DNA of 64,000 nt, taken from an uncultured Bacilli bacterium (GTDB lineage Bacteria; Bacillota_I; Bacilli_A; RF39; UBA660). The position numbers were made by a program, and so were the translations under genes. Below the pieces are notes generated by a model. That model was not told the origin of the DNA and did not search any database. It saw nothing but the letters and a program-made list of their open reading frames with translations. Positions 1 to 64,000 of the stretch are shown in pieces (within the stretch, counting starts at the first letter, position 1; the number at the start of each line of letters is the position of its first letter). The stretch spans positions 13,216-77,215 of the forward strand of contig CAKOYV010000001.1 of assembly GCA_934131005.1 (NCBI GenBank). The letters are read 5' to 3'.

Positions 1-116
1 CCATTTATATCTCTAAGTTTTGTAAAATCAAATTCATAAACTTTTCTATAATCATCAAATATCCCTTTTTTCAAGATTAATCTTTCACTTTCTAAATCAG
101 GCGTCACATACTTCAT
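1..116 (-). CDS. N-terminal fragment of a possible GNAT-family acetyltransferase (runs off the left edge)
   Basis: Minus-strand ATG at 116..114 opens MKYVTPDLESERLILKKGIFDDYRKVYEFDF. The ERLIL opening resembles RimJ/RimL-type GNATs. Only about 38 codons are visible. Confidence 0.3.
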   Translation of the reverse strand, partial: MKYVTPDLESERLILKKGIFDDYRKVYEFDFTKLRDIN

Positions 117-241
117 ATTATCATCCTATCTACATATATCTATTTTTATAAAAAATCATCATAACTTCCCATAACATTTTATCATAATTTTTCTTCTATT
201 AAAAGTCTATGTTTAAAAGAAAAAAAGAGACTGTAACATCT

Positions 242-2212
242 CTAAAATTCTACATACTTACCCGTATTATAAATAACATTATTAATTTCTACATAAATAG
301 AATACTTACCACTCAATCCTTCTTCATTTATATACTTAGTAACATCTATTCCACTTACCTTCTCTTCCTCTGTAAATACATCAACACATAAAGCTGTATA
401 AGGCTTCTTACTAATTGGTACATTATATATTTTCTTAGAACCATTTTTATATAAAATTATATTAACATTACTACCTCTTTTAAATTGGCCCTTAAATACT
501 AATCTATCAATTTCTTTACTAAGCTTAATTTTATGTGCCTTATATTTCTTATCTATCTTTTTACTATTTGTAACAAAACCATACTCTTCCTCAGTCGTAT
601 CAGTCTTACCTAAACTACCAACTCTCTTAGTACGCCCTAGCCTATACTTATCATTACTATACATACTCATCTTCTCAACACGATAATTATTAGTTGGCAA
701 TACCAATTCAAAAATAACCTTATCATTAAGCAATTCCACTGTATCAGATACTAACTTATCAGCGCCTCCAATACCAGCCGGTTGATTAGAATTTTTACCA
801 TTAACATAAACAATTCCACCAGAATGTACTATATAATGATTAGATGCTAAATAATCAACATCAGAAATATATGGTGAATAAAAGGCCGCTCCTCTACTCT
901 TACCATATTCAAAGACTTGACTAATAGTCATTTTTTTAGTATTAATCTTATACATAACTCCCCTAGAATAACTAGCATCAGCACTAACATACTTATCTTT
1001 ATCTTTCGACTTATTATTCCCATTATCAAACAAAAATACATATCCTTCTGGCGTAATCATTGCCGCATGTTGACTCCATTGCCATTCAAAATTATCTCCC
1101 TCTGGTTTAAAGAAATATTTCTGATATTTCTTACTCCAATTAGTAGAGTCTCCTAAAATCCAATTAAGTTTTCCTGTCTTATAACTAATATTTATAACAG
1201 CATCTTGATGTCTACCTGATAGAGTTATTGAATCAGTTTTCTTATCATACCAAACAGAATTATTATGAAACCAATCATAACTAGACCAATTCTCACTCTT
1301 ACCATCTTGCATATTTAAAATATCCTTCAAACCAAACGTCTTAACAATCTTACCATTATTTCTATCTATCTCTACAACATAATCCTCAACTGTACCATCA
1401 TCATTATTAAAATCATCACTAGCAACCAACAAATTACCATTAGGCATCTCATAATAATCATGATGATATCCACCCTTTAGAGAATATTCTTTATATATCT
1501 TTCCTAGCATATCAATCTCATACAACCCCGTCATATAATAAGGACTATTAATAAGCCTTTCTGTACTAACTAGCATATGTCCATTGCGAAGACGTGTATT
1601 ATCCCATAGAGCATTTTGTGTCAAATACCATCTAACATCTCCATTTATATCATAAGCACAAGTATATCCCTTACTAGATGGAGTATAAAAATACAAATCA
1701 TTAGAAAGCTTATCTTTATCAGCATAAACCTTACTAGGCAAAATAAAATCATCAGGCAACTTATCAGTCTTAATCTTAATCGTATGAGAAAACTTTTTAC
1801 CATTAAGATTATATTCTAATAAAACCCTATTATCATAATCAGGATATAACCCATAAATAGGCAAATAATGTACTCGTTCAGAAGAAAAAGTATTTGTATA
1901 GGTAGACTTATCGTCTTTACCACAAATAGTAACCTTAATTGAAACACTATCCTTAGTCTCAAAAATAACAAGTGCTGTCAAAGGCGATATTTTATAGGGA
2001 TTTAAAATAACATTAGGCTTATCAAAAGTATATCCCTGACTACTAAACTCATCTTCATACCTCTCCTCTTTTAAAACCAAACTATCAGTCTGATGAACCT
2101 TACTCTTATTAGTCGATTTATCATCAAGAGAAAGAAAAATAAAACCACAAACTAATAATATTAATAAAATTATTCCCCCAACTAAATATTTTATTTTTTT
2201 CATCTTCTTCAT
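242..2212 (-). CDS. Arylsulfotransferase (ASST) family protein, membrane-anchored or secreted
   Basis: 656-aa ORF with an N-terminal hydrophobic anchor. It has beta-propeller-type ASST motifs: HHDYYEMPNGNLLV, YVVEIDRNNGKIVKTF, DWFHNNSVWYDKKTDSITLSGRHQDAVINISYKTGKLNWILGD and WQWSQHAA. Confidence 0.65.
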   Translation of the reverse strand: MKKMKKIKYLVGGIILLILLVCGFIFLSLDDKSTNKSKVHQTDSLVLKEERYEDEFSSQGYTFDKPNVILNPYKISPLTALVIFETKDSVSIKVTICGKDDKSTYTNTFSSERVHYLPIYGLYPDYDNRVLLEYNLNGKKFSHTIKIKTDKLPDDFILPSKVYADKDKLSNDLYFYTPSSKGYTCAYDINGDVRWYLTQNALWDNTRLRNGHMLVSTERLINSPYYMTGLYEIDMLGKIYKEYSLKGGYHHDYYEMPNGNLLVASDDFNNDDGTVEDYVVEIDRNNGKIVKTFGLKDILNMQDGKSENWSSYDWFHNNSVWYDKKTDSITLSGRHQDAVINISYKTGKLNWILGDSTNWSKKYQKYFFKPEGDNFEWQWSQHAAMITPEGYVFLFDNGNNKSKDKDKYVSADASYSRGVMYKINTKKMTISQVFEYGKSRGAAFYSPYISDVDYLASNHYIVHSGGIVYVNGKNSNQPAGIGGADKLVSDTVELLNDKVIFELVLPTNNYRVEKMSMYSNDKYRLGRTKRVGSLGKTDTTEEEYGFVTNSKKIDKKYKAHKIKLSKEIDRLVFKGQFKRGSNVNIILYKNGSKKIYNVPISKKPYTALCVDVFTEEEKVSGIDVTKYINEEGLSGKYSIYVEINNVIYNTGKYVEF

Positions 2213-2321
2213 TCTAATACCTCACTTCCTAAATATAATTTTAACTAAACTATAAAAAATAAGCAATAAACTTAAAGTTGAACTACTCAACTTCTAGTTG
2301 AATTAAATAATTTCCAAAAAC

Positions 2322-4907
2322 TTATCTAGCATATTTATTTATAACTTCCAAACAACTACCATCATTTTTCTTCTTAACAACTATTTTTTTATCTATTCTT
2401 GAAATAAGTTCATCAACATGAGAAATAATTCCTACTAGCTTATCATTATCAACTAAATCACTAAGCGTATTTATAGCTTGATTAAGAGCATCCTGATCTA
2501 AAGAGCCAAAGCCTTCATCAATAAATAAACAATCAACCTTAATTCCTCCAGCATACATACTTATAACATCAGATAATCCAAGTGCTAGTGCTAAAGAAGC
2601 CGTAAACTTCTCACCTCCTGATAAAGTAGACACTTCTCTTACTCGTCCAGTATAGGCATCATTTACTGAAAAATCTAAACCAACTTTCCCACGAAGTGAC
2701 AAATTATCCATCTTAACTAACTCATACCTACCATCAGTCATTTTAACCAATCTTTTATTAGCTTCTCTTAAAACATTAGTTAAATAATAAGATTGAACAT
2801 AATTCTCAAAAGTCATTCTCATATGCCCTGTAAGAGCTCCGTTAGCCGTATCACTAATTCGCCTCTTCATCATCAATTCTTCGAAAACTTCTTCATACTT
2901 ACAATTATATTCAACTATAGTCCGAATACTATCTTCTAACCTTAAAACAAAAGCACTAGAATCAATATACTTCTTATCAATAGAATTATACTGCTTATCT
3001 ATCTCTAAAGCAATTTCTCTCTCATGACTAACATCAACAACACAGCTATCCCCTACTTCTTCTTCCAACAAAGAAATAGTTGTTGAATAATTCATAACCT
3101 GCTTATCATATTCTTGAACCTTTTTCTGTAATTTTTTCAACTTCAAAGAATCAACAACCTTCTCATCATAGGAAGTAGCATTAGTATCATACTCTAAATA
3201 TAACTTTTCTAATTTTTGATTACCAATATCAATATTTTTTCTAAGATTATCTAACTCTTTTTTATAAACTTCAATAACTTCCAAAAGAGCTTGTTTTTGG
3301 GAAGTCAACTCTATCTTCAAACTAGATAAATCATTATATTCTTCCTCTAATTTATCTCTATCACTAACTATCTTTAATTCCCTATCCAAATATAACTTGC
3401 CATGATCCCTAACATCTTCTAGACTTAAATTAAGTTCATCTATTTCTTCCTTCAAAGTATCAATATGCATAATAATACTATCTTTATTTCTAGCATACTC
3501 TAAAACTTCATTTCTTTTTAAATTAATATCTTCCTTGGTATAACTATCAATAGGCTTAACAGCTAACTTAGGATGCCTAACTGAACCACAAACTAAGCAA
3601 GCTTCTCCTTCTTTTAAATTTTCTGCTAAAAGATATGCTTCATTCAAATAAAATGCCTCTTCCATCAATACCTCTTCTTTAACCGAAGCATCATAACAAG
3701 CTATTACTTCTTTTAATCTCACTGTCTCATCATCAATCATCTTCATCTTTTTCTCATATGTTTTAATCTTATCTAACTTATCCCGAACCAAATTAACCTC
3801 ATCATTTAACTTTTTAATTAACTCCGGATACCTCTCTAATCTCTCAAAAGATTCCTTATTCAAAGAAATTTTCTTCTCTAATTTTTTCAAATCTAACATA
3901 GCATCATCAAGCTTAGCTGTTAAATTCTTAACACTCCCCTCATCCTTTTCTAATAAAGTTCTAACATTTCTAACTTCCGGCACAACATTCAAATTATAAT
4001 CTAAAATTTCTCGGTCTAAACAAACAGATGAATAACCATTCTTTAATTTAGTTAAACATTCTCTTGTATCATGCAATTTAATAATCTTTTCATTCATCTT
4101 CTCAACATTTTCAAGATAAATAGCCATTTCTTTTTTCTTATTATGTAGCCCAGTTCTCTTACTTTCTAACCTACCTAGCGTCTCCTTCTCTAACTCAAGT
4201 CTCTTATTAAGAGTATCTATAACATCATCATTAGTTAAATTCTTGCAATCCAAATCTGTTATTTTTCCCTTTTCCTTATCTAGAAGTAGTTTTATCTGAT
4301 TATATCGCACCTCACACTCACGGCAATCATTTTTTAACCTAAGCATAATATTACTATAAATATCCGTTGCAAATATTTTTCTAAAAATAGAAGTTCTCTC
4401 TTCTGAAGAAGCCATCAAAAACTTTGTAAACTCTCCCTGCGATAACATCGAAATTTGACAAAATTGTTTATAATCTAGACCTAATAGCTCTTCTAAATAA
4501 CTACTAACATCACCAGGTTTAACTAGTTTGCGAGAATCTACTTCCATAAAAGCACTAGCAGGCTCTCTAACAAAACCAACGCCTCTTTTCTTTTTTCTCA
4601 TATATTCAGGTGATCTTCTAACACAATAAAGTTTATTATTATGATAAAATTCTAATTCTACATAAGTTAAAACATTCGCTTTAGCAAAATCACTACGTAG
4701 TGAATTAACTTTCCTACTCTCAAGCGAAGTGCGTCCATATAAAGCAAAACAAATAGCATCAAAAATAGTTGACTTACCACTTCCCGTAGGTCCAGTTATT
4801 AATAATAAACCATTATCAATATCATATTTTGAAAAATCTATTACCGTCTTTTCTCTAAAAGCTAAAAAAGCTTGCATTGTTAACTTTTTAACTCTCACAT
4901 TTATCAT
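2322..4907 (-). CDS. sbcC: DNA repair exonuclease SbcC (Rad50-like ATPase)
   Basis: 861 aa. Walker A GPTGSGKST, a long coiled-coil centre with a CxxC hook (CLVCGS), ABC signature LSGGEKF and Walker B LFIDEGFGSLD. The start overlaps the sbcD stop. Confidence 0.9.
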   Translation of the reverse strand: MINVRVKKLTMQAFLAFREKTVIDFSKYDIDNGLLLITGPTGSGKSTIFDAICFALYGRTSLESRKVNSLRSDFAKANVLTYVELEFYHNNKLYCVRRSPEYMRKKKRGVGFVREPASAFMEVDSRKLVKPGDVSSYLEELLGLDYKQFCQISMLSQGEFTKFLMASSEERTSIFRKIFATDIYSNIMLRLKNDCRECEVRYNQIKLLLDKEKGKITDLDCKNLTNDDVIDTLNKRLELEKETLGRLESKRTGLHNKKKEMAIYLENVEKMNEKIIKLHDTRECLTKLKNGYSSVCLDREILDYNLNVVPEVRNVRTLLEKDEGSVKNLTAKLDDAMLDLKKLEKKISLNKESFERLERYPELIKKLNDEVNLVRDKLDKIKTYEKKMKMIDDETVRLKEVIACYDASVKEEVLMEEAFYLNEAYLLAENLKEGEACLVCGSVRHPKLAVKPIDSYTKEDINLKRNEVLEYARNKDSIIMHIDTLKEEIDELNLSLEDVRDHGKLYLDRELKIVSDRDKLEEEYNDLSSLKIELTSQKQALLEVIEVYKKELDNLRKNIDIGNQKLEKLYLEYDTNATSYDEKVVDSLKLKKLQKKVQEYDKQVMNYSTTISLLEEEVGDSCVVDVSHEREIALEIDKQYNSIDKKYIDSSAFVLRLEDSIRTIVEYNCKYEEVFEELMMKRRISDTANGALTGHMRMTFENYVQSYYLTNVLREANKRLVKMTDGRYELVKMDNLSLRGKVGLDFSVNDAYTGRVREVSTLSGGEKFTASLALALGLSDVISMYAGGIKVDCLFIDEGFGSLDQDALNQAINTLSDLVDNDKLVGIISHVDELISRIDKKIVVKKKNDGSCLEVINKYAR

Positions 4908-6012
4908 CCTCTTTCGCTAAATCAACAATTTTCTCAAAATATTTATATTCATCATCACTCATCTTACATCCATTCTGTACTTCATAAAAATTATTAAACA
5001 ACTCTAGCGAACTGTCCATCTTAACCATCTCATAATCAGAAGCATTATTACCATCTTGCTTAGAAACAAACCCCAAAGAAAGAGCATTAGGAAACTTCCC
5101 CTTAAGCACTTCCATTGGTGAAATTAAATTATCTAAATCATTAAGTTCTATTCTAATCAGATCATCACTATCATTAAGCTTCATAATATCATTAAAATAA
5201 CCCCTAATAACCCGAAGCTTACGAAGTGGCTCAATCTCCACTACAATTGTCTCCATATTATCTGTATCCAATATAACAACACTATTAAAATTACCAATAT
5301 CATTAAAAGAATACTTAAGTGGTGAACCAGAATATCTAATTTTATTACCTTCTACAAAGTATCCCTTATGAATATGACCTAAAGCAACATAATCAAAATC
5401 ATCAAAAACATGACTATCAATTGCATCTATTGTTCCAACATTAAAATCTTTAAGATGAGTATCATCAATAGAATTATTTCCTGATATAACAAACTGGTGA
5501 GCCACTAAAATATTCTTCTTACTATCATCAATTTCCTCATGTGCCAAAATCCAACTAATCATATCCTGAGATGTCTTAATCTCTTCATACTCTTTATCAC
5601 TAATAAAATTCTTTAAGTGAAAAGGCTTCATAAAGGGCAATAAATAAATGCAAACGTCCCCATAAGTATACTTACTAATACGCCCCTTATATTCCACTTC
5701 AATATGAATATTAACTTTCGAAAATAACTCTCTTCCATATTTTAATCTATCATTAGAATCATGATTACCACTAATAATAAAGGTTTTAATCCCTCTTTCA
5801 ACTAATTTATTCAAAAAATCATTAAGCATATTAACAGCCTCTATACTAGGAACATTCTTATCATAAACATCTCCTGCTATAATAATAGCATCAACCTTAT
5901 AATCATCTATAATTTTTATAATATTTAAAAGCATATGTCTCTGATCCAAATAAAGAGACTCTTCTAATAAACTACGTCCCAAATGTAAATCACTAGTATG
6001 TAATATTCTCAT
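4888..6012 (-). CDS. sbcD: DNA repair exonuclease SbcD (Mre11-like phosphoesterase)
   Basis: 374 aa with MRILHTSDLHLG, AGDVYD, GNHD and GHIH metallophosphoesterase motifs. It lies immediately upstream of sbcC. Confidence 0.9.
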   Translation of the reverse strand: MRILHTSDLHLGRSLLEESLYLDQRHMLLNIIKIIDDYKVDAIIIAGDVYDKNVPSIEAVNMLNDFLNKLVERGIKTFIISGNHDSNDRLKYGRELFSKVNIHIEVEYKGRISKYTYGDVCIYLLPFMKPFHLKNFISDKEYEEIKTSQDMISWILAHEEIDDSKKNILVAHQFVISGNNSIDDTHLKDFNVGTIDAIDSHVFDDFDYVALGHIHKGYFVEGNKIRYSGSPLKYSFNDIGNFNSVVILDTDNMETIVVEIEPLRKLRVIRGYFNDIMKLNDSDDLIRIELNDLDNLISPMEVLKGKFPNALSLGFVSKQDGNNASDYEMVKMDSSLELFNNFYEVQNGCKMSDDEYKYFEKIVDLAKEDDKCES

Positions 6013-6145
6013 ACTTCACCTCATACTAATTATAGCACATATTGTTTTTTCTACTTCCTAGATTAACTAACTTTAACTATTAAAAAAAGCACCAATCCAT
6101 AGGCACCAAAATACTAATATTTACAAATATATTCAAACTAATATT

Positions 6146-6493
6146 TTAACAATTATCCTGATATTGATAAGTATTATTACTACTAGTATATTTAACACAC
6201 CCCATAAACTTATCCCCATCAGCATCATGAATACTATTTTCTGACAAATATCCCTCACTAACTAAAACATCAAGAGAAATAATCGAAGAAGTCATTTCTT
6301 TTTTATGATCTGTAACATATAACTCTGCCGATCTTTCAATTATTTTTTTCAGATTCTCATTCTGACTATCTTTATTTTTCTCAAGAGAAGTAGTAATTGC
6401 TGGAACTGATACAGACATAATTCCAATCAATATTACTAAAACTGCTAATAGTTCAATCAAAGTAAATCCATGATTATTAAGCTTCCTCATCAT
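6146..6493 (-). CDS. Prepilin-type N-terminal cleavage/methylation domain protein (pseudopilin-like)
   Basis: 115 aa. N-terminus KLNNHGFTLIELLAVLVILIGI is the class III (type IV pilin) signal with G|FTLIE. Confidence 0.75.
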   Translation of the reverse strand: MMRKLNNHGFTLIELLAVLVILIGIMSVSVPAITTSLEKNKDSQNENLKKIIERSAELYVTDHKKEMTSSIISLDVLVSEGYLSENSIHDADGDKFMGCVKYTSSNNTYQYQDNC

Positions 6494-6586
6494 ATCACCT
6501 AACTCTTATTCTTACATATTAATTTTATCATGTTAAAGAAAAAAAGACAATAGAAAAAGAACCTCGTTCAAAAACGAAATTCCATC

Positions 6587-6877
6587 TTATCTTTCTGTAT
6601 ATACACTAACTTTTTTCTTATCTTTTCCTAAATGTTCATACTTAACATAACCACTAATAGTTGCATAAAGAGTATCATCTTTACCTCTACCAACATTAGT
6701 ACCAGGATGAATTTTAGTTCCTCTTTGACGATAAATAATTGAACCTGCAGTTACATATTCACCATCACTAGCTTTAGCACCTAATCTTCTACCAGCAGAA
6801 TCTCTACCATTTGAAGTAGAAGATTGACCCTTCTTATGCGCAAATAATTGAATATCAAAATTTAAAAATTCAAACAT
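6587..6877 (-). CDS. rpmA: 50S ribosomal protein L27 with a cleavable N-terminal extension
   Basis: 96 aa. [35 protein letters not shown] is the L27 core preceded by the Firmicute Prp-cleaved propeptide. Confidence 0.95.
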
Positions 6878-6890
6878 GTTATTTCCCTCC

Positions 6891-7202
6891 TTACTTTAAT
6901 TTTATATTTTTAGGATACTTAGCCTCTAAACTTTCAAAACATCTAATCATATTATCTATCAATTTTATAGTAATATTATCTGTTGATAAAACATTAATAA
7001 CCTGCTTATCATCACTACTAAATACTTCTATAGCCTGATTATTAATAGATAAAATCCCATTCACAGTACACAACATCGTCGCACTACAAGCAGCACAAAC
7101 AATATCTTGTCCATAAGAAGAATAATCAGCATGTCCTGTAAAAGTTATTTTTTTTACATAATCACCATTTCTTGTAATTTTAATTCTAAGCATTAATATC
7201 AA
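6891..7202 (-). CDS. prp: Ribosomal-processing cysteine protease Prp (YsxB family)
   Basis: 103-aa ORF between rplU and rpmA, carrying the GHADY...DIVCAACS His/Cys motif. Confidence 0.85.
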
Positions 7203-7204
7203 CC

Positions 7205-7504
7205 TTACTTAATTTTAGTAATTTCAACTTTAGTATATGGTTGACGATGTCCTTGTCTTTTTCTAGTACTAGTCTTCTTAGGTTTATAAGTAAAGATATT
7301 AATTTTCTTACCCTTACCATTCTTAATTACCTTACCTTCAACACTAGCACCCTTAACATAAGGATTACCTATAACACCATTTGCCATAAGTACTTTATCG
7401 AAAACAACCTTATCTCCTTCAGAAGCATCTAATTTTTCAATATAAATAACTGCCTTCTCTTCAACAGAGTATTGTTTTCCACCTGTTTCAATAATAGCTT
7501 TCAT
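7205..7504 (-). CDS. rplU: 50S ribosomal protein L21
   Basis: 99 aa, [12 protein letters not shown]...GHRQPYTKV, in the conserved rplU-prp-rpmA order. Confidence 0.95.
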
Positions 7505-7625
7505 TTTCTTACCTCCTTAATAATATATTTGATTTAAGACTCGCCCTTAAGGTGGATAATTATCCTTAATACCTCTTCAGTGCGGTTGAGTAAACAACTC
7601 GAGGTCTTTAAAACATAATAAATTC
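7505..7625 (-). ncRNA. Possible L21 (rplU) ribosomal-protein leader
   Basis: A locally GC-richer, self-complementary stretch (cgcccttaaggtgg, cagtgcggttgag, ctcgaggtc) lies directly 5' of rplU in an otherwise AT-rich intergenic region. Firmicute rplU operons are known to carry a structured leader. No covariance model was run. Confidence 0.35.
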
Positions 7626-7806
7626 TACCATAAATACCACTTATAGTCAAATAAAATTAAAGAAATTATGTAAAATTAACCAAAATATATCTATCCATCT
7701 TCCCTTAAAAACATATTCAGCAATTATTATTTCAAAAAAAATACAACCTATCATATTGTAAATTACCATATCCTTTGTTATAATTATCATAGGAAGTGGT
7801 GATTAA

Positions 7807-8367
7807 ATGGATGCTTTAATGCTCTTAATATTATGTATTATAATTATTATTTGTCTACTATCAGGAATATATATATATTTATATAACAGAATTCAAGATT
7901 ATATAGTAAAAATAAATGAAATAGAATCTATTATTGATACCAATCTTCGTAACAAATACGATAACATCAATAGATGTGTATCAATTATTAAAAATGATGA
8001 AAAAGTTAGCAAAGAACTTGATAAAAATATGTTCGAAGAAGTAGTAAGATTAAGAAATAGAAAAATATCTAACTTTGATTTAGATAGAAAACTAATTGAT
8101 GCTAATAATCAATTTATTACATTAAAAGAAAAATATCCTACTATAAGCGAAATAAAAGATATTCAAGATATTACTAAAAAAGTTGAAGATTGTGATGAAA
8201 AGTTAGCTGTTAATCGTGATTATTATAATAGAAATATAGCTGAATACAACAAATTAGTAAAATTATTCCCAACCAATATAGTAGCCAAAATATGTAAATA
8301 TCAAGAAAAATTATTTTTCGACAGAAAAGATATGTCTGATGATGATTACAATGATTTTAAACTCTAA
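7807..8367 (+). CDS. lemA: LemA family membrane protein
   Basis: 186 aa with an N-terminal TM helix, then the LemA-type pattern YNRIQDY...NEIESIIDTNLRNKYD...RDYYNRNIAEYNKLVKLFPTNIVA. Confidence 0.75.
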   Translation: MDALMLLILCIIIIICLLSGIYIYLYNRIQDYIVKINEIESIIDTNLRNKYDNINRCVSIIKNDEKVSKELDKNMFEEVVRLRNRKISNFDLDRKLIDANNQFITLKEKYPTISEIKDIQDITKKVEDCDEKLAVNRDYYNRNIAEYNKLVKLFPTNIVAKICKYQEKLFFDRKDMSDDDYNDFKL

Positions 8368-8432
8368 ACGAAAATGAAACAATTAAAATTTATAAAAGAC
8401 AAAAAATTAGAATTTTAAAACTCTAATTTTTT

Positions 8433-11078
8433 TTATAACCATTCATGATTTTTCTTTATATAAATCTTTTTAATAACTGTAACAATACCAAAGTAAAGTG
8501 CTATTAATATTAATAAATAAAAATAATAACTAAGTGGCAATATCTCAAAATTAAATTCACTAACTCCTGATAAAATTATTGGTGTAATCAAAGTCAAAAC
8601 ACCTGAAAATAATGTCAAACCAACTAAAACTTTGGAGGCATCAAACGAAGTAAATGGATTCTTACTAGTTCGAACATTATAAATAATCATAAGTTCTGTA
8701 ATAAGACAAGTAACAAACCACGCTGTTTGAAAATAACTCTGTTTAGAAACATTATTATATCCCAAAATATAGAAGAAGATAATAAAAGACAAAACATCAA
8801 TAAATGAACTAGTTATCCCCATAACCTTCATAAATTTAGAAATTCCTTTCGTATTCCATTTATGAGGACTTTTTAAAAATTCCATATCAACATTATCATA
8901 AGGAATACCTATTTGTGAAAAATCATAAATAAAATCTTGTATTAGCATTTGAATTGGCAAAAGTGGTAAAAATGGTAAAAAAATACTAGCAATCATAATA
9001 CTAAAAACATCACCAAAATCAGCACTCAAAGCCATTTTCATATATTTAATAATATTACCATAAACCCGTCTTCCCTCAATAACACCATCATAAATAACTT
9101 GCAAATCTTTTTCTAATAAAATTATTGAACTAGCCTCTCTAGCAATATCAGTTGCCGTATTTACAGAAATTCCTACATCAGCCTTCTGCAAAGAAGGAGC
9201 ATCATTAACACCATCACCCATATAACCAACTACATGACCATTTTTTCTAAAAGCCTCAACAACTCTTTCTTTTTGAAGTGGATTAAGTCTTGCAAAAACT
9301 GAAACCTGCTCAATTTTAATAAGTAGCTCATCTGATGACATTTTATCAATATCACTACCAATTAAAACATTATCCCCATCCAAACCTACCAACTCACAAA
9401 TATTACGAGCCGCATACTGATTATCACCAGTTAATATTTTAGTAGAAACTCCTATACTCTTTAATTTCTTCAGCACCTCATCAACACCATTTTTAGGAGG
9501 ATCAAGAAATGCTACAAAACCAATAAAAGTCATATCACACTCAAATGATGAATCAAAACGACTAGCACCTGGATATTCTCTTTTTTCACATAGAGCAATA
9601 ACTTGCATCCCTTCTCCTGCTAATTCACGAGCTCTCGCGATAATAACCTCAACCATCTTATCAGTAATTCTTCTATCAATACCATTCTTTCTAACCTTAG
9701 TACAAATTTTAATAATCTCTTCCAAAGCTCCTTTAGTAATCATTCTATATTCATTATCCCTAGAAACAATGACACTCATCTTTCTTCTATCATAATCAAA
9801 AGGAATTTCATCAACCTTAACATATCCTTGCACTTTTTCATCAATCAAATGCTCATCTGCATAAGAAATAATAGCCCTATCTACCAAATTTTTAACTCCA
9901 GTTGCATAAAAACTATTTAAATAAGCATACTCTAAAATATTATCATTCTCTTCCCCATAAGCATCAATATATTTTTGAACAGTTATACAATCTTCAGTTA
10001 AAGTTCCTGTTTTATCAGTACAAAGAATATCAATAGCCCCTAAATTCTCAATAGCTTCACTCATCTTAACTAAAGTTTTCTTCTTAGCCAAATTTTTACT
10101 TCCCTTTGTCAAATTAACATTAACAATCATTGGCAACATACTAGGAGTAATACCAACGGCAACAGACAACGCAAATAATAAAGCATTATTAAAGTCTCCC
10201 TTAATTAAACCATCTATAACTAAAACTACTAGACAAACAACAACCATATATTTGATCAAAAGATTAGTTATGTTCTTCATTCCAATAGAAAAGCTTGTCT
10301 CTCTGGGCTTAACATCAACTTCCTTACCTATTTTTCCTAAATAAGTATCAAACCCCGTTTTAATAACAATACCCGTTGCACTTCCACTAATAACACTAGC
10401 TCCCATCAAACAAATATCATCTAAATCAAACAAAGTTTTTTTTGCATCATGAGAAACACTAAATTTTTCAACAGGAATACTCTCTCCTGTAAATACAGCC
10501 TGATTAACAAATAAATCATGACTCTCAATAATTCGCACATCAGCAGGAATAACAGAACCAGCATTAAGCTTTACAACATCACCTAAAACAACATCGCAAA
10601 CAGGTATTAATTTATCACTACCATCTCTAATAACCATCGTACTTCCTGTTATCTGTTTCTTTAATTTCTTATTAAACTTATAAGTAGAATATTCTTGAAC
10701 AAATCTAATCGTTGCACTAATACAAGCTATCAATACAATAATAAAAGACCCCAATACATCTTTTAAATAAAAATTAATCCCCGCCAGTACTAATAAAACT
10801 ATAATAAAGTTATCCCGAAAAGCATTAACCATAAAATATAACCATGATTTATTATCTTCTCTAACAACTACATTAGCCCCAGCATCTTCTAACCTTGAAG
10901 CAGCATCCTTACTACTAAGACCACTAAGCGAACCATTACACATATCTATTGTTTTATCAACATCCATTAAAGAAATATCTTGATATTCCTTCAAACTAGA
11001 AGTATCATTATTTATTAAATTTTTATGAGCTTTCTTTATATCAAATATTTGTATCAATTTAACCACCTCTATTATCAT
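8433..11078 (-). CDS. mgtA: Magnesium-importing P-type ATPase MgtA
   Basis: 881 aa. TGESIPVEK, phosphorylation site CTDKTGTLT, hinge GDGVNDAPSL, and the MgtA-type C-terminal LPFLPLLPIQMLIQDFIYDFSQIGIPYDNVDMEFLKSPHKW. Confidence 0.85.
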   Translation of the reverse strand: MIIEVVKLIQIFDIKKAHKNLINNDTSSLKEYQDISLMDVDKTIDMCNGSLSGLSSKDAASRLEDAGANVVVREDNKSWLYFMVNAFRDNFIIVLLVLAGINFYLKDVLGSFIIVLIACISATIRFVQEYSTYKFNKKLKKQITGSTMVIRDGSDKLIPVCDVVLGDVVKLNAGSVIPADVRIIESHDLFVNQAVFTGESIPVEKFSVSHDAKKTLFDLDDICLMGASVISGSATGIVIKTGFDTYLGKIGKEVDVKPRETSFSIGMKNITNLLIKYMVVVCLVVLVIDGLIKGDFNNALLFALSVAVGITPSMLPMIVNVNLTKGSKNLAKKKTLVKMSEAIENLGAIDILCTDKTGTLTEDCITVQKYIDAYGEENDNILEYAYLNSFYATGVKNLVDRAIISYADEHLIDEKVQGYVKVDEIPFDYDRRKMSVIVSRDNEYRMITKGALEEIIKICTKVRKNGIDRRITDKMVEVIIARARELAGEGMQVIALCEKREYPGASRFDSSFECDMTFIGFVAFLDPPKNGVDEVLKKLKSIGVSTKILTGDNQYAARNICELVGLDGDNVLIGSDIDKMSSDELLIKIEQVSVFARLNPLQKERVVEAFRKNGHVVGYMGDGVNDAPSLQKADVGISVNTATDIAREASSIILLEKDLQVIYDGVIEGRRVYGNIIKYMKMALSADFGDVFSIMIASIFLPFLPLLPIQMLIQDFIYDFSQIGIPYDNVDMEFLKSPHKWNTKGISKFMKVMGITSSFIDVLSFIIFFYILGYNNVSKQSYFQTAWFVTCLITELMIIYNVRTSKNPFTSFDASKVLVGLTLFSGVLTLITPIILSGVSEFNFEILPLSYYFYLLILIALYFGIVTVIKKIYIKKNHEWL

Positions 11079-11864
11079 GATAATTATACCACAATAAAGA
11101 TAAAATATTTTATTTTTTTAAGATTTATTTTCTAAAATATCAATCTATGTTTTAACACCAAATTTTTATTTATATCATCCCTTAATGCATCAATACAATA
11201 AATTCTATTTAAAAACTTTAATAATTAAATTTTTTTAAAAATTTAGAAGGAATTAATCAAGCAAAAACAAAAATGGTAAAAAAGTTATTAGAACAAAAAG
11301 TATCTTATGAAATTATTGCTACCTCTGCTCCTATTTCTGTTAAAAATGTAAAAAGGATAGAAAAATCCATGTAAAATGGAGATTAATTCTATCCTTTTCT
11401 AATTTAAATAACTAATTTTTTTAAAGATAAAGTCAAAGAATATCTAGTTGCACCAATAACAACAAACAATTATACCATTAAAAATTATTGCTACATATCA
11501 ATTTTAAATTATTTATTTTTGTTTTTCCTCTTCGCTAAAACTTTATTAAATTCTATTATTTAACACTCACCATTAACATTCTCATACTCTATATCATCTT
11601 GTTCAAATTCATCATCTCTAAATTTATCAATAATAAAATAAGATAAATCAAAACTGTACTTAAGGTCATTAGAACAATTATAATACATATTTTTATCCCT
11701 AGAAACATTCAACACATCAACCATAAATTTATAATCATCCTCAAGTCTAACTTTATTAGCTATCAAATCTCCATTAATATAATTTCATATTAACGTTATA
11801 TCTACATAAAAATAACCTTCCCCTAACTCAAAATTTTTACTTTCGTTATAACTTATCTACTTTC

Positions 11865-13127
11865 CTATTCCAAAGAATCTCCATCATCATCAGTATTATC
11901 ACTACTAGCATCATCACTACTATCTACTTTATTACTATCATTTTCCTTCAAACTATCTGTTTTCTCAGAATCATCAACCACCTTACTATCCTCTGTCTTA
12001 GTATTATCATTACTAGTAGTACTATCAGATTTTTTAGCTTCTACCTTACTATTATTAGTAGCATTATTATTATTACTTTGCGTATTATTACTCTTATTAT
12101 CAAAACCACTAATTATACTACTCTTAGGTTTAACAAGACTACTTCCTGTATTACTTTGATTATTAATACTATATTTAATTCCACGACAAGCAGGCAATTT
12201 TAAAGAATCTCCACTTCTAGTATGTGTACTAGCAAATTCACTATCTGTCCTATTAAAATATTTATAAGAAATTCTAGTATTATCATCCCAAGTAAGATCA
12301 ACATTATAATATCCATCATCTAATTTAACAATATTCCAAGCATGATCTCCACCACTCTTACCAGTACAATAATAAGTAGGAATACCAAGCTTAATCATTA
12401 TATATTGGAAAGCTCTAGCATACCCTGCACAAACAGTACTACCATTAACTAAAGCACTATAAGCACTCTGATTCATAACAGAATTCTTATCATAACTAGC
12501 AAGTTTAATAATTTCATCATGAACATACTTCTCTTTTGCATAATCACTACTAAGACTACTAGCACCATTAATAATTTTATTAGTACTAGCATTAAATTTC
12601 TGACGCGACTTATTCATATATTTTGTCGTTTGATTAAATTGTAATATAAGTTGAACACATCTACCACTCTTAGTATATTTATAAGAATAACTAGTATTTA
12701 GCCAAAAAAACTCTGGATGATCATTATAAACAGCTTCCATAACACTCTTAGCATCATCAACTGAAACCTCTACCCAAGGTACAAAAACAGTCTTCATATT
12801 AAGAACATTAACATATATTTGCTTATATAATTCCTTATTATTACTAGATAAAAAGCCATAATAAGGATAATAAGTAGTATCAATCTCTCCATCATAACTA
12901 TCTATTCCTGAATCCTTTAAATATTTAAGCTTACTATCTTCAACTAAAATACCATTAGAATTAAGAGTCTTCAAATCACCACTCTTATTACCAAGTGCTA
13001 AAACACTCTTATTAACAATACCTAATAATTGCTTACCAACACTTGATACATCAAAATCATTCTTTAAAAGCACTAAAAAACCAAGAATTATCAATACAAC
13101 TAATAATATTCTTCTTAACATTTTCAC
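11865..13127 (-). CDS. Secreted transglutaminase-like cysteine protease domain protein with a Ser/Asn/Asp-rich tail
   Basis: 420 aa with a signal anchor. Transglutaminase-core pattern VCAGYARAFQYIMIKLGIPTYY...GDHAWNIVKLDDGYYNVDLTWDD (Cys-His-Asp), followed by a low-complexity C-terminus. Confidence 0.6.
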   Translation of the reverse strand: MKMLRRILLVVLIILGFLVLLKNDFDVSSVGKQLLGIVNKSVLALGNKSGDLKTLNSNGILVEDSKLKYLKDSGIDSYDGEIDTTYYPYYGFLSSNNKELYKQIYVNVLNMKTVFVPWVEVSVDDAKSVMEAVYNDHPEFFWLNTSYSYKYTKSGRCVQLILQFNQTTKYMNKSRQKFNASTNKIINGASSLSSDYAKEKYVHDEIIKLASYDKNSVMNQSAYSALVNGSTVCAGYARAFQYIMIKLGIPTYYCTGKSGGDHAWNIVKLDDGYYNVDLTWDDNTRISYKYFNRTDSEFASTHTRSGDSLKLPACRGIKYSINNQSNTGSSLVKPKSSIISGFDNKSNNTQSNNNNATNNSKVEAKKSDSTTSNDNTKTEDSKVVDDSEKTDSLKENDSNKVDSSDDASSDNTDDDGDSLE

Positions 13128-13379
13128 GTTATCTCCTCCATAGACTGCTTACTATTATATCACACTTTTGTAAGTAATATGTCAATTTTTATCACACTTT
13201 TACAAGTAATATTCAAAAACACACTATACTTTTATAATCTTTTTTACTACATTTAAACCAATTTTACTAGAAATAATTTTTAATTAATGCTTTACATCAC
13301 TCCATAAAATTATTAATACATTATTAAAAATACTATTAATTAAAATTTAAATATGATATCATAATATAGGAGGTAGAAA

Positions 13380-13997
13380 ATGAAAAAGAGTAATAAAGGA
13401 GTAACTATTTTTTTAATTATTATTATCATTATTTTAGCAATATTCAATGGACTTATTATTTCAGGAACATTAAATATAAATACTAATAATACAAAATCAA
13501 AAAACACACCAAATAAAATCACAAATAACAGTAATTCCCAAACAACATCAAATGAATATCAATATTCAAAAATGAAAGGATTATATTCTTTTGTAAGTGA
13601 TAACTTTCAAGATGACAATAATGGCGAATATAATGTATCTTACTCATTATATTTATATGAAAATGGTACATTTCGATATAGTTTCTACTATATGGCACCT
13701 CTTGGTTACATTGGTAATTATACAATTGTAGGAAATAAAATTAATTTAAATTTCCTTTTTACCACTAATAGTGGAGCTGGCATTGATGTTACAAATGGAA
13801 ATCACACATTGACTATAAATAATGAAAATGAAATATTAGATAGCAAACAACTTATAAACTCTGTTAATTTAACAGAAATAAAATTAAAAAAACAATCAGA
13901 AGAAAAAGCCAAAGAATATCTAAAAAATGGTGATATCTCAAAATATTTAAATGACTATACAATTGAAAACAATGCATCATATAACAAAGAAAATTAA
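13380..13997 (+). CDS. Hypothetical membrane-anchored or secreted protein
   Basis: 205 aa with RBS aggaggt upstream and an N-terminal hydrophobic helix followed by an Asn/Thr-rich linker. I recognise no family. Confidence 0.45.
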   Translation: MKKSNKGVTIFLIIIIIILAIFNGLIISGTLNINTNNTKSKNTPNKITNNSNSQTTSNEYQYSKMKGLYSFVSDNFQDDNNGEYNVSYSLYLYENGTFRYSFYYMAPLGYIGNYTIVGNKINLNFLFTTNSGAGIDVTNGNHTLTINNENEILDSKQLINSVNLTEIKLKKQSEEKAKEYLKNGDISKYLNDYTIENNASYNKEN

Positions 13998-14072
13998 TTT
14001 TAATATCAATAAAAAAATAGGTTAAGTATTAATCATCATAATATAAAACCTATTTTTTTATTTATTAAACTA

Positions 14073-15323
14073 CTATTCATTAGCTTTTAAACTACTTACC
14101 ATATCTATATTCTCAACCCTTTTAGTCAAATATCTAGATACAACATATGATACTAAATATGTACCAACCGAAGCTACTATATAAGTCCAGAACTGAATAT
14201 GCACCCCAAAATCATAATTTTCATCCAAACAAGCCTTAAACAAATAAGAAGTTAAACTATAACCAAGAGGTAAGCCAATAATAATAGCCACTATACATAT
14301 CCAACTATTTTGCATCATAAATATCTGCCTTATTCTCTTATTATCAAAGCCCAAAACCTTTAAAGTACCGATTTGCCCCCTTTGTGCCATCACCACTCGC
14401 CTCATTGTAGTTATAACTGATAAAAGAGCAATAAACAAAAACAATCCTGAGAATATTCCTACATAAGCTTCTCCCTCATCAATTTCACCATGATACATAC
14501 TATAACTTGTTGTATCCTCAATTGAAATAACTGTCATAGCATTATCAATATTATCATAAATATTCCTCTTAACCATCGCCTCATGAGCCTTATTCTTTAA
14601 AGATACCATTACATAATTAAAAGGCACATAATCCAAATAATTAAAATTAGGCTCTAACTCATTAAACATATCATCTGTAATATCCTGATTCAACTTACTA
14701 GCAACATCATCCCTAACCTGCTTTTTTATAAATCCTTCTATCTGCGTAACAGACATATAAATAAGCCCATAATCCTTATGATTAGACATCATCTGAGATG
14801 CATCTTTAACAAAATAAACATAATCAGATACATAAACAATTCCTAAAACTTTCTTTGAAAATTAATATCCATCATACTTAAAAGATATCTTATCTCCTAC
14901 TTTTATATTATTTTCCTTACAATAAAAGTAATCTACCCAAATACCATTCTTATTCTTATCAAAATAAGTTCCTGAATCAACATAAAATTTACTAATATTA
15001 TTATCATCTATAATTGAAACTAAATATGATTTATCTTCATTTTTACTATCATTCATCGTAAGTTCTAATTTTAAAGACGCATCTTTAATATTTTTTATAT
15101 CATCTAAATCATTATATGTAAACTTACTTCCTAACACATTCATATCTTGCAAATTATTTTTGTGATAAAAATTATTAGCTGTCGCCCTCATTCCATCCGT
15201 ATATGCCTCAATACCAGCATATACCATTACTCCAATTGTAATCATCAAAAGTATAGTAATAAACTGCGATTTATTCCCCCAAATATCTCTCAACATTTTT
15301 CGACTTAACATAATTAACTTCAT
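14073..15323 (-). pseudogene. FtsX/MacB-type ABC transporter permease interrupted by one in-frame TAA
   Basis: ORFs 14862..15323 (N-terminal TM MLRDIWGNKSQFITILLMITIGVMVYAG plus periplasmic domain) and 14073..14792 (FtsX domain GTLKVLGFDNKRIRQIF plus TM helices) are in the same frame. Only the TAA at 14862..14864 separates them. There is no adjacent ATPase gene. Confidence 0.65.
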
Positions 15324-15393
15324 TAAAAAATTAGCCCAATTATTTTGAACTAATTCTTCTAAATATCATTTTATAGTAATTTTAATCACATCA

Positions 15394-16515
15394 TTATTTA
15401 GTGTTTATTAATATAATCGGTACATTCATCTCTTGAATACTAATACCACCATGATCTGCTACATGATAAGAATTAGAACTATTACCTTGAGCATATCTTA
15501 AATTAATATTTCCCTTAGCAATAAGCACATAATCACCTATATAATCATTTATTCTTGAATGTATAACTCCCCTACCTAATAGACCACTCTTTAAAAATTC
15601 ATCATGTTCAAATATTAAAAATTCATCCTTAAAATATTTATTAATATTTTTTAAAAATAGCTCTTTTTTATCTTTTTTTAGAAAAAATGATACAAATCTT
15701 GATTCAATAGATGGTGGTTTAAGCAGACAATCATTTATCTCAGGTATTTCATTTAAATAAATTTCTTCAACATCAACAGCACCATGATCAGCTGAAATAA
15801 TAATTAAAGTATCATCTAATTTCTGGGATAATTTTTTAATATTATCATTCAATTGTTTTATAACTTTCTTAGTGTCATCTCCATCTACACCATTGACATG
15901 AATAGTATGATCAGGATCAGTCCAATATGCTGATACTAAATTTTTATCATTATTATTGCAAGATGATAATATGTTTTCACATAGTTCTTGAAATGTATCA
16001 GCACCATTTGCAACAAAGTTAGGAAATACTTTTTTATATTTAACGTTTTTATTTTTTTTACAAATCTTCTCATAAATCGTTTCATAATTAATATTAGTTT
16101 CAAATACAGAATCAATAACTTTCTTCCTCGTATAAAAATCCTTTCCTGTAAAAAGTTCTAACATACAATCATATTCTCTAAAATACGGCATCCAACCTAT
16201 CCAACCACTTTCGTATGGTGAAATTCCTGAATGAAAAGCCGTTGTCGCTGCTGCAGTTGTAGGTGGAAAAACACTTGTTATATTAGCAACAACATGTTGC
16301 CTTAAAAATGAACTTTTTCTTAAATTTTTCTCCATAATTGATGTACCAAAACAATCTAAAATTAAAAATACTATATTTTTATAATTCTTCTTTAATTCAT
16401 CATCCAATTCTTTTAAAGATGGATAATTAGATTCTAAATTATAATATTTTAATAATGATGACGAAAGAGATAAAATCGATCTATCATAATTGGGATATAA
16501 TATATTTTTCATAAA
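15394..16515 (-). CDS. Alkaline-phosphatase-superfamily protein (nucleotide pyrophosphatase/phosphodiesterase-like)
   Basis: Motifs FLILDCFG, VFPPTTAAATTAFHSG, ISADHGAVD and VADHGGIS match metal- and nucleophile-binding sites of the AP superfamily. The start is probably MFMKN at 16515, because the longer ORF overlaps the upstream gene by 62 nt. Confidence 0.6.
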   Translation of the reverse strand, partial: FMKNILYPNYDRSILSLSSSLLKYYNLESNYPSLKELDDELKKNYKNIVFLILDCFGTSIMEKNLRKSSFLRQHVVANITSVFPPTTAAATTAFHSGISPYESGWIGWMPYFREYDCMLELFTGKDFYTRKKVIDSVFETNINYETIYEKICKKNKNVKYKKVFPNFVANGADTFQELCENILSSCNNNDKNLVSAYWTDPDHTIHVNGVDGDDTKKVIKQLNDNIKKLSQKLDDTLIIISADHGAVDVEEIYLNEIPEINDCLLKPPSIESRFVSFFLKKDKKELFLKNINKYFKDEFLIFEHDEFLKSGLLGRGVIHSRINDYIGDYVLIAKGNINLRYAQGNSSNSYHVADHGGISIQEMNVPIILINTK

Positions 16516-16522
16516 CATTCTC

Positions 16523-18181
16523 CTATCTATATACCATATTATCTGATAATTCCATATTATTATCAAATTGTTTAATTTTATCATATTTCATAATAACTTC
16601 ACTCATTTCTACTATTATATCATCAACTAATTCATTAGTTATATGAACAGACATTGGATAAGCTTTTAATGCCCCAATCTTTATATTTGTATTAGGAAAT
16701 GTATAACTTCTTGAAGATGTATACAAAAAATGCACTTCATTTTTTAACGCCTTTTCTAAAAGATATTTTGAATATTTAACATTATATTCCTTAATTTCTT
16801 CAATCTTATCTACATCAAGCGTTAAAATATCCTCTAGCGAAATCCCAATATATTTGATTGGTAAAATAATAAATAAAGTAGCTAAACCTTCAGTTTCTTC
16901 ATTTATTATAAGAATTCTTTCAAAATTTTTAAGCCTATCCCGAAAATAACAAGCACTAGAAAACATATTAGAAATTATTTTTTGAAAACCATATATACCT
17001 AAAGATTTTAATGTACAAAGAGCTGATAATGATCCCATACATGATCTTGTCAATTCTAAAGTCGAATGATATGGATTATAATTTCCAAAATTCAAGTCTT
17101 CTAAAGGAATATTATCACTTTCACATAAAGTAAAATAATCATCTTTATTCTTAAACAATACAATACTAGATATATATGGACAAAAACCTGTTTTATGAAA
17201 ATCTACACCTATTGAATCAGCATATTTCAAGTGTTTAATTTTAGAATTTAAACTTTTAATTTTTTGTAAATTTCTTCTTTCAATATTTAAAGTATTTTTA
17301 GTAAAATCATACTCGTTAAAGAACAAGTAAACCCAACCTAAAACTGCATCAGCATGAATATGAGGTATGTAAGAAAGAGTAAATTTTTTTACTATTTTTT
17401 TATTTAAATCGTAAATCTTTTTTATATCATCAACAAACAATTCATTTGTACTACCTGCCGTTAAATTATAACCTAAAAATATTTTTCCTTTTTTAATATT
17501 TTCTTCAATAATACTTTCAGTTTGTTCAATATTAATTTGACCAAACTCATCACACTCAATTTCATAACAATTATCAACACCAATACCAAGCCAATTACAA
17601 ACTTCATAATGACAAGGATGACCATTCTTGCTTGTAATCATAAAATAGTTTTTTTTCATTCCACTAGTGGTAACACTACTATCAGCTTTATTTATTGCTA
17701 CCTTAGTTGCATATAAATTTGTTCCTTTTCCACCAAAAGTAAAAGTACCATGTGTTTTTGTGTAATCCCATCCTATTAATTTAGATAAATACTTTGAAAC
17801 TTCTAGTTCTGAACTTATTAATTTTCCAGCATATGTATCTTGAGCAAAATTAGGATTATACATATTAGCAATATTTACTGCAGTCAAAGAAATTAAATTT
17901 ACTGGAGGAATAACATTTATCATTGTACCTGGATTATTCCAATTTGGTATATTTTCAAAATAAGGCGCTATATACTTAAATACTTCATCTTCTTTCATTG
18001 GTTCATAATTTAACTCCTTATTTTCTAATTGCATTTTGAAATTTATCTGATAGTTCCCCTTAAAAAAAGGATATCCAAAGTTATAATATGGTTCTATTTC
18101 CAAATTTAACTTATTCATGTATTGAATAACTTTATCTATATTATTTTTATCATATTTTCCAAAATAATCTTCAACATTCAT
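16523..18181 (-). CDS. PLP-dependent group II decarboxylase-like enzyme
   Basis: 552 aa with fold-type-I decarboxylase features: TSKNGHPCHYEV, HIHADAVLGW and the PLP-lysine motif GVDFHKTGFCPY. Confidence 0.6.
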   Translation of the reverse strand: MNVEDYFGKYDKNNIDKVIQYMNKLNLEIEPYYNFGYPFFKGNYQINFKMQLENKELNYEPMKEDEVFKYIAPYFENIPNWNNPGTMINVIPPVNLISLTAVNIANMYNPNFAQDTYAGKLISSELEVSKYLSKLIGWDYTKTHGTFTFGGKGTNLYATKVAINKADSSVTTSGMKKNYFMITSKNGHPCHYEVCNWLGIGVDNCYEIECDEFGQINIEQTESIIEENIKKGKIFLGYNLTAGSTNELFVDDIKKIYDLNKKIVKKFTLSYIPHIHADAVLGWVYLFFNEYDFTKNTLNIERRNLQKIKSLNSKIKHLKYADSIGVDFHKTGFCPYISSIVLFKNKDDYFTLCESDNIPLEDLNFGNYNPYHSTLELTRSCMGSLSALCTLKSLGIYGFQKIISNMFSSACYFRDRLKNFERILIINEETEGLATLFIILPIKYIGISLEDILTLDVDKIEEIKEYNVKYSKYLLEKALKNEVHFLYTSSRSYTFPNTNIKIGALKAYPMSVHITNELVDDIIVEMSEVIMKYDKIKQFDNNMELSDNMVYR

Positions 18182-18197
18182 TAATAATCACCACTTC

Positions 18198-19031
18198 CTA
18201 TATTTTTAGTTTTTTTCTAACTAAATGTTTTTCATTGTTATATGAATTTAAGTAAAAATCTACTAAATTAGCATAATCTAAAAACAGTTTTTTTACATCT
18301 CCCTCTCTAAAACAAATTATATTTTTCTCTTCATAAGATAAATTCAAATAATTATCAAGTTGAAAATAAATGTGTTTCTCTGGAGTCCAATTATACATTT
18401 TGTAATAGATATAAATAAACTTTATAAAATATTTTCTATATTTATTTATATAATCAAAAGCCTCTGGATTATCAGTATTAATATATTCATGTAATTGACA
18501 ATTAATCTTACTCAACCTATTAGAAAGAATATCTAACCTTTGATATCTTAAAAGATCATCATAAAATGGAAAATATTCTTTTTTAAATAACTCATAATCC
18601 GGAATTTGTCCTAAAATAATTTTATTTCTCATATATACTCCACCCATTAATGATTCAAAATAATCATACCAAGCATTTTTTATTAAAATTTCTCTTTTAG
18701 GAATTAAACCTGGGCAAAGAGTTATATCAAATTTTACATTTTCTAATTGTATATAAAACTCGATTCTTTTGCACATGACATCATCAATAATAGTAGGATT
18801 TTTCTCCGCAAAATTTAGTCCTGTTGTTTGCAATTTTCTACATATTTCCTGTAAATTCATCGAAGAGAAATTACTATTCATTATCAATAAATCTATATCA
18901 GAATTTTTAGTAAACATTTCCTCATTATATGCCGAACCATATACTAAAGCACAATCAATATTAAATAAATTTAAATTATCTAAAAATTCTAAAATCTTAG
19001 ATATTTCATTATAATATTTCTCTATTATCAT
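18198..19031 (-). CDS. Nucleotidyltransferase (Pol-beta superfamily) domain protein
   Basis: 277 aa. N-terminal YGSAYNEEMFTKNSDIDLLIM is the GS...DxD minimal NTase motif. RBS aaggagg lies upstream. Confidence 0.55.
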   Translation of the reverse strand: MIIEKYYNEISKILEFLDNLNLFNIDCALVYGSAYNEEMFTKNSDIDLLIMNSNFSSMNLQEICRKLQTTGLNFAEKNPTIIDDVMCKRIEFYIQLENVKFDITLCPGLIPKREILIKNAWYDYFESLMGGVYMRNKIILGQIPDYELFKKEYFPFYDDLLRYQRLDILSNRLSKINCQLHEYINTDNPEAFDYINKYRKYFIKFIYIYYKMYNWTPEKHIYFQLDNYLNLSYEEKNIICFREGDVKKLFLDYANLVDFYLNSYNNEKHLVRKKLKI

Positions 19032-19279
19032 AAAAACCTCCTTCTTACAAAAAAAGAAAAGGCTAGCACAAAACTTATTAAATAAGCCTGTACTAGCGCT
19101 TTTCTTTAATTGAATTAATTATATTACAATAAATAATATATTTCAACATTTTTTGCACATATAGCATGAAAAAACATAAAATTTAGTTTTAATTTCACTA
19201 TTTTTATTATTTTACTAACAATCAATTATATTTTTATAAATTACTCCATCAAATTTATCCATAGAAAGATAACCTTTTA

Positions 19280-20545
19280 CTAACCAACAACTTCTTTTAT
19301 CTTATCACTAACCCTCATAACAGATGACATATCAGGATTCATAACATATAACTTAACCCCAGGCATTGAATAAGTCTCGCTCATACTACCAACACCTAAA
19401 ACATACTGACGCTCTATCTTAAAACTCTTCATATCATTTAATTGATTCTTTACCAATAAAGCAATCAAATCCCGAGGCATATCTGTTCTATATAAATCAC
19501 TAAATGAATTAAGTAGACTATCATACTTTAAAAGAATACTCTTATCACTCATTATCTTCTCTAAAACAGCCGCTAATACTTGTTGTTGATTTTGCACTCT
19601 ATGTACATCTCCATTACTATAAGCATATCTCTCTCTAGCATACGCTAAAGCTTGCTTACCATTCATATGGTTAATTCCTTTATTAACATTAAAGCCTTTT
19701 ATATGATATGAATCAAAACTCTTATCACTATCTATATCAATACCACCAACTAAATCTACTAACTTAACAATAGATGACATACTAACCTTAATTGAATAAT
19801 CAATCTTTATATTAAATAAATCTTCTGCTGTCTCTCTACTCATATCAACGCCATAAATACCAGCATGAGTAAGTTTATCCTTAACCCCACTAGTACCATG
19901 TAATTGCACATAATAATCCCTTGGAATACTAGTTAATAAAATTGTATTAGTATCAGGATTAACACTAGCAATCATATTAACATCACTTCTAGAATTAGCA
20001 ACTACACCATTACTTCTACTATCACTACCAGATATATATACATTAAAAGCTGATAACTTCTTAACCTCATGACTATTACTCTTATTCTTCTTCTCTACAT
20101 CATAAGAATAAATAATCCTAACAGAAGAATTAAAATCCTTAAACTCTTCTTCTAGCATATCTAAATAACTATCTTCTATAACAATACTGTCTAACCTTTT
20201 ATCCATAAAATAATTATATAACTTACTAATATCATATCCTGAATAATTAGCCTTAACCTTCTTCTTTAATAAAGATAAATACTCATATTCAGAATCCCCC
20301 ACATCAACATAACCTATCTTCTTAGAAGTAATATCTAAAATATTCTTATATTTACTCTCCTTAAGTACAACAACATTATATCTTAAAACTTCTACATTAT
20401 TATTATTAAAACTTTTATTTAAATAACTAATAGTATTACTACCATACCAAATACCTAATATAGATATTATAAATATTAAAACATATATAATAACACTAAA
20501 AAACCTAAATACTCTTCCCTTAGCATGCATAAATATTAATCCCAA
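19280..20545 (-). CDS. LytR-CpsA-Psr (LCP) family cell-wall glycopolymer transferase
   Basis: 421 aa with an N-terminal TM and LCP core GSDSRSNGVVANSRSDVNMIASVNPDTNTILLTSIPRDYYV...DKLTHAGIYG. The listed ORF starts at TTG; the ATG at 20530 is an alternative start. Confidence 0.8.
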   Translation of the reverse strand: MGLIFMHAKGRVFRFFSVIIYVLIFIISILGIWYGSNTISYLNKSFNNNNVEVLRYNVVVLKESKYKNILDITSKKIGYVDVGDSEYEYLSLLKKKVKANYSGYDISKLYNYFMDKRLDSIVIEDSYLDMLEEEFKDFNSSVRIIYSYDVEKKNKSNSHEVKKLSAFNVYISGSDSRSNGVVANSRSDVNMIASVNPDTNTILLTSIPRDYYVQLHGTSGVKDKLTHAGIYGVDMSRETAEDLFNIKIDYSIKVSMSSIVKLVDLVGGIDIDSDKSFDSYHIKGFNVNKGINHMNGKQALAYARERYAYSNGDVHRVQNQQQVLAAVLEKIMSDKSILLKYDSLLNSFSDLYRTDMPRDLIALLVKNQLNDMKSFKIERQYVLGVGSMSETYSMPGVKLYVMNPDMSSVMRVSDKIKEVVG

Positions 20546-20789
20546 TATATTTAAAATAATTAAAAAGAAAGAGAATTATTTAAATATGCAGAAATACCCT
20601 ACTATAAAGTACCTACTCATATTAAAGAAAAAGAACATAATAAATCTGATGGCTTTGAACTTTAAGTAGAATTTAAGCAAGATTTAAGCAAGATAACTCT
20701 AAACAAAAGAGTTATCTTTTTTTGTTAAATTTGATAAATGATTTATTAAAACTTGAGAAAAGTAATGAATCATTTCAAAAATTTAAACC

Positions 20790-20905
20790 AACATGGGTTG
20801 TTCTATGTGATGATCAGCCTATTACAGCTGTATCCAGCTTTTAGGACATGCTACTTCAACAGAAACATTAGAAATATATATTCATTTAATAAAAAAGAAA
20901 TAAAT
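20790..20905 (+). pseudogene. Remnant of a tyrosine recombinase (integrase) C-terminus
   Basis: One plus frame reads IQLLGHATSTETLEIYIHLIKKK*, matching the conserved LLGH...T..Y.H catalytic-Tyr tail. The upstream part is broken by stops. Confidence 0.4.
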
Positions 20906-20949
20906 TCTTATATTGAACCATTTCTTAATTCTCTATTAAATATATAATT

Positions 20950-22287
20950 TTACCTCTTCTCCCTCAAATATCTTTTCAACAAAAAAGTTAAAAAATAAGG
21001 AAAAGTATAAAATTTACCATTAAAACCAATATTTTTATTACAAAGCTTAATACCATATTTAATATCCTTGTACTTTGCATCATCTATAATATTATTAAGA
21101 GAAACCGTAGAATTATCATTAGCCTTAACCTCTATTGGAATTAAAGAATCCCTATCTCTTACAAAGAAATCCATCTCAATTGTTCCCTTTTTATTTTTAT
21201 AAAAATATAATTTATAACCCTCTTTTACTAACATATCACCAACTATATTTTCATATATAGCACCTTTATAAGTATTAAAATTTTTATTAATTCTCAAATC
21301 ATCCTGTGCTTCTTCATCCAATGATCCTATAAGTAATCCAGTATCACCAAAATATACCCTATAATTATCTGGATTATAATTTCCTCCAAGTGGCAATGAT
21401 AACGATTCCATACAATAAGAAATATTTATAATCCCTGCATTATTAAGCCAATCAATTGTACCAATATATTCTCTATTTCTAGCACCAACATCAACCTTAG
21501 ATATTTGAAATTTTTTATTTTCATTTCCCAAAAAAACAGGAATTTTCCTATAAACATTTAATACCTTAGCCTGATCCAAACCAGTTACATACTTAGTTAT
21601 ATCCTCCTCATAATCTAATAATATTTGTTTTTGCATCTCTATTATTCCACTATAATTATTTTGCATAACAAACTTATTTACTATATTAGGCATCCCACCT
21701 ACTATCATATATTCTCTAAAATTATCCATCATTACATCATATTGTATTTTACTAAGTGGCTTACACTCTAACATACAACTATATATTTCTTCTATTTGTT
21801 CACAAGTATATCCCTTAGCCCACAAAAATTCCTCAAAATCTAGCGAATACATATTATAGTCAATTTTATAGCCAACACTATTTGATTCTATTTCACTATA
21901 ATTAATTCCCATTAATGACCCTGAACATATAACATCATATCTTCCGTCTATCTTAAATGGCTTAAGAGAAGTAGCACAATTTGGAAAAGCTTGTATTTCA
22001 TCAAAAAAGATAAGTGTTTCATTAGGAACAAACCTAAAATTAGGATTTTTTAAAGAAATATTTTTTATTATCTTATCAACTTCAAAACCATCATCAAATA
22101 CATCTAAGTACTCTTTTTGAATAGCAAAATTAATTTCCACTATATTTTTATAATTGCCTTTAGCAAAATGTTCTATTGCCTCTGTTTTACCAATTTGTCT
22201 TGCTCCTTTAACAATTAAAGGATATCTATCACTGTTATTTTTCCAATCAATCAAATATTGATCTATTTTTCTTTTTAATCTATTCAT
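20950..22287 (-). CDS. AAA-type ATPase with DUF4143-like C-terminal domain
   Basis: 445 aa. Walker A GARQIGKT and Walker B-like LIFFDEIQ, with a C-terminal restriction-endonuclease-like region EMDFFV...IPIEVK. Confidence 0.65.
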   Translation of the reverse strand: MNRLKRKIDQYLIDWKNNSDRYPLIVKGARQIGKTEAIEHFAKGNYKNIVEINFAIQKEYLDVFDDGFEVDKIIKNISLKNPNFRFVPNETLIFFDEIQAFPNCATSLKPFKIDGRYDVICSGSLMGINYSEIESNSVGYKIDYNMYSLDFEEFLWAKGYTCEQIEEIYSCMLECKPLSKIQYDVMMDNFREYMIVGGMPNIVNKFVMQNNYSGIIEMQKQILLDYEEDITKYVTGLDQAKVLNVYRKIPVFLGNENKKFQISKVDVGARNREYIGTIDWLNNAGIINISYCMESLSLPLGGNYNPDNYRVYFGDTGLLIGSLDEEAQDDLRINKNFNTYKGAIYENIVGDMLVKEGYKLYFYKNKKGTIEMDFFVRDRDSLIPIEVKANDNSTVSLNNIIDDAKYKDIKYGIKLCNKNIGFNGKFYTFPYFLTFLLKRYLREKR

Positions 22288-22482
22288 AATCTAAAAACAC
22301 CTCCATAATCATATTATCACAAAATTCCAACCTTTTCAACCCAACTCCATCACCAAATTCCAACTATTTTCAAGGTGCTTTATCACAAAATTCCGACAAC
22401 TTCTAAGGCACTTTATTACGCATTTTTCAATATTTTTCATTTTTGCGTAATAGAATTATTTATCACTTTACCTAAATCTAAA

Positions 22483-22517
22483 AAATAAGTCCTAGCAAAC
22501 CCATGGACTTATTTTTT
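22483..22517. terminator. Hairpin terminator downstream of the oleate hydratase gene
   Basis: aaaaaataAGTCCtagcaaacccatGGACTtatttttt has a GC-containing stem flanked by A-run and T-run, so it could act in both directions. Confidence 0.5.
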
Positions 22518-22525
22518 ATTAATAT

Positions 22526-24301
22526 CTATATAACATTATATTCTTTAAGTAATTTCTCTATATCTGTACCACTTATTTTCTTCAAAACCTCTTTAAGTAA
22601 AGCCTTCTCAACTAAATTAAGATTCATATCCACAATTGGCTTACCATCTCTAAGTTTTACCGTAGCATTAAGTAAATCTCTAATATCATAAACACTACCC
22701 CATACCTCAGGAACACCACGATCCACATTAAGAAGTGTATATACAGCTTCCATTGCCGTACGAATAGAATATTCAGTTGTAAAAATAGTATCTCTCTTTG
22801 TCTCTGCAAATTGTCCTAAAAATGCAAAATTAACTGCACACTTAGGTACAACTAAAGGCCTATCAGTACCATTTCTTGGCATAAAGAAAGCATCAATATA
22901 TGGCATCATTACCGGAACTGTATTAGCACTCTCACGAGCAAGCTTCTCTATTTTAGATTCCTCAACTCCCATATGATATAACCATTCCATACAAATTTCC
23001 ATTCCAGTACACTCACGCATTGGCTTTTTCACAAAATTTCCTGGTACATTACTAAATAAACCGTAAATCCAACCAACTAACTGATCTTTAGGCTGACTTC
23101 TAAACTGTGGCTGACGGTTAAATGTCCAACTAAGTAGCCAATTAGAATCCTTAACTGTAACAATTCCTCCCGTTACAACCTTACCAGAAAAAGGATTTCT
23201 TTTACAAATCTTTTCTACATACTTAGGTATCTCTCCATCAAGTGTTGTAACCGTAGCACTCATCCAATTAGTTTTATCAGGACTACTACAAAACTTATCA
23301 GGATTACCAAAAGATGGATCTTGTGCCGCTATCTTACGCCATAAATCCCAGCCACCACCAGGTTTTAACTGTGTATTCATAACAGCCTTTTTATTTTGAC
23401 TACCCATAGTAGAATTCTCAACACAACCACCATTAGTAATAAAGACTAAATCATCATCCGTAAGACTAATAACCTCATCTTCTCCATTATGTTTAGTAAT
23501 AATCTCCCTAGCAACTTTCTTATAATCATCAATATCAAACTTAACATTCAAAACACTAACACCATATCTAAAATCAACATCATGACTCTTCAAATACTCA
23601 ATCATTGGCAAAATCATTGATTCATATTGATTATACTTCGTAAACCTTAATGCCGTAAAATCAGGAAGTCCTCCAATATGATGGATAAATCTTTTAATAT
23701 AAAGCTTCATCTCCAAAGCACTATGCCAATTTTCAAAAGCAAACATTGTTCGCCAATAAAGCCAAAAATTAGAACTAAGTACCTCATCACTAAAATAATC
23801 AGTTATTTTCTTATCATACAATTCACAGTCTGGTGTAAAAAACAGACGCATTATCTCCATTGTTGCCTTATCAGATAAATTAAATTTCTTATCTGTATGA
23901 GCATCCTTACCCCGATCAACAGTTGCACGCATCAAAGAATAATTAGGATCTGCTTTATTTAACCAATAATATTCATCCAAAACACTAACATCAGGAGTTT
24001 CTATTGATGGAATTGATCTAAACAAATCCCACATACACTCAAAATGATTATCCATCTCTCTGCCACCACGCATAACATATCCAACATCATCATAAAGATA
24101 ACCATCACATGCTCCACCTGGTAGATTACCTTTCTCAAGAATATGGATCCTCTCACCACTAACTTGACCATCACGAATCAAAAAACAAGCAGCCGCTAAA
24201 GCAGCTAAACCAGATCCAACAATATATGCTGACTTATTATCTGCACCACTTGGCTTCTTAGGCCTAGCAAACGCCTCATAATTACCACTACTATAATACA
24301 T
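22526..24301 (-). CDS. ohyA: Oleate hydratase (myosin-cross-reactive antigen family, FAD-dependent)
   Basis: 591 aa. N-terminal FAD fold AYIVGSGLAALAAACFLIRDG, with MCRA-type blocks GGREMDNHFECMWDLF and RFTKYNQYESMILP. Confidence 0.85.
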   Translation of the reverse strand: MYYSSGNYEAFARPKKPSGADNKSAYIVGSGLAALAAACFLIRDGQVSGERIHILEKGNLPGGACDGYLYDDVGYVMRGGREMDNHFECMWDLFRSIPSIETPDVSVLDEYYWLNKADPNYSLMRATVDRGKDAHTDKKFNLSDKATMEIMRLFFTPDCELYDKKITDYFSDEVLSSNFWLYWRTMFAFENWHSALEMKLYIKRFIHHIGGLPDFTALRFTKYNQYESMILPMIEYLKSHDVDFRYGVSVLNVKFDIDDYKKVAREIITKHNGEDEVISLTDDDLVFITNGGCVENSTMGSQNKKAVMNTQLKPGGGWDLWRKIAAQDPSFGNPDKFCSSPDKTNWMSATVTTLDGEIPKYVEKICKRNPFSGKVVTGGIVTVKDSNWLLSWTFNRQPQFRSQPKDQLVGWIYGLFSNVPGNFVKKPMRECTGMEICMEWLYHMGVEESKIEKLARESANTVPVMMPYIDAFFMPRNGTDRPLVVPKCAVNFAFLGQFAETKRDTIFTTEYSIRTAMEAVYTLLNVDRGVPEVWGSVYDIRDLLNATVKLRDGKPIVDMNLNLVEKALLKEVLKKISGTDIEKLLKEYNVI

Positions 24302-24425
24302 AACATCATCCTCTCTTTACTATTATCATTCTAAATCATAATTCTATACCAAAATAATAACAATAAACAAAAGGACATATCTGTCTATATTTTAAACACA
24401 TCAAAAAAATTGTCTAAGAAAAAAA

Positions 24426-24983
24426 CTAACTACTAGCCATATTTTTAATAGCACCCTCAAAACTACCACAAAGCATTTTTTCAAGTTTCTCTAGCATCAC
24501 CTCTGGATCATATCTCATCCCATTAATAACCCATTCTTCTATAACACCAGCAAAACCATACTTATAAAAATTAGCAATAAATGTCTTATCCTCATCACTA
24601 ACCTGATACTCTCTTGAAAGATCATCAACAATTTTTATAAAAATAACATTATAATTTTTAAAAATAAAATTAAGAATTATACTTCTATCAACTGATTTAT
24701 AAGTATTCATAACAAATCTCTTATTATCTTGCATATATCCAAAAAGATATAAAAAATTATCTTGCCAATTACTATAATTAGTATCTCTTTCTATCTTAAA
24801 AATAACCTCATCTAAATAAATCCACTCCAATAAATCATAGATATCTTTAAAATGATAATAAAAAGTTTGTCTATTAACACAACAATCACGAACTATATCT
24901 GTAACTGTTATCTTATCAAAATCTCTTGAATTCATTAATCTTTTTAAAGACCTACCCATAGCCCTTTTAGTTATATCTGACAT
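24426..24983 (-). CDS. TetR/AcrR-family transcriptional regulator
   Basis: 185 aa. N-terminal HTH FDKITVTDIVRDCCVNRQTFYYHFKDIYDLLEWIY (DhaS-like subgroup). It lies next to ohyA. Confidence 0.75.
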   Translation of the reverse strand: MSDITKRAMGRSLKRLMNSRDFDKITVTDIVRDCCVNRQTFYYHFKDIYDLLEWIYLDEVIFKIERDTNYSNWQDNFLYLFGYMQDNKRFVMNTYKSVDRSIILNFIFKNYNVIFIKIVDDLSREYQVSDEDKTFIANFYKYGFAGVIEEWVINGMRYDPEVMLEKLEKMLCGSFEGAIKNMASS

Positions 24984-25036
24984 ACCAAATCACCTAATCT
25001 ATTTAAACAATACAAAAATAAGTACTAAAACTAATA

Positions 25037-25873
25037 CTATTTTAAGTCCTTATCATAATTTTCTAAAAAACTATGATAAACTCTCTTATCTTTAATTCCC
25101 AAAACACAATTTATATTAACATTATCCATACTTCTAAAAATATTATTATCTATCTGAGGATTTATTTCTTTTAATTTCTTTATAAGTTCCTTAATTTCTT
25201 TTCTCTTACTAACGCCATCATTTATTAAAGAACATCCTTCCGTAAAACGACAAGCACAATTAATAAAAGTCAATTCATTAGAATTACGCCATGAAATAAT
25301 TGCATCTTCATGCACCATATAAAGAGGTCTAATTAACTCTATCCCCTCAAAATTATCACTATGTAACTTTGGCATCATCGTCTTAATCTCTGATGAATAA
25401 AACATAGATAAAAGCGTTGTCTCAATAACATCATTAAAATGATGCCCCAAAGCTATCTTATTACACCCTAACTCTTGAGCCTTACTATATAAATAGCCCC
25501 TTCTCATTCTAGCACACAAATAACAAGGACTATCTCCACCTTCTCGCTCAACAACATCAAAAATATCACTTTCAAATATCTCAATTGGAATATTCAAAAT
25601 CTTCGCATTATCTTTAATAAATCCTAAATTATAATCATTATATCCCGGATCCATCACAACAAAATGAGCTTCAAACCAAAACTTACCATGTCTCTGCAAC
25701 TCCTGAATACACTTAGCAAGCAAAAAAGAATCCTTTCCCCCACTAATACAAACCATTATCTTATCGCCCTCTTGTATTAATTGATACTCCGAAATAGCCT
25801 TAACAAACTTACTCCATATATCCTTACGATACTTCTTAATAATACTTCTCTCTATTTCCTTATACTTCTCCAT
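25037..25873 (-). CDS. ttcA: PP-loop ATPase, TtcA-family tRNA thiolation enzyme
   Basis: 278 aa with PP-loop CISGGKDS and Cys motifs CYLCARMRRGYLY and CACRF. A cysteine desulfurase gene is adjacent. Confidence 0.65.
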   Translation of the reverse strand: MEKYKEIERSIIKKYRKDIWSKFVKAISEYQLIQEGDKIMVCISGGKDSFLLAKCIQELQRHGKFWFEAHFVVMDPGYNDYNLGFIKDNAKILNIPIEIFESDIFDVVEREGGDSPCYLCARMRRGYLYSKAQELGCNKIALGHHFNDVIETTLLSMFYSSEIKTMMPKLHSDNFEGIELIRPLYMVHEDAIISWRNSNELTFINCACRFTEGCSLINDGVSKRKEIKELIKKLKEINPQIDNNIFRSMDNVNINCVLGIKDKRVYHSFLENYDKDLK

Positions 25874-25874
25874 A

Positions 25875-27005
25875 TTATAACTCCTTCATACATTCATCAA
25901 ATATTTGCAAAAATTCTTCTATCTCCTTAAAACTAGTTAAATGAGAAAGACTAAGTCTCAAAGAAGTAGAAGCCAAAGATTTATCCCTAGTCAAAGCATA
26001 AACCAACTTCGATGGCGTATATAAAGGACAACAAGATGTCTTAGTAGAAATATAAACACCCCTATCCTCTAACATTTTTGCAAACTTTAAAGCCTTAACA
26101 TTCTTTATACTAAAATTAAGAGTAAACGGCAATGAATTCTTCGTACTATTTATATAAATATTCTCATACCCACTCAAATGCTCTCTAATAATATCATTAA
26201 GCCTCTTAACATAATCATATCTCTCACTCTGCATCGAAATAGCCAAAGATAAAGCCTTAGAAACAGCCGTAATCTCCCCAACAACAGGCGTACCACTTCT
26301 AAATAAAGTCGTCGACTTACCACCCTCAATAAGTGGCTTTAAACTAACATTCTTTTTCTTAACCAAAACTCCTGTACCAGGAAGTCCATAAAATTTATGC
26401 GGAGCAATTGTTATTAAATCAACATCACTATAATCAATCTGAACTTTCCCAATAGCTTGCGATGCATCTGTATGAAAATAAGTATGCGGATATTTCTTCA
26501 ATAACCTAGCAATCTCTTCTATTGGTTGCACCAAACCAATCTCACTATCAACTGAACATATACTAACTAATATTGTATCATCCCTAATAAGCCTCCTCAA
26601 AGCCTCAATATCTACAAGCCCATCTTTAGTAATAGACACCAAATCAATATCAAAACCAACCTCCTGCATCGAAGTAACTGACGAAGTTATAGAATTATGC
26701 TCAAGTGTACTAATAATAATATGTTTACCATAATTACGATAACGATTACAAATACCCTTAATCGCTAAATTATTAGCTTCCGTAGCCCCACTCGTATAAA
26801 TAATCTCATCTTCTAAAACTCCCAGCAAAGAAGCTATCTCACAAGTACTATCATCTATAACCTTAAGAGCCTCCCTCCCTAACTTATGATTAGAATTAGG
26901 ATTAGCAAAATATTTAGAAGTAACATCATAATATAAATCTATAACTTCCTTATCCACTGGTGTACTAGCAGCATAATCTAAATAAATCATCAAATCACTC
27001 TCCAT
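25875..27005 (-). CDS. Cysteine desulfurase (NifS/IscS class V aminotransferase)
   Basis: 376 aa with IYLDYAASTP, SGATEANN, PLP-lysine region APHKFYG and a C-terminal TSCC loop. Confidence 0.8.
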   Translation of the reverse strand: MESDLMIYLDYAASTPVDKEVIDLYYDVTSKYFANPNSNHKLGREALKVIDDSTCEIASLLGVLEDEIIYTSGATEANNLAIKGICNRYRNYGKHIIISTLEHNSITSSVTSMQEVGFDIDLVSITKDGLVDIEALRRLIRDDTILVSICSVDSEIGLVQPIEEIARLLKKYPHTYFHTDASQAIGKVQIDYSDVDLITIAPHKFYGLPGTGVLVKKKNVSLKPLIEGGKSTTLFRSGTPVVGEITAVSKALSLAISMQSERYDYVKRLNDIIREHLSGYENIYINSTKNSLPFTLNFSIKNVKALKFAKMLEDRGVYISTKTSCCPLYTPSKLVYALTRDKSLASTSLRLSLSHLTSFKEIEEFLQIFDECMKEL

Positions 27006-27105
27006 AAAACTTCTTTTATTTTATCAAAATTATCACAAAAAATAAAGTAGCTACTAAAAATATTTATAGAAAAAAAGCTTAACAATATAAGCTTTATTTA
27101 AAATA

Positions 27106-28345
27106 TTAACCAATATATTTCCAATGAGCATAATAAGTTACATCACTATCTGGCAAAATAGTATTATCATCTATTCTAACTCCATCAATAGGATCTGTAT
27201 ACCACCCTAAAAACTCATAATCATTCCTAGTAGCATTCAATAATTTACCAATCTTACTTCCTTTATTTCCAATCAAAGTAATATTATTTAACCCACCTCT
27301 TTGAAATTGTAAATTTCTAACCTCTAACGTCCTCTCTTCATCTTCACTTCCCCAATCATAAAAGATAAAAGCTGTATATTCACTGCTATAATCATCTGAA
27401 TGATACTTTGAAGTAGCTTTAAAAGTATGCGTATACCTCTTCCATGAAGTACCAACATCATAATAATTAAGACCACCTTGTTCGTTTCCTATAAAAGCAG
27501 TTAGACCAACTGAAGCTTTAGCCTCAAAACTATAACTATACTCACTCCCAATATCTAACTTTTTATAAGATTCAAAATAAAAACCTCTTATAGAATTAAT
27601 TGATGCCTTAAATAATTTTGTTCCATTATAATAATTCGTAGAATAAGTAAGAAGTGAGGCAGCGTTACTAGTACAACAAGGCTTATAATATGACTCATCA
27701 TAATAATCACTCATAACATCATTAAGTAAATAATTATAATCATAAGTAATAGCAATACTATTAGCATCGTTAATCGTAGATGACTGTTCACTAGTCGCAT
27801 AAATATATCCTGAAAAACTTTTATTATCATATTGACCATTAGAAATTTCTGAATCTATCCATAAATAAACTTGATATTCAACTGGATCAACTGTTAAAGG
27901 AACTATAGCTAATAAAGAATCTCCCTTATTATCTATACTCCCTTCACTAAGTAAAGAATCCTTTTGAAATATTTTATATTTCAAAGCTTTAACACTATCT
28001 ATAGGAGCTGTTATATTATCATCAACATGCAAATAAATATTCACATAACTATAAATCTTACAATCTTCACTCTGAGATAAAGTAATCGTACCCTTAGCTC
28101 CTTCTAAATAATTAGTCGTACTACTAAGATTACTAGCATTTATCTCTTCTCCTTGATAATTTATTCCATTACATTCACTACTTCCAGCAACTGAAGTATT
28201 CTTTTTCATCTCTAAATATGCATAAGTTCCACTAGTTACCAAAACTGCATAACAAAATATTCCTACAATTATTAAAGCTACTCTCCTTAGTTTAAGACTT
28301 TTGACCCCCCCCCGAATTAACTTTTAGTTTATAACCGTTTCTCAT
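27106..28345 (-). CDS. Surface protein paralog A: poly-G leader, shared N-domain type 1, CBM-like middle, C-terminal InlB B-repeat. Out of frame as sequenced.
   Basis: RBS gagaggt plus ATG at 28345 opens MRNGYKLKVNSGGG, then 9 G (28305..28313). With 9 G the frame stops after 17 codons. With 8 or 11 G it joins VKSLKLRRVALIIVGIFCYAVLVTSGTYAYLEM... of ORF 27106..28242. The C-terminus YEFLGWYTDPIDGVRIDDNTILPDSDVTYYAHW is a Listeria-Bacteroides (InlB B) repeat. Confidence 0.7.
28305..28313 (-). repeat. Homopolymeric G9 tract (C9 on the plus strand) inside the 5' coding region of paralog A
   Basis: Counted directly: ttgaCCCCCCCCCgaatt. Confidence 0.95.
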
Positions 28346-28437
28346 AAATATACCTCTCATCTTTATTATTTCTACTTATTATTTTATCAAAGAATAATAA
28401 AAAAATAAACAAGAAATATAAACTTTCCCATTTATTG

Positions 28438-29938
28438 TTATTTTATTAATGTTATTCTAGAATAACCATTTCCCTTTTTAGCATAGCCACTAATCGCATC
28501 ATCAGATACATTAGTAGTAGATATAGTTTTAGTTTCAACCTCATCGGACTCTTCACAATTATAACAATACATAGCTTTATTAGTCAAAAGTGAATTTCCT
28601 ATGTAACCGGAACCTCCACCTCCACCGCAATTATTTGTAGAACCTCCGCCTCCATAAAAACCAGCTCCCCCTCCAGAAGAACCTAACACAGTATTTCTAA
28701 CCCCACCTTTCCCAAAAAATGCTTCGTAAATTCCTCCTTGTAACTGAGAACCTCCTTTTCCTACTTGATGCTCATTATGAAAAATATCTTCTGCCTTAAC
28801 AACCATAGTTCCATCATTTCCTAAATTACCACCTCCTGAACCTCCTATTCCATATTCAGGTAAAAGCCCCAAAGAAAGTGATGATTCTGCCCCCCAATAG
28901 TTAGAACCTCCACCTCCTCCTGATACAATTAAAATATTATCTTTATTTTTCTCATAATTTTTCAATTCTCCATTTTCAATAAGTAAATTATAAATAGATG
29001 TTGCTCCACCACCAGCTCCTATATAGGAAGTTGATGTATCACTATTATTTTGACTAGCACCTCCTCCATTATAGCCACCTATTCCATTTACTTTATTATT
29101 ATAGGGATAATCTCCTCCATTATTATCAGTACCTTTTCCTCCTACTGAAATATACAAATTATCTATTCTATTAGCCTTAATAATTCCAACGGAATACCCA
29201 CCATAACCTCCTGCATATTCTTTAGCATCTCCACCCTGTGCCCCCCAAGTTTCTAATTTATAATCACCACTTACTGGTACAATAAACTCTTGCTCTCTAC
29301 CTACATAATCAAAATCAATCGTTTCAATACTAACATTTTCATTATTAGAAATTTCTTCACTACCTATAGTAGATGATTGTTCACTAGTTGCATAAATGTA
29401 TCCTGAAAAACTTTTATTATCATACTGACCACTAGAAATTTCTGAATCTATCCATAAATAAACTTGATAGCTTTTAGGATTACTAGTTAAAGGAACTACT
29501 GCTAATAAACTATCTCCTTTAGTTGTAATAGTTCCATTATATTCAATTTTATCTTCCGTTATTAATTTATATTTCAAAGCTTTAATACTCTCTATAAGTG
29601 CTGTTATACTATCATTAACATGCAAATAAATATTCACATAACTATAAATCTTACAATCCTCACTTTGAGATAAAGTAATCGTACTCTTAGCCCCTTCTAA
29701 ATAATTAGTTGTACTACTAAGATTACTAGCATTTATCTCTTCTCCCTGATAATTTATTCCATTACACTTAGCACTTCCAGCAACAGAAGTATTTTTTTTC
29801 ATCTCTAAATATGCATAAGTTCCACTAGTTACTAACAATGCATAACAAAATATTCCTACAATTATTAAAGATATCCTCTTTAGTTTAAGACTTTTGACCC
29901 CCCCCCGAATTAACTTTTAGTTTATAACCACTATTCAT
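28438..29938 (-). CDS. Surface protein paralog B: poly-G leader, shared N-domain type 1, C-terminal glycine-rich domain. Out of frame as sequenced.
   Basis: RBS aaggtga plus ATG at 29938 opens MNSGYKLKVNSGGG, then G9 (29898..29906), which gives a stop after 17 codons. Loss of one G joins VKSLKLKRISLIIVGIFCYALLVTSGTYAYLEM.... The C-terminal half (WGAQGGDAKEYAGGYGGYSVG...VGGKG...GAGGGATS...SGGGGGS) resembles the bacterial glycine-rich (ALK/LTK GR-like) domain. Confidence 0.7.
29898..29906 (-). repeat. Homopolymeric G9 tract inside the 5' coding region of paralog B
   Basis: Counted directly: ttgaCCCCCCCCCgaatt. Confidence 0.95.
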
Positions 29939-29950
29939 TACTCTCACCTT

Positions 29951-31672
29951 CTATTTTTTTACTATTATATTATCACTACTAACACCAGCAAAACCATTAT
30001 CACCACTAGCTTTATCTAAAATCCAATCCCTATAAGAATCTTCTTTCACATAAACTTTAATACTGGGATTTAAAATTAAAAATTCCCTATAACTAGTAAT
30101 GTTATCAAAATTAATTGTTACTTTAGATAAGTCTAATTCAAAACTAGAATCACTATCAGCTATCCAATAAAACATACAACCAATATCTGTTACTGATGAC
30201 ATATCAAATTTATTTCCTAATTTCAACGTAAATTTCTCACAATTTTTACAGGTCCCTCTAAACATACTTCCCATTCTTATAACTTTACTTGTATCAAACT
30301 TATTTCCTAAGTCCAAAGTAAATGACTTATTACTACTAGCAGTTCCCCAAAACATATTTACCATTACTGTTACATTGGAAGTATCAAATTTATCTCCTAA
30401 ATTTAATGTAAAATCATTATGGGATGTTCCAACAGCTCTAAACATAGAATTCATATTTACAACATTAGAAGTGTCAAATTTATTCCCTAAATCTAAATTT
30501 GTTACGCTAATAGCCTCATAAAACATATATCCCATACTACTAACTTTAGAGGTATCAAACTTATTTCCTAAATTCAAAGTAAAATCAGAAGCTGAATGAG
30601 CTATACTTCTAAACATACTATCCATAGTAGTAACATTAGACGTATCAAATTTTTCTCCCAAATTAAGTGTAAGATTACTACTATTATATCCTAAATTAGA
30701 AAACATAGAAGTCATATCAATTGTCATTGAAGTATTCAAATTACTCATATCAACTGCTTCGACATTTTTTAAACCATCTAAAAATACCATTGCCTTTTTG
30801 ATATATATATCTTCATTACTTCCAACATACAAATCATAATAACCTTCACTACTATTATTATTAAGCCAAGCTACTATGCTATTATCTTGAGCCTCTGATA
30901 CATCCCACTGTACTACCGACTTACTTGTATCTATATAATCAACAAATGAAACATTCTTAATCTTTTCTTTATATTCATCTGCCCTAAAATAATCACTAGT
31001 AGTTTGCCACGTAAAATCTTTCATATAGTTAAATTCTCCAACAGTAGAGGTTGCTCCTGTTCCATTAGAAGAAGAGAAATTAATAATGGCATTATATTTA
31101 CCTGTGTCTGTTTGATTTTCATCTACTTCATCTATCCAAATAACCATATAATATGTCTTTGATGCTCCCTTTCTCAAAGTTAAATCACTATCAAATCTAG
31201 CATTATTTAAACTAGCATAATGACTGTTATAATCACCATAAGTATTTTTATCTTTTATAAGTCTCCACTTTAAGTTAGGCATTTTATCTATATTTCCAAA
31301 TTTTATACTACCATTAACTTTAACTGTTGCTGTCCCTGTATTAGTAACTTTAATTGAATAAACTTGACAGACAGTATTTTTATTACCATCTACGCAACTA
31401 TAATCACTAGAAATAGCATTTGATAATCCCTTTTCAAACTGGGGCACCAAATTCTCATCATTGGAAGGATATTGATCAACAACTTCTAAAGATAAATCAG
31501 CATCTCCAGCCGTTCCAGCTACACTACTATCATTAACAGCAGATAAAGCATAATAAGCATAAGTAATACCAACACCAACTATAAAAATTAATACATAAAT
31601 TAACAAAATTAATACTATTTTTTTATTTTTATTATTACTAAAATTAAATTTTAACTTATTAAGCTTTTTCAT
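29951..31672 (-). CDS. Surface protein paralog C: intact start, shared N-domain type 2, C-terminal BspA/DUF285-type repeats
   Basis: 573 aa with signal anchor IVLILLIYVLIFIVGVGITYAYYALSA. The C-terminal half has about 8 repeats of FTLNLGNKFDTSNVTxMxxMF (about 26-residue surface-protein repeat, leucine-rich type). It has no poly-G tract. Confidence 0.8.
   Translation of the reverse strand: MKKLNKLKFNFSNNKNKKIVLILLIYVLIFIVGVGITYAYYALSAVNDSSVAGTAGDADLSLEVVDQYPSNDENLVPQFEKGLSNAISSDYSCVDGNKNTVCQVYSIKVTNTGTATVKVNGSIKFGNIDKMPNLKWRLIKDKNTYGDYNSHYASLNNARFDSDLTLRKGASKTYYMVIWIDEVDENQTDTGKYNAIINFSSSNGTGATSTVGEFNYMKDFTWQTTSDYFRADEYKEKIKNVSFVDYIDTSKSVVQWDVSEAQDNSIVAWLNNNSSEGYYDLYVGSNEDIYIKKAMVFLDGLKNVEAVDMSNLNTSMTIDMTSMFSNLGYNSSNLTLNLGEKFDTSNVTTMDSMFRSIAHSASDFTLNLGNKFDTSKVSSMGYMFYEAISVTNLDLGNKFDTSNVVNMNSMFRAVGTSHNDFTLNLGDKFDTSNVTVMVNMFWGTASSNKSFTLDLGNKFDTSKVIRMGSMFRGTCKNCEKFTLKLGNKFDMSSVTDIGCMFYWIADSDSSFELDLSKVTINFDNITSYREFLILNPSIKVYVKEDSYRDWILDKASGDNGFAGVSSDNIIVKK
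30880..31368 (-). repeat. About 490-bp block identical to 32736..33224, inside a longer roughly 775-bp similar region shared by paralogs C and D
   Basis: Comparing 30901..31368 with 32757..33224 line by line (constant offset 1856) showed no mismatch. Flanking sequence diverges. Confidence 0.85.
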
Positions 31673-31809
31673 AAAAAATGCCTCCTATTATCTATCTATA
31701 TAATATCAAAAATATTAAAAAAAATAAATAGAAAAATATCAAATAATCTCTCTATTTATTCTCTAATAAATTAAATACTTCTCACATAAATGCTTTATAA
31801 ATTAACCTG

Positions 31810-33535
31810 CTATTTTTTTACTATTACATTATTACTATTTACATTTTTAAAGTCATTAGTTGAATCATTTGCTTTATCTAATATCCAAGCTTTTTCATTA
31901 TCCGATTTTACATAAATCGTTGTTTTAGCAGGTAAAATAAGAAATCCCTTATAATTAGTAAGATTATCAAAACTTAATTTTGATAAATCTAAAACTAACG
32001 TTTTGCCATTATCATAAGCAGCCCAATTAAACATTGATCCAACATTTGGATTATTACTAAAATTAAACTTACTTCCCAAATCTATTGTATATTCATCACA
32101 AAATAGACAAGAATTTTGAAACATTCCACCCATATTTGTCGCACTCTTTGGATTAAATTTATCTCCCAATTTTAAAACAGCTGATTTTTGATTTCTCGCA
32201 TAATTTGAAAACATACCTGCCATATTTTTAACATTTGATGTATCAAATTTATCTCCTAAATTAAGCATAAATTTATTTTTGTTGCCTATATCAGCAAACA
32301 TTGAATCCATATTTGTAACATTAGAAGTATCAAATTTATCTCCTAAATTCAATTCAGAAATAGTCATTTCTGAAAACATTCTCCCCATATCCGTTACATT
32401 AGAAGTATCGAATTTATTTCCCAAATTAAGTGTAAAATTCAAATTAGAACTTCCACTACATCTCCAAAACATTGTACCCATATTCGTTACATTAGAAGTA
32501 TCAAATTTTTCTCCCAAATTAAGTGTAAAATTACTACTATTATATCCTAACTCCATAAACATTCTAAGCATAGTAGTTGTCATTGAAGTATTCAAATTAC
32601 TCATATCAACTGCCTCAGCATTTTTCAAATAAGCCAAAAATACCATTGCCTTTTTGATATATATATCTTCATTACTTCCAACATACAAATCATAATATCC
32701 ATCACTACTATTACTATTAAGCCATGCCACTATACTATTATCTTGAGCCTCTGATACATCCCACTGTACTACCGACTTACTTGTATCTATATAATCAACA
32801 AATGAAACATTCTTAATCTTTTCTTTATATTCATCTGCCCTAAAATAATCACTAGTAGTTTGCCACGTAAAATCTTTCATATAGTTAAATTCTCCAACAG
32901 TAGAGGTTGCTCCTGTTCCATTAGAAGAAGAGAAATTAATAATGGCATTATATTTACCTGTGTCTGTTTGATTTTCATCTACTTCATCTATCCAAATAAC
33001 CATATAATATGTCTTTGATGCTCCCTTTCTCAAAGTTAAATCACTATCAAATCTAGCATTATTTAAACTAGCATAATGACTGTTATAATCACCATAAGTA
33101 TTTTTATCTTTTATAAGTCTCCACTTTAAGTTAGGCATTTTATCTATATTTCCAAATTTTATACTACCATTAACTTTAACTGTTGCTGTCCCTGTATTAG
33201 TAACTTTAATTGAATAAACTTGACAAACAGTGTTCTTATTACCATCTACGCAACTATAATCACTAGAAATGGCTGTTGCTAAGCCTTTTTCTAATTGTGG
33301 AACCAAATTCTCATCATTGGAAGGATACTGATCAACAACTTCTAAAGATAAATCAGCATCTCCTGCTGTACCTGCAATACTATTATTACTAGCCGTTAAA
33401 GCATAATATGCATATGTTCCCCCTATTATCAATAGTGCATAACAAAATATTCCTACAATTATTAAAGCTACTCTCCTTAATTTAATACTTTTGCCCCCCC
33501 CCCCAATTAACCTTTAGTTTATAATTATTTTTCAT
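31810..33535 (-). CDS. Surface protein paralog D: poly-G leader, shared N-domain type 2, BspA/DUF285-type repeats. Out of frame as sequenced.
   Basis: RBS aagaggt plus ATG at 33535 opens MKNNYKLKVNWGGG, then G11 (33494..33504), which gives a stop after 17 codons. G10 or G13 would join KSIKLRRVALIIVGIFCYALLIIGGTYAYYALTA... of ORF 31810..33432. Confidence 0.7.
33494..33504 (-). repeat. Homopolymeric G11 tract inside the 5' coding region of paralog D
   Basis: Counted directly: ttgCCCCCCCCCCCaatt. Confidence 0.95.
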
Positions 33536-33639
33536 AAATATACCTCTTACTCTTATCATATCTATTTACTATTTTACCAAAAACAAGAAAAAAAATAAAT
33601 AGAAAAATATCAAATAATTTTCTACTTTAATAATAATAT

Positions 33640-34575
33640 CTACACATAAAAACTAGTATCATCCAAAAATTTATAATCTTCTTTATACTTAAGCTCTCTA
33701 ACCAATCTAAATAAAGCCATATCACATCCTTTAGCTTCTAGCATTATATCAACATCTTGATCAAAAGTCTTTAAAATATTCAAAAAACTAATAAAAGCAT
33801 CACTATCTATAAACTCATTATGAGCCCTATAATCTCGTTTATTCTTAGGCGACGAAAAATGAATCTTCGGACGCATATTCTTCCAAGTTAAAAATACCTC
33901 TTCCAAATATTCACTTATATCCAAACCAACATTATTACAAAGAAAATGATGATAATCCAAAACTACAGGAATATTTAATTTTCGTGATAAATAAAGACAA
34001 TCATCAATCGTAAAAACTTTATCATCATTCTCAATAGCAATACATTCCTGCAAATAACTAGGCAAAGCATTAAAATTATTAATAAACCGCGTCAAAGATT
34101 TTTCCTTACCAAAAGTACTACTCCCTACATGAATTAAAATAAGCTTCTTAGCACATCCCATATAATCAAGCAAATCATAATGATATTTCAATATCTCATA
34201 AGCATTATTTCTAACACTCTCCTTAGTACTATTTAAAACACAATAAACACTAGGATGCATATCAACTCTCATAGAACTGTCTTTAAGAATATTAGCAATC
34301 TTTTTATAATAAATATCATATTCACTACCATAAGAAAATTTAACTTGTGGATGTGTAGAAAGAGGAATTATTGCAGAAGACATACGATAAAAATGCACAT
34401 TATTGCACCTATTATACTCAAGTATTCTTATCAAATCTATCAAATTAGACTTAATAACCATATCTAACTTGGAAAAATCATTAGCATTTTTAAATCTTGT
34501 ATATGTATAATTAGAAGAACTAGTAACATTATCTAAACTCTTACATATACAAGCATATCCTAATCTTATTATCAT
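33640..34575 (-). CDS. uvsE: UV damage endonuclease UvsE (UVDE)
   Basis: Starts MIIRLGYACI with RBS taggtgg upstream, at the ATG at 34575. TIM-barrel UVDE blocks: RMSSAIIP, IHVGS, IAIENDD and LDYHH. Confidence 0.8.
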   Translation of the reverse strand: MIIRLGYACICKSLDNVTSSSNYTYTRFKNANDFSKLDMVIKSNLIDLIRILEYNRCNNVHFYRMSSAIIPLSTHPQVKFSYGSEYDIYYKKIANILKDSSMRVDMHPSVYCVLNSTKESVRNNAYEILKYHYDLLDYMGCAKKLILIHVGSSTFGKEKSLTRFINNFNALPSYLQECIAIENDDKVFTIDDCLYLSRKLNIPVVLDYHHFLCNNVGLDISEYLEEVFLTWKNMRPKIHFSSPKNKRDYRAHNEFIDSDAFISFLNILKTFDQDVDIMLEAKGCDMALFRLVRELKYKEDYKFLDDTSFYV

Positions 34576-34614
34576 TAATACCACCTATTAATAGTATTAA
34601 CCAAAATATCTTTC

Positions 34615-35217
34615 TTATCCTTTATTAATAATTTCTTTTAATTTAGAAATATTATTATCATCATACACAAATTTTTCAACTATACTACCATCCTTAAAAG
34701 AAATTATACCATATTTTAAATTTTTCTTAGCAATAATATTATTAGTATTATATCCCTTTAAAACATCTCCATCAGAATATCCTAACTGATCATATATAGT
34801 TTTAACAACAACATTATCATTATAATCAATAATACCATATCTTTCTGTCTTTTCAACAATTATATATTCTTGATTAATAAAAGCATAACTATCATAGCCA
34901 CTAGTAACTACATTTCCTGTTTTATAATTAAATAAAACCAATCCATTCTCTTCCTTCAACAATGCATAATCATCATTAATAATCCCCTTATAAACAGGGC
35001 AAGTATTATACCAGCAATCATAAGTAGAATAAAGTTTTTTTGATCTATCACTAACCTCTGTAGTGCACAAATCATTATCACATTCATAAAAATAAAGTTT
35101 CTTACTCATATTAGAATATTGATAATTAATCTTATAATCCATAACCATCAACAAAATAACTATCAATTCTAAAAAAAGACAAACAATCCAAACAACCCTA
35201 GACCATTTAATCCTCAT
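34615..35217 (-). CDS. WG-repeat (KWG-like) containing membrane-anchored protein
   Basis: TM helix, then repeated xYGIIDxxxNxVV / KYGIISFKDGSIV units. The start is probably MRIKWSRV at 35217. Confidence 0.5.
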   Translation of the reverse strand: MRIKWSRVVWIVCLFLELIVILLMVMDYKINYQYSNMSKKLYFYECDNDLCTTEVSDRSKKLYSTYDCWYNTCPVYKGIINDDYALLKEENGLVLFNYKTGNVVTSGYDSYAFINQEYIIVEKTERYGIIDYNDNVVVKTIYDQLGYSDGDVLKGYNTNNIIAKKNLKYGIISFKDGSIVEKFVYDDNNISKLKEIINKG

Positions 35218-35233
35218 AAGTACCACACACCTT

Positions 35234-35626
35234 TTATTTATAAAATTTATATACCCCAACATAATCTATTTGCGATGTACTAGCCTTAAGATTATTACAT
35301 TCACTAGTCGTATATTCCAAACTATTAAAATTACTAATAGTACTACCAGATGCTAAATAAGAGTAACAATAACTATCTAGTCCCACCATAGAAAAAACAT
35401 ATTTACCACTAGCAGGAACTACACTATTAGAAACATCCAAAACAACACTTTGATCCAATTTATCAGTTGTATAATCTGACGCAAATGTTTCCGTCGATTT
35501 ATCAAGCATCCTCTCTCTTGCCGTAAGAGATGCCAAAATACCTAACAAAATCATTAAAAATAAAATAAAAATAGTATAAAGTGTTGACGCAATTGCAAAT
35601 CCACGATTATTTAATTTCATATACAC
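35234..35626 (-). CDS. Pilin-like protein with a degenerate prepilin signal
   Basis: 130 aa. MKLNNRGFAIASTLYTIFILFLMILLGILA resembles a class III signal (G|F), but the Glu at +5 is replaced. Confidence 0.45.
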   Translation of the reverse strand: MYMKLNNRGFAIASTLYTIFILFLMILLGILASLTARERMLDKSTETFASDYTTDKLDQSVVLDVSNSVVPASGKYVFSMVGLDSYCYSYLASGSTISNFNSLEYTTSECNNLKASTSQIDYVGVYKFYK

Positions 35627-35672
35627 ACACCCTATTCTAATTATAACTTAACAAAGAAAAAAAAGCAATCTC

Positions 35673-36344
35673 TTAATAGACATGCCAATCAATCTCGTGA
35701 ATGTTCTTACTCTTCAAATAATTATTTGTCCTAGAAAATGGCCTACTTCCAAAAAAACCATGATAAGCAGAAAAAGGTGACGGATGCGTAGATTCTATAA
35801 TAAAATGCCTATCATTCGTTATAAAAGCCTTCTTACTTCTAGCAAAATTACCCCATAGAATAAAGACAACCGGCTCTTCCTTTTCATTTATTTTTTTGAT
35901 TATAGCATCCGTAAATCTCTCCCAGCCTATATCTCTATGACTAGCAGCCTTATCTTTTTCCACTGTCAAAATAGCATTTAAAAGCAAAACTCCCTCACGA
36001 GCCCAACACTCCAAATCACCATATCTAGCAGGCTCTATACCTAAATCACTCTGTAACTCTTTATAAATATTCTGTAAAGATGGTGGTAACCTCACTCCCT
36101 TAGAAACCGAAAAAGCAAGCCCATTAGCCTCACCAACACCATGATAAGGATCTTGTCCCAAAATAACAACCTTAACCTTATCATAATCCGTCAAACTAAG
36201 AGCCCTCACAATCTGACTTTTCGGTGGAAAAACCTCCCTCTTATTATACTCACTATTAATAAAATCAACTATTTTTCTAAAATACTCTTGATGATACTCA
36301 TCTTGTAAAACCATATCCCATTTATTCCCAACAAGCTTTAACAC
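35673..36344 (-). CDS. ung: Uracil-DNA glycosylase
   Basis: 223 aa with VVILGQDPYHG, GVLLLN and HPSPFSA motifs. Confidence 0.95.
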   Translation of the reverse strand: MLKLVGNKWDMVLQDEYHQEYFRKIVDFINSEYNKREVFPPKSQIVRALSLTDYDKVKVVILGQDPYHGVGEANGLAFSVSKGVRLPPSLQNIYKELQSDLGIEPARYGDLECWAREGVLLLNAILTVEKDKAASHRDIGWERFTDAIIKKINEKEEPVVFILWGNFARSKKAFITNDRHFIIESTHPSPFSAYHGFFGSRPFSRTNNYLKSKNIHEIDWHVY

Positions 36345-36364
36345 AACAAATACTTCCTTTCTAC

Positions 36365-36856
36365 CTACTCCGAATAACTAGCAGGGCAACTACTCCCACC
36401 ACTAACCTTTTCTACTCTGTATGAAGTCTTTTTACTACTTCCATTAACAACCTTTACAATTCTTATTTCACAATTACCAATATTCACACCATCCATAGGA
36501 TTTCTAAGAATCTTTCTACCATCACTTTCATTAGTCGTACCAGTCGTCAAAAACCCATTACTAACTAACGTTTGTAAATTAGTACTAATAGATTTACCAC
36601 TAATAACTACCCTTTCCGAACTAACATTACCACTCTGACCATCATACTTATAAATATCACTACCACCATACTCAACTTCATTATATAAAGTACTACTAGC
36701 CGTAACAATATTACTAACCAAAATATTATAACTAGCCTTCTTCCCATTATTAATACTAGACAAAACAGATGGCACAGCTATTCCACCCAAAAGAGCTATA
36801 ATAGCAACAACAGCCAGTAATTCTATCAAAGTAAACCCACGATTATTTAGCATCAT
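36365..36856 (-). CDS. Prepilin-type N-terminal cleavage/methylation domain protein
   Basis: 163 aa. MMLNNRGFTLIELLAVVAIIALLGGIAVPS is a canonical class III signal. Confidence 0.8.
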   Translation of the reverse strand: MMLNNRGFTLIELLAVVAIIALLGGIAVPSVLSSINNGKKASYNILVSNIVTASSTLYNEVEYGGSDIYKYDGQSGNVSSERVVISGKSISTNLQTLVSNGFLTTGTTNESDGRKILRNPMDGVNIGNCEIRIVKVVNGSSKKTSYRVEKVSGGSSCPASYSE

Positions 36857-36916
36857 ATCACACCCTTAAACAAATTATATAACAAAAAGACATTCTTTAC
36901 AAGCGAATGTCTAAGA

Positions 36917-37162
36917 CTAATCAAGATTCCCCTTACCACAATCAACAAGAATTATATCATCACCTATCTTAACAATCTGATTCCATAACAAATAAGTATC
37001 TTCTCGATTATTAGAAAAAAGCTTCCTCGTAGGTTTTCTATCTTCTAACAACAACTTAACAATATTACCACTCCTACTTACAATAACATCAATTATAACT
37101 CCAATCCTCCTACCAGTAGCAATATCTATTATTTCTTTAGTCTGCAAATCAGATAAATTCAT
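36917..37162 (-). CDS. YlmC/YmxH-family PRC-barrel sporulation protein
   Basis: 81 aa. LQTKEIIDIATGRRIGVIIDV...VKIGDDIILV fits the YlmC/YmxH pattern. It lies downstream of sigG. Confidence 0.7.
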   Translation of the reverse strand: MNLSDLQTKEIIDIATGRRIGVIIDVIVSRSGNIVKLLLEDRKPTRKLFSNNREDTYLLWNQIVKIGDDIILVDCGKGNLD

Positions 37163-37220
37163 AATACCACCTATACTAATAATATGACTAAATACTTAAA
37201 GTATGAAATAGTAAAAAATA

Positions 37221-37994
37221 TTATTTAACGTACTTTTTTAAACTCTTAATAACATTCTTCTCAATTCTTGATATCTGAGCTTGACTAATTCCCAACTCCT
37301 CTGCTATCTCCATCTGTGTCTTACCTACAATAAATCTAGATTCCAAAATATTTCTCTCCCTTGGCTTAAGTTTATCAATAGCTCTATCAAGTGCCAATTT
37401 ATAATCCAAATCATACTCTTCCTTTTTGTTACTAATTTGATCATACAAATAAATAGTATCTCCCCCATCATTATAAATTGGCTCATACATACTAACAGGC
37501 TCTCTTAAACTATCCAAGGCATTAGCAATATCATATTCACTAACATCTAAAATTTTAGCAAGCTCCTTATCACTAGGCTCAACCCCATTACTAGTAGCCA
37601 TCTCCTCACGAAGTTTAAGTATTTTATACGCCAAATCCTTAACACTTCTACTAACTCTAAAAGCTGAGTTATCTCTTAAGTAACGCTTAATTTCCCCCGT
37701 AATCATGGGTACAGCATATGTTGATAACCTAACCCCATAAGAAGTATCAAAATTATCAATTGCCTTAACAAGTCCTAAACAACCAACTTGAAACAAATCA
37801 TCCATATTATCAACTTTGTTAGAAAATTTCTTTAATATAGACAAAACTAACTTTAAATTACCCTCAACCAACCTTTCTCTTGCACTAACATCCCCCTCTT
37901 TTAATAATTCAAACAACTTATTAGCCTCTTCATTACTCAAAACTTTAATATTCGCAGTATTCACGCCACATATTTCTACCTTATGACGTGCCAT
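37221..37994 (-). CDS. sigG: Sporulation sigma factor SigG
   Basis: 257 aa. MARHKVEICGVNT..., DLFQVGCLGLVKAIDNFD, STYAVPMITGEIKRYLRDN, EPIYNDGGDTIYLYDQIS and GISQAQISRIEK are colinear with Bacillus SigG as I recall it. Confidence 0.85.
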   Translation of the reverse strand: MARHKVEICGVNTANIKVLSNEEANKLFELLKEGDVSARERLVEGNLKLVLSILKKFSNKVDNMDDLFQVGCLGLVKAIDNFDTSYGVRLSTYAVPMITGEIKRYLRDNSAFRVSRSVKDLAYKILKLREEMATSNGVEPSDKELAKILDVSEYDIANALDSLREPVSMYEPIYNDGGDTIYLYDQISNKKEEYDLDYKLALDRAIDKLKPRERNILESRFIVGKTQMEIAEELGISQAQISRIEKNVIKSLKKYVK

Positions 37995-38054
37995 AAAAAA
38001 ATCTCCTTTCGTACCTGTTATGATACAAAAGAAGAAATTTTATACAAAAATTAT

Positions 38055-39275
38055 TTAATCCTCATCTTCCAATAACCAATCAATTATATTTTTATGTATT
38101 ATTCCATTTTGTGAAAAATCAAATGTATCTGTAGATATAACATATTTAGGATAATTATCTCTAATATCATCATAAACTCCAAATTCTCTATCGATTATCC
38201 CATCATTTAATTGATAAGCAACTTGAAAATATGCCTTTTTTGATGAATTTGTCGCAATAAAATCTATTTCTCCATTTTCTAAAGTACCTACCCAAACATC
38301 ATACCCTCTAGAAATCAACTCATTATAAACAATATTTTCTAAATATGCTCCCATCTGTTTTTTTCTCTCACCATTAATTACTTGCCCCAATCCTAAATCA
38401 GTCAAATAATATTTATATTTACCACTTAAAATTCTCTTACCACGTACATCATACCTATCAGCTTTATGTATCAACAAAGCCCTACACATATATTCCAAAT
38501 AATTATAAATAGTGATTTTAGAAACTTCCTTATTTTCCTTCAACAGATAATTAGAAAGACTTTCTGCTGAAAAAATTTGTGAAGGGGTAGTCAAAATATA
38601 AGTCAGTATTTTGCTAAACAAATCTAAATCTTTTATTTTAAATCTTTCAACTATATCTTTTACAACAATAGAATTATAAACATCAGACAAATAAACTCTA
38701 GTTTGAGAAATATCATCCATCGCAAATCTTTGCGGCATTCCTCCCCAAATAACATAATCATCAAATTCCCTCTTTAATTTATACTTATCCTTATCAATAA
38801 TTCCTTTTAAGCAACATACCTCCCTAAAAGTAAAAGGATATACTTTAAAACTTACATATCTCCCAGCTATATGAGTAGCCAATTCTCCAGATAATAAATC
38901 ACTATTAGAACCTGTTATAAATATAGAAACTCCATCACTATACTTAGCCTTCAAAGAATTTATTGCCTTCTCCCACTTATCAACATTTTGAATTTCATCA
39001 AAAAACAAATAATATTTTTTATCATTTTTCAACTTATTTTCTACATAATCATTAAGTGCACGAGCATCTGTCAAATCTGCATAATCAAAAAATTCAAAAT
39101 TAATATATATAATTTGTTCAGACTCTATCCCCTTCTCCTTCAATTCCTCCATAATTTGCATCAAAATAACTGATTTACCACATCTTCTTATTCCCGTTAT
39201 AACTTTAATTAAATCTTGATCATAAAATGGTCTTATCTTTTTTAAATATTTTTCCCTTTTTATCATAGAAATCAT
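38055..39275 (-). CDS. AAA-type ATPase with DUF4143-like C-terminal domain
   Basis: 406 aa. Walker A GIRRCGKS, Walker B LFFDEIQ, C-terminal GEIDFIA...YFQV. Confidence 0.65.
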   Translation of the reverse strand: MISMIKREKYLKKIRPFYDQDLIKVITGIRRCGKSVILMQIMEELKEKGIESEQIIYINFEFFDYADLTDARALNDYVENKLKNDKKYYLFFDEIQNVDKWEKAINSLKAKYSDGVSIFITGSNSDLLSGELATHIAGRYVSFKVYPFTFREVCCLKGIIDKDKYKLKREFDDYVIWGGMPQRFAMDDISQTRVYLSDVYNSIVVKDIVERFKIKDLDLFSKILTYILTTPSQIFSAESLSNYLLKENKEVSKITIYNYLEYMCRALLIHKADRYDVRGKRILSGKYKYYLTDLGLGQVINGERKKQMGAYLENIVYNELISRGYDVWVGTLENGEIDFIATNSSKKAYFQVAYQLNDGIIDREFGVYDDIRDNYPKYVISTDTFDFSQNGIIHKNIIDWLLEDED

Positions 39276-39370
39276 CTCCTAAATACAGTATAACCAAATA
39301 TTTTTTATTTGTCAATTTTGTTTAGTACACTGTACAAAATATTCCTATAATTACTTTTTGTTTAGTTAAA

Positions 39371-39404
39371 TAAAAAATTATCTTAACTATTAATCAAGAT
39401 AATT
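39371..39404 (-). terminator. Rho-independent terminator after the atypical sigma gene
   Basis: 9-bp stem aattatctt/aagataatt, followed on the minus strand by a T-run. Confidence 0.5.
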
Positions 39405-39409
39405 CCTAT

Positions 39410-40384
39410 TTATTTTTTTAATACTTTTAAGTGTTGATTATTTTTACGTTTTTTGTTCAATTCTCTCTTTAATTTTGGAATTAAATAATTATAAAATTTA
39501 GATCTTTGCTCCTCTGTAAAACTTCTAGATGCAGGTTTATTCAAATCATCACCAAATCTAAATCTTATTAAATCTACCTCATCACAAGATAAATCAGACA
39601 AAATAGACATAACCTCATCATGAGAATAACCCTCCAAAAGTTCAAAAAATGTCTTTGCCCCACAATAGCTATTCTTAGTTTTTTCAAAAAAAGATGGATT
39701 AATTGAAATAACATCTAAACACTCAAGTTGATTACCAATAATTTTTATTCCTTGCTTTACAAGTCTAGAAACATATGATTGAGACACTTGTAACATTGAA
39801 GCAATCTCTTTTTGACTATAAGCTCTACCATTTAAAAATCCAAAATACAATAAAGTAGACATTCTATAAGCCTTAGGCAATTCATCTACTAACTGTCTAA
39901 TAATTCTATATACTTCCGCCTTCTCATAATCACCAACCAAATCAACACAACTAGCTAGTACATCAATTATCATAAGTTCTCTACCTTCATCTTTATCAAA
40001 GAAAACTTTATTTATACTATCAACTTGTTCATGCTTTCTCTGGCTTTTCAAAAATTGTAATATTTCATTATTAATACATCTAAATGCATAAGTAGAAAAT
40101 TCAACTCCCCTAGACATATCATAAGTATCAACTGCTTTAATTAATCCTATATTCCCACTAGCAACCAAATCTTTTTTTAAGTAAGTAAAACTTTTAAATC
40201 TTTCTCCTACTACATATAAAACTAATCTAACATTATGAACTATTATTTCATCACGAGCCTTAAGCGAACCATTCTGCATTTTTCCTAATAATTCATATAA
40301 TTCCTCTTTCGTTAATTTACCTGGTAAATCACTACTATTAACAAATAATTCATAAGTATCCAACGTTATCTCACCCCCATTCAA
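39410..40384 (-). CDS. SigE/SigK-like sigma-70 factor with an extra roughly 95-aa C-terminal domain
   Basis: Region 2 is IVHNVRLVLYVV...GNIGLIKAVDTYD...STYAFRCINNEILQFLK; region 4 is YSQKEIASMLQVSQSYVSRLVK. A second region-4-like segment follows: TFFELLEGYSHDEVMSILSDLSCDEVDLIRFRFGDDLNKP. Confidence 0.65.
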   Translation of the reverse strand: MNGGEITLDTYELFVNSSDLPGKLTKEELYELLGKMQNGSLKARDEIIVHNVRLVLYVVGERFKSFTYLKKDLVASGNIGLIKAVDTYDMSRGVEFSTYAFRCINNEILQFLKSQRKHEQVDSINKVFFDKDEGRELMIIDVLASCVDLVGDYEKAEVYRIIRQLVDELPKAYRMSTLLYFGFLNGRAYSQKEIASMLQVSQSYVSRLVKQGIKIIGNQLECLDVISINPSFFEKTKNSYCGAKTFFELLEGYSHDEVMSILSDLSCDEVDLIRFRFGDDLNKPASRSFTEEQRSKFYNYLIPKLKRELNKKRKNNQHLKVLKK

Positions 40385-40421
40385 TATTTACTCGAACGGT
40401 TTCAATAATAACATTTTTCGA

Positions 40422-41723
40422 TTATTTTTGACGTTTTAACACCTTATATTTAAATTTTTCCTCTTCGAACGGTAATATAGGTAACTTATCACTAACTCTA
40501 GAAAAAGCTATCTTTACATTAACACCAGAACATGGAATATCCCTATCAACAAACACTCTAAATATTTCATCTAAGTAATCATTTAAATAATATTAGCTTC
40601 CATCTTCCTTTATAATATAATTATTCTCACTCACAAAACTATCATAAGATTTAGGCGTTTTATAACCAATAAAATGCTTATGCTGTTCAAATAAAAAATC
40701 TGCCAAAATGCCTCTAAAATTATAATAAGCTTTTTCTGTTAAAACAACACTAGGATTAAGTTCTATGTAATCACCATAACTCATTCGCCAAATAAATAGC
40801 CTAAAATCAAGCAAATCTTCATGTGAATAAACAAAATAATCCAAAACAGAAAACTTAACAACCTTATCATTAATAACTACATTACCAGCCATACTTTCAA
40901 ACAGAGCTAAAGCCATGTAATTATAATTATAACACTCTCGTTTCGTATTAACTTCATCTTGCTTCTTACCATCCAAATAACTAACCAACGATGAAGCCAT
41001 ATCACCACCTAAATACTCTCTAACCAGATTAATTAATCTATCTATAGACAACTTATACTTATCTTCAAGAAAACTAACCGGCTCTCCATTAATAATCTTC
41101 AAATAAACCTCTGAAAGAAAATCTTTTATAGCTTTGTCTGAATCAAAGCAATATAAAGAATTAATAGTATTGTTTATATTATTCATATATGAATAATATA
41201 AACTTAAATATTTAAATGGCAAATTAACCTCTTCCATTATTTCCATGCTTGTTTTAGAATAAGCTGCATCCATAAACGTAAGTAAACTTAATACTTTAAT
41301 ATTATTAATTTTTGATTCTAATCCTTTTTTATTATTATAAAACTTACCTACAATACCATTCTTAATACCACATAAATCTTTTTGCCTCAAACAACACTCA
41401 TAAAGCGTATCATAATATTCTAACATTAAATCATAACTATCAGGTGCCCCTAAGCCAAAGCATACGTAATTCAAATAGACAGGATTCTGACACTCTTCCT
41501 TCCTATTTATAGAAATAGCTTCCTTTATTGCCGTTAAAGCTCCATTTTTCAATTCATCTGAAACCTTATTATCATTAATTGTAGCAAGAAATTCACGATA
41601 ATCTTTTTGTTTTACAATTCTACTAACTTCAACTTTTGCAAAATTTTTAAATACAATATCATAGCTACATCCAACTATCTCACCATTTTTACAAGCAAAT
41701 CTTTTACTTTTCTCATTAATATC
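40422..41723 (-). pseudogene. Third copy of the roughly 400-aa module family. No ATG start, and an in-frame TAA.
   Basis: The frame stays open from 41723 (no ATG; the listed ORF starts at an internal TTG) and is homologous to both halves of the neighbouring 841-aa (from ATG 44275) protein. An in-frame TAA at 40593..40595 is followed, in the same frame, by YYLNDYLDEIFRVFVDRDIPCSGVNVKIAFSRVSDKLPILPFEEE, the conserved module tail. Confidence 0.6.
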
Positions 41724-41749
41724 CCCCTAAACTCTAACAATAAAATACA

Positions 41750-44275
41750 TTAAGGCTTTAAAATTTTACCTCTAGCCTCTTCATCTTCAAATGGTAATAT
41801 TGCAATATCATCACAAAGTCTATAAAAAGCTATTTCAACAGTTCTATTTGAACAAGGAATATTCTTTTTAGCAAATACTCTGAATATTTCATCTAAATAA
41901 TCTTCTAAATTATACTCATCACCATTACCTTTTTGAACACAAATATTTTGTTTAACAAAATCATCATAATCATGAGATACTCTATAACTAGTATAATTTC
42001 TTCCTAATTCCATTAATTCTTTAATTACAATTGCCCTAATAACATAATAATTACGTCTTGGTAAAATAATTTTTGGATTTACTTTTAAATAATCTTCATA
42101 TTCAAATTTCTTTAAAAATTCACGAAATTTAAAAGGACTATCTGTTGTTTTAGTAAAATAATCCAAAATAGAAAATCTAACAATTTTATCATTCACTATA
42201 AAATTATCAGCCCTACTATCAATCATCATTTTAGAAATTTCCTCATAAACTTCTTTTTTTTCATTTTTAAAAACATCTGATCCATCTTTAGCAATACGCC
42301 TAATCTCTTTTACTACATCTGCTCCTAACCATCTTCTAACACACTCAATTAACGCCTTAAAAGACATATTATATTTATCCTCAATAAAATTAATAGGACA
42401 TCCATTAACAATCTCTTTATAAATTCCTCGAAACAAATTTCTAACATTTTCATCTACTGAAACAGAATACCCCCAATTAATAGAGTTGTTTATATTATTC
42501 ATATATGAATAATATAACTTTAAATATTTAAATGGCAATTTCACTTCTTCCATTATTTCCATACCATTCTTAGAAGATGTAGTATTAATCATAGCAAGTA
42601 AACTAGACACCTTAATACTATTAATTTTTGATTCTAATCCATGTGGATTGCCATAATATTCACCTACAATACCATTTGTAATTCCAAATAATTCTTTTTG
42701 CTTTAAACAACACTTATAAAGACTATCATAATAATCATTAACTAACCCATAAGCATCAGGTGCCCCTAAGCCAAAACATACATAATTTAAACAAACAGGA
42801 CTCTGACAATTTTCTTGATTATTTATAGAAATAGCTTTTCTTATCATTGATAAAGCCTTATTTTTCAAATCATCTGAAACTTTATTATTACTAATTATAT
42901 CAAGAAAGTCGAGATAATCTTTATTTTTTATTAATTGACCACCACTAAGTTTAACAAAATTATCAAATACAACATCATAGCAACATTCAACTATATACCC
43001 ATTACATACTTCTAATTTATCACTAGTAGGCAAAACATTTTTATCATCAGAAAATACTTGTTCAAACGGAAAAATTGGTAATTTATTAATCAACCTATGA
43101 AAAGCAACCTCAACAGTTTCTCTAGATTTAGGAATTGCTTTTTTATCAAACAATTCAAATATTTGCTCTATATAATCATTTAAAAAATATTTTTTACCAT
43201 TTTGAATTATAACAAAACTATTATTCCTTGTAAAATAATCAAAATTCCTATCTTTATTGTAAATATTAAAATTAGTAAGATACTCAAGTAAATTTTTAAC
43301 CATAATGGCTCTACAAATATAATATTTCTCTTTTTTTAAAACAAATTTTGGTTTTAATTTCAAATAATCTTCATAACTAAAATCTCTCATAAAATTAAAT
43401 AAATCGCTCGGATTTTCACGTGAAAAAACAAAATAATCCAAAACAGTAAATTTCTTTACTAACATATCAGGATTATTTATACCGTCAAATATTAACTTAG
43501 TTATTTTCTCAAACTGTTGTTTTTGATTATTCAATTTTAATGCATCCTCCTGCTTTTTAATACTAACAATACTATCAGCAGCATCATTCCCAAGATAATT
43601 TCTCATTAAAGTGACTAACTTATTAAATTTAACTTGATACTTATTCAAAATAAAATCAATATCTCTACAACCAATACCTTCATGATAAACCATCTTAAAA
43701 GTATCAACTCTAAGCTCCCTAACTTTATCCTCATCTTGTACTTTTTCTAAATATGAATACAAAGTATCTACATCTCCAAGCGATAATTTAAAATCCTTCA
43801 TCACATCAAGACCACTTTTATCTAAAAGCATATCACCCATAGTAAGTAGACTCAACACTTTCATTCTATTAATACTATTTTTTAAAAGATGTGGTTTCTT
43901 ATAAAACTTACCATAGACACCCATACTTATACCACATAGGTCTTTCTGTTTCAAACAACATTCATATAAAGAACTATAATATTCTAAAAGCAACTCATAA
44001 CTATCCGGTGCCCCCAAGCCAAAACAAACATAATTCAAATAAATAGGCTTTTGACATTCCTCTTGACTATTTATCAAAATAGCTTCTCTTATCATAGATA
44101 AAGCCTTATCTTTTAAACTACTACTAACTCTATTACTTTTAATTTTTTCCATAAAATCATGATAATAAGAATTTGGAAAAACATGACCAATATTTCTTAC
44201 GAAAACGCTATCAAGCAACAAATCATAAGTAGTTCCTATTATCTCACCATTATATATTTTTAATTCTTTCTTCAT
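41750..44275 (-). CDS. Two-module protein of unknown function (internal tandem duplication)
   Basis: Residues about 10-420 and about 430-847 are homologous, for example IYLNYVCFGLGAPDSYELLLEYYSSLYECCLKQKDLCGI versus VCLNYVCFGLGAPDAYGLVNDYYDSLYKCCLKQKELFGI. Both halves end in LPIFPFE / ILPFEDE. The ATG at 44275 has RBS gaggggg. Confidence 0.7.
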   Translation of the reverse strand: MKKELKIYNGEIIGTTYDLLLDSVFVRNIGHVFPNSYYHDFMEKIKSNRVSSSLKDKALSMIREAILINSQEECQKPIYLNYVCFGLGAPDSYELLLEYYSSLYECCLKQKDLCGISMGVYGKFYKKPHLLKNSINRMKVLSLLTMGDMLLDKSGLDVMKDFKLSLGDVDTLYSYLEKVQDEDKVRELRVDTFKMVYHEGIGCRDIDFILNKYQVKFNKLVTLMRNYLGNDAADSIVSIKKQEDALKLNNQKQQFEKITKLIFDGINNPDMLVKKFTVLDYFVFSRENPSDLFNFMRDFSYEDYLKLKPKFVLKKEKYYICRAIMVKNLLEYLTNFNIYNKDRNFDYFTRNNSFVIIQNGKKYFLNDYIEQIFELFDKKAIPKSRETVEVAFHRLINKLPIFPFEQVFSDDKNVLPTSDKLEVCNGYIVECCYDVVFDNFVKLSGGQLIKNKDYLDFLDIISNNKVSDDLKNKALSMIRKAISINNQENCQSPVCLNYVCFGLGAPDAYGLVNDYYDSLYKCCLKQKELFGITNGIVGEYYGNPHGLESKINSIKVSSLLAMINTTSSKNGMEIMEEVKLPFKYLKLYYSYMNNINNSINWGYSVSVDENVRNLFRGIYKEIVNGCPINFIEDKYNMSFKALIECVRRWLGADVVKEIRRIAKDGSDVFKNEKKEVYEEISKMMIDSRADNFIVNDKIVRFSILDYFTKTTDSPFKFREFLKKFEYEDYLKVNPKIILPRRNYYVIRAIVIKELMELGRNYTSYRVSHDYDDFVKQNICVQKGNGDEYNLEDYLDEIFRVFAKKNIPCSNRTVEIAFYRLCDDIAILPFEDEEARGKILKP

Positions 44276-44301
44276 AACCTTTTTCCCCCTCAATATATAT
44301 T

Positions 44302-46023
44302 TTACATAACATCAACACTATCAATTGCTAATAAATCTAAAATATTCTCTATTGTATAACCAACTAATTTAGTTAATGATAAATAATTCTTCTTCAATTT
44401 AATATCTTCTTCATGAGATATATTTATATCATTATAAAACTTATTATATAAATTACATAAATTATATAAATATTCACATAAAACATTAACACTAGCATTC
44501 TTATAAGCTTTATATAACTCACTAGATAGACTAACAATCTTAACATAAATATCTCTAATATTATCATTTACTATATCAATCTTATAATCAATTTCATCAT
44601 TATTTCTTAAAATTGACTTACATCTAACTAACGTATATAAAATATATGGCCCTGTCTTTCCTTCAAATGATGAAAATTTAACAGGATCAAATATATAATC
44701 TGTCTTTCTATATGGCAACAAGTCAGTATACTTAATTGTTGCAATTGTCAACTTTTCAATAACATCTTCTCTAACATTATCATCAAGCTTCTTAACTACC
44801 CTCTTAGCAATCTCATCATGAACCATATCAATTAAAGTTGAAAGTTGCATAACTCCACCATCTCTTGTTTTAAATGGCTTACCATCAGTTCCATTAATTG
44901 TTCCAAAGCCATAATGACATAACTTTGTATCCTTACTAACTAATCCTGATTTATAACTACCTCTAAACACTTGTTCAAAATTTAAAGCTTGTCGCTCATC
45001 TACAACATACCAAATTTCATCAGGATTATATAATTTCATACGTTTATAAATCGTTGCTAAATCTCTAGTTTCATACTTACTAGAACCATCACTTTTAAGA
45101 ACCATCAATGGAGGTAGTTCTTTCTTATCATCTTCCTTGGAAATATCCATAACCATTGCCCCATTTGATTCATATAAATAAGGCTTTAATATCTCTAATA
45201 GTGCTGGAATATATTCCAAACTTGCCATCTCACCATCCCATAAATCAAAAGTACAATTAAGTCTTTTATAAACTTTTTTAATTTCAACTGAAGATATTTC
45301 AACCATTTGACGCCATAATTCTAAGTAGCCTCGTCTGCCTTCTTCTACTTCTTTAGTAATTAAACGTACCTGCTCCATTCGCTCAGGTGACTCTTTAGCT
45401 GCAAGAGATGCCTTAGGATACATCTCTCCTAAATCAGCAGCCGTAAGTTCTACCTCAGGATATTCTCCTTCATAATTTGGATCGAAAAATACTAAATTTG
45501 GTTCTCTTAACATAAGTTCAGATATAAGCATACCAGATTGTCTTCCTAAATCACCTAAATGAACATCTCCAATAACCTTATTACCAAAAATCTTAGCTAC
45601 TCTCTTTAAAGCTTCTCCTATATTAGCACTTCTCATATGTCCAACATGCAAAGCTTTAGCAGCATTAGCCCCACCATAATCAACAATAATAGTTTTAGCT
45701 TCTTCTTTATCAATATGACAATTAAAGTCTGTCATTACTTTATTCATATAATCTATAATAACATCATCATTAAAAGATAAGTTGATAAAACCAGGACCTG
45801 CAATATTTACATTTACAAAACGATCATCTAATTTATCCTTTATTTCTTGAGCAATATCTCTGGGATTTTTGTGATAAATACCTGCTAGTGGCATCGCAAC
45901 ATTTATTTGGAATTGTCCAAGATTCCTCTGAGATGATGTTAATAATTTACAATCAAAATCTTCATAACCACAACTTCTTATTACACTATCTAAATATTTT
46001 TCAGTCTCTTTGATTAAACTCAC
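44302..46023 (-). CDS. argS: Arginine--tRNA ligase
   Basis: 573 aa. Class I HIGH variant ALHVGHMRS, ArgRS N-terminal domain and DALR-type anticodon-binding tail. Confidence 0.9.
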   Translation of the reverse strand: MSLIKETEKYLDSVIRSCGYEDFDCKLLTSSQRNLGQFQINVAMPLAGIYHKNPRDIAQEIKDKLDDRFVNVNIAGPGFINLSFNDDVIIDYMNKVMTDFNCHIDKEEAKTIIVDYGGANAAKALHVGHMRSANIGEALKRVAKIFGNKVIGDVHLGDLGRQSGMLISELMLREPNLVFFDPNYEGEYPEVELTAADLGEMYPKASLAAKESPERMEQVRLITKEVEEGRRGYLELWRQMVEISSVEIKKVYKRLNCTFDLWDGEMASLEYIPALLEILKPYLYESNGAMVMDISKEDDKKELPPLMVLKSDGSSKYETRDLATIYKRMKLYNPDEIWYVVDERQALNFEQVFRGSYKSGLVSKDTKLCHYGFGTINGTDGKPFKTRDGGVMQLSTLIDMVHDEIAKRVVKKLDDNVREDVIEKLTIATIKYTDLLPYRKTDYIFDPVKFSSFEGKTGPYILYTLVRCKSILRNNDEIDYKIDIVNDNIRDIYVKIVSLSSELYKAYKNASVNVLCEYLYNLCNLYNKFYNDINISHEEDIKLKKNYLSLTKLVGYTIENILDLLAIDSVDVM

Positions 46024-47351
46024 TTAGTCTCCCCCTTATCTTTAATTATTTCTACCATTTTCAAAATATCATTAAGTAATACTTCATGACTACTTCCATC
46101 ACTCATATTCTTAATATTTATTTTTCCTTCTTTTATTTCATCCTCACCTAGTACTATAACATAAGGTATATTATTTTTATTAGCCCAAGACATAGCTTTC
46201 TTTACTTTCCTTTTATTCATCTCTACAATAACTCTTATATTATACTCTCTAAGACTATTAGCAAGACCTAAACTACAAATACTATCATCCATAGGTATTA
46301 TATAAAGATCATATAAATCACTATTACTAATTTTATTACTCTTAGTAATTATTTCATAGATTGGTACTAACCCAAAAGTCATACCAACAGCAGGATATTT
46401 ATTACCATCATTAATAAAATTAGTAATAATATTATCATACCTACCTCCAGCACCTATACTAGAAGTAACTCTTCCTTCTTTATCAAACACTTCCCAAATA
46501 GTACCAGTATATATCTCTAAACCACGAGCTAGGTATGGTGTGAATACACATTCTCTAACACCCAAATCATCAAGATATTTACTAAGTTCACGAACCTCGC
46601 TAATACCTTTCCTCAAAGTATCATTACAACTATCATAAACATTAGAAGCAAGAGTATCAAAATCAACCTTAAAATAATTAAACAAACAATCTAGCTTACT
46701 ACTATCAATATCATAAGATTTAAGTTCTTCTCTAACACCATCTTCTCCTATCTTAGCAAGCTTATCAACAGACAAAATCACTTTTGTAATAACCTCACGC
46801 TCTATACCTGCCTCAATTATTAATCCCGATAAAAATTTTCTATTATTCCATTCTATATAAATATCAATGCCTAAATCTTTATAACACTTAACAGCCAAAC
46901 TCATAAGTTCAGCTTCAACAGTTGCACCTTCTATACCACATACATCAACATCACATTGATAAAATTCACGCACACGTCCTACCTTAACAGGCCCATCTCT
47001 ATATACTTTACCAATCTCATATCTTCTAAATGGTAATGATACTTTTTTATTAAGATTCATACTAATAATTTTAGAAAATGGGACTGTTAAATCATATCTA
47101 AGTCCAAGCTGTCTATTTCCTTGATCAGATAACGTATACATCTCTTTTAATATCTCAGCACCACCAGCATACTTACTTGCTAGTAGGTCATAATAACACA
47201 AAGTAGTAGTCTCAACAGGCAAATATCCATATAATTCAAAATTATTACTAAGTACTTTTATTATTTTATTTCTGATTATTTGCTCTTCTGGCAAATAATC
47301 AAAACTACCTTTAACATTCTGTAACTTCATCCCACTCAACATCTCCCTCAC
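46020..47351 (-). CDS. hisS: Histidine--tRNA ligase
   Basis: 443 aa. VKGSFDYLPEE, LRYDLTVPF, FRYEIGKVYRDGPVKVGRVREFYQCD and GAGGRYD are class II HisRS motifs. The true start may be the ATG at 47330. Confidence 0.85.
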   Translation of the reverse strand: MREMLSGMKLQNVKGSFDYLPEEQIIRNKIIKVLSNNFELYGYLPVETTTLCYYDLLASKYAGGAEILKEMYTLSDQGNRQLGLRYDLTVPFSKIISMNLNKKVSLPFRRYEIGKVYRDGPVKVGRVREFYQCDVDVCGIEGATVEAELMSLAVKCYKDLGIDIYIEWNNRKFLSGLIIEAGIEREVITKVILSVDKLAKIGEDGVREELKSYDIDSSKLDCLFNYFKVDFDTLASNVYDSCNDTLRKGISEVRELSKYLDDLGVRECVFTPYLARGLEIYTGTIWEVFDKEGRVTSSIGAGGRYDNIITNFINDGNKYPAVGMTFGLVPIYEIITKSNKISNSDLYDLYIIPMDDSICSLGLANSLREYNIRVIVEMNKRKVKKAMSWANKNNIPYVIVLGEDEIKEGKINIKNMSDGSSHEVLLNDILKMVEIIKDKGETK

Positions 47352-47358
47352 GCATATT

Positions 47359-47387
47359 ATTATACACTATAAAGCCTCACAAAGCAA
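47359..47387 (-). promoter_or_regulatory. Candidate sigma-A promoter for hisS-argS
   Basis: Minus strand reads TTGCTT, a 17-nt spacer, then TATAAT (47387..47382 and 47364..47359). This lies just upstream of the hisS RBS. Confidence 0.3.
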
Positions 47388-47406
47388 TTATAACTTTATG
47401 AGGCTT
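47372..47406 (-). terminator. Hairpin after DGR target gene 1
   Basis: 8-bp stem aagcctca/tgaggctt with a 19-nt loop; the T-tract is weak. Confidence 0.4.
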
Positions 47407-47441
47407 ATCTAAAATTATAGTGTTACAATTGATACAACACT

Positions 47442-47468
47442 CAGTTAACACCCTTAGGCTGTTACCTG
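47442..47468 (-). other. Conserved GC-containing hairpin 3' of target gene 1
   Basis: cagTtaaca-cccttaggc-tgttacctg pairs 8 of 9 bp. It is a copy of the perfect hairpin after target gene 2, preceded by the same gtagtggagta spacer. Confidence 0.5.
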
Positions 47469-47482
47469 ATATACTCCACTAC

Positions 47483-48460
47483 CTAACTTGTAGATATTTC
47501 CATAGGATAGTCCTCTGTACCTACTCCTAAGTATTTGAGCCCAGACTTGAGAGTCACTATTGGACGAAGGGCCCTGCTATTGCTGCTCTCACGAAATGAA
47601 GAGTTGCTATAGTAATACATGTCGCTGTTGTACACGGAGTCGTCCGAGGAGCCCAAGGAGTCGATCAAACATCCACCCCAGCTATAGGTAGTCGTGGATT
47701 TATAGCCGTAAAAGCGTGACGCTATCCAATATAAAGATGATAAACCTTTCACATTAGTAGCTTTTAATGTACCTATTGCATTTTTTACTAAATCATAGTC
47801 TTTTTGATATAGTTTGTCTCCTCCTCCTTGACTTTCTACTGGATTACAACTTCCTCCTGTTGAACAAGTCCATGGTGCTGGTTTAGTAAATTTAGATGTA
47901 TCTGTTATATATTTTGTTTGACCATTATAACCAAAATATCTCGAGCCTTTCGTATAAGTACTATTCTCATATTGACTAGCTAAAACATTCAAATATCCAA
48001 CTAAATTTTGATACCCTGTTTTTCCGCTAAAATATACTTCTGTCGTTGATGTATGCGCACTTATAACATCAACCGTACCATCGCTATTTAGGCTTATTAC
48101 TCGCCATAAATTTAATTCTTGCGGATTAATTGTCTGAGTACTGCTATATCCTGTTTTTGAGGTATCTGTTGTATATGATGATTTGGTCGGAGTCATTTTG
48201 ACATAATCGCCTACGGCTAAGGTATCTTTTTTAGTTAAACATACGTAACCATTTGGACAAGTTGTACTATTATTAATTTTAGTATTTAATTCATCAATAG
48301 CTCCTTGTACATCACCACTAGTTAGAGTACTATTACTATTATTATAAAAGACAGTATTAGATTTATATTTAGTTGCTGCTGCTACTGATATGCCAGTTAA
48401 TAATATTCCTAAAATAATACCATAAACTATTTTATAATTATAACTCTTCTTTTCTTTCAT
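47483..48460 (-). CDS. DGR target protein 1 (signal-anchored, C-terminal variable domain)
   Basis: 325 aa. The start overlaps the RT stop. It is highly similar to ORF 50509..51477 and to the C-terminus of the 2275-aa protein, except in the last roughly 60 residues (YWIASRFYGYKSTTTYSWGGCLIDS...ALRPIVTLKSG), which the TR-related GC-rich segment encodes. Confidence 0.8.
   Translation of the reverse strand: MKEKKSYNYKIVYGIILGILLTGISVAAATKYKSNTVFYNNSNSTLTSGDVQGAIDELNTKINNSTTCPNGYVCLTKKDTLAVGDYVKMTPTKSSYTTDTSKTGYSSTQTINPQELNLWRVISLNSDGTVDVISAHTSTTEVYFSGKTGYQNLVGYLNVLASQYENSTYTKGSRYFGYNGQTKYITDTSKFTKPAPWTCSTGGSCNPVESQGGGDKLYQKDYDLVKNAIGTLKATNVKGLSSLYWIASRFYGYKSTTTYSWGGCLIDSLGSSDDSVYNSDMYYYSNSSFRESSNSRALRPIVTLKSGLKYLGVGTEDYPMEISTS
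47562..47713 (-). repeat. DGR variable region VR1
   Basis: GC-rich island in an AT-rich gene. It aligns with the TR, sharing anchors CTTCGTCCA, TCCACGACT, ATC.AC.TCC and GGCTC. Most differences fall at TR adenines. Confidence 0.75.
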
Positions 48461-49406
48461 TTAATTTACCTCCCCTGGTTATATTTTTATAATTAATATA
48501 ACTAGATAAATAACTATTTAAATTTATTTTACCAGTCTCATATAAATATTTTTTATATTTAAATCTTCTAAAAGAATTTCTATATTTAGAAAATTTATTA
48601 TATTTATTTCTTCCAAGAAATATAATATTATTAGTATTTTTATATAATCTAGTTTTAGAATTTAATTCTAAATCTTGACTAACTAGAAATTCTTTTATTT
48701 TTTCTAAACAATATTTTAAATATTGTTTAGAAGGATGAAGTAGGATAAAATAATCTTGATATCTTACATAATATTTTATTTTTAATTCTTCTTTAATATA
48801 ATGATCCATTTCATTCAAATAAAAGATTCCTAATATTTGGCTAGTCATAAACCCTATACTAAGAGTAGTATCACTATCTAATATTTTAAATATTATATCA
48901 ATAGCATCTTTATCTTTTATTTTCCTTTGTAATTTTTTTTTTAAGATATCTATATTAATACTAGCGAAATATGCTTTTATATCACACTTTAAAAGATAGT
49001 AACTATTATATTTTTTATTTAATATACCTCCATATTTATAATATAAATCTAGAGCATATTTTGTTCCTTTATTAGGTCTAGATGCACAATTAGCATCTAT
49101 TAAACAAGGTATAAGTGCCTCATATAATATATATCTACTTACTAAATAATTCACTAACTTATCATACATATTTTGACTAACAATTCTTCTTTTCTTAGAA
49201 TCATAAATATAAAATACATTGTATTTACCAACTTGATAAGTTTTATTTTTCAAATCATGATAAGCTCTACTAATATAGATAGCTTTATAATTAATAAAGT
49301 TATTTACTTTATTTTTATTCTTAGTATTTCTACACATTTCATCAAAGCACTTCATTATATTTTCAAATTTATATATATTTTTATATAAATTATTTTTTCG
49401 TCTCAT
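48438..49406 (-). CDS. DGR-type reverse transcriptase with a non-canonical catalytic box YQDY
   Basis: 322 aa. RT motifs RRIVSQNMYDKLV, SRPNKGTKYAL and LKCDIKAYFASI. The DGR-specific motif SIGFMTSQILGIFYLNEMDHY is present. Motif C reads YYVRYQDYFILL, where YxDD is expected. Confidence 0.85.
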   Translation of the reverse strand: MRRKNNLYKNIYKFENIMKCFDEMCRNTKNKNKVNNFINYKAIYISRAYHDLKNKTYQVGKYNVFYIYDSKKRRIVSQNMYDKLVNYLVSRYILYEALIPCLIDANCASRPNKGTKYALDLYYKYGGILNKKYNSYYLLKCDIKAYFASINIDILKKKLQRKIKDKDAIDIIFKILDSDTTLSIGFMTSQILGIFYLNEMDHYIKEELKIKYYVRYQDYFILLHPSKQYLKYCLEKIKEFLVSQDLELNSKTRLYKNTNNIIFLGRNKYNKFSKYRNSFRRFKYKKYLYETGKINLNSYLSSYINYKNITRGGKLNERKEEL

Positions 49407-49496
49407 ATATCCACTTTCATAAAATTACTAACAGATATATTTTAATTAAATTTATAGAATAATTCTAAAGGACTTAGTCTATTTCTTCATTATCTC

Positions 49497-49518
49497 TAAT
49501 ATAAGATTACTTATATTA
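49497..49518 (-). other. 9-bp hairpin in the TR-RT spacer
   Basis: taatataag-atta-cttatatta lies about 20 nt 3' of the TR on the minus strand. Confidence 0.4.
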
Positions 49519-49537
49519 CCGCAGTTTGAAGAAGTTG

Positions 49538-49658
49538 CTGGACGAAGGACATTGTTGTTGTTGTTCAAAGAGCCCGAGGAGTTGATATAACGTCCGTTCC
49601 AGTTATAGTTAGTCGTGGAGTTATAGTTAGTCGTGGAGTTATAGTTATAATAGTGTAC
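49538..49658 (-). repeat. DGR template repeat (TR)
   Basis: Noncoding segment between avd and the RT. In the VR frame it reads TAT TAT AAC TAT AAC TCC ACG ACT AAC TAT AAC TCC ACG ACT AAC TAT AAC TGG AAC GGA CGT TAT ATC AAC TCC TCG GGC TCT TTG AAC AAC AAC AAC AAT GTC CTT CGT CCA. It is AAC-rich, as is typical of TRs. Confidence 0.8.
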
Positions 49659-49679
49659 ACTAGTCTAAACAACTAAGCC

Positions 49680-50020
49680 CTATACAGATGACTTTCGCCA
49701 TTTTATTACATATCTTAATAAATAATCTAAACTCTCCCCAAATTTTAAATATCTTTTAGAATTAATAATATGTTTGTTATAACAAACATTTATTAAATAA
49801 TCTAAATATTTAATATAAGAAATTAGTTTATCCTGAATATCAATTCTTTTCTCTAAATTAAAAGTTGTATTAGCTTCATAACTAATCTTTATCATTTGAT
49901 AAGAAGTAAACATATTTCTTTTTTTAATTCTATCTCTTTATGAGGAAAATTAGTTAAATATTTATCAAAATTATCAGTTAATTTTTTTACTAACTCTATT
50001 ACATAAAACTTATCTTTCAT
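49680..50020 (-). CDS. avd: Accessory variability determinant (Avd), split by a frameshift at an A7 run
   Basis: The ATG at 50020 overlaps the upstream stop and opens MKDKFYVIELVKKLTDNFDKYLTNFPHKEIELKK, the FPK-E-type first helix pair of Avd/23S-IVS four-helix-bundle proteins. That frame ends shortly after the A7 run at 49919..49925. The -1 frame continues RNMFTSYQMIKISYEANTT...FGESLDYLLRYVIKWRKSSV (ORF 49680..49913). Combined length is about 112 aa. Confidence 0.7.
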
Positions 50021-50431
50021 ATAATAAATTCTCTACTTCTTCTAATTTAGTATTATCTTTTAAAAGATATTTCTTTATTTTATCTATCCTATTTATTATA
50101 TCTATATAATTATTAGCTTTTATTAAAATATTTTTATAATTATTTTTATTTTTATAATTTACTTTATCAACCTCCTCATAATTATGAACTTTATCTATAA
50201 TAATATAATTTATATTTCTATTTTCTAGTTTAGATATTATTTTATTATAAGAGACAATAGGAAAACCACATGATTTATTATTAGCAGGCACATTTCTAAT
50301 TTTATATCCAAACAAATAAGAAATTATATCAGCATCATCATTATAACATTCATAAAAAGTTCCTTTTTTAATAATAAAACATAATTAGGAAATAATTCTT
50401 TTAAATTATTAACCATATTTATTACTGCCAT
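50010..50431 (-). CDS. MutS-domain-I-like DGR accessory protein, split by a frameshift at A_AAA_AAG
   Basis: The ATG at 50431 opens MAVINMVNNLKELFPNYVLLLKK. The -1 frame continues GTFYECYNDDADIISYLFGYKIRNVPANNKSCGFPIVSYNKIISKLENRNINYIIIDK. The joined sequence is colinear with MutS domain I (LLFFRMGDFYELFYDDA...MAGIPYHA...YLAKLV...VAICEQ). Confidence 0.65.
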
Positions 50432-50465
50432 ATTTTCATTATTCCTTTCTTTAATTTTTTTGCCC

Positions 50466-50496
50466 ATCAGGTAACACCCTTAGGCTGTTACCTGAT
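50466..50496 (-). other. Perfect 11-bp hairpin 3' of target gene 2
   Basis: atcaggtaaca-cccttaggc-tgttacctgat lies 13 nt after the stop codon. No T-tract follows it. Confidence 0.55.
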
Positions 50497-50508
50497 GTAC
50501 TCCACTAC

Positions 50509-51477
50509 CTAACTTGTAGATATTTCCATAGGATAGTCCTCTGTACCTACCCCTGAGTATTTGAGCCCAGACTTGAGAGTCACTATTGGACGAAGGGCAT
50601 TATCGATGCTGTACTCGTCAAACTCAGAGTCGTCATAGGTATAAAAGTCGTCGTTGAGGTCCAAGGAGCCCGAGGAGTCGATACTACGCCCATACCAGCT
50701 ATAGTAAGACGTGGAGTCATAGTAATAACCACGTGTCGCTATCCAATAATAAGATGATGAACCATTCACATTAGTGGCTTTTAATGTACCTATTGCATTA
50801 TTTACTAAATCATAGTCTTTTTGATATAGTTCGTCTCCTCCTCCTTGACTTTCTACTGGATTACAACTTTCTCCTGTTGAACAAGTCCATGGTTCTTGAT
50901 TAGTAAATTTAGATGTATCTGTTATATATTCTGTTTGACCATTATAACCAAAATATCTTGAGCCTTTCGTATAAGTACTATTCTCATATTGACTAGCTAA
51001 AACATTCAAATATCCAACTAAATTTTGATACCCTGTTTTTCCTCTAAACCATACTTTTGTCGTTGATGTATGTGCACTTATAAGATCAACCGTACCATCG
51101 CTATTTAGGCTTATTACTCGCCATAAATTTAATTCTTGCGGATTAATTGTTTGCCTATTGCTATATCCTGTTTTTGAGGTATCGGTTGTATATGTTGATT
51201 TCGTTGGTGTCATTTTAACATAATCGCCTACATCTAAAGTGTTTTTCTTTTTCAGTTTTAAACATACAAGCTTTTTAGGGCATTCTTTATTTTTATCTTT
51301 ATACAATTCAACTAAAGCATCTTGCACATTAGTAGATTTAAGTCCACTATTAGTATTATCATAAGTAAGATCACTACCACTACCAACATAAGTAACAGCA
51401 TAAACAGTAGTAATAGAAATAAAAATACCTATAAATAAACCTATTAATATTTTATAATTCTTCTTTTTCATAAACAT
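50509..51477 (-). CDS. DGR target protein 2 (signal-anchored, C-terminal variable domain)
   Basis: 322 aa and a paralog of target 1. The variable tail is YYWIATRGYYYDSTSYYSWYGRSIDSSGSLDLNDDFYTYDDSEFDEYSIDNALRPIVTLKSG. Confidence 0.8.
   Translation of the reverse strand: MFMKKKNYKILIGLFIGIFISITTVYAVTYVGSGSDLTYDNTNSGLKSTNVQDALVELYKDKNKECPKKLVCLKLKKKNTLDVGDYVKMTPTKSTYTTDTSKTGYSNRQTINPQELNLWRVISLNSDGTVDLISAHTSTTKVWFRGKTGYQNLVGYLNVLASQYENSTYTKGSRYFGYNGQTEYITDTSKFTNQEPWTCSTGESCNPVESQGGGDELYQKDYDLVNNAIGTLKATNVNGSSSYYWIATRGYYYDSTSYYSWYGRSIDSSGSLDLNDDFYTYDDSEFDEYSIDNALRPIVTLKSGLKYSGVGTEDYPMEISTS
50589..50731 (-). repeat. DGR variable region VR2
   Basis: GC-rich island that aligns to the TR. In my hand alignment of the colinear 72 nt, 11 of 15 mismatches fall at TR adenines. 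Confidence 0.75.
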
Positions 51478-51516
51478 AATTAAATATAACCTACCTTTCT
51501 ATTTCTACTGTTTATA

Positions 51517-52059
51517 TTATTTAACCGTATATAAATCATAATTATCTATAAAATTATCAACTGTCCTATTACTATCTATATTAATAATATTACCAAACAT
51601 CTTACCTTCTCTTATATATATAATAGAAGGAGGAGCAAATATTTTTTTATCTATATTTAATAAATTTAACAATTTATTATATTCTTCCTTATCTGTATCC
51701 ATATCATTATATAAATAATACTTAATTCCTTTTTTATATAAATGTTTTTTAATTGTTAAATTTTTTAAATTACTACTTTTATCATTATAATAATATATAA
51801 CAAACGTCTCTTTCTTATCCATCATGCTTTTTAATTCGTTATAATCAATAGTTCTAGCTTTGCCACTATAAAGAGAAGTGGCAATAGCTACTATTATTAT
51901 AATGAATAAAATTATAGTTCCTATTATAAACTTTTTCCTATATTCTCTATCAGTAGATACTTTTTTTCTTATAGCTATTACTTTACTCTTAGTTATTCTA
52001 CTGAACTTAAGAATAATTTTCTTAAGTTCAGTAATTATATTCATAATCTTTTCCTTCAT
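51517..52059 (-). CDS. Membrane-anchored thioredoxin-fold-like protein lacking CxxC
   Basis: 180 aa with RBS aaggagg and a TM helix. The pattern ETFVIYYYNDKSS...YYLYNDMD...PPSIIYIREGKMFG resembles thioredoxin-like bacteriocin-accessory proteins, but it has no Cys pair. Confidence 0.35.
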   Translation of the reverse strand: MKEKIMNIITELKKIILKFSRITKSKVIAIRKKVSTDREYRKKFIIGTIILFIIIIVAIATSLYSGKARTIDYNELKSMMDKKETFVIYYYNDKSSNLKNLTIKKHLYKKGIKYYLYNDMDTDKEEYNKLLNLLNIDKKIFAPPSIIYIREGKMFGNIINIDSNRTVDNFIDNYDLYTVK

Positions 52060-52088
52060 ATAAATCTAACCTCCTTCTATCTATAATT

Positions 52089-52190
52089 TTAATTTGAAAG
52101 ATTATAAGGATTAGTCTTTGATCCATCTCCAGAGTACTTAATTCCAGATTTCAGAGTCACTATTGGTCGAAGAGAACTACCCTTATTTTT
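52089..52190 (-). pseudogene. 3'-terminal remnant of a fourth target-type gene
   Basis: Reads KGSSLRPIVTLKSGIKYSGDGSKTNPYNLSN*. The DNA CTTCGACCAATAGTGACTCTGAAATCTGG matches the segment just 3' of VR1 and VR2. Homology stops abruptly at about 52190, next to the IS remnant. Confidence 0.65.
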
Positions 52191-52199
52191 TCTTTATTT

Positions 52200-53200
52200 T
52201 TTAAGTGTTTTTCTATATTTTTATTACCCCTCTTTTTTTAGGATATTTTTTATAGAAATTTTACTTTTTATCAAATTTTATAAGAAAAATCCTGAAAAAA
52301 TTAAACTTAGATATATTTACCGTAAATTCAATATTGGTTTACCAAAGTTAACAAACAATTATCGGGAGTTTATTCAATCTCCTATTGACTTATCTCGTGC
52401 TTATTCTTCTCAATACATCATTGGATTATGTCTTACTTATCATGTTAATTATGGTCTTTCCTATAGACAAACTTCCTCTATTTAAAGATATTCATGAAGT
52501 AAATATATCTTATAAAACCGTAGAAAATTATTGTAAAGCTGCATCTTCTATTGTAAATCCAGTTTTAGAATTTTATCCATACGAATTACCAGATACCATT
52601 GCAGCTGATGAAACATATATCAAAATACATTGTTACATCATATAGAGTATTTGAAAAACGTGATTCTTTATCTTCAATCAAGGCTACTTATTCAACATTA
52701 GTTAAATATGATAAATTACCTGAATCTTTAAAAGTGATTTCTGATGGTAATCCTATTTATAATGTGGCTGTTCAGTATTGGTATCAAAATGGCTTACCAT
52801 TTAAACTTTATCAGGTCATTGGACTTACAAATCAGGGTGATACTTCTAAAGAATATAGAAGTCAAAAGCAAATCATTGAACGTTTTAATCATACTTTAAA
52901 GTATTATTATCGCCCTAAAGGTGGATTTACTTCTCTTAATAATGCCAATAGTTACATGGTGTTATTTGCCACTTATAATAACTTTTCAAGACCAAATAAT
53001 GCCTTAGAATGGCAAAATCCAGTTCAACTTGATGAATTATCCAATATTTCAAATATGCCAAATAAATGGATTGAATTATTAAACCTTGGTTATAAATATT
53101 CTGATATTTATTGTTAAGTTTAACCTTTTAAAAAAATTACTTACTTAACTTTTTTCATCATGTCCTTTTTTATTAATTCTATTTTCAAAGAGCTATTTTT
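52200..53200 (+). mobile_element. Degenerate IS6-like insertion sequence (transposase broken by a stop and a frameshift)
   Basis: Plus-strand fragments: SSQYIIGLCLTYHVNYGLSYRQTSSI*, KDIHEVNISYKTVENYC...IAADETYIKI (DDE first-Asp region), then ISDGNPIYNVAV...QIIERFNHTLKYYYRPKGGFTSLNNANSYM. The order is colinear with IS26-type Tnp as I recall it, but the segment around the second Asp is missing. The element ends were not identified. Confidence 0.5.
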
Positions 53201-53301
53201 CTATCTTTTTTGATAGATTTATATCAAGATTTTACAACCTTAATACCTTTTCTTTTAGTATGACTAGTTTTTCATAAAACTTTTCACACTATCATATAGC
53301 A

Positions 53302-56300
53302 TTAATTTGCTGATAATTTATAAGGATCTTCTGCTGTACCACTTCCTGTATATTTAAGGCCTGATTTTAAAGTTACAATAGGACGTAAATAATTTGATCT
53401 ACCTACACTATGAAAAGTACCATTAACTAGTCCCATCAACATATCTACATTAATACTATCTTTAGAGATAATTCTACCACCAACATCCCACATAGGAGGT
53501 ATATCAGTTTTAAAAATATATAATCTAGAAGATACCCAATATGAAACAGAATCACTACTTGCCACTGTTGATGCTTCTAAAGTTTTTAAAGTACTATTTA
53601 CTAAATCATAATCTTTCTTATATAGTGTATCACCACCACCTTGACTCTCTACTGTACAACCATCTTTATCAGTAGAACAAGTCCAAGGAACTCCTCTCTT
53701 ACTAATTTTTGATGTATCGGTTATATATTCTGTTTGACCATTATAACCAAAATATCTTGAGCCTTTCGTATAAGTACTATTTTCATACTGACTTGCTAAT
53801 ACATTCAAATATCCAACAAAATTTTGATATCCCACTTGTCCATTAAAATATATTGATGTACTTGATACATGCTCACTTATAACATCCACTGTTCCATCGC
53901 TATTTAGGCTTATCACTCGCCATAAATTTAATTCTTGCGGATTAATTGTTTGCGTACTACTATATCCTGTTTTAGATGTATCTGTTGTATAAGAGGATTT
54001 AGTTGGTGTCATAGATACATAATCACCCAAATTTAACCAATGAGCATAATAAGTAGATACACTTGAAGTTACCGTTGAAGTCGATTTTATTTCATTACCA
54101 CCACTAGCTTCAGTATACCATCCTAAAAATTTAGCACCTGGCATACTAGGAGATGATAAGGAACCAACACTACTACCAATTTCTTTAGATATTTCACTTG
54201 AAATCTTTATATCACCTATTTTTAAAGTTGTAGTAACACCATCCATAGCACCGCCAAAATTAAAATTGAAATACATAGTACTACCAGTACCAGTAAATTT
54301 TAAAGTCTTAGTAACAACACTAGAAGTTGCACTTGTTGGAATAGTTTCATTAACTACAGAATTAGCTATATTTGTATCATCTTCCACTTTATTTGTAATT
54401 TGATACATAATTCCACTAACACCATCAATACCACTTAATGCTGTATACCCATTTGGATTTTCATAATCAAAAGAAATTGTATATTCTACTCCCTGCACAG
54501 TATCTATTGGTAAATATATATTTTCCCACATTGCATCACCTGACACTGCAATTGTATTCATATCCGAGCTAGAATTATAAGAAATGTTAAATCTACTACT
54601 ATATGTTTTTTGCCAATTATTCATATTATTATTTTTAAAATTATAATCAAGTTTCAATGTTTTAAATCTTGTATCTAATTTATCTATTGCACACTGCACA
54701 TCATCACAATCTACTCCTGTTTTAGAATTATCATAAGAGAAATCTTCAGCTTTTAATCTCTTAGCCTTCGCAGTATATGTAGCATTTGAAGTTAAATTCA
54801 AAGAATTCCCTGCATTTCCAACTAATGTACCACCAGAATTATACCAACCAGCTACTATATAACCACTAGCAGGTGTTATTGTTGGTAATGTAATAGAACA
54901 ACTAGTTGTTCTATAACTACTACCGTTAGTAGTTGAATTAATATTACAAGACAAACTAGTAGATCCTATACTACTAACATTACTATTTTCTTTAGTAAAT
55001 GTCGCTGTATTAGTACCATTATAAATAGCATAATATTTAATTTGACTTGTATTAACTGTTGAAGTTACAGTAGTACTACTAACAGAAGTAGATATTCCTT
55101 TATAAGTACTATTATTAGGCCCTTTACTAGAACTAACAGCATTAGGAATACTAATAGCTCCTTGCCCAACTACACTTCCAGAATAATTAGCAGTCTGTGT
55201 GCCACTAGCACTCACTGTTGCTTGAGCACTACCATTATAATAATAGAAAGTTGCAGCTACTGACCTCGTATATAAACTATATAAACTAGTAGCCGTACTA
55301 GTTGCTGCCGCCGCTACACTATTATAACTCTTATTAGCAGTATTATTACTAGTTGCATATCCCGCAAAAGTCCAAGTAACAGAGTTATTAGTCCAATTCC
55401 CATTACTAAGATTGGAAGTACCTGTACTACTAGTGCTAAGAACCGTATTCATTGCATTATTACTAGTAAAGAAAGCGTTTCGATAAACCGTCCTGCTAGT
55501 ACCACTAGAATATTCCGTTATAGATTTTCTATAAGCAACATAATAATTTTTTGCCCCCGATAAAGTTACTGTAGAATTCGTACTAATATTCATTGTGTTT
55601 ATATTCCCATATCCTACATATACAGAACCATATTGAGAAGTAGTATCTTTAAAAGTAGACAAAGGAACAGTCGCACTACAACTAGTATTATTATTATACA
55701 AATCACAACTAGAACTAACATTCTTAATACCACTATTATAATAATAGAAAGTAGCTGCTACGTTCTTTTTATATATAGCATATAAAGTTATATTACTAGT
55801 TCCCATCTTAAGAGAATCTAATTTACTAGTAGCACTTTTATTAGTATTCCAACCTACTAAAGTATAACCTGTCTTTGGCGTACAAGTTTTAGTTAAATCT
55901 ACACTAGCATTATAATTTACTTTAACACTAGCTATAGTACCACTTCCACCATTAGTAGTACAATCATAATTAACATTATAACTATTAATAGTAGAGGCAA
56001 AATTAGCAGTAATAGTACTAGCAGCATTAACGGTACCACTTGCTGATGACCAACTACTAAAACTAGTTGTATAGCCTGTTATACTTTTAGCTGTTGCTGT
56101 TACACTTCTAGAATCATTTAAGGTAAGTTTATTACTGCTAGTAGTATAAGTTCCACCCTTAGGAACTATATATTTAGATGCCGACACTGTACCATAATTA
56201 GTATTATTGGATTTAATATTCAAGTTATAAAATTCTGCACTAACCTCCGTATTAGAAGCTCCTACAGTTCCTGATTTAGTGTAATTACTAATATTAGTAC

Positions 56301-59300
56301 CATCTACTTTTACACCATATATCTGATATGGAACTCCATAATAATTTTGAGTCCAATAATCTGTAACATAACCCTTATCAACATTATTTACTCTAAACCC
56401 TACTGATATTCCATTACTAGTAGCAGTACTACTATTAATACCAGTACCATCTAAATATAAATTAAGATCTAAATAAACTTTATTCGCTGTCCAATGAGCA
56501 TAATATGTTGCATTAGCATTTGATACTGTCGTTGTACTAGTTACTTTAGTACCTCCAACAGGAGCTGTATACCAACCATCAAAAGTATAACCTGTTCTAG
56601 TTAAAGTCTTCAAACTATCGCCTAAAGTAGAACCGTAAGTTAAACTAGAAGTAGTAACAGGTTGACTTCCTTCTCTTATATCTAACGAATGAACGTATAA
56701 TTCATCTGAAGCATTCCAACTACTACCATTTAAATAAAAGACAAAAGCATAATATGAATTATCATTCGCCACAAAAGTATGAGTTACTCTCTGCCAAGAA
56801 GTAGTAACATTAACATTAACTTGACCTCCTTGTTCATCACCTATTTTCAAAGTTTTATTACTACTAGCTTTAACATAAACACTCCAAGTATAAGTCTTAC
56901 CAGCAGTAAGTTTACTGTTTGGAGCATAATAAACTCCACCACTAGTACCAGCATTCATTGTAAATTTAACAACATTACCACTCCTAGCAGCATCCTCATC
57001 TACATTACTCTTAGCACTAGGACAAGTTGCCGCACAACTATATTTAGCTGGATAAAATGAATCATTCCATAAATTATCACTATAATAATTTTGATCGTAA
57101 GTAATATTATATTTATTAACTGTCCACATAGCATACAAAACTAACTTACCATTACTAATACCATATTGTCCATCAATATATGCCCATTTGCCACTCCAAC
57201 CAGTCCAATTATATCCATCACTAGTACCATCTGATTTAGTTGTCCACCCTGCAAATGTATAACCTGTCCTAGTAAAAGTATTAGTTTTAATAGTAGTATT
57301 ATCATCATAATTTACCGTATGAGAAGACATGGTACCACTACCATCATTAGCATTATAACTTATAGTATAACTATTAGCCTTCCAAATAGCATATAAATTT
57401 ACATTTCCTTGAGTTGCCAAATTTTTAACACTAGCTCCCCCAACATAAGTATTTTCACTAGCATTTAATTTATAAAATTTTACATTTTTAATTGTTGCAG
57501 AACAACCAGGCATTGCTCTAAATAAAACATATTTATTTACATTACCATCTCCACTAGATCCTAATGTAAAAGTTACTGTATAATGCGTGTAATTACTAGA
57601 TAAAGGAATCGAATTAAAACCGTCAGCATTAGTACCATTACCACCAGTAGATGAAGTCCAACTTGCAACTTTCAAATAATTACTAGCCCCATAAAAATAA
57701 TTATATAAATTGCCACTTCCCTTTACATCAACTTCAAGCCTATATTTTTCGCCTGAACTAAATGGTGCATTTATCGTATACTGTTTAAAATCTGAATATC
57801 CTGACTCTCCCGAAGCTTTTGAACCACTAATTTCAGACGTATCATTTAAAAGTGCCTTCGTCGAACTAGAAGTTGACCATCCTACAAAAGCATAACCTCT
57901 TTTAGTAAAAGCATTATTTTTAATAGTAGCTGTACTATCATATTTTACAGTTTGAGAATCCATCGTACCAGTTCCACCATTAGCATTATAAATTATTGTA
58001 TAATCATTAGCACTACATCTAGCATATAAAGTTACATTACCTTGTACAGCAGTTGGGGTATAACTAGCACCTGATGCATAACTAGTTCCACTACCATCAC
58101 TCTTTGTATTCCAATTACACGTATAACCAGTCTTAGAAACAGTTGGTAAATTAAATGCAACAGGAGTCCAATTAGCTGTCAAAGTAACAGTAGACCCATT
58201 AGTTGGATTCAAATTCTTAAAATATTTACTTTTAACTAAAGTTGATCCATTACTCCAACTATTTGTAATACTAGAAGTACTATCTCCATATTTAGCCGTA
58301 CTTGTATTAATATTACTAGCCGTCCATCCATTAAATGTCTGAGCCTTTGAAGTAGCTAAACCAATAGTTGCTCCAGTACCATTAGCATCCCCTGTAGCTT
58401 TAATTGTCTTAGTAGGATTATCTATAGTAATATTACTATCATAATTACCACTACTAGGTGTATTAGTTCCTTTAGTACCATTATTCAAAGTATAATTAAT
58501 ATTATATGTATTAACATTCCAATTACCAGTTAAAGTTCCATTACCAGCCCCAAACCTATACACATAACCACCATAATTTTCATTACTTATATAAGTATTA
58601 GCTGTTACATCATAAACTGATAAATTCTTCATATCCATATCAACTTCACCAGTAGTTCCTGGAGCAATACCAAAATAAATTTCTACACAAGGATTAATAT
58701 TATAACTATTACCACTTAACGTAAGTGTAGTCCCAGTAAAAGTTCTTTCCATAGAATATTCTACCCAACCATCAGTTACCCCTACATTTTTAAATGTCCA
58801 TCCTGAAGAACCCCAATCATTATTAAATGCCGAATGTCTTACATGAGCATAAGCAAAACCAGAACTCTTCCTAACTCTCATCATATATGTAATTCTATAT
58901 TTATGACCTGAAGTATAAGCATAATTATTAAAACGAATAAATGGATAAAAATTACTACTCCCTGAATTATTAAGATTAAAAGCATAATTTGTATAACTAG
59001 TTCCATCCGTATCTGTCTTAACAGTTCTAGTTATTTCAGTACTCTTAGAAATACTAACTGCACTAGCATTTCCTCTCATAAGTGTTCCACTACCACTAAG
59101 ATTCCATTTATTAAACGTATAACCCGTCCTAGTAGCTGGTAATAATCCATAAGTCGTATTATAATTTTGTGAAACATTAACTGTACTAGTAGAATTATTA
59201 TAAGTACCACCATTAGGATTAATAGTTAAATTATATTTATTAATACTCCACTTAGCATATAAAGTACTAGCTTTATTAAAATATTTATTAGTAAAATTAC

Positions 59301-60129
59301 TAGTTATGTAACTATTAGTACCAATTAAATTAACTCCTCCACCATTAGAAGCCGTATAATATCCTAAAAATGTATAACCCGTTCTAGTAGGATTAGTTAT
59401 TCCATTACTACTAGTAGTCATTAAAGTAGTCTTAGCCGTACTATCTTTATAAATACCCATACCATACTTCTCATATATCATCGAAGTACCACCTTTATTA
59501 CTATCAGCACCCTGATTATCAAGAGTAATAGGATATATAGGTACAGCCTGATCACATAACTCTAAGTTAGCTTTAATACTAGCATTTTGCATATTACTAC
59601 TATCACTACTATTACCATCTATATAAACTATAAACCTATATTCTTTAATCTCTTCTGGTTCTATATAAATATCACTATAAATAGTATTACTACCAACACT
59701 TAAATTACTAAAATTACCACTCTTTAATACTTTACTATAACTATCTCCTACCTTCTCAAGTAATACCCACTTAAAGCCTGTACTCTTTAACGCATCAGAC
59801 ATAGATATAATATTTATCTTAGCATACATCATATATGTATCACTCTTAGTATTAGTAGCCGTATAATCACTGTATATTAAATACTTACCATAATTACTAT
59901 CTGCATAATAACTACTATCTGTATAATCTAATATAGGACTCAAATTAGCACCTTCAATAGAGGCACTTTTTTTATAAACATATTTTAAACCACCATCATG
60001 AATACCAACATCAACATTTGTATTAGCACTCTTCCAAACATAGTAGGCAAATGTTAAAGATAATAAACAAAGAATAAAAACAATTACTCCAACTATTGTT
60101 CCAAATAGTTTTCTCTTACCTTCTCCCAT
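53302..60129 (-). CDS. Giant (2275-aa) surface protein: TasA-like signal anchor, many InlB B-repeats and CBM-like modules, C-terminal DGR-target-type domain (undiversified)
   Basis: N-terminus LFGTIVGVIVFILCLLSLTFAYYVWKS. There are at least 8 Listeria-Bacteroides repeats (for example TRTGYTFLGYYT...LYAKW, TRTGYTFAGWTT...LYAMW, TRTGYTFDGWYTAP...YYAHW). The last roughly 250 aa are homologous to the two DGR targets (GDYVSMTPTKSSYTTDTSKTGYSSTQTINPQELNLWRVISLNSDGTVDVISEH...YLRPIVTLKSG). Confidence 0.85.
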   Translation of the reverse strand: MGEGKRKLFGTIVGVIVFILCLLSLTFAYYVWKSANTNVDVGIHDGGLKYVYKKSASIEGANLSPILDYTDSSYYADSNYGKYLIYSDYTATNTKSDTYMMYAKINIISMSDALKSTGFKWVLLEKVGDSYSKVLKSGNFSNLSVGSNTIYSDIYIEPEEIKEYRFIVYIDGNSSDSSNMQNASIKANLELCDQAVPIYPITLDNQGADSNKGGTSMIYEKYGMGIYKDSTAKTTLMTTSSNGITNPTRTGYTFLGYYTASNGGGVNLIGTNSYITSNFTNKYFNKASTLYAKWSINKYNLTINPNGGTYNNSTSTVNVSQNYNTTYGLLPATRTGYTFNKWNLSGSGTLMRGNASAVSISKSTEITRTVKTDTDGTSYTNYAFNLNNSGSSNFYPFIRFNNYAYTSGHKYRITYMMRVRKSSGFAYAHVRHSAFNNDWGSSGWTFKNVGVTDGWVEYSMERTFTGTTLTLSGNSYNINPCVEIYFGIAPGTTGEVDMDMKNLSVYDVTANTYISNENYGGYVYRFGAGNGTLTGNWNVNTYNINYTLNNGTKGTNTPSSGNYDSNITIDNPTKTIKATGDANGTGATIGLATSKAQTFNGWTASNINTSTAKYGDSTSSITNSWSNGSTLVKSKYFKNLNPTNGSTVTLTANWTPVAFNLPTVSKTGYTCNWNTKSDGSGTSYASGASYTPTAVQGNVTLYARCSANDYTIIYNANGGTGTMDSQTVKYDSTATIKNNAFTKRGYAFVGWSTSSSTKALLNDTSEISGSKASGESGYSDFKQYTINAPFSSGEKYRLEVDVKGSGNLYNYFYGASNYLKVASWTSSTGGNGTNADGFNSIPLSSNYTHYTVTFTLGSSGDGNVNKYVLFRAMPGCSATIKNVKFYKLNASENTYVGGASVKNLATQGNVNLYAIWKANSYTISYNANDGSGTMSSHTVNYDDNTTIKTNTFTRTGYTFAGWTTKSDGTSDGYNWTGWSGKWAYIDGQYGISNGKLVLYAMWTVNKYNITYDQNYYSDNLWNDSFYPAKYSCAATCPSAKSNVDEDAARSGNVVKFTMNAGTSGGVYYAPNSKLTAGKTYTWSVYVKASSNKTLKIGDEQGGQVNVNVTTSWQRVTHTFVANDNSYYAFVFYLNGSSWNASDELYVHSLDIREGSQPVTTSSLTYGSTLGDSLKTLTRTGYTFDGWYTAPVGGTKVTSTTTVSNANATYYAHWTANKVYLDLNLYLDGTGINSSTATSNGISVGFRVNNVDKGYVTDYWTQNYYGVPYQIYGVKVDGTNISNYTKSGTVGASNTEVSAEFYNLNIKSNNTNYGTVSASKYIVPKGGTYTTSSNKLTLNDSRSVTATAKSITGYTTSFSSWSSASGTVNAASTITANFASTINSYNVNYDCTTNGGSGTIASVKVNYNASVDLTKTCTPKTGYTLVGWNTNKSATSKLDSLKMGTSNITLYAIYKKNVAATFYYYNSGIKNVSSSCDLYNNNTSCSATVPLSTFKDTTSQYGSVYVGYGNINTMNISTNSTVTLSGAKNYYVAYRKSITEYSSGTSRTVYRNAFFTSNNAMNTVLSTSSTGTSNLSNGNWTNNSVTWTFAGYATSNNTANKSYNSVAAAATSTATSLYSLYTRSVAATFYYYNGSAQATVSASGTQTANYSGSVVGQGAISIPNAVSSSKGPNNSTYKGISTSVSSTTVTSTVNTSQIKYYAIYNGTNTATFTKENSNVSSIGSTSLSCNINSTTNGSSYRTTSCSITLPTITPASGYIVAGWYNSGGTLVGNAGNSLNLTSNATYTAKAKRLKAEDFSYDNSKTGVDCDDVQCAIDKLDTRFKTLKLDYNFKNNNMNNWQKTYSSRFNISYNSSSDMNTIAVSGDAMWENIYLPIDTVQGVEYTISFDYENPNGYTALSGIDGVSGIMYQITNKVEDDTNIANSVVNETIPTSATSSVVTKTLKFTGTGSTMYFNFNFGGAMDGVTTTLKIGDIKISSEISKEIGSSVGSLSSPSMPGAKFLGWYTEASGGNEIKSTSTVTSSVSTYYAHWLNLGDYVSMTPTKSSYTTDTSKTGYSSTQTINPQELNLWRVISLNSDGTVDVISEHVSSTSIYFNGQVGYQNFVGYLNVLASQYENSTYTKGSRYFGYNGQTEYITDTSKISKRGVPWTCSTDKDGCTVESQGGGDTLYKKDYDLVNSTLKTLEASTVASSDSVSYWVSSRLYIFKTDIPPMWDVGGRIISKDSINVDMLMGLVNGTFHSVGRSNYLRPIVTLKSGLKYTGSGTAEDPYKLSAN

Positions 60130-60347
60130 AAAAGTATCACCCTACCATTCAAATATAATTTTATCAAAAATTAATATAAATTGCAATTATTTCACTTAAT
60201 AAAAAAGAAAAAAAATACACGTCAATAACATAACATGTATTTTTAATTTAATTTATATAAAACTATATAAACATCATACCACTAACAAATCCATAGAAAT
60301 TTAGATAAACTGCTTCATCTCTATTAAACATACGTATACGTATACGA

Positions 60348-61505
60348 CTATTTCTTTTCATTATTAAATTCCTCATTCAAATCAACAGCCTTCAAAGTAT
60401 ACAAATACAAATTACTATCCTGAAGAATATAAAAATGAGCCTTCTGATGTTTAACAACAACATAATACATAATAGGTAATCTTAAATTATCCCTAACATC
60501 CAATAATTCCTCAAAACTATTTATCTTCAAAATATTATATTTAGACATATCAGGCAAAGTAGAAGTTTCAACAACAAGTCTATCATATTCTCGCAATATT
60601 TTATTAATAATAATATCATATTTACTCTTTTTTATCTTAAGCAAACTAAGCATTCTCATCACAACAATTATATAAACAATAGCAAGCACAACACAAATAC
60701 TACCAAATAATATATATATACCATTTGAAATATTAAAACTATTATCCATCAAAACATACTCATAATTATTATGCAACTCCTTAGAATCAAGTTTTATCTG
60801 AATAGCCTTCTGAGATAATGGTATTCTCAAAGAAATAAGTTCTGAAGAAGGAATACTATATTTAGAATCAACTTTATTATAAGTAACCAAATAAACATCT
60901 AAATAACTATTAACATTAACTCCATATTGTGACTTAAATTTAGTAGCAATAGCATTATAATACTCATAATCAATAGAAATATCTTTATCAAAAACATAAT
61001 TATCTCCATCTCTCTTAACCAAATCTCCACTACGCTCTAAAAGCGTATAATTTTTCTCAAAATAACTAGCATTACTATCACTATCAACAATCACTAACTT
61101 ACCAATAATCTCATATTCCAAACCACCATCTATCTTTGAAGATCCACTAACCGAATACTGATAATGAAATTTAAGAGGAATATCATGAATTAAGCTAGCA
61201 ACATAAGACATATTCTTACCTAAACACTTATCTTCATAAAATTCATTTTTATTTAAACAAACAGAATAATCTACATTACCATCAGCCTTATAATAAACCA
61301 TCTCTTTTTTAACAACATTCATTGAATTAGTAACAAAATAAATTCCCAACCCAAAAAACATAATAAATAATATTATATAAATGAAAAGTCTTAAATTAAA
61401 AGAAAAATAAATACCTAGTCTCTTTTTATAAGACTTATCATTATTTTTAACTAAAGTATATTTATATTTACCTCTAACTTTTCTCTTCAATTTCTTCTTA
61501 GCCAT
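60348..61505 (-). CDS. Hypothetical two-TM membrane protein, cotranscribed with the signal peptidase
   Basis: About 385 aa. Lys-rich N-terminus, TM near residue 50, a large middle domain, a second TM near residue 275 and a C-terminal cytoplasmic domain. The ATG at 61505 lies 3 nt after the upstream stop. Confidence 0.5.
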   Translation of the reverse strand: MAKKKLKRKVRGKYKYTLVKNNDKSYKKRLGIYFSFNLRLFIYIILFIMFFGLGIYFVTNSMNVVKKEMVYYKADGNVDYSVCLNKNEFYEDKCLGKNMSYVASLIHDIPLKFHYQYSVSGSSKIDGGLEYEIIGKLVIVDSDSNASYFEKNYTLLERSGDLVKRDGDNYVFDKDISIDYEYYNAIATKFKSQYGVNVNSYLDVYLVTYNKVDSKYSIPSSELISLRIPLSQKAIQIKLDSKELHNNYEYVLMDNSFNISNGIYILFGSICVVLAIVYIIVVMRMLSLLKIKKSKYDIIINKILREYDRLVVETSTLPDMSKYNILKINSFEELLDVRDNLRLPIMYYVVVKHQKAHFYILQDSNLYLYTLKAVDLNEEFNNEKK

Positions 61506-61510
61506 TCTTA

Positions 61511-62641
61511 TCACCACTTTTCATTTAATAATACTGTAGGATATCCTAATAAAGGTATTTTAAATCTAACAACCCCAATAATCATATCTTTAGTAATCTT
61601 ATACTCATCATAATTAGAATTAGCATCCCCTTTAGTATAAATAAAATACTCTCCATTTGTATCAATAATCTTATAAATACGATGCACTATAACTTTTCCC
61701 TCATAATGATAAGCTATAACATCTCTCTTCCCTATCTCTTTATACCTCTGATCAACAATAACAATATCTCCCTTTGAGATAACCTTCTCCATACTACCAC
61801 TAGCAATTGCTACTGCATAATATCTAAAATATCCTGAAACCAAATAAACTAAAACAACAACTATCAAACTAACTAAACTCCAATATAAAATAAGCTTTCT
61901 TCTACTAACAAATACTCTCTCTAAAATAGCTTCCGTTCTATCTCTTAAAAGCCACCTTCTAACTCTACTCATAACAAAAATAGGAAACAAAAAATTAATA
62001 AGAGAATAAAGATATTCATTAGGATTAGGAACAATTGGCAATAAATACAAATACAACTTCATAACCAAAAAGAAGAAAATACCTGGCCAATACCCAAAAT
62101 GAAGTGCCAAATAAATTCCTAAAATATTTTCTGTAATAGAAGGAACTAAACTAATAGCCACTACTAAAAACATCTCTTTATTAAAAGCAAAAGAATGTGC
62201 CGCAAAAGCTATTGTATTATCCATCAAAATAAAAAACAAACAAACAAAAATAAGCATTTTTTTAGACAAACTAGCTTTCATAACAAGTTGATAACGCAAA
62301 ACCTCTTTTAAAATAACATAAATAATAATTGGAATAATAAACTTAAAAATAGATTTAACCGTCAAATAATTCTCCACTCTAGCAAACCCAATTACTATTC
62401 CTGATAAATAATAAATTAAAAAGAAGGATATTAAAATAATTATAATTTCTAATATAATATCTTTAGTATAACGATGTCTATCTTTTTCAAATCCAAATAA
62501 ATACTTAGATAAAATTAGCAAGCAAAAAAGCAGTATATTTAAAGAATTTTGATTTAAAAATCTAAAAACAATACTATTACTAATAAACACTAAAATGAAG
62601 ATAAACATAAACAATAATAGCTTAATATAACTTTTCTTCAT
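61511..62641 (-). CDS. sipW: SipW-type (ER/archaeal-type) signal peptidase I fused to an N-terminal polytopic membrane domain
   Basis: The C-terminal roughly 110 aa are AIASGSMEKVISKGDIVIVDQ...VIVHRIYKII...YTKGDANSNYDEYKI...IPLLGYP, which carry the S26B Ser/His motifs. About 260 aa with at least 7 hydrophobic helices precede them. Confidence 0.7.
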   Translation of the reverse strand: MKKSYIKLLLFMFIFILVFISNSIVFRFLNQNSLNILLFCLLILSKYLFGFEKDRHRYTKDIILEIIIILISFFLIYYLSGIVIGFARVENYLTVKSIFKFIIPIIIYVILKEVLRYQLVMKASLSKKMLIFVCLFFILMDNTIAFAAHSFAFNKEMFLVVAISLVPSITENILGIYLALHFGYWPGIFFFLVMKLYLYLLPIVPNPNEYLYSLINFLFPIFVMSRVRRWLLRDRTEAILERVFVSRRKLILYWSLVSLIVVVLVYLVSGYFRYYAVAIASGSMEKVISKGDIVIVDQRYKEIGKRDVIAYHYEGKVIVHRIYKIIDTNGEYFIYTKGDANSNYDEYKITKDMIIGVVRFKIPLLGYPTVLLNEKW

Positions 62642-62693
62642 TTTCTTCTTCTCCTAACATAAATGACACAGCAAAAACTGTGTCATCTTGATT

Positions 62694-63347
62694 TTAATCT
62701 ACTGAACTATAATTTAGTGTAATATCTCCAAATGAAACAGTAAAATCTCCATCTGCTCTATCAGCACCTGCTGCATATTCAAGCGTAACCGTAATAGCAT
62801 CGGCACTGCCTTTAGCTAAAGAATGATTAGAAATACTAGCAACACTACTACTAGCCTCCGCCTCTGTTCCAACTTTTACTTTAACAGAAATACCATTACA
62901 AGCCTTCTGTACTAAAGCATCAGTAGTCCCCTCTTTAGCTGTACAAACTTTATTACTACTAGCACTAGCCACATCAGAATAAACAATACTTTTTAAGAAA
63001 GCTTCTAACTCTCCAGCATTATAGGCATAAAAATTATATACAACCTTTTGTCCTGGCTCTGTAAAAGTAGCATTTAAATTACTAATAGTTGGACTATTAG
63101 TATTATCAATCTTAGCATTAGTAGCAACAACTGTACTAGGAGTTGCAACTGGTGCAATTTCATTAGCTAAAACTTCTGTATTAGAACTTGAAAAATCAAC
63201 ATTCATTGTATCAGAACTAGGTTTTACTGTCGCATTAGATTGAATCTTCAAAACACTAGAAAACGCCGAAAAACCAATAGATAATCCTACAACACCAACT
63301 ACTAAAGCAAGCAACGCTATATACTGTCCATGCTTATTTTTCTCCAT
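62694..63347 (-). CDS. Secreted protein with a TasA-like signal peptide
   Basis: RBS taggagg plus ATG at 63347 opens MEKNKHGQYIALLALVVGVVGLSIGFSAFSSVLKIQS, followed by a beta-rich Ser/Thr/Ala domain. GC content is visibly higher than in neighbouring genes. Confidence 0.55.
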   Translation of the reverse strand: MEKNKHGQYIALLALVVGVVGLSIGFSAFSSVLKIQSNATVKPSSDTMNVDFSSSNTEVLANEIAPVATPSTVVATNAKIDNTNSPTISNLNATFTEPGQKVVYNFYAYNAGELEAFLKSIVYSDVASASSNKVCTAKEGTTDALVQKACNGISVKVKVGTEAEASSSVASISNHSLAKGSADAITVTLEYAAGADRADGDFTVSFGDITLNYSSVD

Positions 63348-63466
63348 CTCTATCCTCCTATCTACTATACACAATACTAACATATTTTAATATTTTTGCC
63401 AACCCTTTTTCACAACTTTTTTCATCAAAAAAAGCCAAGTTCTCTAACATAAAGAACTAAAGCCAT

Positions 63467-64000
63467 TTATTGTTGTTTAACATACCAAACTCTAGAAATA
63501 TCTACATTCTGACTAAGTGGCGGTGGCGATGGTTGATCAACAGATACAATAACAGGCATCTTAAAAGCACTACCATACGCAATACACATACCAGACCTAA
63601 AAGTATTAAGCTTATTAATCATATTACCACTAACATTAGGCAAAATCGAAGATACAAACGCAACATCATTATGATGAAACATCTTAAACACTAAGAAATT
63701 AGTACACTGACTAATAGCCGTCTCACTCAACTCTGACGGTCTTTGAGTAATCATCCCCAACAAAATACCATACTTTCTTCCCTCTTTAGCAATTCTCTCA
63801 AAAATATTATACCCAAATAACTTAACATCAATATCTTCCTGCACATATCTATGAGCCTCTTCCAATAAAATATGAAATGCTAACGATCCTCTATTTTTTA
63901 ACTTAGCAACATAATCAAATAAAATTTTCGAATAAATCTTTACTAAATTTTTAGCAAACCTATCATCAACATAGTTAATATTAAAATTAATAATCTGTGC
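63467..64000 (-). CDS. C-terminal part of a HerA/DUF87-like ATPase (runs off the right edge)
   Basis: The frame stays open to the window end: ...LAFHILLEEAHRYV (Walker B-type EEAH), then GILLGMITQRPSELSETAISQCTNFLVFKM, typical of the HerA/FtsK-like P-loop clade. Confidence 0.55.
   Translation of the reverse strand, partial: AQIINFNINYVDDRFAKNLVKIYSKILFDYVAKLKNRGSLAFHILLEEAHRYVQEDIDVKLFGYNIFERIAKEGRKYGILLGMITQRPSELSETAISQCTNFLVFKMFHHNDVAFVSSILPNVSGNMINKLNTFRSGMCIAYGSAFKMPVIVSVDQPSPPPLSQNVDISRVWYVKQQ

Follow-up and report, generated by a model that had tools for sequence, protein, structure and literature searches.

Poly-G tracts in a shared leader cassette point to phase-variable modular surface proteins in an uncultured lineage of gut Bacilli

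Repeat-driven contingency genes have been studied mostly in pathogens and mycoplasmas, while for gut commensals the main known examples of phase variation are the invertible promoters of Bacteroides. In Neisseria, the surface adhesin gene pilC carries a G run in its signal-peptide coding region, where translation is turned on or off by a change of one nucleotide; since this region is absent from the mature protein, length variants that keep the frame are tolerated. In Campylobacter, the tracts are mostly located in genes of glycan-modification enzymes and at varied positions. For Campylobacter jejuni, poly-G contingency genes such as Cj1295 have been described (PMC3068675). In mycoplasmas, poly-G tracts occur in the DUF285/PARCEL lipoprotein genes MAG1330 and MAG3260 of Mycoplasma agalactiae, and modular contingency loci are found in M. 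capricolum and M. mycoides (PMC2996958, PMC2824730).

The window analysed here, a whole stretch of 64 kb with a GC content of 28% from an uncultured Bacilli bacterium, contains four paralogous genes for predicted surface proteins, named A to D, which are given below together with their tracts.

27106..28345, minus strand: paralog A, with its ATG at 28345, a leader ORF that stops at 28292 as sequenced and a body open to the stop at 27106
28305-28313, minus strand: tract of A, G9 on the coding strand and C9 on the plus strand
28438..29938, minus strand: paralog B, with its ATG at 29938, out of frame at G9 in the window
29898-29906, minus strand: tract of B, G9
29951..31672, minus strand: paralog C, an intact 573-aa DUF285 protein without a tract
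31810..33535, minus strand: paralog D, with its ATG at 33535, the 5' cassette described below, and then an N-domain and DUF285 repeats common with C
33494-33504, minus strand: tract of D, G11

An earlier sequence-only reading of the locus had stated that three of the four genes carry a poly-G tract and that each of these is out of frame by one base, and this is what we find for A, B and D; since all three lie on the minus strand, their tracts appear as poly-C on the plus strand. The run begins at codon 11 in each gene, and 6-8 nt ahead of each start lies a GAGG or GGTGA that resembles a Shine-Dalgarno sequence. Translation as sequenced yields 17-codon leader ORFs (MRNGYKLKVNSGGGQKS, MNSGYKLKVNSGGGQKS and MKNNYKLKVNWGGGQKY in the order A, B, D, each followed by a stop), and the removal of one G or the addition of two indeed joins the leader to (V)KS(L/I)KL(R/K)R...IIVGIFCYA and to an open frame of 398 (A), 485 (B) or 560 (D) further codons. 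The restored ORFs are 412, 499 and 574 aa long, respectively, and either other frame terminates within 3-6 codons. Paralog A, which is out of frame at G9 in the window, would be in frame at G8 or G11, and paralog D, which is out of frame at G11, at G10. The three tracts are the only G or C runs of at least 7 in the window, the next longest being a C6 present in two copies, and therefore they are not a matter of chance. Slipped-strand contingency genes are recognised by a homopolymer or short tandem repeat of a length that permits slippage (from about 7-8), within the promoter or the 5' part of the coding region; here this corresponds to G9, G9 and G11 at codon 11. Likewise, a change in length decides whether A, B and D read as full-length ORFs or terminate early, and the repeat is over-represented relative to the base composition and restricted to particular, presumably surface-exposed, gene products, both in the window and in related DNA.

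Other scans of the window gave little that bears on the tracts. Between 27000 and 33700, 47 promoter-like matches were counted as opposed to 43.7 in shuffled sequence, and two terminator-like sites as opposed to 0.6 expected, both of them within coding sequence. The ORFs at 242-2212 and 2322-4907 were considered as mutL and mutS and rejected, as Pfam identifies them as arylsulfotransferase and SbcC, with SbcD adjoining, and they give no information on a loss of mismatch repair.

The differing C-terminal modules proposed for the four genes were recovered by Pfam. Paralog A consists of a membrane helix, an N-domain common with B and a C-terminal module like the InlB B-repeat (Flg_new/List_Bact_rpt), and paralog B of the same 5' cassette and N-domain followed by a glycine-rich domain of the ALK/LTK type (ALK_LTK_GRD, E = 2e-32), while C and D end in DUF285 (E = 1e-22 to 1e-24). 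Membership in the DUF285/PARCEL (BspA-like) family, which is defined by tandem repeats of about 26 residues matching PF03382 or TIGR02167 above the family cut-off, is borne out for C and D by 78-84 bits against PF03382 (cut-off 25) and 43-50 bits against TIGR02167 (cut-off 30). The claim that the paralogs share N-domains holds within the pairs and fails across all four genes: A and B have one N-domain in common with about 87% nucleotide identity over about 620 bp, and C and D have another one in common, together with DUF285, at about 89% over 1.2 kb. Common to all of A, B and D is only the 5' cassette of ribosome-binding site, leader, tract and membrane helix. Paralog C is intact and tract-less, as had been reported, and is presumably always expressed; its leader, MKKLNKLKFNFSNNKNKK, is a degenerate, tract-less homologue of the cassette.

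A structure model of D (mean pLDDT 84.7) shows a helix at 16-47, a beta-rich region at about 60-215 and short-strand repeats across the DUF285 region. A Foldseek comparison of this model with the PDB gave no specific homologue, only weak low-TM matches to integrins, transglutaminase 2, Spo0M and archaeal filament proteins. The G-T-Y-A-Y motif after the helix resembles a SipW-type signal peptide. However, a SipW-cognate signal peptide of the TasA/camelysin type was rejected, as neither the full proteins nor N-terminal fragments matched the NCBIfam model, even at E <= 10. Two distant DUF285 relatives, P0176 and P0208, match Pfam PF12389, the camelysin family.

A comparison of orthologous tract lengths, suggested as a check in the sequence-only reading, revealed differences between contigs that are nearly SNP-free relative to the window, with in-frame and out-of-frame alleles in very close strains. 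All of these comparisons are based on consensus assemblies, which are least reliable at homopolymers, and comprise SPAdes NODE contigs at 12-29x, MEGAHIT k141 contigs and METAG scaffolds from several studies; contig L002 may be a long-read assembly, judged only from its 'contig_' record name. Four contigs, L003, L031, L033 and L034, match the window with an identity of 99.75% or more over about 63.5 kb aligned, and all four real indels lie inside tracts. The D tract, read in 11 contigs, is G9 in three, G10 and thus in frame in five and G11 in three. It is the sole indel between L003 and the window over 21.7 kb, and in L041, which has no SNP over 6.9 kb, the change from G11 to G9 is the sole difference, so that nearly the same haplotype occurs with three D lengths (window G11, L003 G10, L041 G9). 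For A, the tract is G9 in L002, L003, L031, L033, L034 and L035 and G8 in L001, the only in-frame A allele for which DNA was read, at a coverage of 5.6x. The B tract is G10 in three of the five loci read (L002, L031, L033) and G9 in L003 and the window. In-frame alleles that are one glycine (3 nt) apart also exist, namely SGGV/SGGGV (P0279/P0284), SGGGK/SGGGGK (P0004/P0287) and P0289/P0298.

The predicted fused N-termini are present in public full-length proteins, for A in P0001 and P0236 and for D in P0085, P0248 and P0249, where P0085 is the in-frame product called from the G10 allele of L003. In-frame A orthologues of 412 aa are P0001, P0236, P0242, P0243 and P0246. Grouped by called product among the matches listed, which comprise 14-15 members per cluster, 6 of the A contigs are full-length and about 79 truncated. 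Among the same matches, 17 of the D contigs are full-length, 15 start from a TTG at G9 and 9 are truncated, and none of the about 43 B contigs is full-length, every database product of B being a truncated call. The in-frame share among the matches listed is thus 6 of about 85 for A, 0 of 43 for B and about 40% for D. In A and B the off state strongly prevails, with G9 dominant and B never in frame, which departs from neutral random switching and therefore needs counter-selection, mutational bias or another explanation. All complete examples of the out-of-frame bodies are open over 388 codons or more, and dN/dS values against their orthologues are 0.10-0.48; the bodies are under purifying selection.

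At several loci, and also in other species, the cassette, KVN(S/W)-Gn plus the membrane helix, stands in front of four or more kinds of ectodomain, and its DNA motif AARGTTAATT(C)-Gn is kept in proteins that are only about 50% identical. Contig L005 contains four tandem cassette genes with tracts of G10, G9, G8 (in frame) and G9, one of five cassette genes is in frame in the MAG CAMBIR01, and a second cassette locus, which includes a LamG ectodomain, is represented by L004, L028 and L029. In about 360 kb of related, redundant DNA, all 46 G or C runs of at least 7 lie inside the cassette, 11 of them in frame. A scan of a genome collection returned eight stretches, six of which are real cassette genes (the five in CAMBIR01 and L009); L008, L011 and L013 were rejected as cassette genes, as they look like chance. 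A scan of JGI metagenomes with the cassette pattern mostly returned low-quality, homopolymer-rich contigs and chance matches, with L026 as the sole plausibly related contig. Sporulation genes adjoin related loci, and the hosts, gut Bacilli that use genetic code 11, appear to form spores and to have a cell wall. The lineage is seen in Hadza and other cohorts.

Errors of sequencing or assembly at homopolymers could produce such a picture if the true tracts were in frame and invariant and both the frameshifts and the length differences were artefacts. In favour of this, A, B and D of the window share one and the same +1 offset, G9 is called most often for A and B in every dataset, and one in-frame call comes from the 5.6x contig, while L002 is perhaps long-read, by record name only. 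However, all three frames occur in independent short-read assemblies at 12-29x (Illumina) from different assemblers and studies, D is in frame in 5 of the 11 contigs read, and a uniform +1 miscall is unlikely. The D lengths do not cluster at one value with a few exceptions, there are alleles that differ by 3 nt, and the contigs compared contain no further indels over about 63 kb. An artefact would also leave unexplained why, with a GC content of about 28%, different species keep a G9-G11 run at one codon, and we consider it very unlikely. Similarly improbable is recoding, in which the G9 alleles would be expressed through RNA polymerase slippage or a ribosomal +1 shift on GGG-GGG-GGT, G9 being a maintained functional state and length changes incidental. 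The strong predominance of G9 in A (about 79 of 85 contigs) and B (most of 43), among the matches listed, would suit this, and tRNA-Gly could re-pair in the +1 frame on a run of G codons, as judged from known frameshift mechanisms. Programmed frameshifting or transcriptional slippage is characterised by a slippery site of fixed length that strains have in common, with the out-of-frame form as sole state, whereas here the lengths span three frames (G10 at three of five B loci; G9, G10 and G11 in D), and A and D have alleles that are directly in frame. No stimulatory element was seen, with neither a stop or rare codon in the A site nor a downstream structure, and Rfam, searched over the whole window, matched nothing near the tracts, only an L21 leader at 7527-7597. 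Low-level leakiness could come on top of switching at the DNA level.

A third alternative is that redundant paralogs are being lost and that the frameshifts are ordinary inactivating lesions of decaying pseudogenes; most copies are out of frame, B always so, and their function could be covered by the intact paralog C. However, the lesion is confined to the tract in every case, the bodies are free of stops over 388-560 codons despite the AT-rich genome and carry the low dN/dS given above, in-frame alleles recur on near-identical haplotypes, and the tract is conserved across species, making decay extremely improbable.

The slipped-strand phase variation proposed in the sequence-only reading is supported by the length polymorphism, with in-frame and out-of-frame alleles in near-identical strains, and on sequence grounds A, B and D are very probably contingency genes switched by slipped-strand mispairing. 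We infer replication slippage as the mechanism: during replication, the poly-G run would gain or lose one G, and because it occupies codons 11-14, in the part of a signal or anchor sequence that forms its cytoplasmic N-region, any such change would shift the frame. When the length fits, at G8 or G11 in A and B and at G10 or G13 in D, the leader would continue into a positively charged stretch, the membrane helix and the ectodomain, whereas in the other two frames a stop 3-6 codons past the run would leave no exported protein; changes of 3 nt would add or remove one glycine, which this region would tolerate. Such switching would be stochastic and reversible within a lineage. The products are predicted to be located at the surface, and the repertoire would comprise List_Bact_rpt, glycine-rich and DUF285/BspA-like ectodomains here and LamG at the second locus. 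If A, B and D switch independently, as we propose, one clone would contain cells with differing combinations of adhesin-like ectodomains, with the tract-less paralog C staying on. At G9, a TTG in the tract context of D could start translation of a leaderless, still anchored protein, which would make D a three-state switch. The selective agent may be host antibody or phage.

Tentatively, and with somewhat less than an even chance of being right as a whole, these observations can be combined into one reading: leader, poly-G run and helix would be a portable switch cassette, which recombination has joined to unrelated ectodomains at several loci among a clade of spore-forming, uncultured Bacilli of the human gut. 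Paralogs would also exchange sequence by gene conversion, the source of every SNP between near-clonal strains, and the two processes together would generate combinatorial surface variation, with the off bias of A and B relative to D reflecting antibody or phage selection in the host and D reaching its third state via TTG. Quite apart from this reading, the locus shows that an uncultured, apparently spore-forming human-gut lineage has a family of modular surface proteins very probably switched by poly-G runs. For annotation, gene callers render most cassette genes as N-terminally truncated and without an export signal, which affects dozens of entries. Tract length could serve as a marker of within-host selection in metagenomic time series, and the on/off ratios of the paralogs may point to the surface modules that are tolerated in the gut.

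The proposed on/off switch is of a classic kind, the gut lineage that carries it has been little studied, and our literature searches found no paper describing this poly-G cassette system. As in the mycoplasma loci, some products carry DUF285/PARCEL repeats, the 5' switch module is reused across a gene family, and strain differences of the G8/G9 type lead to frameshifts. However, the proteins described here have no obvious lipobox and, as judged by eye, are not lipoproteins, the hosts appear walled and spore-forming and use code 11, the cassette KVN(S/W)-Gn with its membrane helix is a distinct sequence, and it also drives ectodomains other than DUF285, namely List_Bact_rpt, the glycine-rich domain and LamG. 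The locus shares with Neisseria pilC a G run within the signal-sequence coding part of a surface gene and an on/off change by 1 nt, but pilC encodes an unrelated protein of a Gram-negative pathogen and is a single gene or pair, as opposed to a family of at least five cassettes. In Campylobacter jejuni, the G8-G11 runs of an AT-rich genome are rare, confined to genes of surface structures and hypermutable (PMC3068675). The genome described here is likewise AT-rich, with rare runs that are confined to genes for predicted surface proteins and are probably hypermutable. Unlike in Campylobacter, they are located in the conserved leader cassette of secreted modular proteins.

The four paralogous surface-protein genes A-D form a tandem cluster at 27106-33535 (minus strand; order D, C, B, A), with the genes for a UvdE-type UV-damage endonuclease and a cysteine desulfurase as flanks, one on either side. 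A, B and D each carry a poly-G tract, which appears as poly-C on the plus strand:

28305-28313, minus-strand gene, poly-G tract of A, 9 bases
29898-29906, minus-strand gene, poly-G tract of B, 9 bases
33494-33504, minus-strand gene, poly-G tract of D, 11 bases

Apart from these tracts, the window (64 kb, 28.2% GC) has no G or C run of at least 7 nt, the next longest being two copies of C6. In each case a Shine-Dalgarno-like sequence and an ATG precede a leader in which the tract starts at codon 11, and in the sequenced state each of the three leaders ends after 17 codons (MRNGYKLKVNSGGGQKS, MNSGYKLKVNSGGGQKS and MKNNYKLKVNWGGGQKY, each followed by the stop). Removal of one G or addition of two brings the leader into frame with the basic segment (V)KS(L/I)KL(R/K)R and then with a hydrophobic helix (IIVGIFCYA...), and the frame beyond the restored junction remains open for a further 398, 485 or 560 codons. 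This bears out the sequence-only reading, in which A, B and D were described as out of frame behind a poly-G run and restorable by these length changes, and C as intact and tract-less; the protein of C has 573 aa.

A, B and D have in common a near-identical 5' cassette, from the ribosome-binding site through the end of the membrane helix, and C has a degenerate version without a tract (MKKLNKLKFNFSNNKNKK). The genes fall into two pairs, A and B with one N-domain and C and D with a different N-domain and DUF285 repeats, so that the N-domain sharing claimed earlier for the paralogs holds within each pair and not across all four. The C-terminal modules named at that stage were matched by Pfam and NCBIfam in all four proteins: a Listeria-Bacteroides repeat (Flg_new / TIGR02543) in A, an ALK/LTK-type glycine-rich domain in B (E = 2e-32) and DUF285/PARCEL repeats in C and D. 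The AlphaFold model of in-frame D (mean pLDDT 84.7) has a long helix at 16-47, a beta-rich part at ~60-215 and short-strand repeats across the DUF285 region; a structure search of the PDB returned weak, generic matches only. A G-T-Y-A-Y motif past the helix bears some resemblance to SipW-dependent signal peptides, but the NCBIfam model gave no match, and no such assignment is made.

Orthologues of B (P0008-P0018; window 28438-29838) are 75-84% identical to A across the common N-domain, and their glycine-rich C-terminal domains diverge widely between strains in sequence and length (437-497 aa), which suggests diversifying selection or cassette exchange. The repeat type of A occurs at least six times in a 2275-aa ORF at 53302-60129 (minus strand), a large surface protein without a poly-G tract. 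A prepilin-type protein (GFxxxE, N_methyl; 36365-36856, minus strand) and a second small pilin-like ORF (35234-35626, minus strand) are found 2-3 kb upstream of the cluster, and many distant DUF285 relatives have a prepilin N-terminus where the cassette would be.

For the comparison between strains, contigs of in-frame proteins and contigs with the flanking housekeeping genes were used, all of them consensus assemblies from human-gut metagenomes (Hadza cohort and others). Database searches recovered in-frame proteins whose fused N-termini are exactly those predicted, namely A (P0001, 412 aa, 98% identical), D (P0085, 574 aa) and a LamG-type paralog (P0007). Among near-identical contigs, tract length is essentially the sole varying feature. 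Contig L003 differs from the window over 21.7 kb aligned by 3 SNPs and one indel, the D tract (G10 versus G11), and contig L041 over 6.9 kb by 0 SNPs and one indel, again the D tract (G9 versus G11). Over ~63.5 kb at an identity of at least 99.75%, L003, L031, L033 and L034 show 3, 39, 18 and 3 SNPs and four real indels, every one of them within a poly-G tract. The D tract is G9 in three, G10 (in frame) in five and G11 in three of 11 distinct contigs; where the DNA was read, B is G9 in two contigs and G10 in three, and A is G9 in seven and G8 (in frame) in one. The comparison of orthologous tracts that the sequence-only reading had proposed thus yields different lengths for all three genes. 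In-frame alleles exactly one glycine apart (SGGV/SGGGV, SGGGK/SGGGGK, P0289/P0298) were found as well, as expected of a 3-nt gain or loss in a slipping tract.

A wider count covered the members of 90%-identity protein clusters, with the state judged by the length of the called product. Among the matches listed, A is full-length in 6 contigs and truncated in ~79, B is full-length in 0 and truncated in 43, and D is full-length in 17, called from a TTG at G9 in 15 and truncated at G11 in 9. Truncated calls make up most of what databases list for these genes, with consequences for annotation. For the bias of A and B towards the off state, as against D with ~40% in frame, the simplest idea is counter-selection of expression in the gut by a presumed selective agent. 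The TTG arises from the context AATTG-Gn of the D tract (33494-33506), where at G9 it overlaps the tract start in frame with the body, and gene callers report a 564/565-aa protein from MGGGKSIKL; only a weak AAGGT, 3 nt off, lies upstream. Use of this start would leave D expressed in two frames.

Beyond this locus, the DNA motif AARGTTAATT(C)-Gn, which codes for KVN(S/W)-Gly(n), was found in three settings. At a second locus of the same genus, between a Germane-domain gene and scpA, it occurs with G11 (in frame) and G9 in L004, with three G9 tracts in L028 and, in L029, with G10 at the site of an L028 G9 and an identical called product downstream. In another species, the tracts of four glycine-rich-domain genes that lie in tandem on L005 are G10, G9, G8 (in frame) and G9, and L007 has an in-frame G10. 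The third setting is CAMBIR01, a GenBank MAG labelled 'uncultured Firmicutes bacterium', with five cassette genes on five contigs, one in frame. All G or C runs of at least 7 nt lie in the cassette, both in the same-genus DNA (33/33 in ~271 kb, redundant) and in the other-species DNA (13/13 in ~89 kb), and 11 of the 46 tracts are in frame. At 26-31% GC, only selection would keep a G9-G11 run at one codon over such divergence.

The pattern scan also met, in an unrelated organism (~38% GC), another gene starting MCKELTNVNKMGG..., with G8 in L025 (2285-2292) and G10 in L027 (5204-5213), of which the G10 allele alone yields a membrane-protein ORF (366 aa); at a nearby ...RKVNSGG site the two contigs also differ, G8 against G9. 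This chance find is probably another phase-variable locus.

Classical slipped-strand phase variation, as first proposed from the sequence alone, is the best explanation of the tracts of A, B and D and very probably the right one, resting on the observed tract anatomy, length polymorphism, in-frame alleles, purifying selection and conservation of the cassette. Replication slippage, its reversibility and its rate being presumed, would alter the G count. Because the run sits in the N-region of the export/anchor signal, one frame in three would give an exported protein; in the remaining two, translation would halt within 3-6 codons, and 3-nt changes would be harmless. With three such genes here and a minimum of five or six in each genome, independent switching would display combinations of adhesin-like modules at the putative surface location, with C permanently on.

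Pseudogene decay is the least credible alternative, as the frame 3' of the tract is open for at least 388 codons in every complete case, very unlikely by chance in a genome so AT-rich, and the out-of-frame bodies, compared pairwise with orthologues, give dN/dS of 0.10-0.48; the out-of-frame copies are under purifying selection and not dead. Assembly error in the tracts is improbable, given three D lengths at comparable frequency in Illumina assemblies made independently at 12-29x with different pipelines, alleles 3 nt apart, the absence of other indels and a tract conserved across species. Recoding on G9, by transcriptional slippage or +1 frameshifting, would account for the dominance of G9 in A and B, but is no more plausible than assembly error: tract length varies and in B is frequently G10, some alleles are directly in frame, and no stimulatory element can be seen. 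DNA switching could nevertheless be accompanied by leaky expression.

The cluster also varies in other ways. All SNPs of L003, L031, L033 and L034 against the window lie inside it, and the flanks, over 9-15 kb, have none. In L031 the allele that A has in the window is found at 11 of the 17 SNPs in the N-domain of B, and C and D changed in parallel at 8 positions (30969-31223 and 32825-33079). The pattern resembles gene conversion between paralogs, although repeats assembled into chimeras from metagenome reads could produce it too. In L002, a ~97% identical strain (10001-11698, against window 29951-33535), there is no separate C, and a single DUF285 gene (P0087) joins the 5' cassette and N-domain of D to the C-terminus of C, as though C and D had recombined through their near-identical parts, with loss of the intervening segment. 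L033, L034, L035 and L043 end inside the cluster, as do many metagenome contigs of the species, because assemblies break at the repeated 5' cassettes and common N-domains, and the locus is likely under-represented or fragmented in MAGs.

The poly-G run in the signal-peptide region of Neisseria pilC works as the tracts of A, B and D do, and so do the poly-G genes of Campylobacter (PMC3068675). The nearest precedent is found in mycoplasmas: modular contingency loci adjoin PARCEL ORFs in M. capricolum (Röske et al., PMC2996958), and lipoprotein-gene 5' ends carry G8/G9, G9 and G10 tracts that differ between two strains (Nouvel et al., PMC2824730). Literature searches for the cassette system described here found no paper on it. 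In contrast to the known systems, the hosts here are gut Bacilli with code 11 that appear to be walled and to form spores, the proteins are without an obvious lipobox, and a specific conserved cassette drives a range of ectodomains. The mechanism is textbook, but the locus illustrates it cleanly, and with population-level support, in a gut lineage that is uncultured.

What the first reader, a model, noticed from the sequence alone, without database searches (positions are those of the whole stretch)
47483..51477. Diversity-generating retroelement with two flanking targets: target2-msl-avd-TR-RT-target1
All the canonical DGR parts are visible.
- The RT carries the DGR-specific IGxxxSQ motif (SIGFMTSQILGIFYLN).
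- An Avd-like four-helix protein is present.
- An AAC-rich noncoding TR lies at 49538..49658.
- Two paralogous signal-anchored proteins differ mainly in their last roughly 60 codons, which align to the TR.
- VR1 (47562..47713) and VR2 (50589..50731) are conspicuous GC-rich islands in AT-rich genes.

In my hand alignment of the colinear 72 nt, 11 of 15 (VR2) and 10 of 18 (VR1) mismatches fall at TR adenines, although A makes up only about a third of TR positions. This fits adenine-directed mutagenic retrohoming followed by some drift.

The diversified domain ends in YW(I)A(S/T)R...ALRPIVTLKSG. I infer, by analogy only, that this is a C-type-lectin-like ligand-binding fold.
Basis: partly seen in the sequence, partly recalled or inferred. 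Interest (0 to 1): 0.8.

Follow-up and report, generated by a model that had tools for sequence, protein, structure and literature searches.

The report
A dead diversity-generating retroelement
This is a real diversity-generating retroelement (a reverse-transcriptase system that rewrites the tip of surface proteins), but in this genome it is a broken fossil whose two "variable" proteins are now frozen, so it is an ordinary, already-known kind of element caught in decay.

Summary
The described parts are all present on the minus strand: target(VR2)-MSL-Avd-TR-RT-target(VR1). TR/VR mismatches are concentrated at TR adenines (13 of 16 for VR2, 10 of 18 for VR1). The RT is closest to the chain I take to be the Bordetella phage DGR RT. 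Avd and MSL homology is confirmed, and intact relatives show clean A-specific mutagenesis. So it is a DGR by descent, of the published MSL+Avd architecture.

The copy is not functional, because five lesions have accumulated.
- The RT catalytic YQDD is YQDY (D219Y). All 120 closest homologues keep DD.
- Avd has a 1-nt deletion.
- MSL has a 1-nt deletion.
- The TR has lost 45 nt between AAC repeats, so it is no longer colinear with either VR.
- The TR carries an 18-nt tandem duplication.

The same lesions recur in independent metagenome assemblies. A syntenic relative (L091) still has an intact RT, Avd and full-length TR. Both VRs are identical, or differ by 1 nt each, among strains whose neighbouring housekeeping genes have dS of 0.07-0.10.

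A high-confidence model of the target domain matches no solved C-type lectin. It matches only a phage DUF6273 protein, weakly. Interest is low to moderate.

The parts
50509..51477 (-). Upstream target gene (322 aa, N-terminal hydrophobic anchor or signal, intact ORF)
   Evidence: It is 72% identical to the downstream target. Relatives carry the same two-target layout.
50587..50733 (-). VR2, the formerly diversified 3' region of the upstream target (GC island)
   Evidence: Against the window TR, 13 of 16 mismatches fall at TR adenines. Against the full-length TR of L091, 20 of 27 do.
50465..50497 (-). Conserved hairpin just after the upstream target's stop codon (loop GCCUAAGG)
   Evidence: dG -23.9. 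In one search, 10 of 12 stem pairs show compensatory changes across relatives and the loop is invariant.
50010..50431 (-). MSL (MutS domain I-like) accessory gene, now a pseudogene with a 1-nt deletion at about 50362..50369
   Evidence: relatives read TTA AAA AT(T/A) GGA, whereas the window reads TTA AAA A-A GGA; the repaired protein hits PF01624 at E=1e-10; the same lesion is in L001, L092 and L093.
49680..50020 (-). Avd accessory gene, now a pseudogene with a 1-nt deletion at about 49913..49914
   Evidence: relatives read GAA AT(T/A) ATG, whereas the window reads GAA AT- ATG; the repaired protein hits phrog_3206 'Avd protein of DGR' at E=4.6e-9; the same lesion is in L001, L092 and L093, while L091 is intact.
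49539..49655 (-). Template repeat (TR), AAC-rich and non-coding. It carries an 18-nt tandem duplication (units 49645..49628 and 49627..49610) and a 45-nt internal deletion relative to the ancestral TR.
49407..49538 (-). TR-RT spacer, conserved among relatives. The CUUCUUC just 3' of the TR is predicted to pair with GAAGAA about 40 nt downstream, around an inner hairpin.
   Evidence: The fold z-score is not significant. The analogy to the TR:Sp duplex of the Bordetella DGR RNA is inference.
48438..49406 (-). DGR reverse transcriptase (322 aa), with catalytic motif C mutated from YQDD to YQDY (codon 219 TAT at 48752..48750)
   Evidence: 120 of 120 homologues have RYQDD. Y219 aligns to D216 of 8ub7_A. 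GAT in L001 and L091, TAT in L092 and L093; dN/dS 0.63.
47483..48460 (-). Downstream target gene (325 aa, intact ORF, start overlaps the RT stop by 23 nt)
   Evidence: A model of residues 78-325 has pLDDT 95.7.
47561..47716 (-). VR1, the formerly diversified 3' region of the downstream target (GC island)
   Evidence: Against the window TR, 10 of 18 mismatches fall at TR adenines. Against the L091 TR, 19 of 29 do.
47441..47469 (-). Hairpin after the downstream target (same GCCUAAGG loop). In the window it has one stem mismatch.
   Evidence: dG -13.0 here against -21.5 in L001. L091 also has a mismatch at this position, so I do not count it as a lesion.

Best explanation
The locus is a chromosomal DGR of the MSL+Avd type in an uncultured gut Bacilli/Clostridia-like bacterium.

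**How it once worked (inferred from the family).**
- The cassette was transcribed.
- The RT-Avd complex copied the AAC-rich TR RNA into cDNA, misincorporating at adenines.
- The cDNA replaced the last roughly 150 nt of two paralogous surface-anchored proteins.
- Homing was guided by the shared 3' boundary CCTTCGTCCA and probably by a conserved hairpin after each target.

**Order of decay (shown).**
- In the lineage leading to the window, Avd and MSL each lost one nucleotide.
- The TR lost 45 nt by slippage or recombination between its AAC runs.
- Later, in the window's own strain group, the RT lost a catalytic aspartate (D219Y) and the TR gained an 18-nt tandem duplication.

**Present state.** No retrohoming has occurred since the TR deletion, and the two VRs are frozen. 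The two target genes survive as intact ORFs and are presumably still used as fixed surface proteins.
For: **DGR identity**
- RT-to-bRT relationship and the IGxxxSQ motif.
- Avd. MSL.
- A-biased TR/VR mismatches.
- Relatives with the same target-MSL-Avd-TR-RT-target layout.
- In relative L008, 25 of 27 and 25 of 28 mismatches fall at adenines.

**Lesions**
- YQDY against 120 of 120 RYQDD in homologues. The residue aligns to bRT D216. D215/D216 are catalytic, and Avd is required for catalysis, per bioRxiv 10.1101/2023.10.23.563531.
- The 1-nt deletions in Avd and MSL are defined against five relatives.
- The TR deletion and duplication are defined against L001 and the syntenic L091.

**The lesions are real, not errors**
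- The same lesions occur in L001 (98.2% identical), and in L092 and L093 (99.9% identical, from different samples).
- Neither frameshift sits in a homopolymer of the ancestral sequence.

**Inactivity**
- Both VRs keep the ancestral length rather than the TR's length.
- The VRs are identical in the window, L092 and L093. They differ by 1 nt each from L001, while the adjacent HisRS and ArgRS have dS of 0.10 and 0.07.
- Non-adenine TR/VR mismatch rates are 6-17% here against 2-3% in L008.
- RT dN/dS is 0.63 against 0.08-0.14 for the housekeeping genes.
- There is no second RT or Avd in the window.
Against: - Only 64 kb is visible, so another DGR elsewhere in the genome could in principle supply RT and Avd in trans.
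- Both frameshifts need a -1 shift and lie at or just after in-frame A_AAA_AAG and A_AAA_AAA heptamers. Low-level ribosomal frameshifting could therefore yield some full-length Avd or MSL.
- The D219Y effect is inferred from other RTs and was not measured.
- The dN/dS values rest on 8 substitutions.
- Identical VRs in consensus assemblies do not exclude rare within-population variants.
- MSL is also broken in relatives that otherwise look intact: a TGA stop in L005 and an IS insertion in L091. Its loss alone says little.
Confidence: 0.88

Rival explanations
1. This is an active, complete DGR that is currently diversifying both targets.
For: All parts are recognisable, and the A-bias is significant.
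Against: - The catalytic Asp is lost.
- Avd and MSL are frameshifted.
- The TR is not colinear with the VRs.
- The VRs are invariant among four assemblies.
Confidence: 0.03
2. The element is crippled but still occasionally active. Avd and MSL would be restored by -1 frameshifting at the A-rich heptamers, and RT activity would be supplied in trans by another DGR in the unseen part of the genome. The old cis elements (TR, IMH-like boundary, hairpins) would be reused.
For: - In-frame A_AAA_AAG and A_AAA_AAA sites lie immediately at or before both frameshifts.
- The cis hairpins and the TR-spacer region are still conserved.
- Some related genomes carry more than one copy of this RT family, for example CAMCQH01 (L026 and L029) and CANSPP01 (L017 and L080).
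Against: - Any successful homing from the present TR would shorten the VRs by about 40-50 nt or insert the 18-nt duplication. Neither VR shows either change.
- No VR differences are seen among the window, L092 and L093.
- The frameshift sites are not conserved features of the family. Relatives simply have an extra base there.
Confidence: 0.06
3. The lesions are sequencing or assembly artefacts, and the real locus is intact.
For: The cassette is extremely AT-rich (10-25% GC), a composition in which indel errors are common on some platforms.
Against: - Identical lesions occur in three other assemblies from different samples.
- The deleted bases are a T within ATT or ATA codons, not part of a long homopolymer.
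- Neighbouring long ORFs are intact, including one of 2275 aa.
Confidence: 0.01
4. The element is not a DGR at all. It would be a retron, a group II intron or a defence RT that happens to sit next to repeats.
For: NCBIfam gives only sub-threshold hits, to group II RT (62.8 bits against a cutoff of 300) and to Drt3a.
Against: - The best solved relative is the DGR RT, by 18 orders of magnitude in E-value.
- An Avd homologue is present.
- A-specific TR/VR mismatches occur here and in relatives.
Confidence: 0.01

Closest known systems
Bordetella phage BPP-1 DGR (bRT, Avd, TR, mtd VR)
   Same: - The RT is homologous over its full length: 8ub7_A, which I take to be bRT, at E=8e-30 with the family profile.
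- An Avd homologue lies upstream of the TR.
- The avd-TR-RT order is the same.
- The VR lies at the 3' end of the target.
- Mismatches are adenine-specific.
- A conserved boundary and a hairpin lie downstream of the VR.
   Different: - It is chromosomal, not phage-borne.
- It has two targets flanking the cassette.
- It has an extra MSL gene.
- The target domain is not detectably Mtd-like.
- The hairpin lies about 90 nt beyond the VR boundary, after the stop codon.
- This copy is catalytically dead (YQDY) with a broken Avd and TR.
MSL-containing DGRs, 'Architecture D' of Wu et al. 2018 (PMC5758913), e.g. the Legionella DGR
   Same: A small MutS domain I-like accessory gene occurs together with avd, as that survey describes: MSL proteins of 112-283 aa, always accompanied by avd.
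   Different: - The target is not DUF1566/CLec2, because Pfam gives no hit.
- The host clade is gut Bacilli/Clostridia MAGs.
- MSL is a pseudogene here. It is also independently broken in relatives L005 and L091.
Gut-phage DGR targets with DUF6273 domains (tentaclins, PMC10743442; Faecalibacterium prophages, PMC11792537)
   Same: - The only credible structural match of the target model is a phage DUF6273 protein.
- The VR lies at the C-terminal end of the domain and forms beta-hairpins.
   Different: - The window protein has no Pfam DUF6273 hit, and only 2 of 106 family members hit weakly at E=0.016.
- TM-scores are only 0.44-0.51.
- The protein is chromosomal, membrane-anchored and non-phage.

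Membership tests
Diversity-generating retroelement (DGR) | RT of the DGR clade with the [I/L/V]GxxxSQ motif | tested here: met
   IGFMTSQ is invariant in the family. The best PDB hit is the DGR RT 8ub7_A at E=8e-30, against 1e-11 or worse for retron and group II RTs.
Diversity-generating retroelement (DGR) | TR/VR repeat pair whose differences are concentrated at TR adenines | tested here: met
   VR2 has 13 of 16 mismatches at adenines (p=4.6e-5) and VR1 has 10 of 18 (p=0.023). Against the ancestral-type TR of L091 the counts are 20 of 27 and 19 of 29.
Diversity-generating retroelement (DGR) | Catalytically competent RT (YxDD with both aspartates) | tested here: not met
   The window reads YQDY. 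All 120 homologues read YQDD. Y219 aligns to catalytic D216 of bRT.
Diversity-generating retroelement (DGR) | Intact accessory protein Avd | tested here: not met
   An Avd homologue is present (phrog_3206, E=4.6e-9), but it is split by a 1-nt deletion into pieces of 36 and 77 codons.
Diversity-generating retroelement (DGR) | TR colinear with VR, so that the cDNA can replace the VR | tested here: not met
   The TR has a 45-nt internal deletion plus an 18-nt duplication relative to the VRs and to the L091 TR.
Diversity-generating retroelement (DGR) | Conserved 3' VR boundary (IMH-like) and a downstream structured element | tested here: met
   CCTTCGTCCA is shared by the TR and both VRs, after which they diverge. 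The hairpin has 10 of 12 covarying pairs. Its function is inferred, not tested.
Diversity-generating retroelement (DGR) | Ongoing diversification (VR differs among near-identical genomes) | tested here: not met
   The VRs are identical in the window, L092 and L093, and differ by 1 nt each from L001. Read-level heterogeneity could not be tested.
DGR Architecture D (MSL + avd; Wu et al. 2018) | MutS-like small accessory gene together with avd in the cassette | tested here: met
   The repaired MSL hits PF01624 at E=1e-10. Relatives carry intact MSL of 139-140 aa. The family definition comes from PMC5758913.
C-type-lectin-fold DGR variable proteins (Mtd/TvpA type) | Structural similarity of the VR-bearing domain to solved CLec-fold variable proteins | tested here: inconclusive
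DUF6273 (PF19789) DGR target domain | Pfam match or clear structural match to DUF6273 | tested here: inconclusive
   The window protein has no Pfam hit. Only 2 of 106 family members hit, at E=0.016. The Foldseek match to phage DUF6273 protein A0A8S5MNV4 has E=1.9e-3, probability 1.00 and TM 0.44/0.51.

The most novel reading that the evidence does not exclude
The VR-bearing domain may be a not-yet-described family of DGR variable domains. It has no Pfam family and no PDB match, and is only distantly DUF6273-like. The same bacteria also use it, undiversified, as the C-terminal tip of a 2275-aa surface protein. The syntenic strain series L091, then L001, then the window records step by step how a DGR dies while its frozen variable proteins are retained.
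Probability: 0.3. Interest if true: 0.4.

Novelty: new member of a known kind. Interest (0 to 1): 0.3.

Why it matters
- For annotation, automatic DGR finders and naive readers would call this locus an active hypermutation system. It is not, and its two 'variable' proteins should be treated as fixed alleles.
- The RT family is common in gut Bacilli/Clostridia MAGs: 346 loci among GTDB species representatives. The target domain has no curated family.
- The four-strain comparison gives a dated order of decay: accessory genes and TR first, RT last.
- MSL was lost three times independently (window lineage, L005, L091). This hints that MSL is the most dispensable part of this DGR type.

Tried and rejected
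- **First structure prediction.** The full-length target with 48 close homologues gave pLDDT 52.7, and its fold search was meaningless. I replaced it with a domain-only, 106-sequence alignment.
- **Pfam and NCBIfam on the targets and on Avd.** These gave nothing. PHROGs was needed to recognise Avd. A profile of 21 Avd homologues against the PDB found no Avd structure.
- **Rfam on 47000..53500.** Only a chance miRNA hit came back.
- **Positive control for ongoing activity.** I hoped that L005, L006 and L007 (same RT, three samples) would serve, but their VRs are identical, so they are uninformative.
- **Frameshifts as homopolymer sequencing errors or conserved programmed sites.** I rejected this because relatives have a T at the deleted position and because independent assemblies agree.
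- **VR1 hairpin mismatch as a sixth lesion.** I rejected it as evidence because L091 has a mismatch at the same position in both of its hairpins.
- **The giant protein's C-terminus as a third VR.** I rejected it because there is no TR similarity, no GC island and no downstream GCCTAAGG hairpin.


Full report
**1. What is in the sequence**

All features lie on the minus strand. Reading 5' to 3' on that strand:
- a 322-aa target gene, 51477..50509
- an MSL remnant, about 50431..50010
- an Avd remnant, about 50020..49680
- the TR, 49655..49539
- a 132-nt spacer
- a 322-aa RT, 49406..48438
- a 325-aa target gene, 48460..47483, whose start overlaps the RT stop

The window as a whole is 28% GC and the cassette is 10-25% GC. 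Both target 3' ends are 46-50% GC islands.

**2. The adenine signature is real**

I aligned TR and VRs in codon register over the colinear 5' block.
- VR2 differs from the TR at 16 of 78 positions, and 13 of these are TR adenines (Fisher p=4.6e-5).
- VR1 differs at 18 of 72 positions, and 10 are adenines (p=0.023).
- Thirteen of the 22 VR1/VR2 differences also fall at TR adenines.

**3. It belongs to a large DGR family**

- The RT has 1350 database homologues at E<=1e-5. A scan of one genome per species found 346 loci, nearly all in gut or rumen MAGs labelled Bacilli or Clostridia.
- The family profile hits PDB 8ub7_A at E=8e-30 over the full length. Group II and retron RTs score 1e-11 or worse.
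- 8ub7_A has YMDD at residues 213-216. This matches the catalytic D215/D216 reported for the Bordetella phage bRT (bioRxiv 10.1101/2023.10.23.563531). I therefore take 8ub7_A to be bRT. This identification is an inference, because the PDB code is not quoted in any paper I could search.
- IGxxxSQ is invariant in the family.
- Close relatives L002, L005, L008, L011 and L013 have the same target-MSL-Avd-TR-RT-target layout in different genomic contexts. Where intact, their MSL is 139-140 aa (it is truncated in L005; see section 4) and their Avd is 114-115 aa.
- In L008, 25 of 27 and 25 of 28 TR/VR mismatches are at adenines.
- The repaired window Avd matches PHROG 3206 'Avd protein of DGR' at E=4.6e-9.
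- The repaired MSL matches Pfam MutS_I at E=1e-10.
- This MSL+avd layout is 'Architecture D' of Wu et al. 2018 (PMC5758913).

**4. The copy in the window is broken in five places**

(a) *RT motif C.* It reads RYQDY. All 120 best homologues read RYQDD, and 71 of the 80 species-representative loci examined show YQDD; in the other nine the pattern search found no motif. Codon 219 is TAT at 48752..48750 and aligns with bRT D216.

(b) *Avd.* Relatives read GAA AT(T/A) ATG and the window reads GAA AT- ATG. This splits a 113-codon gene after codon 36.

(c) *MSL.* Relatives read TTA AAA AT(T/A) GGA and the window reads TTA AAA A-A GGA.

(d) *TR deletion.* The TR lacks 45 nt, TTG TAT AAC TAT AAC AAC TCT TCA TTT AAC GAG AAC AAC AAT AAC. 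These bases are present in the TR of the syntenic relative L091, and their diversified counterparts are present in both window VRs. The deletion is bounded by AAC repeats.

(e) *TR duplication.* The TR carries an 18-nt tandem duplication, ACTATAACTCCACGACTA x2, at 49645..49610.

Against the full-length L091 TR, the window's VR2 aligns over 139 nt with 20 of 27 mismatches at adenines (p=8e-6). VR1 aligns over 142 nt with 19 of 29 at adenines (p=3e-4). The VRs were therefore written by a longer ancestral TR, not by the present one.

**5. The lesions are real and can be ordered**

- L092 and L093 are two different Hadza samples. They are 99.93-99.95% identical to the window and carry all five lesions.
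- L001 is a third sample, 98.2% identical. It carries the Avd and MSL deletions and the 45-nt TR deletion. It still has GAT at codon 219 and no duplication.
- L091 is about 96% identical and sits in the same position next to HisRS and ArgRS. It has an intact Avd (113 aa), a YQDD RT and a full-length TR. Its MSL is split by an rve-type insertion sequence.

The order is therefore: accessory genes and TR first, then the RT and the TR duplication.

**6. The VRs are frozen**

- Both VRs are identical in the window, L092 and L093.
- Against L001 each VR differs at one position. Meanwhile the adjacent HisRS and ArgRS have dS of 0.10 and 0.07.
- Both VRs keep lengths (147 and 156 nt) that the present 117-nt TR cannot template.
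- Non-adenine TR/VR mismatch rates are 6-17% here, against 2-3% in L008. This fits drift after inactivation.
- RT dN/dS between the window and L001 is 0.63 (6 of 8 changes are non-synonymous). Housekeeping genes give 0.08-0.14. The counts are small.
- The two targets remain intact ORFs. Target A has dN/dS of 0.35.

**7. Cis elements**

- The TR and both VRs share CCTTCGTCCA and then diverge (TR: GCAACT; VR: ATAGTG). This is the expected IMH-type boundary.
- After each target's stop codon lies a hairpin with an invariant GCCUAAGG loop. Its stems covary across relatives, with 10 of 12 pairs showing compensatory changes.
- By analogy with the hairpin or cruciform that aids target recognition in the Bordetella DGR, it may mark the targets. 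This comparison rests on my own knowledge and was not tested here. It could equally be a terminator.
- The stretch just 3' of the TR (CUUCUUC) is predicted to pair with GAAGAA in the spacer, around an inner hairpin. This resembles the TR:Sp duplex described for bRT. The fold is not statistically distinctive (z=-0.9).

**8. The target protein**

- No Pfam or NCBIfam family matches, and sequence and profile searches against the PDB return nothing.
- A first model was poor.
- With a 106-sequence alignment that included 36-45% identical relatives, residues 78-325 modelled at pLDDT 95.7 and pTM 0.93. The VR maps onto a set of beta-hairpins, domain residues about 167-220. One lower-confidence loop lies within it.
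- Foldseek finds no PDB match (best E=0.54, TM 0.14 or less).
- In the viral library it finds one credible match, a DUF6273 protein (E=1.9e-3, probability 1.00, TM 0.44/0.51).
It is not confirmed here.

**9. Verdict**

The interpretation 'DGR' is right as to kind and history, but wrong as to state. This is a decayed member of a known DGR architecture, with two frozen targets. Novelty is low: a new member of a known kind. Secondary points of interest are the uncurated target domain, the recurrent loss of MSL, and the stepwise decay series.

Noticed in passing
window 53302..60129 (-), especially 53302..54036: A 2275-aa protein with Listeria-Bacteroides repeats (Flg_new) ends in a third copy of the target domain, 65% identical to target A. 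This copy has no GC island, no TR similarity and no GCCTAAGG hairpin. It is an undiversified paralogue, and possibly the ancestral source of the DGR targets. L011 has a similar large repeat protein just upstream of its DGR.
   Followed up: partly
window 52095..52175 (-): An orphan 3' fragment of a fourth target-like gene encodes SSLRPIVTLKSGIKYSGDGSKTNPYNLSN*. It begins almost exactly at the IMH-like CTCTTCGACCAATAGTG boundary and lies next to the IS remnant. It may be a relic of a truncated target or of an aberrant homing or deletion event.
   Followed up: partly
window 52385..53117 (+): Two overlapping ORFs (86 and 172 aa) on the opposite strand. The second has a weak rve_3 integrase-core hit (E=3.5e-4, below threshold). 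This is probably a degraded insertion sequence between the DGR and the giant surface protein.
   Followed up: partly
L005:9053-9370; L091:2729-4425: MSL is independently inactivated in relatives whose RT, Avd and TR look intact. L005, L006 and L007 have an in-frame TGA, and L091 has an rve-type IS insertion. With the window lineage this makes three independent losses, suggesting that MSL is dispensable or often lost first.
   Followed up: partly
window 47441..47469 and 50465..50497; L002, L005, L008, L013, L063: The hairpin after each DGR target has an invariant GCCUAAGG loop and strongly covarying stems (10 of 12 pairs compensatory). It lies about 90 nt beyond the VR boundary and after the stop codon. 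Its role, whether target recognition or termination, is unknown.
   Followed up: partly
window 47483..51477 compared with L001: Between the window and L001 the DGR cassette is less diverged (RT dS 0.012, target B dS 0, target A dS 0.034) than the adjacent HisRS and ArgRS (dS 0.10 and 0.07). This hints at a recent recombinational exchange of the cassette region between strains.
   Followed up: no
L002:8786, 11810 and 20327: In L002 the two cassette-flanking VRs are identical over at least 260 nt, which could reflect assembly collapse or recent gene conversion. A third VR-bearing gene lies about 10 kb downstream.
   Followed up: no
proteins P0060 and P0108: Some family members encode a single polypeptide of about 447 aa that fuses MutS_I (MSL) to the N-terminus of the RT. 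This supports a direct functional link between MSL and the RT.
   Followed up: no

Follow-up and report, generated by a model that had tools for sequence, protein, structure and literature searches.

Wu et al. 2018 (Nucleic Acids Res 46:11, PMC5758913) described the DGRs that contain MSL as Architecture D, where MSL and avd are found together. The cassette described here was found on the minus strand, at 47.4-51.5 kb of a window of 64,000 nucleotides, i.e. the whole stretch of DNA that was analysed, from an uncultured Bacilli bacterium. It belongs to this class. Like the Architecture D DGRs (PMC5758913), it includes a small MutS-like gene, an avd, a TR, an RT and flanking targets with C-terminal VRs. 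Unlike the working members of that architecture, it carries frameshifted msl and avd genes, an RT reading YQDY and a truncated TR, and it is a fossil.

Two other described systems are close to this locus. With the DGR of Bordetella phage BPP-1 (bRT-Avd, PDB 8ub7), it shares a matching RT, a helical accessory gene of Avd size that immediately precedes the TR and, in an intact sister lineage of the same species, A-specific TR-to-VR differences. In contrast to BPP-1, which displays a YMDD motif and no MSL gene, the window has a Tyr in place of the second Asp and an avd lying in two frames. The programmed -1 sites of dnaX and of IS elements (A_AAA_AAG) are resembled as well, as both genes present an in-phase A_AAA_AAR beyond which the protein continues in the -1 frame. 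However, the arrangement of the window, unlike those sites, is not conserved and is devoid of a stimulatory structure. Moreover, its msl heptamer is a deletion by-product and its avd heptamer is also found in single-ORF alleles. Taken together, the split avd is very probably a genuine, fixed pseudogene lesion in a wholly decayed, inactive MSL-type DGR, a case of ordinary gene decay.

The genome holding the window is a 22-contig MAG of 1.24 Mb with 27.6% GC, and the features of the cassette are given in Table 1. The same genome contains a second, complete DGR with this architecture (G000 C13:6754-11397, also delimited as C13:9494-11397). It comprises a 742-aa target, a 155-aa msl, a 119-aa avd and a 376-aa RT with YMDD, all of them intact.

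Table 1. Features of the decayed DGR cassette, in window coordinates.
Feature	Position	Strand	Description
Target gene 1	47483-48460	-	carries VR1; ORF intact
VR1	47561-47712	-	full length; not colinear with the present TR
DGR reverse transcriptase	48438-49406	-	ORF intact; active-site motif YQDY
RT codon 219	48750-48752	-	TAT (Tyr) vs GAT (Asp) in the intact lineage; second Asp of YxDD
TR	49539-49653	-	45-nt internal deletion, junction within about 49551-49565; 18-nt tandem duplication
avd 3' fragment	49680-49913	-	77-aa ORF; internal ATG start = native Met37 codon
Frame-breaking lesion in avd	49914	-	single T vs TT in intact alleles (GAAATTATG to GAAATATG)
A7 run in avd	49919-49925	-	Lys-Lys codons, in phase A_AAA_AAA; same in intact and split alleles
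avd 5' fragment	49892-50020	-	42-aa ORF: 36 native Avd residues to ELKKEI, then an out-of-frame tail
msl 3' fragment	50010-50315	-	native frame resumes from the A6 run
msl 5' fragment (MutS domain I-like accessory gene)	50324-50467	-	47-aa product
A6 run in msl	50364-50369	-	A_AAA_AAG, born from the lost T of an Ile codon
Target gene 2	50509-51477	-	carries VR2; ORF intact
VR2	50587-50730	-	full length; not colinear with the present TR

The sequence-only reading from which this analysis started had described avd as a gene in two pieces related by a -1 shift, and such an arrangement is indeed present on the minus strand. The ATG at 50020 opens the zero frame, which reads MKDKFYVIELVKKLTDNFDKYLTNFPHKEIELKKEICLLLIK and finishes with ...HKEIELKKEICLLLIK before its stop at 49892, while the remaining part of Avd (RNMFTSYQ...KWRKSSV) is encoded in the -1 frame, which is open from about 49940 and ends with a stop at 49680. 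The tt-AAAAAAA-g run announced at 49919-49925 is also there, in phase as A_AAA_AAA. It falls in the overlap between both frames, and avd thus displays an in-phase slippery heptamer where a frame change could join its two pieces. An alternative code with TGA read as Trp cannot rescue the gene, a TAA standing directly after the TGA. The coupling of avd to msl through an ATGA was not retrieved, as the msl stop is a TAA at 50012-50010 and the two genes overlap by 11 nt.

The position and size of the window candidate fit Avd. The fused Avd gives a weak match to NCBIfam DivGenRetAVD across the junction (residues 8-99, E 0.008, far below the cut-off) and has no match in Pfam. Its homologues score 28-39 bits on the Pfam family bAvd (PF22296), just under the 40-bit cut-off, and the paralogue of the second DGR reaches 44.4 bits. 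As a search of the Avd family profile against PDB sequences returned no Avd match, the identity of the protein rests on these weak HMM matches, the bAvd scores of its relatives and the position of the gene.

A protein search with the fused Avd retrieved 59 homologues, most of them single ORFs of 99-123 aa, with the 113-aa ones being 95-96% identical to the query. Intact 113-aa alleles are carried by nine contigs of a sister lineage (L021, L032-L039), obtained in several projects and showing about 97.5-98% DNA identity to the window. Comparison with these alleles displaces the break point from the A7 run, where it had been placed, since they contain the identical run plus an extra T 5 nt downstream. 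Thus, the stretch TTAAAAAAAG is identical in two intact contigs (L021, L032), in the split contigs L022-L031 and in the window, whereas the following site reads TTAAAAAAAGAAATTATGTTT in the intact contigs and TTAAAAAAAGAAAT-ATGTTT in the window and all split contigs. The extra T at 49914 was found in nine of nine intact-allele contigs. As the A7 run is unchanged in both states and a T is missing at 49914, the avd lesion is the loss of one T of a TT, and contraction of the A7 run, also considered as the lesion, is excluded by the alignment. Distant relatives (G003, G014, G011) read GA(A/G)ATTATG at the same place and have an intact 114-aa avd, accompanied in G003 and G014 by an intact msl.

Because the T was lost 5 nt past the A7 run, the zero frame of the window is still native through ...ELKKEI. 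The trans-frame peptide ELKKRNMF, put forward as a signature of the restored protein, is consequently not ancestral. Indeed, the intact 113-aa alleles (P0001, P0002, P0060, P0061) read ...HKEIELKKEIMFTSYQ..., i.e. ELKKEIMF, and ELKKRNMF is the product expected from a slip at the A7 run. This run is a Lys-Lys codon pair that stands by chance 5 nt upstream of the lesion.

The fused Msl is recognized across its junction by Pfam MutS_I (41.8 bits, cut-off 20.6), and an intact 140-aa Msl with MutS_I (PF01624) is encoded by L033 and L034. At the break, the alignment displays TTATTAAAAATAGGA (L021, L034) or ...AAAAATTGG... (L002-L004, L033) in intact sequences, against TTATTAAAAAAGGA in the window. 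The gene has lost the T of an ATA/ATT Ile codon adjoining an A5 run (AAAAATAGG to AAAAAAGG), and this loss created both the A6 run and the A_AAA_AAG heptamer. The view that one kind of site was hit in two adjacent genes has to be abandoned, the avd lesion being located in a TT dinucleotide and the msl lesion in an Ile codon beside A5. The alignments thus indicate that avd and msl were not broken by the same event at the same kind of site.

Two further observations concern msl. A variant of the 47-aa fragment, P0067, found on one 700-nt contig, has its zero-frame ATG changed into an Ile codon. When read natively, the change affects the initial base of the codon for Glu in GTFYE, the conserved Phe-x-Glu motif of MutS domain I, and the variant, coming from a single contig, is compatible with a relaxed constraint on msl. 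In the intact-avd lineage, the 805-kb contig L021 (ENA ERZ28753254 contig_6384) carries at 2492-3508 an IS with an rve-family transposase directly upstream of an msl remnant, whose homology begins only at ...ATGTTTTATTATTAAAAATAGG, while avd, RT (YQDD) and TR are intact there. The msl of this contig appears to have been independently knocked out by the IS insertion.

The RT is identified by Pfam RVT_1 (43.3 bits), and its best match among PDB sequences is the bRT of BPP-1 (8ub7_A, E 2.2e-16, residues 2-285). A search of genome contigs with the RT returned distant relatives alone, with at most 53% identity. At the active site, YYVRYQDYFILL is common to the window and all split contigs, whereas the intact lineage has YQDD (T>G at 48752). 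In the alignment with 8ub7_A, Tyr219 stands opposite the second D of YMDD, and the catalytic YxDD motif is therefore not intact in the window, although the ORF remains open over its full length despite D219Y. Because both YxDD aspartates are required for reverse transcriptase catalysis, the RT of the window is most likely catalytically dead through this substitution.

An RT in two pieces was also observed elsewhere. In the orthologous DGR of another species of the same genus (L002:2580-3445, genome G014), the RT is distributed over two ORFs, one of 74 aa and the other of at least 210 aa. The apparent break, of the -1 type and read from the assembled sequence alone, lies in an A-rich Lys/Arg stretch, gat-cta-aaa-aga-gaa-gga-tag, where the window has ...tct-aag-aaa-aga-aga-att....

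The TR is also damaged. It is deprived of 45 nt that are found in both VRs of the window and in the TRs of L021, L033, L034 and L037, and it contains an 18-nt tandem duplication (ACTATAACTCCACGACTA twice, at 49628-49645 and 49610-49627). With 45 nt missing and 18 nt extra, it is not colinear with the VRs. The duplication is missing from L028 and L031, otherwise near-identical contigs of the split lineage, and this absence indicates that it is recent and polymorphic. As neither the YxDD motif nor the TR-VR colinearity is preserved, the window copy is best called a DGR remnant.

The VRs of the two lineages do not behave in the same way. VR1 is identical in the split-lineage contigs spanning it (L022, L023, L024, L026), and so is VR2 in those spanning it (L022-L030). 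Because both VRs keep their full ancestral length, mutagenic retrohoming from the present TR has probably not occurred since the 45-nt deletion. In the intact lineage, L034 shows 22 mismatches between VR2 and TR, 21 of them at TR adenines, so that the A-specific difference expected of a DGR is found in the sister lineage. Between L034 and L021, there are also extensive differences in VR2, the flanks being conserved. From these comparisons, the intact allele looks like a working DGR, whereas the VRs of the split allele are frozen.

Clustered differences among split-lineage contigs are few and confined to 48026-48067 and 51043-51084, two homologous positions of the paralogous targets where one paralogue takes the bases of the other in different samples. 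These clusters could correspond to gene conversion between paralogues or to mixing by the assembler.

The four lesions travel together. All split contigs reaching the RT and TR sites carry both the change from YQDD to YQDY and the 45-nt TR deletion, whereas the intact-avd contigs reaching these sites display Asp219 (L021, L033, L034, L037), a full-length TR and an intact msl (L033, L034). The avd, msl, RT and TR lesions are completely linked. The split state was found in one near-clonal lineage only, and avd and msl present zero differences among the split-lineage contigs compared. Among the readings initially proposed, parallel inactivation is the one borne out, by the four linked lesions and the invariant VRs.

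Under this scenario of decay, the ancestral cassette would have been an ordinary MSL-type DGR ordered target2 - msl - avd - TR - RT - target1, encoding a 113-aa Avd (...HKEIELKKEIMFTSYQ...) in one ORF together with a Msl of 140 aa. Along the branch of the window lineage, avd would have lost one T from the TT of GAAATTATG and msl one T from the Ile codon of AAAAATAGG, Tyr would have replaced the second catalytic Asp in the YQDD motif of the RT, and the TR would have lost 45 nt. The 18-nt duplication would have been gained later by the TR, in part of the population.

Several other explanations of the split genes have to be considered. An error of sequencing or assembly, with indels under-called in this assembly, could be evoked as the source is a 22-contig MAG, and both a systematic under-calling of homopolymers and a generic error breaking conserved genes at A-runs had been envisaged. 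However, the exact 42-aa product of the avd 5' piece occurs on 107 contigs, that of the 3' piece on 36 as the 77-aa version (P0031) and on 67 as a 71-aa version, and the exact 47-aa msl 5' product on 57. The 77-aa piece is found on at least 24 contigs of diverse origin (MERR22 scaffolds, Hadza SPAdes nodes, k141 MEGAHIT contigs), and identity to the window is 99.3-100%, along as much as 6.2 kb, in 10 split contigs that derive from at least three independent short-read projects. The same DNA is thus recovered across projects and assemblers, with exact split products on more than 100 contigs, whereas assemblies of the same kind from the intact lineage do show the extra T. The A-runs of the genome were also surveyed on either strand (3455 A6, 1713 A7 and 437 A8 runs, about 5,650 of at least six). 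A frame closing while the -1 frame opens was met at 0.35% of the A6 and 0.23% of the A7 runs, against 0.16% of random positions, which is no meaningful excess of -1 breaks. With a looser threshold, 35 candidates were obtained, but pieces of a single recognizable protein are joined at the two DGR sites only, the other candidates being ordinary gene junctions or non-coding shadows. Independent assemblies and the A-run survey thus rule out a sequencing error, whose probability is practically nil.

A more elaborate proposal is that programmed or leaky -1 frameshifting, or transcriptional slippage, takes place at A_AAA_AAA in avd and A_AAA_AAG in msl, yielding some Avd (through ELKKRNMF) and some Msl (through LLKKGTFY) and acting as a shared dimmer on the DGR. 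In its favour, slippery heptamers are in phase within both rescue windows, and the split allele predominates in the population. When every single-base deletion of the intact genes was simulated under a uniform model, a rescuing A_AAA_AAR was left in phase by 16.5% of the deletions in avd and 0.7% in msl, which gives a joint chance of about 0.001 for both (0.165 x 0.007). When deletions were placed at random in 743 long ORFs of this genome, an in-phase rescuing heptamer remained in about 4% of cases per gene. The coincidence of heptamers in avd and msl is not fully explained, but a path in msl going through a T-to-A change and then a contraction from A7 to A6 would make the outcome mutationally likely. 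Against a shared switch, neither lesion is a change in run length, and the A7 run, unchanged in intact alleles, was not shaped for slippage. The two-frame layout is not conserved either, close and distant homologues being single ORFs. The RNA folds of the 75 nt from each heptamer are no better than those of shuffled sequences (z 0.19 for avd and 1.36 for msl), providing no stimulatory structure, and no GGAGG-like motif was detected on reading the sequence upstream of both heptamers. The genome encodes tRNA-Lys CUU alongside tRNA-Lys UUU, which is unfavourable to slippage as, in E. coli dnaX, the cognate AAG reader lowers it at A_AAA_AAG. In addition, the same haplotype combines YQDY, a truncated TR and invariant VRs, so that no DGR output is left to regulate. 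Such a switch is thus very unlikely. A historical variant, in which the two T losses were leaky alleles with a small fraction of ribosomes or transcripts still making Avd and Msl, mutagenesis being turned down before the RT and TR lesions ended it, deserves equally little credence. A reversible phase variation at the DNA level, switching the genes on and off by slipped-strand mispairing, would account for intact and split states both existing in the species. However, the length of the A7 run does not vary among the contigs examined (at least 20), and the frame is set by a T in a TT dinucleotide, outside any repeat tract, in a haplotype-linked manner. Indeed, the intact state always belongs to the other haplotype, which is distinguished by about 8-10 linked SNPs in avd and msl in addition to the differences in RT and TR, and no contig of the split background has the T restored. 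Phase variation is therefore extremely improbable, and gene decay is retained as the origin of the split avd.

The exact pieces of the dead allele were recovered on about 100 contigs, against about nine for the intact allele, and it is the inactivated lineage that seems to prevail in this species among the human-gut metagenomes sampled.

The candidate recoding event does not hold up, and this locus very probably does not represent a frameshift switch of DGRs. What it offers is one uncultured gut species with two alleles of the same MSL-type DGR, one active-looking and the other dead through four lesions, with the dead allele being by far the more often assembled (about 100 vs 9 contigs). This pair of live and dead alleles constitutes a natural comparison for the fate of DGR targets and of the host lineage after diversification stops.

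Follow-up and report, generated by a model that had tools for sequence, protein, structure and literature searches.

A MutS-like DGR accessory gene interrupted at an A_AAA_AAG heptamer is very probably a frameshift pseudogene in a decayed element

A reading frame that breaks exactly at a slippery sequence raises the question whether the gene is recoded, misread by the sequencing process or simply lost. Such a break is found on the minus strand of the stretch of DNA analysed here, 64,000 nucleotides from an uncultured Bacilli bacterium with a GC content of 28% (hereafter called the window). There, an MSL (MutS-like) accessory gene of a DGR occupies positions 50010..50431, with codons 1-23 in one frame and codons 24-140 in the -1 frame. 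The ATG at 50431 starts MAVINMVNNLKELFPNYVLLLKK, and the frame proceeds via the codons tta-tta-tta-aaa-aag into an A_AAA_AAG heptamer at 50369..50363, which lies in the X_XXY_YYZ phase of slippery heptamers. In the zero frame a stop is reached after 12-14 further codons (ELFMNVIMMMLI, then the stop); the -1 frame reads GTFYECYNDDADIISYLFGYKI... (GTFYECYNDDA...) for 117 codons up to the stop at 50010-50012, and the fused product carries the junction peptide LLLKKGTFYECYNDDADIISYLFGYK. An earlier note on this DNA, made from the letters alone, had described an ORF that starts at ATG 50431, meets A_AAA_AAG and continues in the -1 frame, which proved exact to the nucleotide. The start at 50431 is the true one, as every homolog begins with MAVINM. 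The start chosen by the ORF finder, ATG 50467, was rejected as spurious; it is located within a hairpin 3' of the preceding gene. This inverted repeat (50466..50496; catcaggtaac, agcctaagg, gttacctgatg) has an 11-bp stem and follows directly 3' of the stop of target gene 1. Another inverted repeat is present at about 47442-47468.

The fused 140-aa product matches the Pfam family MutS_I (PF01624) with 42.1 bits (E 1.1e-10, cut-off 20.6) over profile positions 4-93. Taken by itself, the piece downstream of the junction reaches 27.5 bits and covers positions 24-93 only; hence the homology spans the junction. The earlier note had taken the gene for a DGR accessory gene of the MutS-domain-I type whose product is colinear with MutS across LLLKK|GTFYE, and both points are correct. 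Altogether 41 MSL homologs were found, most of them with PF01624 in one unbroken reading frame of about 135-140 aa. As a side observation, a distant MutS-domain-I-like stretch (29% identity, E 1e-7) is present on a contig of Wolbachia sp. wTex (L042, 3001-3273). In the comparison with Taq MutS (1ewq, E 1e-4), FPNYVLLLKIGTFYECYNDDA is aligned with YPDYLLLFQVGDFYECFGEDA and the Phe-X-Glu motif, which is the mismatch-contact motif of MutS, is preserved in MSL. The AlphaFold model of the intact conspecific protein P0047 (pLDDT 92.1, pTM 0.83) predicts an alpha/beta domain at the N-terminus and, after it, a helical hairpin that ends the protein (residues 99-138), and the best 50 PDB matches of this model are all MutS or MutSbeta structures, aligned on domain I with an rmsd of 1.5-2.4 A. 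When placed on the model, the lesion of the window gene falls into the turn between beta1 (18-23) and beta2 (26-30), just ahead of F26-Y27-E28.

The window gene is thereby confirmed as a member of a family that is already in the literature, namely the MSL accessory genes of "Architecture D" DGRs, whose size ranges from 112 to 283 aa (Wu et al., Nucleic Acids Res 2018, PMC5758913). The statement in the earlier note that small MutS-like ORFs occur among DGR accessory genes was thus right. Msl has also been noted in Bacteroides DGRs, and host MutS cuts retrohoming 5-10 fold in B. ovatus (bioRxiv 10.1101/2024.11.15.621889). Since host MutS lowers retrohoming in B. ovatus, a competition between Msl and MutS over the cDNA/VR heteroduplex is plausible.

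Is the interruption a true property of the DNA, and if so, which state came first? The window and the records L001 and L002 share the allele TTAAAAAAGGAACT at the MSL site, and several cohorts contribute 9 further metagenome records with the identical A6G (L027-L035; L001 is the same as L030, and L002 the same as L033). The length of the A6 run was hereby assessed across independent assemblies, whose contig names follow the naming styles of several short-read assemblers (k141_, NODE_..._cov, scaffold_). At the protein level, the 47-aa frameshift product (P0049) is recorded on 57 contigs and the N-fragment of avd on 107. Agreement of this kind across assemblies indicates that A6G is genuine and not a miscall. 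The earlier note had allowed for a simple sequencing error hiding an A7, which is not what the assemblies contain.

Intact alleles are available from the same species and from a sister species. The conspecific record L025 (97.7% identical over 2.4 kb) and the conspecific record L026 both encode an unbroken 140-aa MSL. At the MSL site L026 has TTAAAAATAGGAACT, L025 has TTAAATATAGGAACT and the sister species G003 has TTAAAAATTGGTACT; L025 and L026 read TTA AA(A/T) ATA GGA ACT, which corresponds to L-(K/N)-I-G-T, and sister species show AAA ATT GGA or GGT within a single intact ORF. Relative to L025, L026 and G003, the window carries a 1-nt deletion at 50364, by which the T of ATA (Ile23) is gone, and removal of this T from AAAAATAGG yields AAAAAAGG, exactly the sequence of the window. 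By both the reading frames and the allele comparison, the heptamer (50363..50369, minus strand) is therefore the 1-nt deletion site that splits MSL. The alleles point to a derived single-T deletion as the cause of the MSL break, and not to a contracted A7. The A6 run, and with it the slippery heptamer, arose only when the T was lost from a Lys/Ile-rich and AT-rich context, which makes the heptamer a by-product of this deletion. The idea of an A6/A7 length variant, also raised in the earlier note, does not survive this comparison: no A7 allele was found, and with AAA ATA GGA in the intact alleles it is a T and not an A that was lost. Nor are the two parts separately conserved as independent genes; the orthologs are intact single 140-aa ORFs. 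The same two conspecific records further contain an intact 113-aa Avd, a TR without the 45-nt deletion described below and Asp at position 219 of the RT, which is complete in L025 (322 aa); the contig of L026 ends inside the RT. In the sister species G003, the entire syntenic cassette is intact.

The heptamer was examined for the features that accompany programmed frameshifting. Within the 93 nt downstream of it, no stimulatory RNA structure was found (MFE -6.6 kcal/mol, z = +1.37), and 190 of 200 shuffled sequences fold at least as well as the native one. Likewise, no GGAGG- or AGGA-like element resembling an SD sequence is present in the approximately 30 nt upstream (TTATTTCCTAATTATGTTTTATTATT), and the shift site is not conserved in the orthologs, which are single ORFs with K-I-G, or carry a stop codon in the case of L003 (see below). 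The genome encodes both tRNA-Lys(CUU) and tRNA-Lys(UUU); in E. coli dnaX, the shiftiness of AAG is tied to the absence of the CUU isoacceptor. The occurrence of an A_AAA_AAG is in itself statistically unremarkable, as in-phase heptamers are abundant in this 28%-GC genome, with 221 A_AAA_AAG and 673 A_AAA_AAA in 1,346 stop-to-stop ORFs of at least 100 aa. The programmed ribosomal or transcriptional slippage proposed in the earlier note is thus not supported, given the missing structure, the missing SD-like element, the lack of site conservation and the origin of the heptamer in a deletion.

Two genome-wide screens address whether other genes are split in the same manner. A search for ORF pairs bridged by A/T runs returned 52 hits, nearly all of which are ordinary gene junctions, and was discarded as non-discriminating. 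A second screen of the 1.24-Mb genome, for an in-phase A6[A/G] with a continuation in the -1 frame, gave 18 candidates, and none but the two DGR accessory genes proved to be genuinely split; three candidates that lack a nearby start codon were rejected, their downstream frames being low-complexity antisense artefacts. That no further genuine gene is split at an in-phase A-run speaks against both systematic homopolymer miscalling and lineage-wide recoding. CGG-type +1 recoding was dismissed as well: neither lesion contains a CGG, and the shift needed is -1.

The MSL gene is embedded in a full DGR layout, which extends over 47483-51477 of the minus strand in the order target-MSL-avd-TR-RT-target. 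All DGR parts are still present and the target genes are open. Target gene 1 (50509..51477) contains VR1 at about 50620-50770 (core 50650-50723), and target gene 2 (47483..48460) contains VR2 at about 47600-47755 (core 47633-47706). Between them, avd (49680..50020, minus strand) is a pseudogene as well, with intact alleles elsewhere. It has suffered a 1-nt deletion at about 49914, by which GAA ATT ATG became GAA ATA TG; an in-phase A7 run (49919-49925) precedes it by 6 nt, and the deletion is common to the window and the sister lineage L003. Slippage at the A7 was considered as the cause of the avd break and rejected, given that the deletion aligns within ATT ATG, 6 nt past the run, and that the intact alleles share the A7. 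The fused avd product gives a weak match to DivGenRetAVD (E 0.008), and an intact Avd of 113/114 aa is encoded in L025, L026, G003 and L004-L007.

The template repeat (TR; 49530..49665, minus strand) is degenerate, with a 45-nt deletion, an 18-nt duplication and non-adenine substitutions. The 45-nt internal deletion at about 49556 is also present in L003; the 18-nt tandem duplication (49630-49647) is polymorphic and absent from L003, L029 and L035. Compared with VR1, the window TR shows 13 mismatches at A, 6 at non-A positions and 48 gap columns, so that the two are no longer colinear, whereas in the intact L026 all 21 of 21 mismatches between TR and VR1 fall on TR adenines and no gap is needed. 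VR1 and VR2 of the window both retain the 45 nt that are missing from the TR, and neither has its 18-nt duplication. Because the VRs show neither the deletion nor the duplication of the TR, they have not been overwritten by retrohoming since the TR took its present form. The reverse transcriptase gene (48438..49406, minus strand; RVT_1 match) is of full length (322 aa). Its catalytic motif reads YQDY instead of YQDD owing to D219Y (codon 48750-48752), and H87Y and I24M are found in addition. All three columns are invariant in the other five sequences of a six-RT alignment, and the substitutions are confined to the lineage of the window, with the polarity taken from L003, L025 and L026. From general knowledge of the YxDD motif, the D219Y enzyme would be inactive. 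As far as sequences can tell, the MSL break is accompanied by four or more further inactivating lesions and by VRs that have become frozen.

Further DGR-related material was seen in the same genome. A second DGR (G000 contig C13, L021:1755-6398) looks intact; it comprises a 742-aa target with a lectin-like C-terminus, an avd of 119 aa, an RT of 376 aa with YMDD and an MSL of about 135-155 aa that is 42% identical to that of the window. At 52107-52179 of the window, a fragment resembling the 3' end of a target (71% to 50530-50602) lies beside broken transposase-like ORFs (52385-53117) and is probably what is left of a fourth copy of the target. A 2275-aa Flg_new-repeat protein (53302-60129) ends in a target-type domain, in which the VR-equivalent region has no TR match.

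What do the populations tell about the activity of the element? The ten available sequences of the 4.2-kb cassette show just two kinds of difference, a swap between the target genes, and whether the 18-nt TR duplication is there. Neither VR1 nor VR2 varies among the 10 sequences, where an active DGR would be expected to produce variation. These ten sequences are nearly identical, come from few cohorts (several of them Hadza-related) and represent independent sequencing experiments, not evolutionary replicates; probably they derive from one circulating clone. VR1 of L026 differs from that of the window at 36/137 positions, 29 of which are TR adenines, and this pattern reads as the trace of past DGR activity. 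The target swap involves six positions in the paralogous targets (51043-51084 and 48026-48067, offset 3017 nt), which occur in differing combinations. L001 differs from the window at six positions, which are located within these mid-gene segments; DGR activity was rejected as the cause of these differences, the positions being homologous mid-gene positions of the targets and not VR. The swap is paralog gene conversion or exchange, or else the choice of an assembler within a repeat.

The sister lineage L003 (98.8% identical) is informative in another respect. Its MSL is in frame at the site (AAA ATA GAA), and codon E12 is changed from GAA to TAA, in addition to G24E at an invariant Gly. The alignment marks L003 as an independent MSL knockout. 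Different knockouts of MSL in two sublineages that share the broken avd and TR bear the mark of relaxed selection, and do not resemble the pattern of a conserved recoding signal. Along L003:96-519 (versus window 50431-50010), 12 private substitutions are counted in the 423-nt MSL, whereas avd has none and the 969-nt RT a single one, and 11 of the 16 codon differences between the MSL genes of L003 and the window alter the residue or bring a stop. This excess in L003 could reflect very relaxed selection or a recombined segment.

Damage is also seen elsewhere in the clade. In a related species with the same MSL protein, three assemblies (L004, L006 and L007) have the RT in two calls of 224 + 101 aa, and a fourth (L005) has it intact (322 aa). 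In L008 (4001-4644), the C-terminus of MSL is altered (143 aa) and avd has just 78 aa, and the MSL of G011 was matched only in two separate pieces (query residues 1-53 and 76-140). Taken together, these calls make DGR decay appear recurrent in the clade.

On this basis the competing explanations of the MSL break can be weighed. One of them takes the split as functional: -1 frameshifting at A_AAA_AAG in MSL and at A_AAA_AAA in avd would keep MSL and Avd at reduced levels and thereby throttle the DGR. In its favor, both sites carry perfect in-phase heptamers and require the same -1 shift, they are the sole two such cases genome-wide, and the allele is widespread. Both heptamers moreover lie inside the respective -1 rescue windows, a coincidence of about 1-3% by a naive estimate, which gives leaky expression a small probability. 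We nevertheless regard functional frameshifting as very unlikely, since the alleles of conspecifics and sister species are plain in-frame genes, the MSL heptamer was made by the deletion, downstream structure and upstream SD-like element are absent, and the tRNA-Lys(CUU) renders AAG less shift-prone, judged by E. coli dnaX. L003 furthermore ruins the same gene by a stop codon, and with the catalytic Asp of the RT lost, the TR non-colinear and the VRs frozen, nothing that works is left to throttle. For the related idea that the two heptamers let a few percent of ribosomes restore both accessory proteins and so preserve a throttled or conditionally re-activatable module, we see a very slim chance.

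Two more readings concern the A-run itself. Homopolymer miscalls are a common artefact, and the true gene might be intact with an A7 or with the T in place. The recurrence of the same A6G in 9 further records from differing samples and, by contig names, assemblers, together with the lack of other A-run-broken genes in the genome and an ancestral A5-T-A instead of a longer homopolymer, reduces the probability of such an error to a negligible one. Reversible phase variation or transcriptional slippage that toggles MSL ON and OFF would fit a homopolymer near the start of a gene, phase-variable tracts being a known type of switch. It is extremely improbable here: the tract is A6 in 10/10 sequences and shows no length variation, a collection of about 15 billion proteins does not contain the exact A7-type fused MSL protein, and ATA stands in the intact alleles. 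Appreciable RNA-polymerase slippage is known from runs of about 9 or more, a length that A6 does not reach, and the remaining cassette is irreversibly damaged.

We are thus highly confident that MSL in the window is a frameshift pseudogene within a decayed Architecture-D DGR. The order of events is readable from three sublineages, one intact, one with damaged avd and TR and one fully decayed. Shared and private lesions show that the frameshift in avd and the 45-nt TR deletion came first, as L003 has both. In the lineage of the window, the MSL deletion, the D219Y substitution in the RT and the 18-nt TR duplication came later, and L003 instead acquired its independent MSL nonsense codon and G24E. 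We infer that the damage to avd and TR stopped mutagenic retrohoming, by which selection on MSL and RT was relaxed and the VRs were presumably frozen in their last diversified state. In MSL, a single T was deleted from ATA (Ile23) in the beta1-beta2 turn, three codons ahead of Phe-X-Glu. Without a frameshift, the gene can yield a 37-aa N-terminal peptide only, perhaps together with a fragment of 101 aa in which the mismatch-contact hairpin is missing. Trace amounts of spontaneous -1 slippage at A_AAA_AAG may occur, but would have no working system to serve.

As a recoding candidate, the MSL split is unimportant, the gene being a pseudogene. The three sublineages of one gut species are of interest for the order in which a DGR decays, with avd and TR hit before independent hits in MSL and RT, which implies that MSL is retained only while the DGR is active. 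Retention restricted to the active element in turn argues, if indirectly, for MSL as a genuine working component of DGRs. The clone with the broken DGR (clusters P0049/P0052) is recorded on 57-107 contigs, and the intact conspecific alleles (P0045/P0047) on one contig each. With so many more records of the dead-DGR clone than of its intact relatives, the loss of diversification is evidently not costly in this niche and is compatible with ecological success. The intact elements in L025, L026, G003 and C13 are compact MSL-avd-TR-RT cassettes that are usable for probing the role of Msl, and the intact MSL-avd-RT of C13 shows the working arrangement.

Compared with known systems, the site shares with that of dnaX the identical heptamer in the correct phase and a downstream ORF in the -1 frame. 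It differs by the absence of a stem-loop, an SD-like element and conservation in orthologs, by the origin of its heptamer in a deletion and by the presence of tRNA-Lys(CUU). From the MSL family, the window gene departs in that its frame is split by a 1-nt deletion within a defunct cassette, and in its host, an uncultured Bacilli MAG lineage with a small genome (1.24 Mb, 28% GC). In all other respects it resembles the family: it encodes a small MutS-domain-I protein, whose 140 aa in the fused form lie within the range of 112-283 aa, it is adjacent to avd and upstream of TR-RT with targets flanking, and it has kept the G-x-F-Y-E motif. A final parallel concerns the DGR of the Bordetella phage, in which a hairpin/cruciform lies downstream of VR; the inverted repeat of the window is similarly placed.
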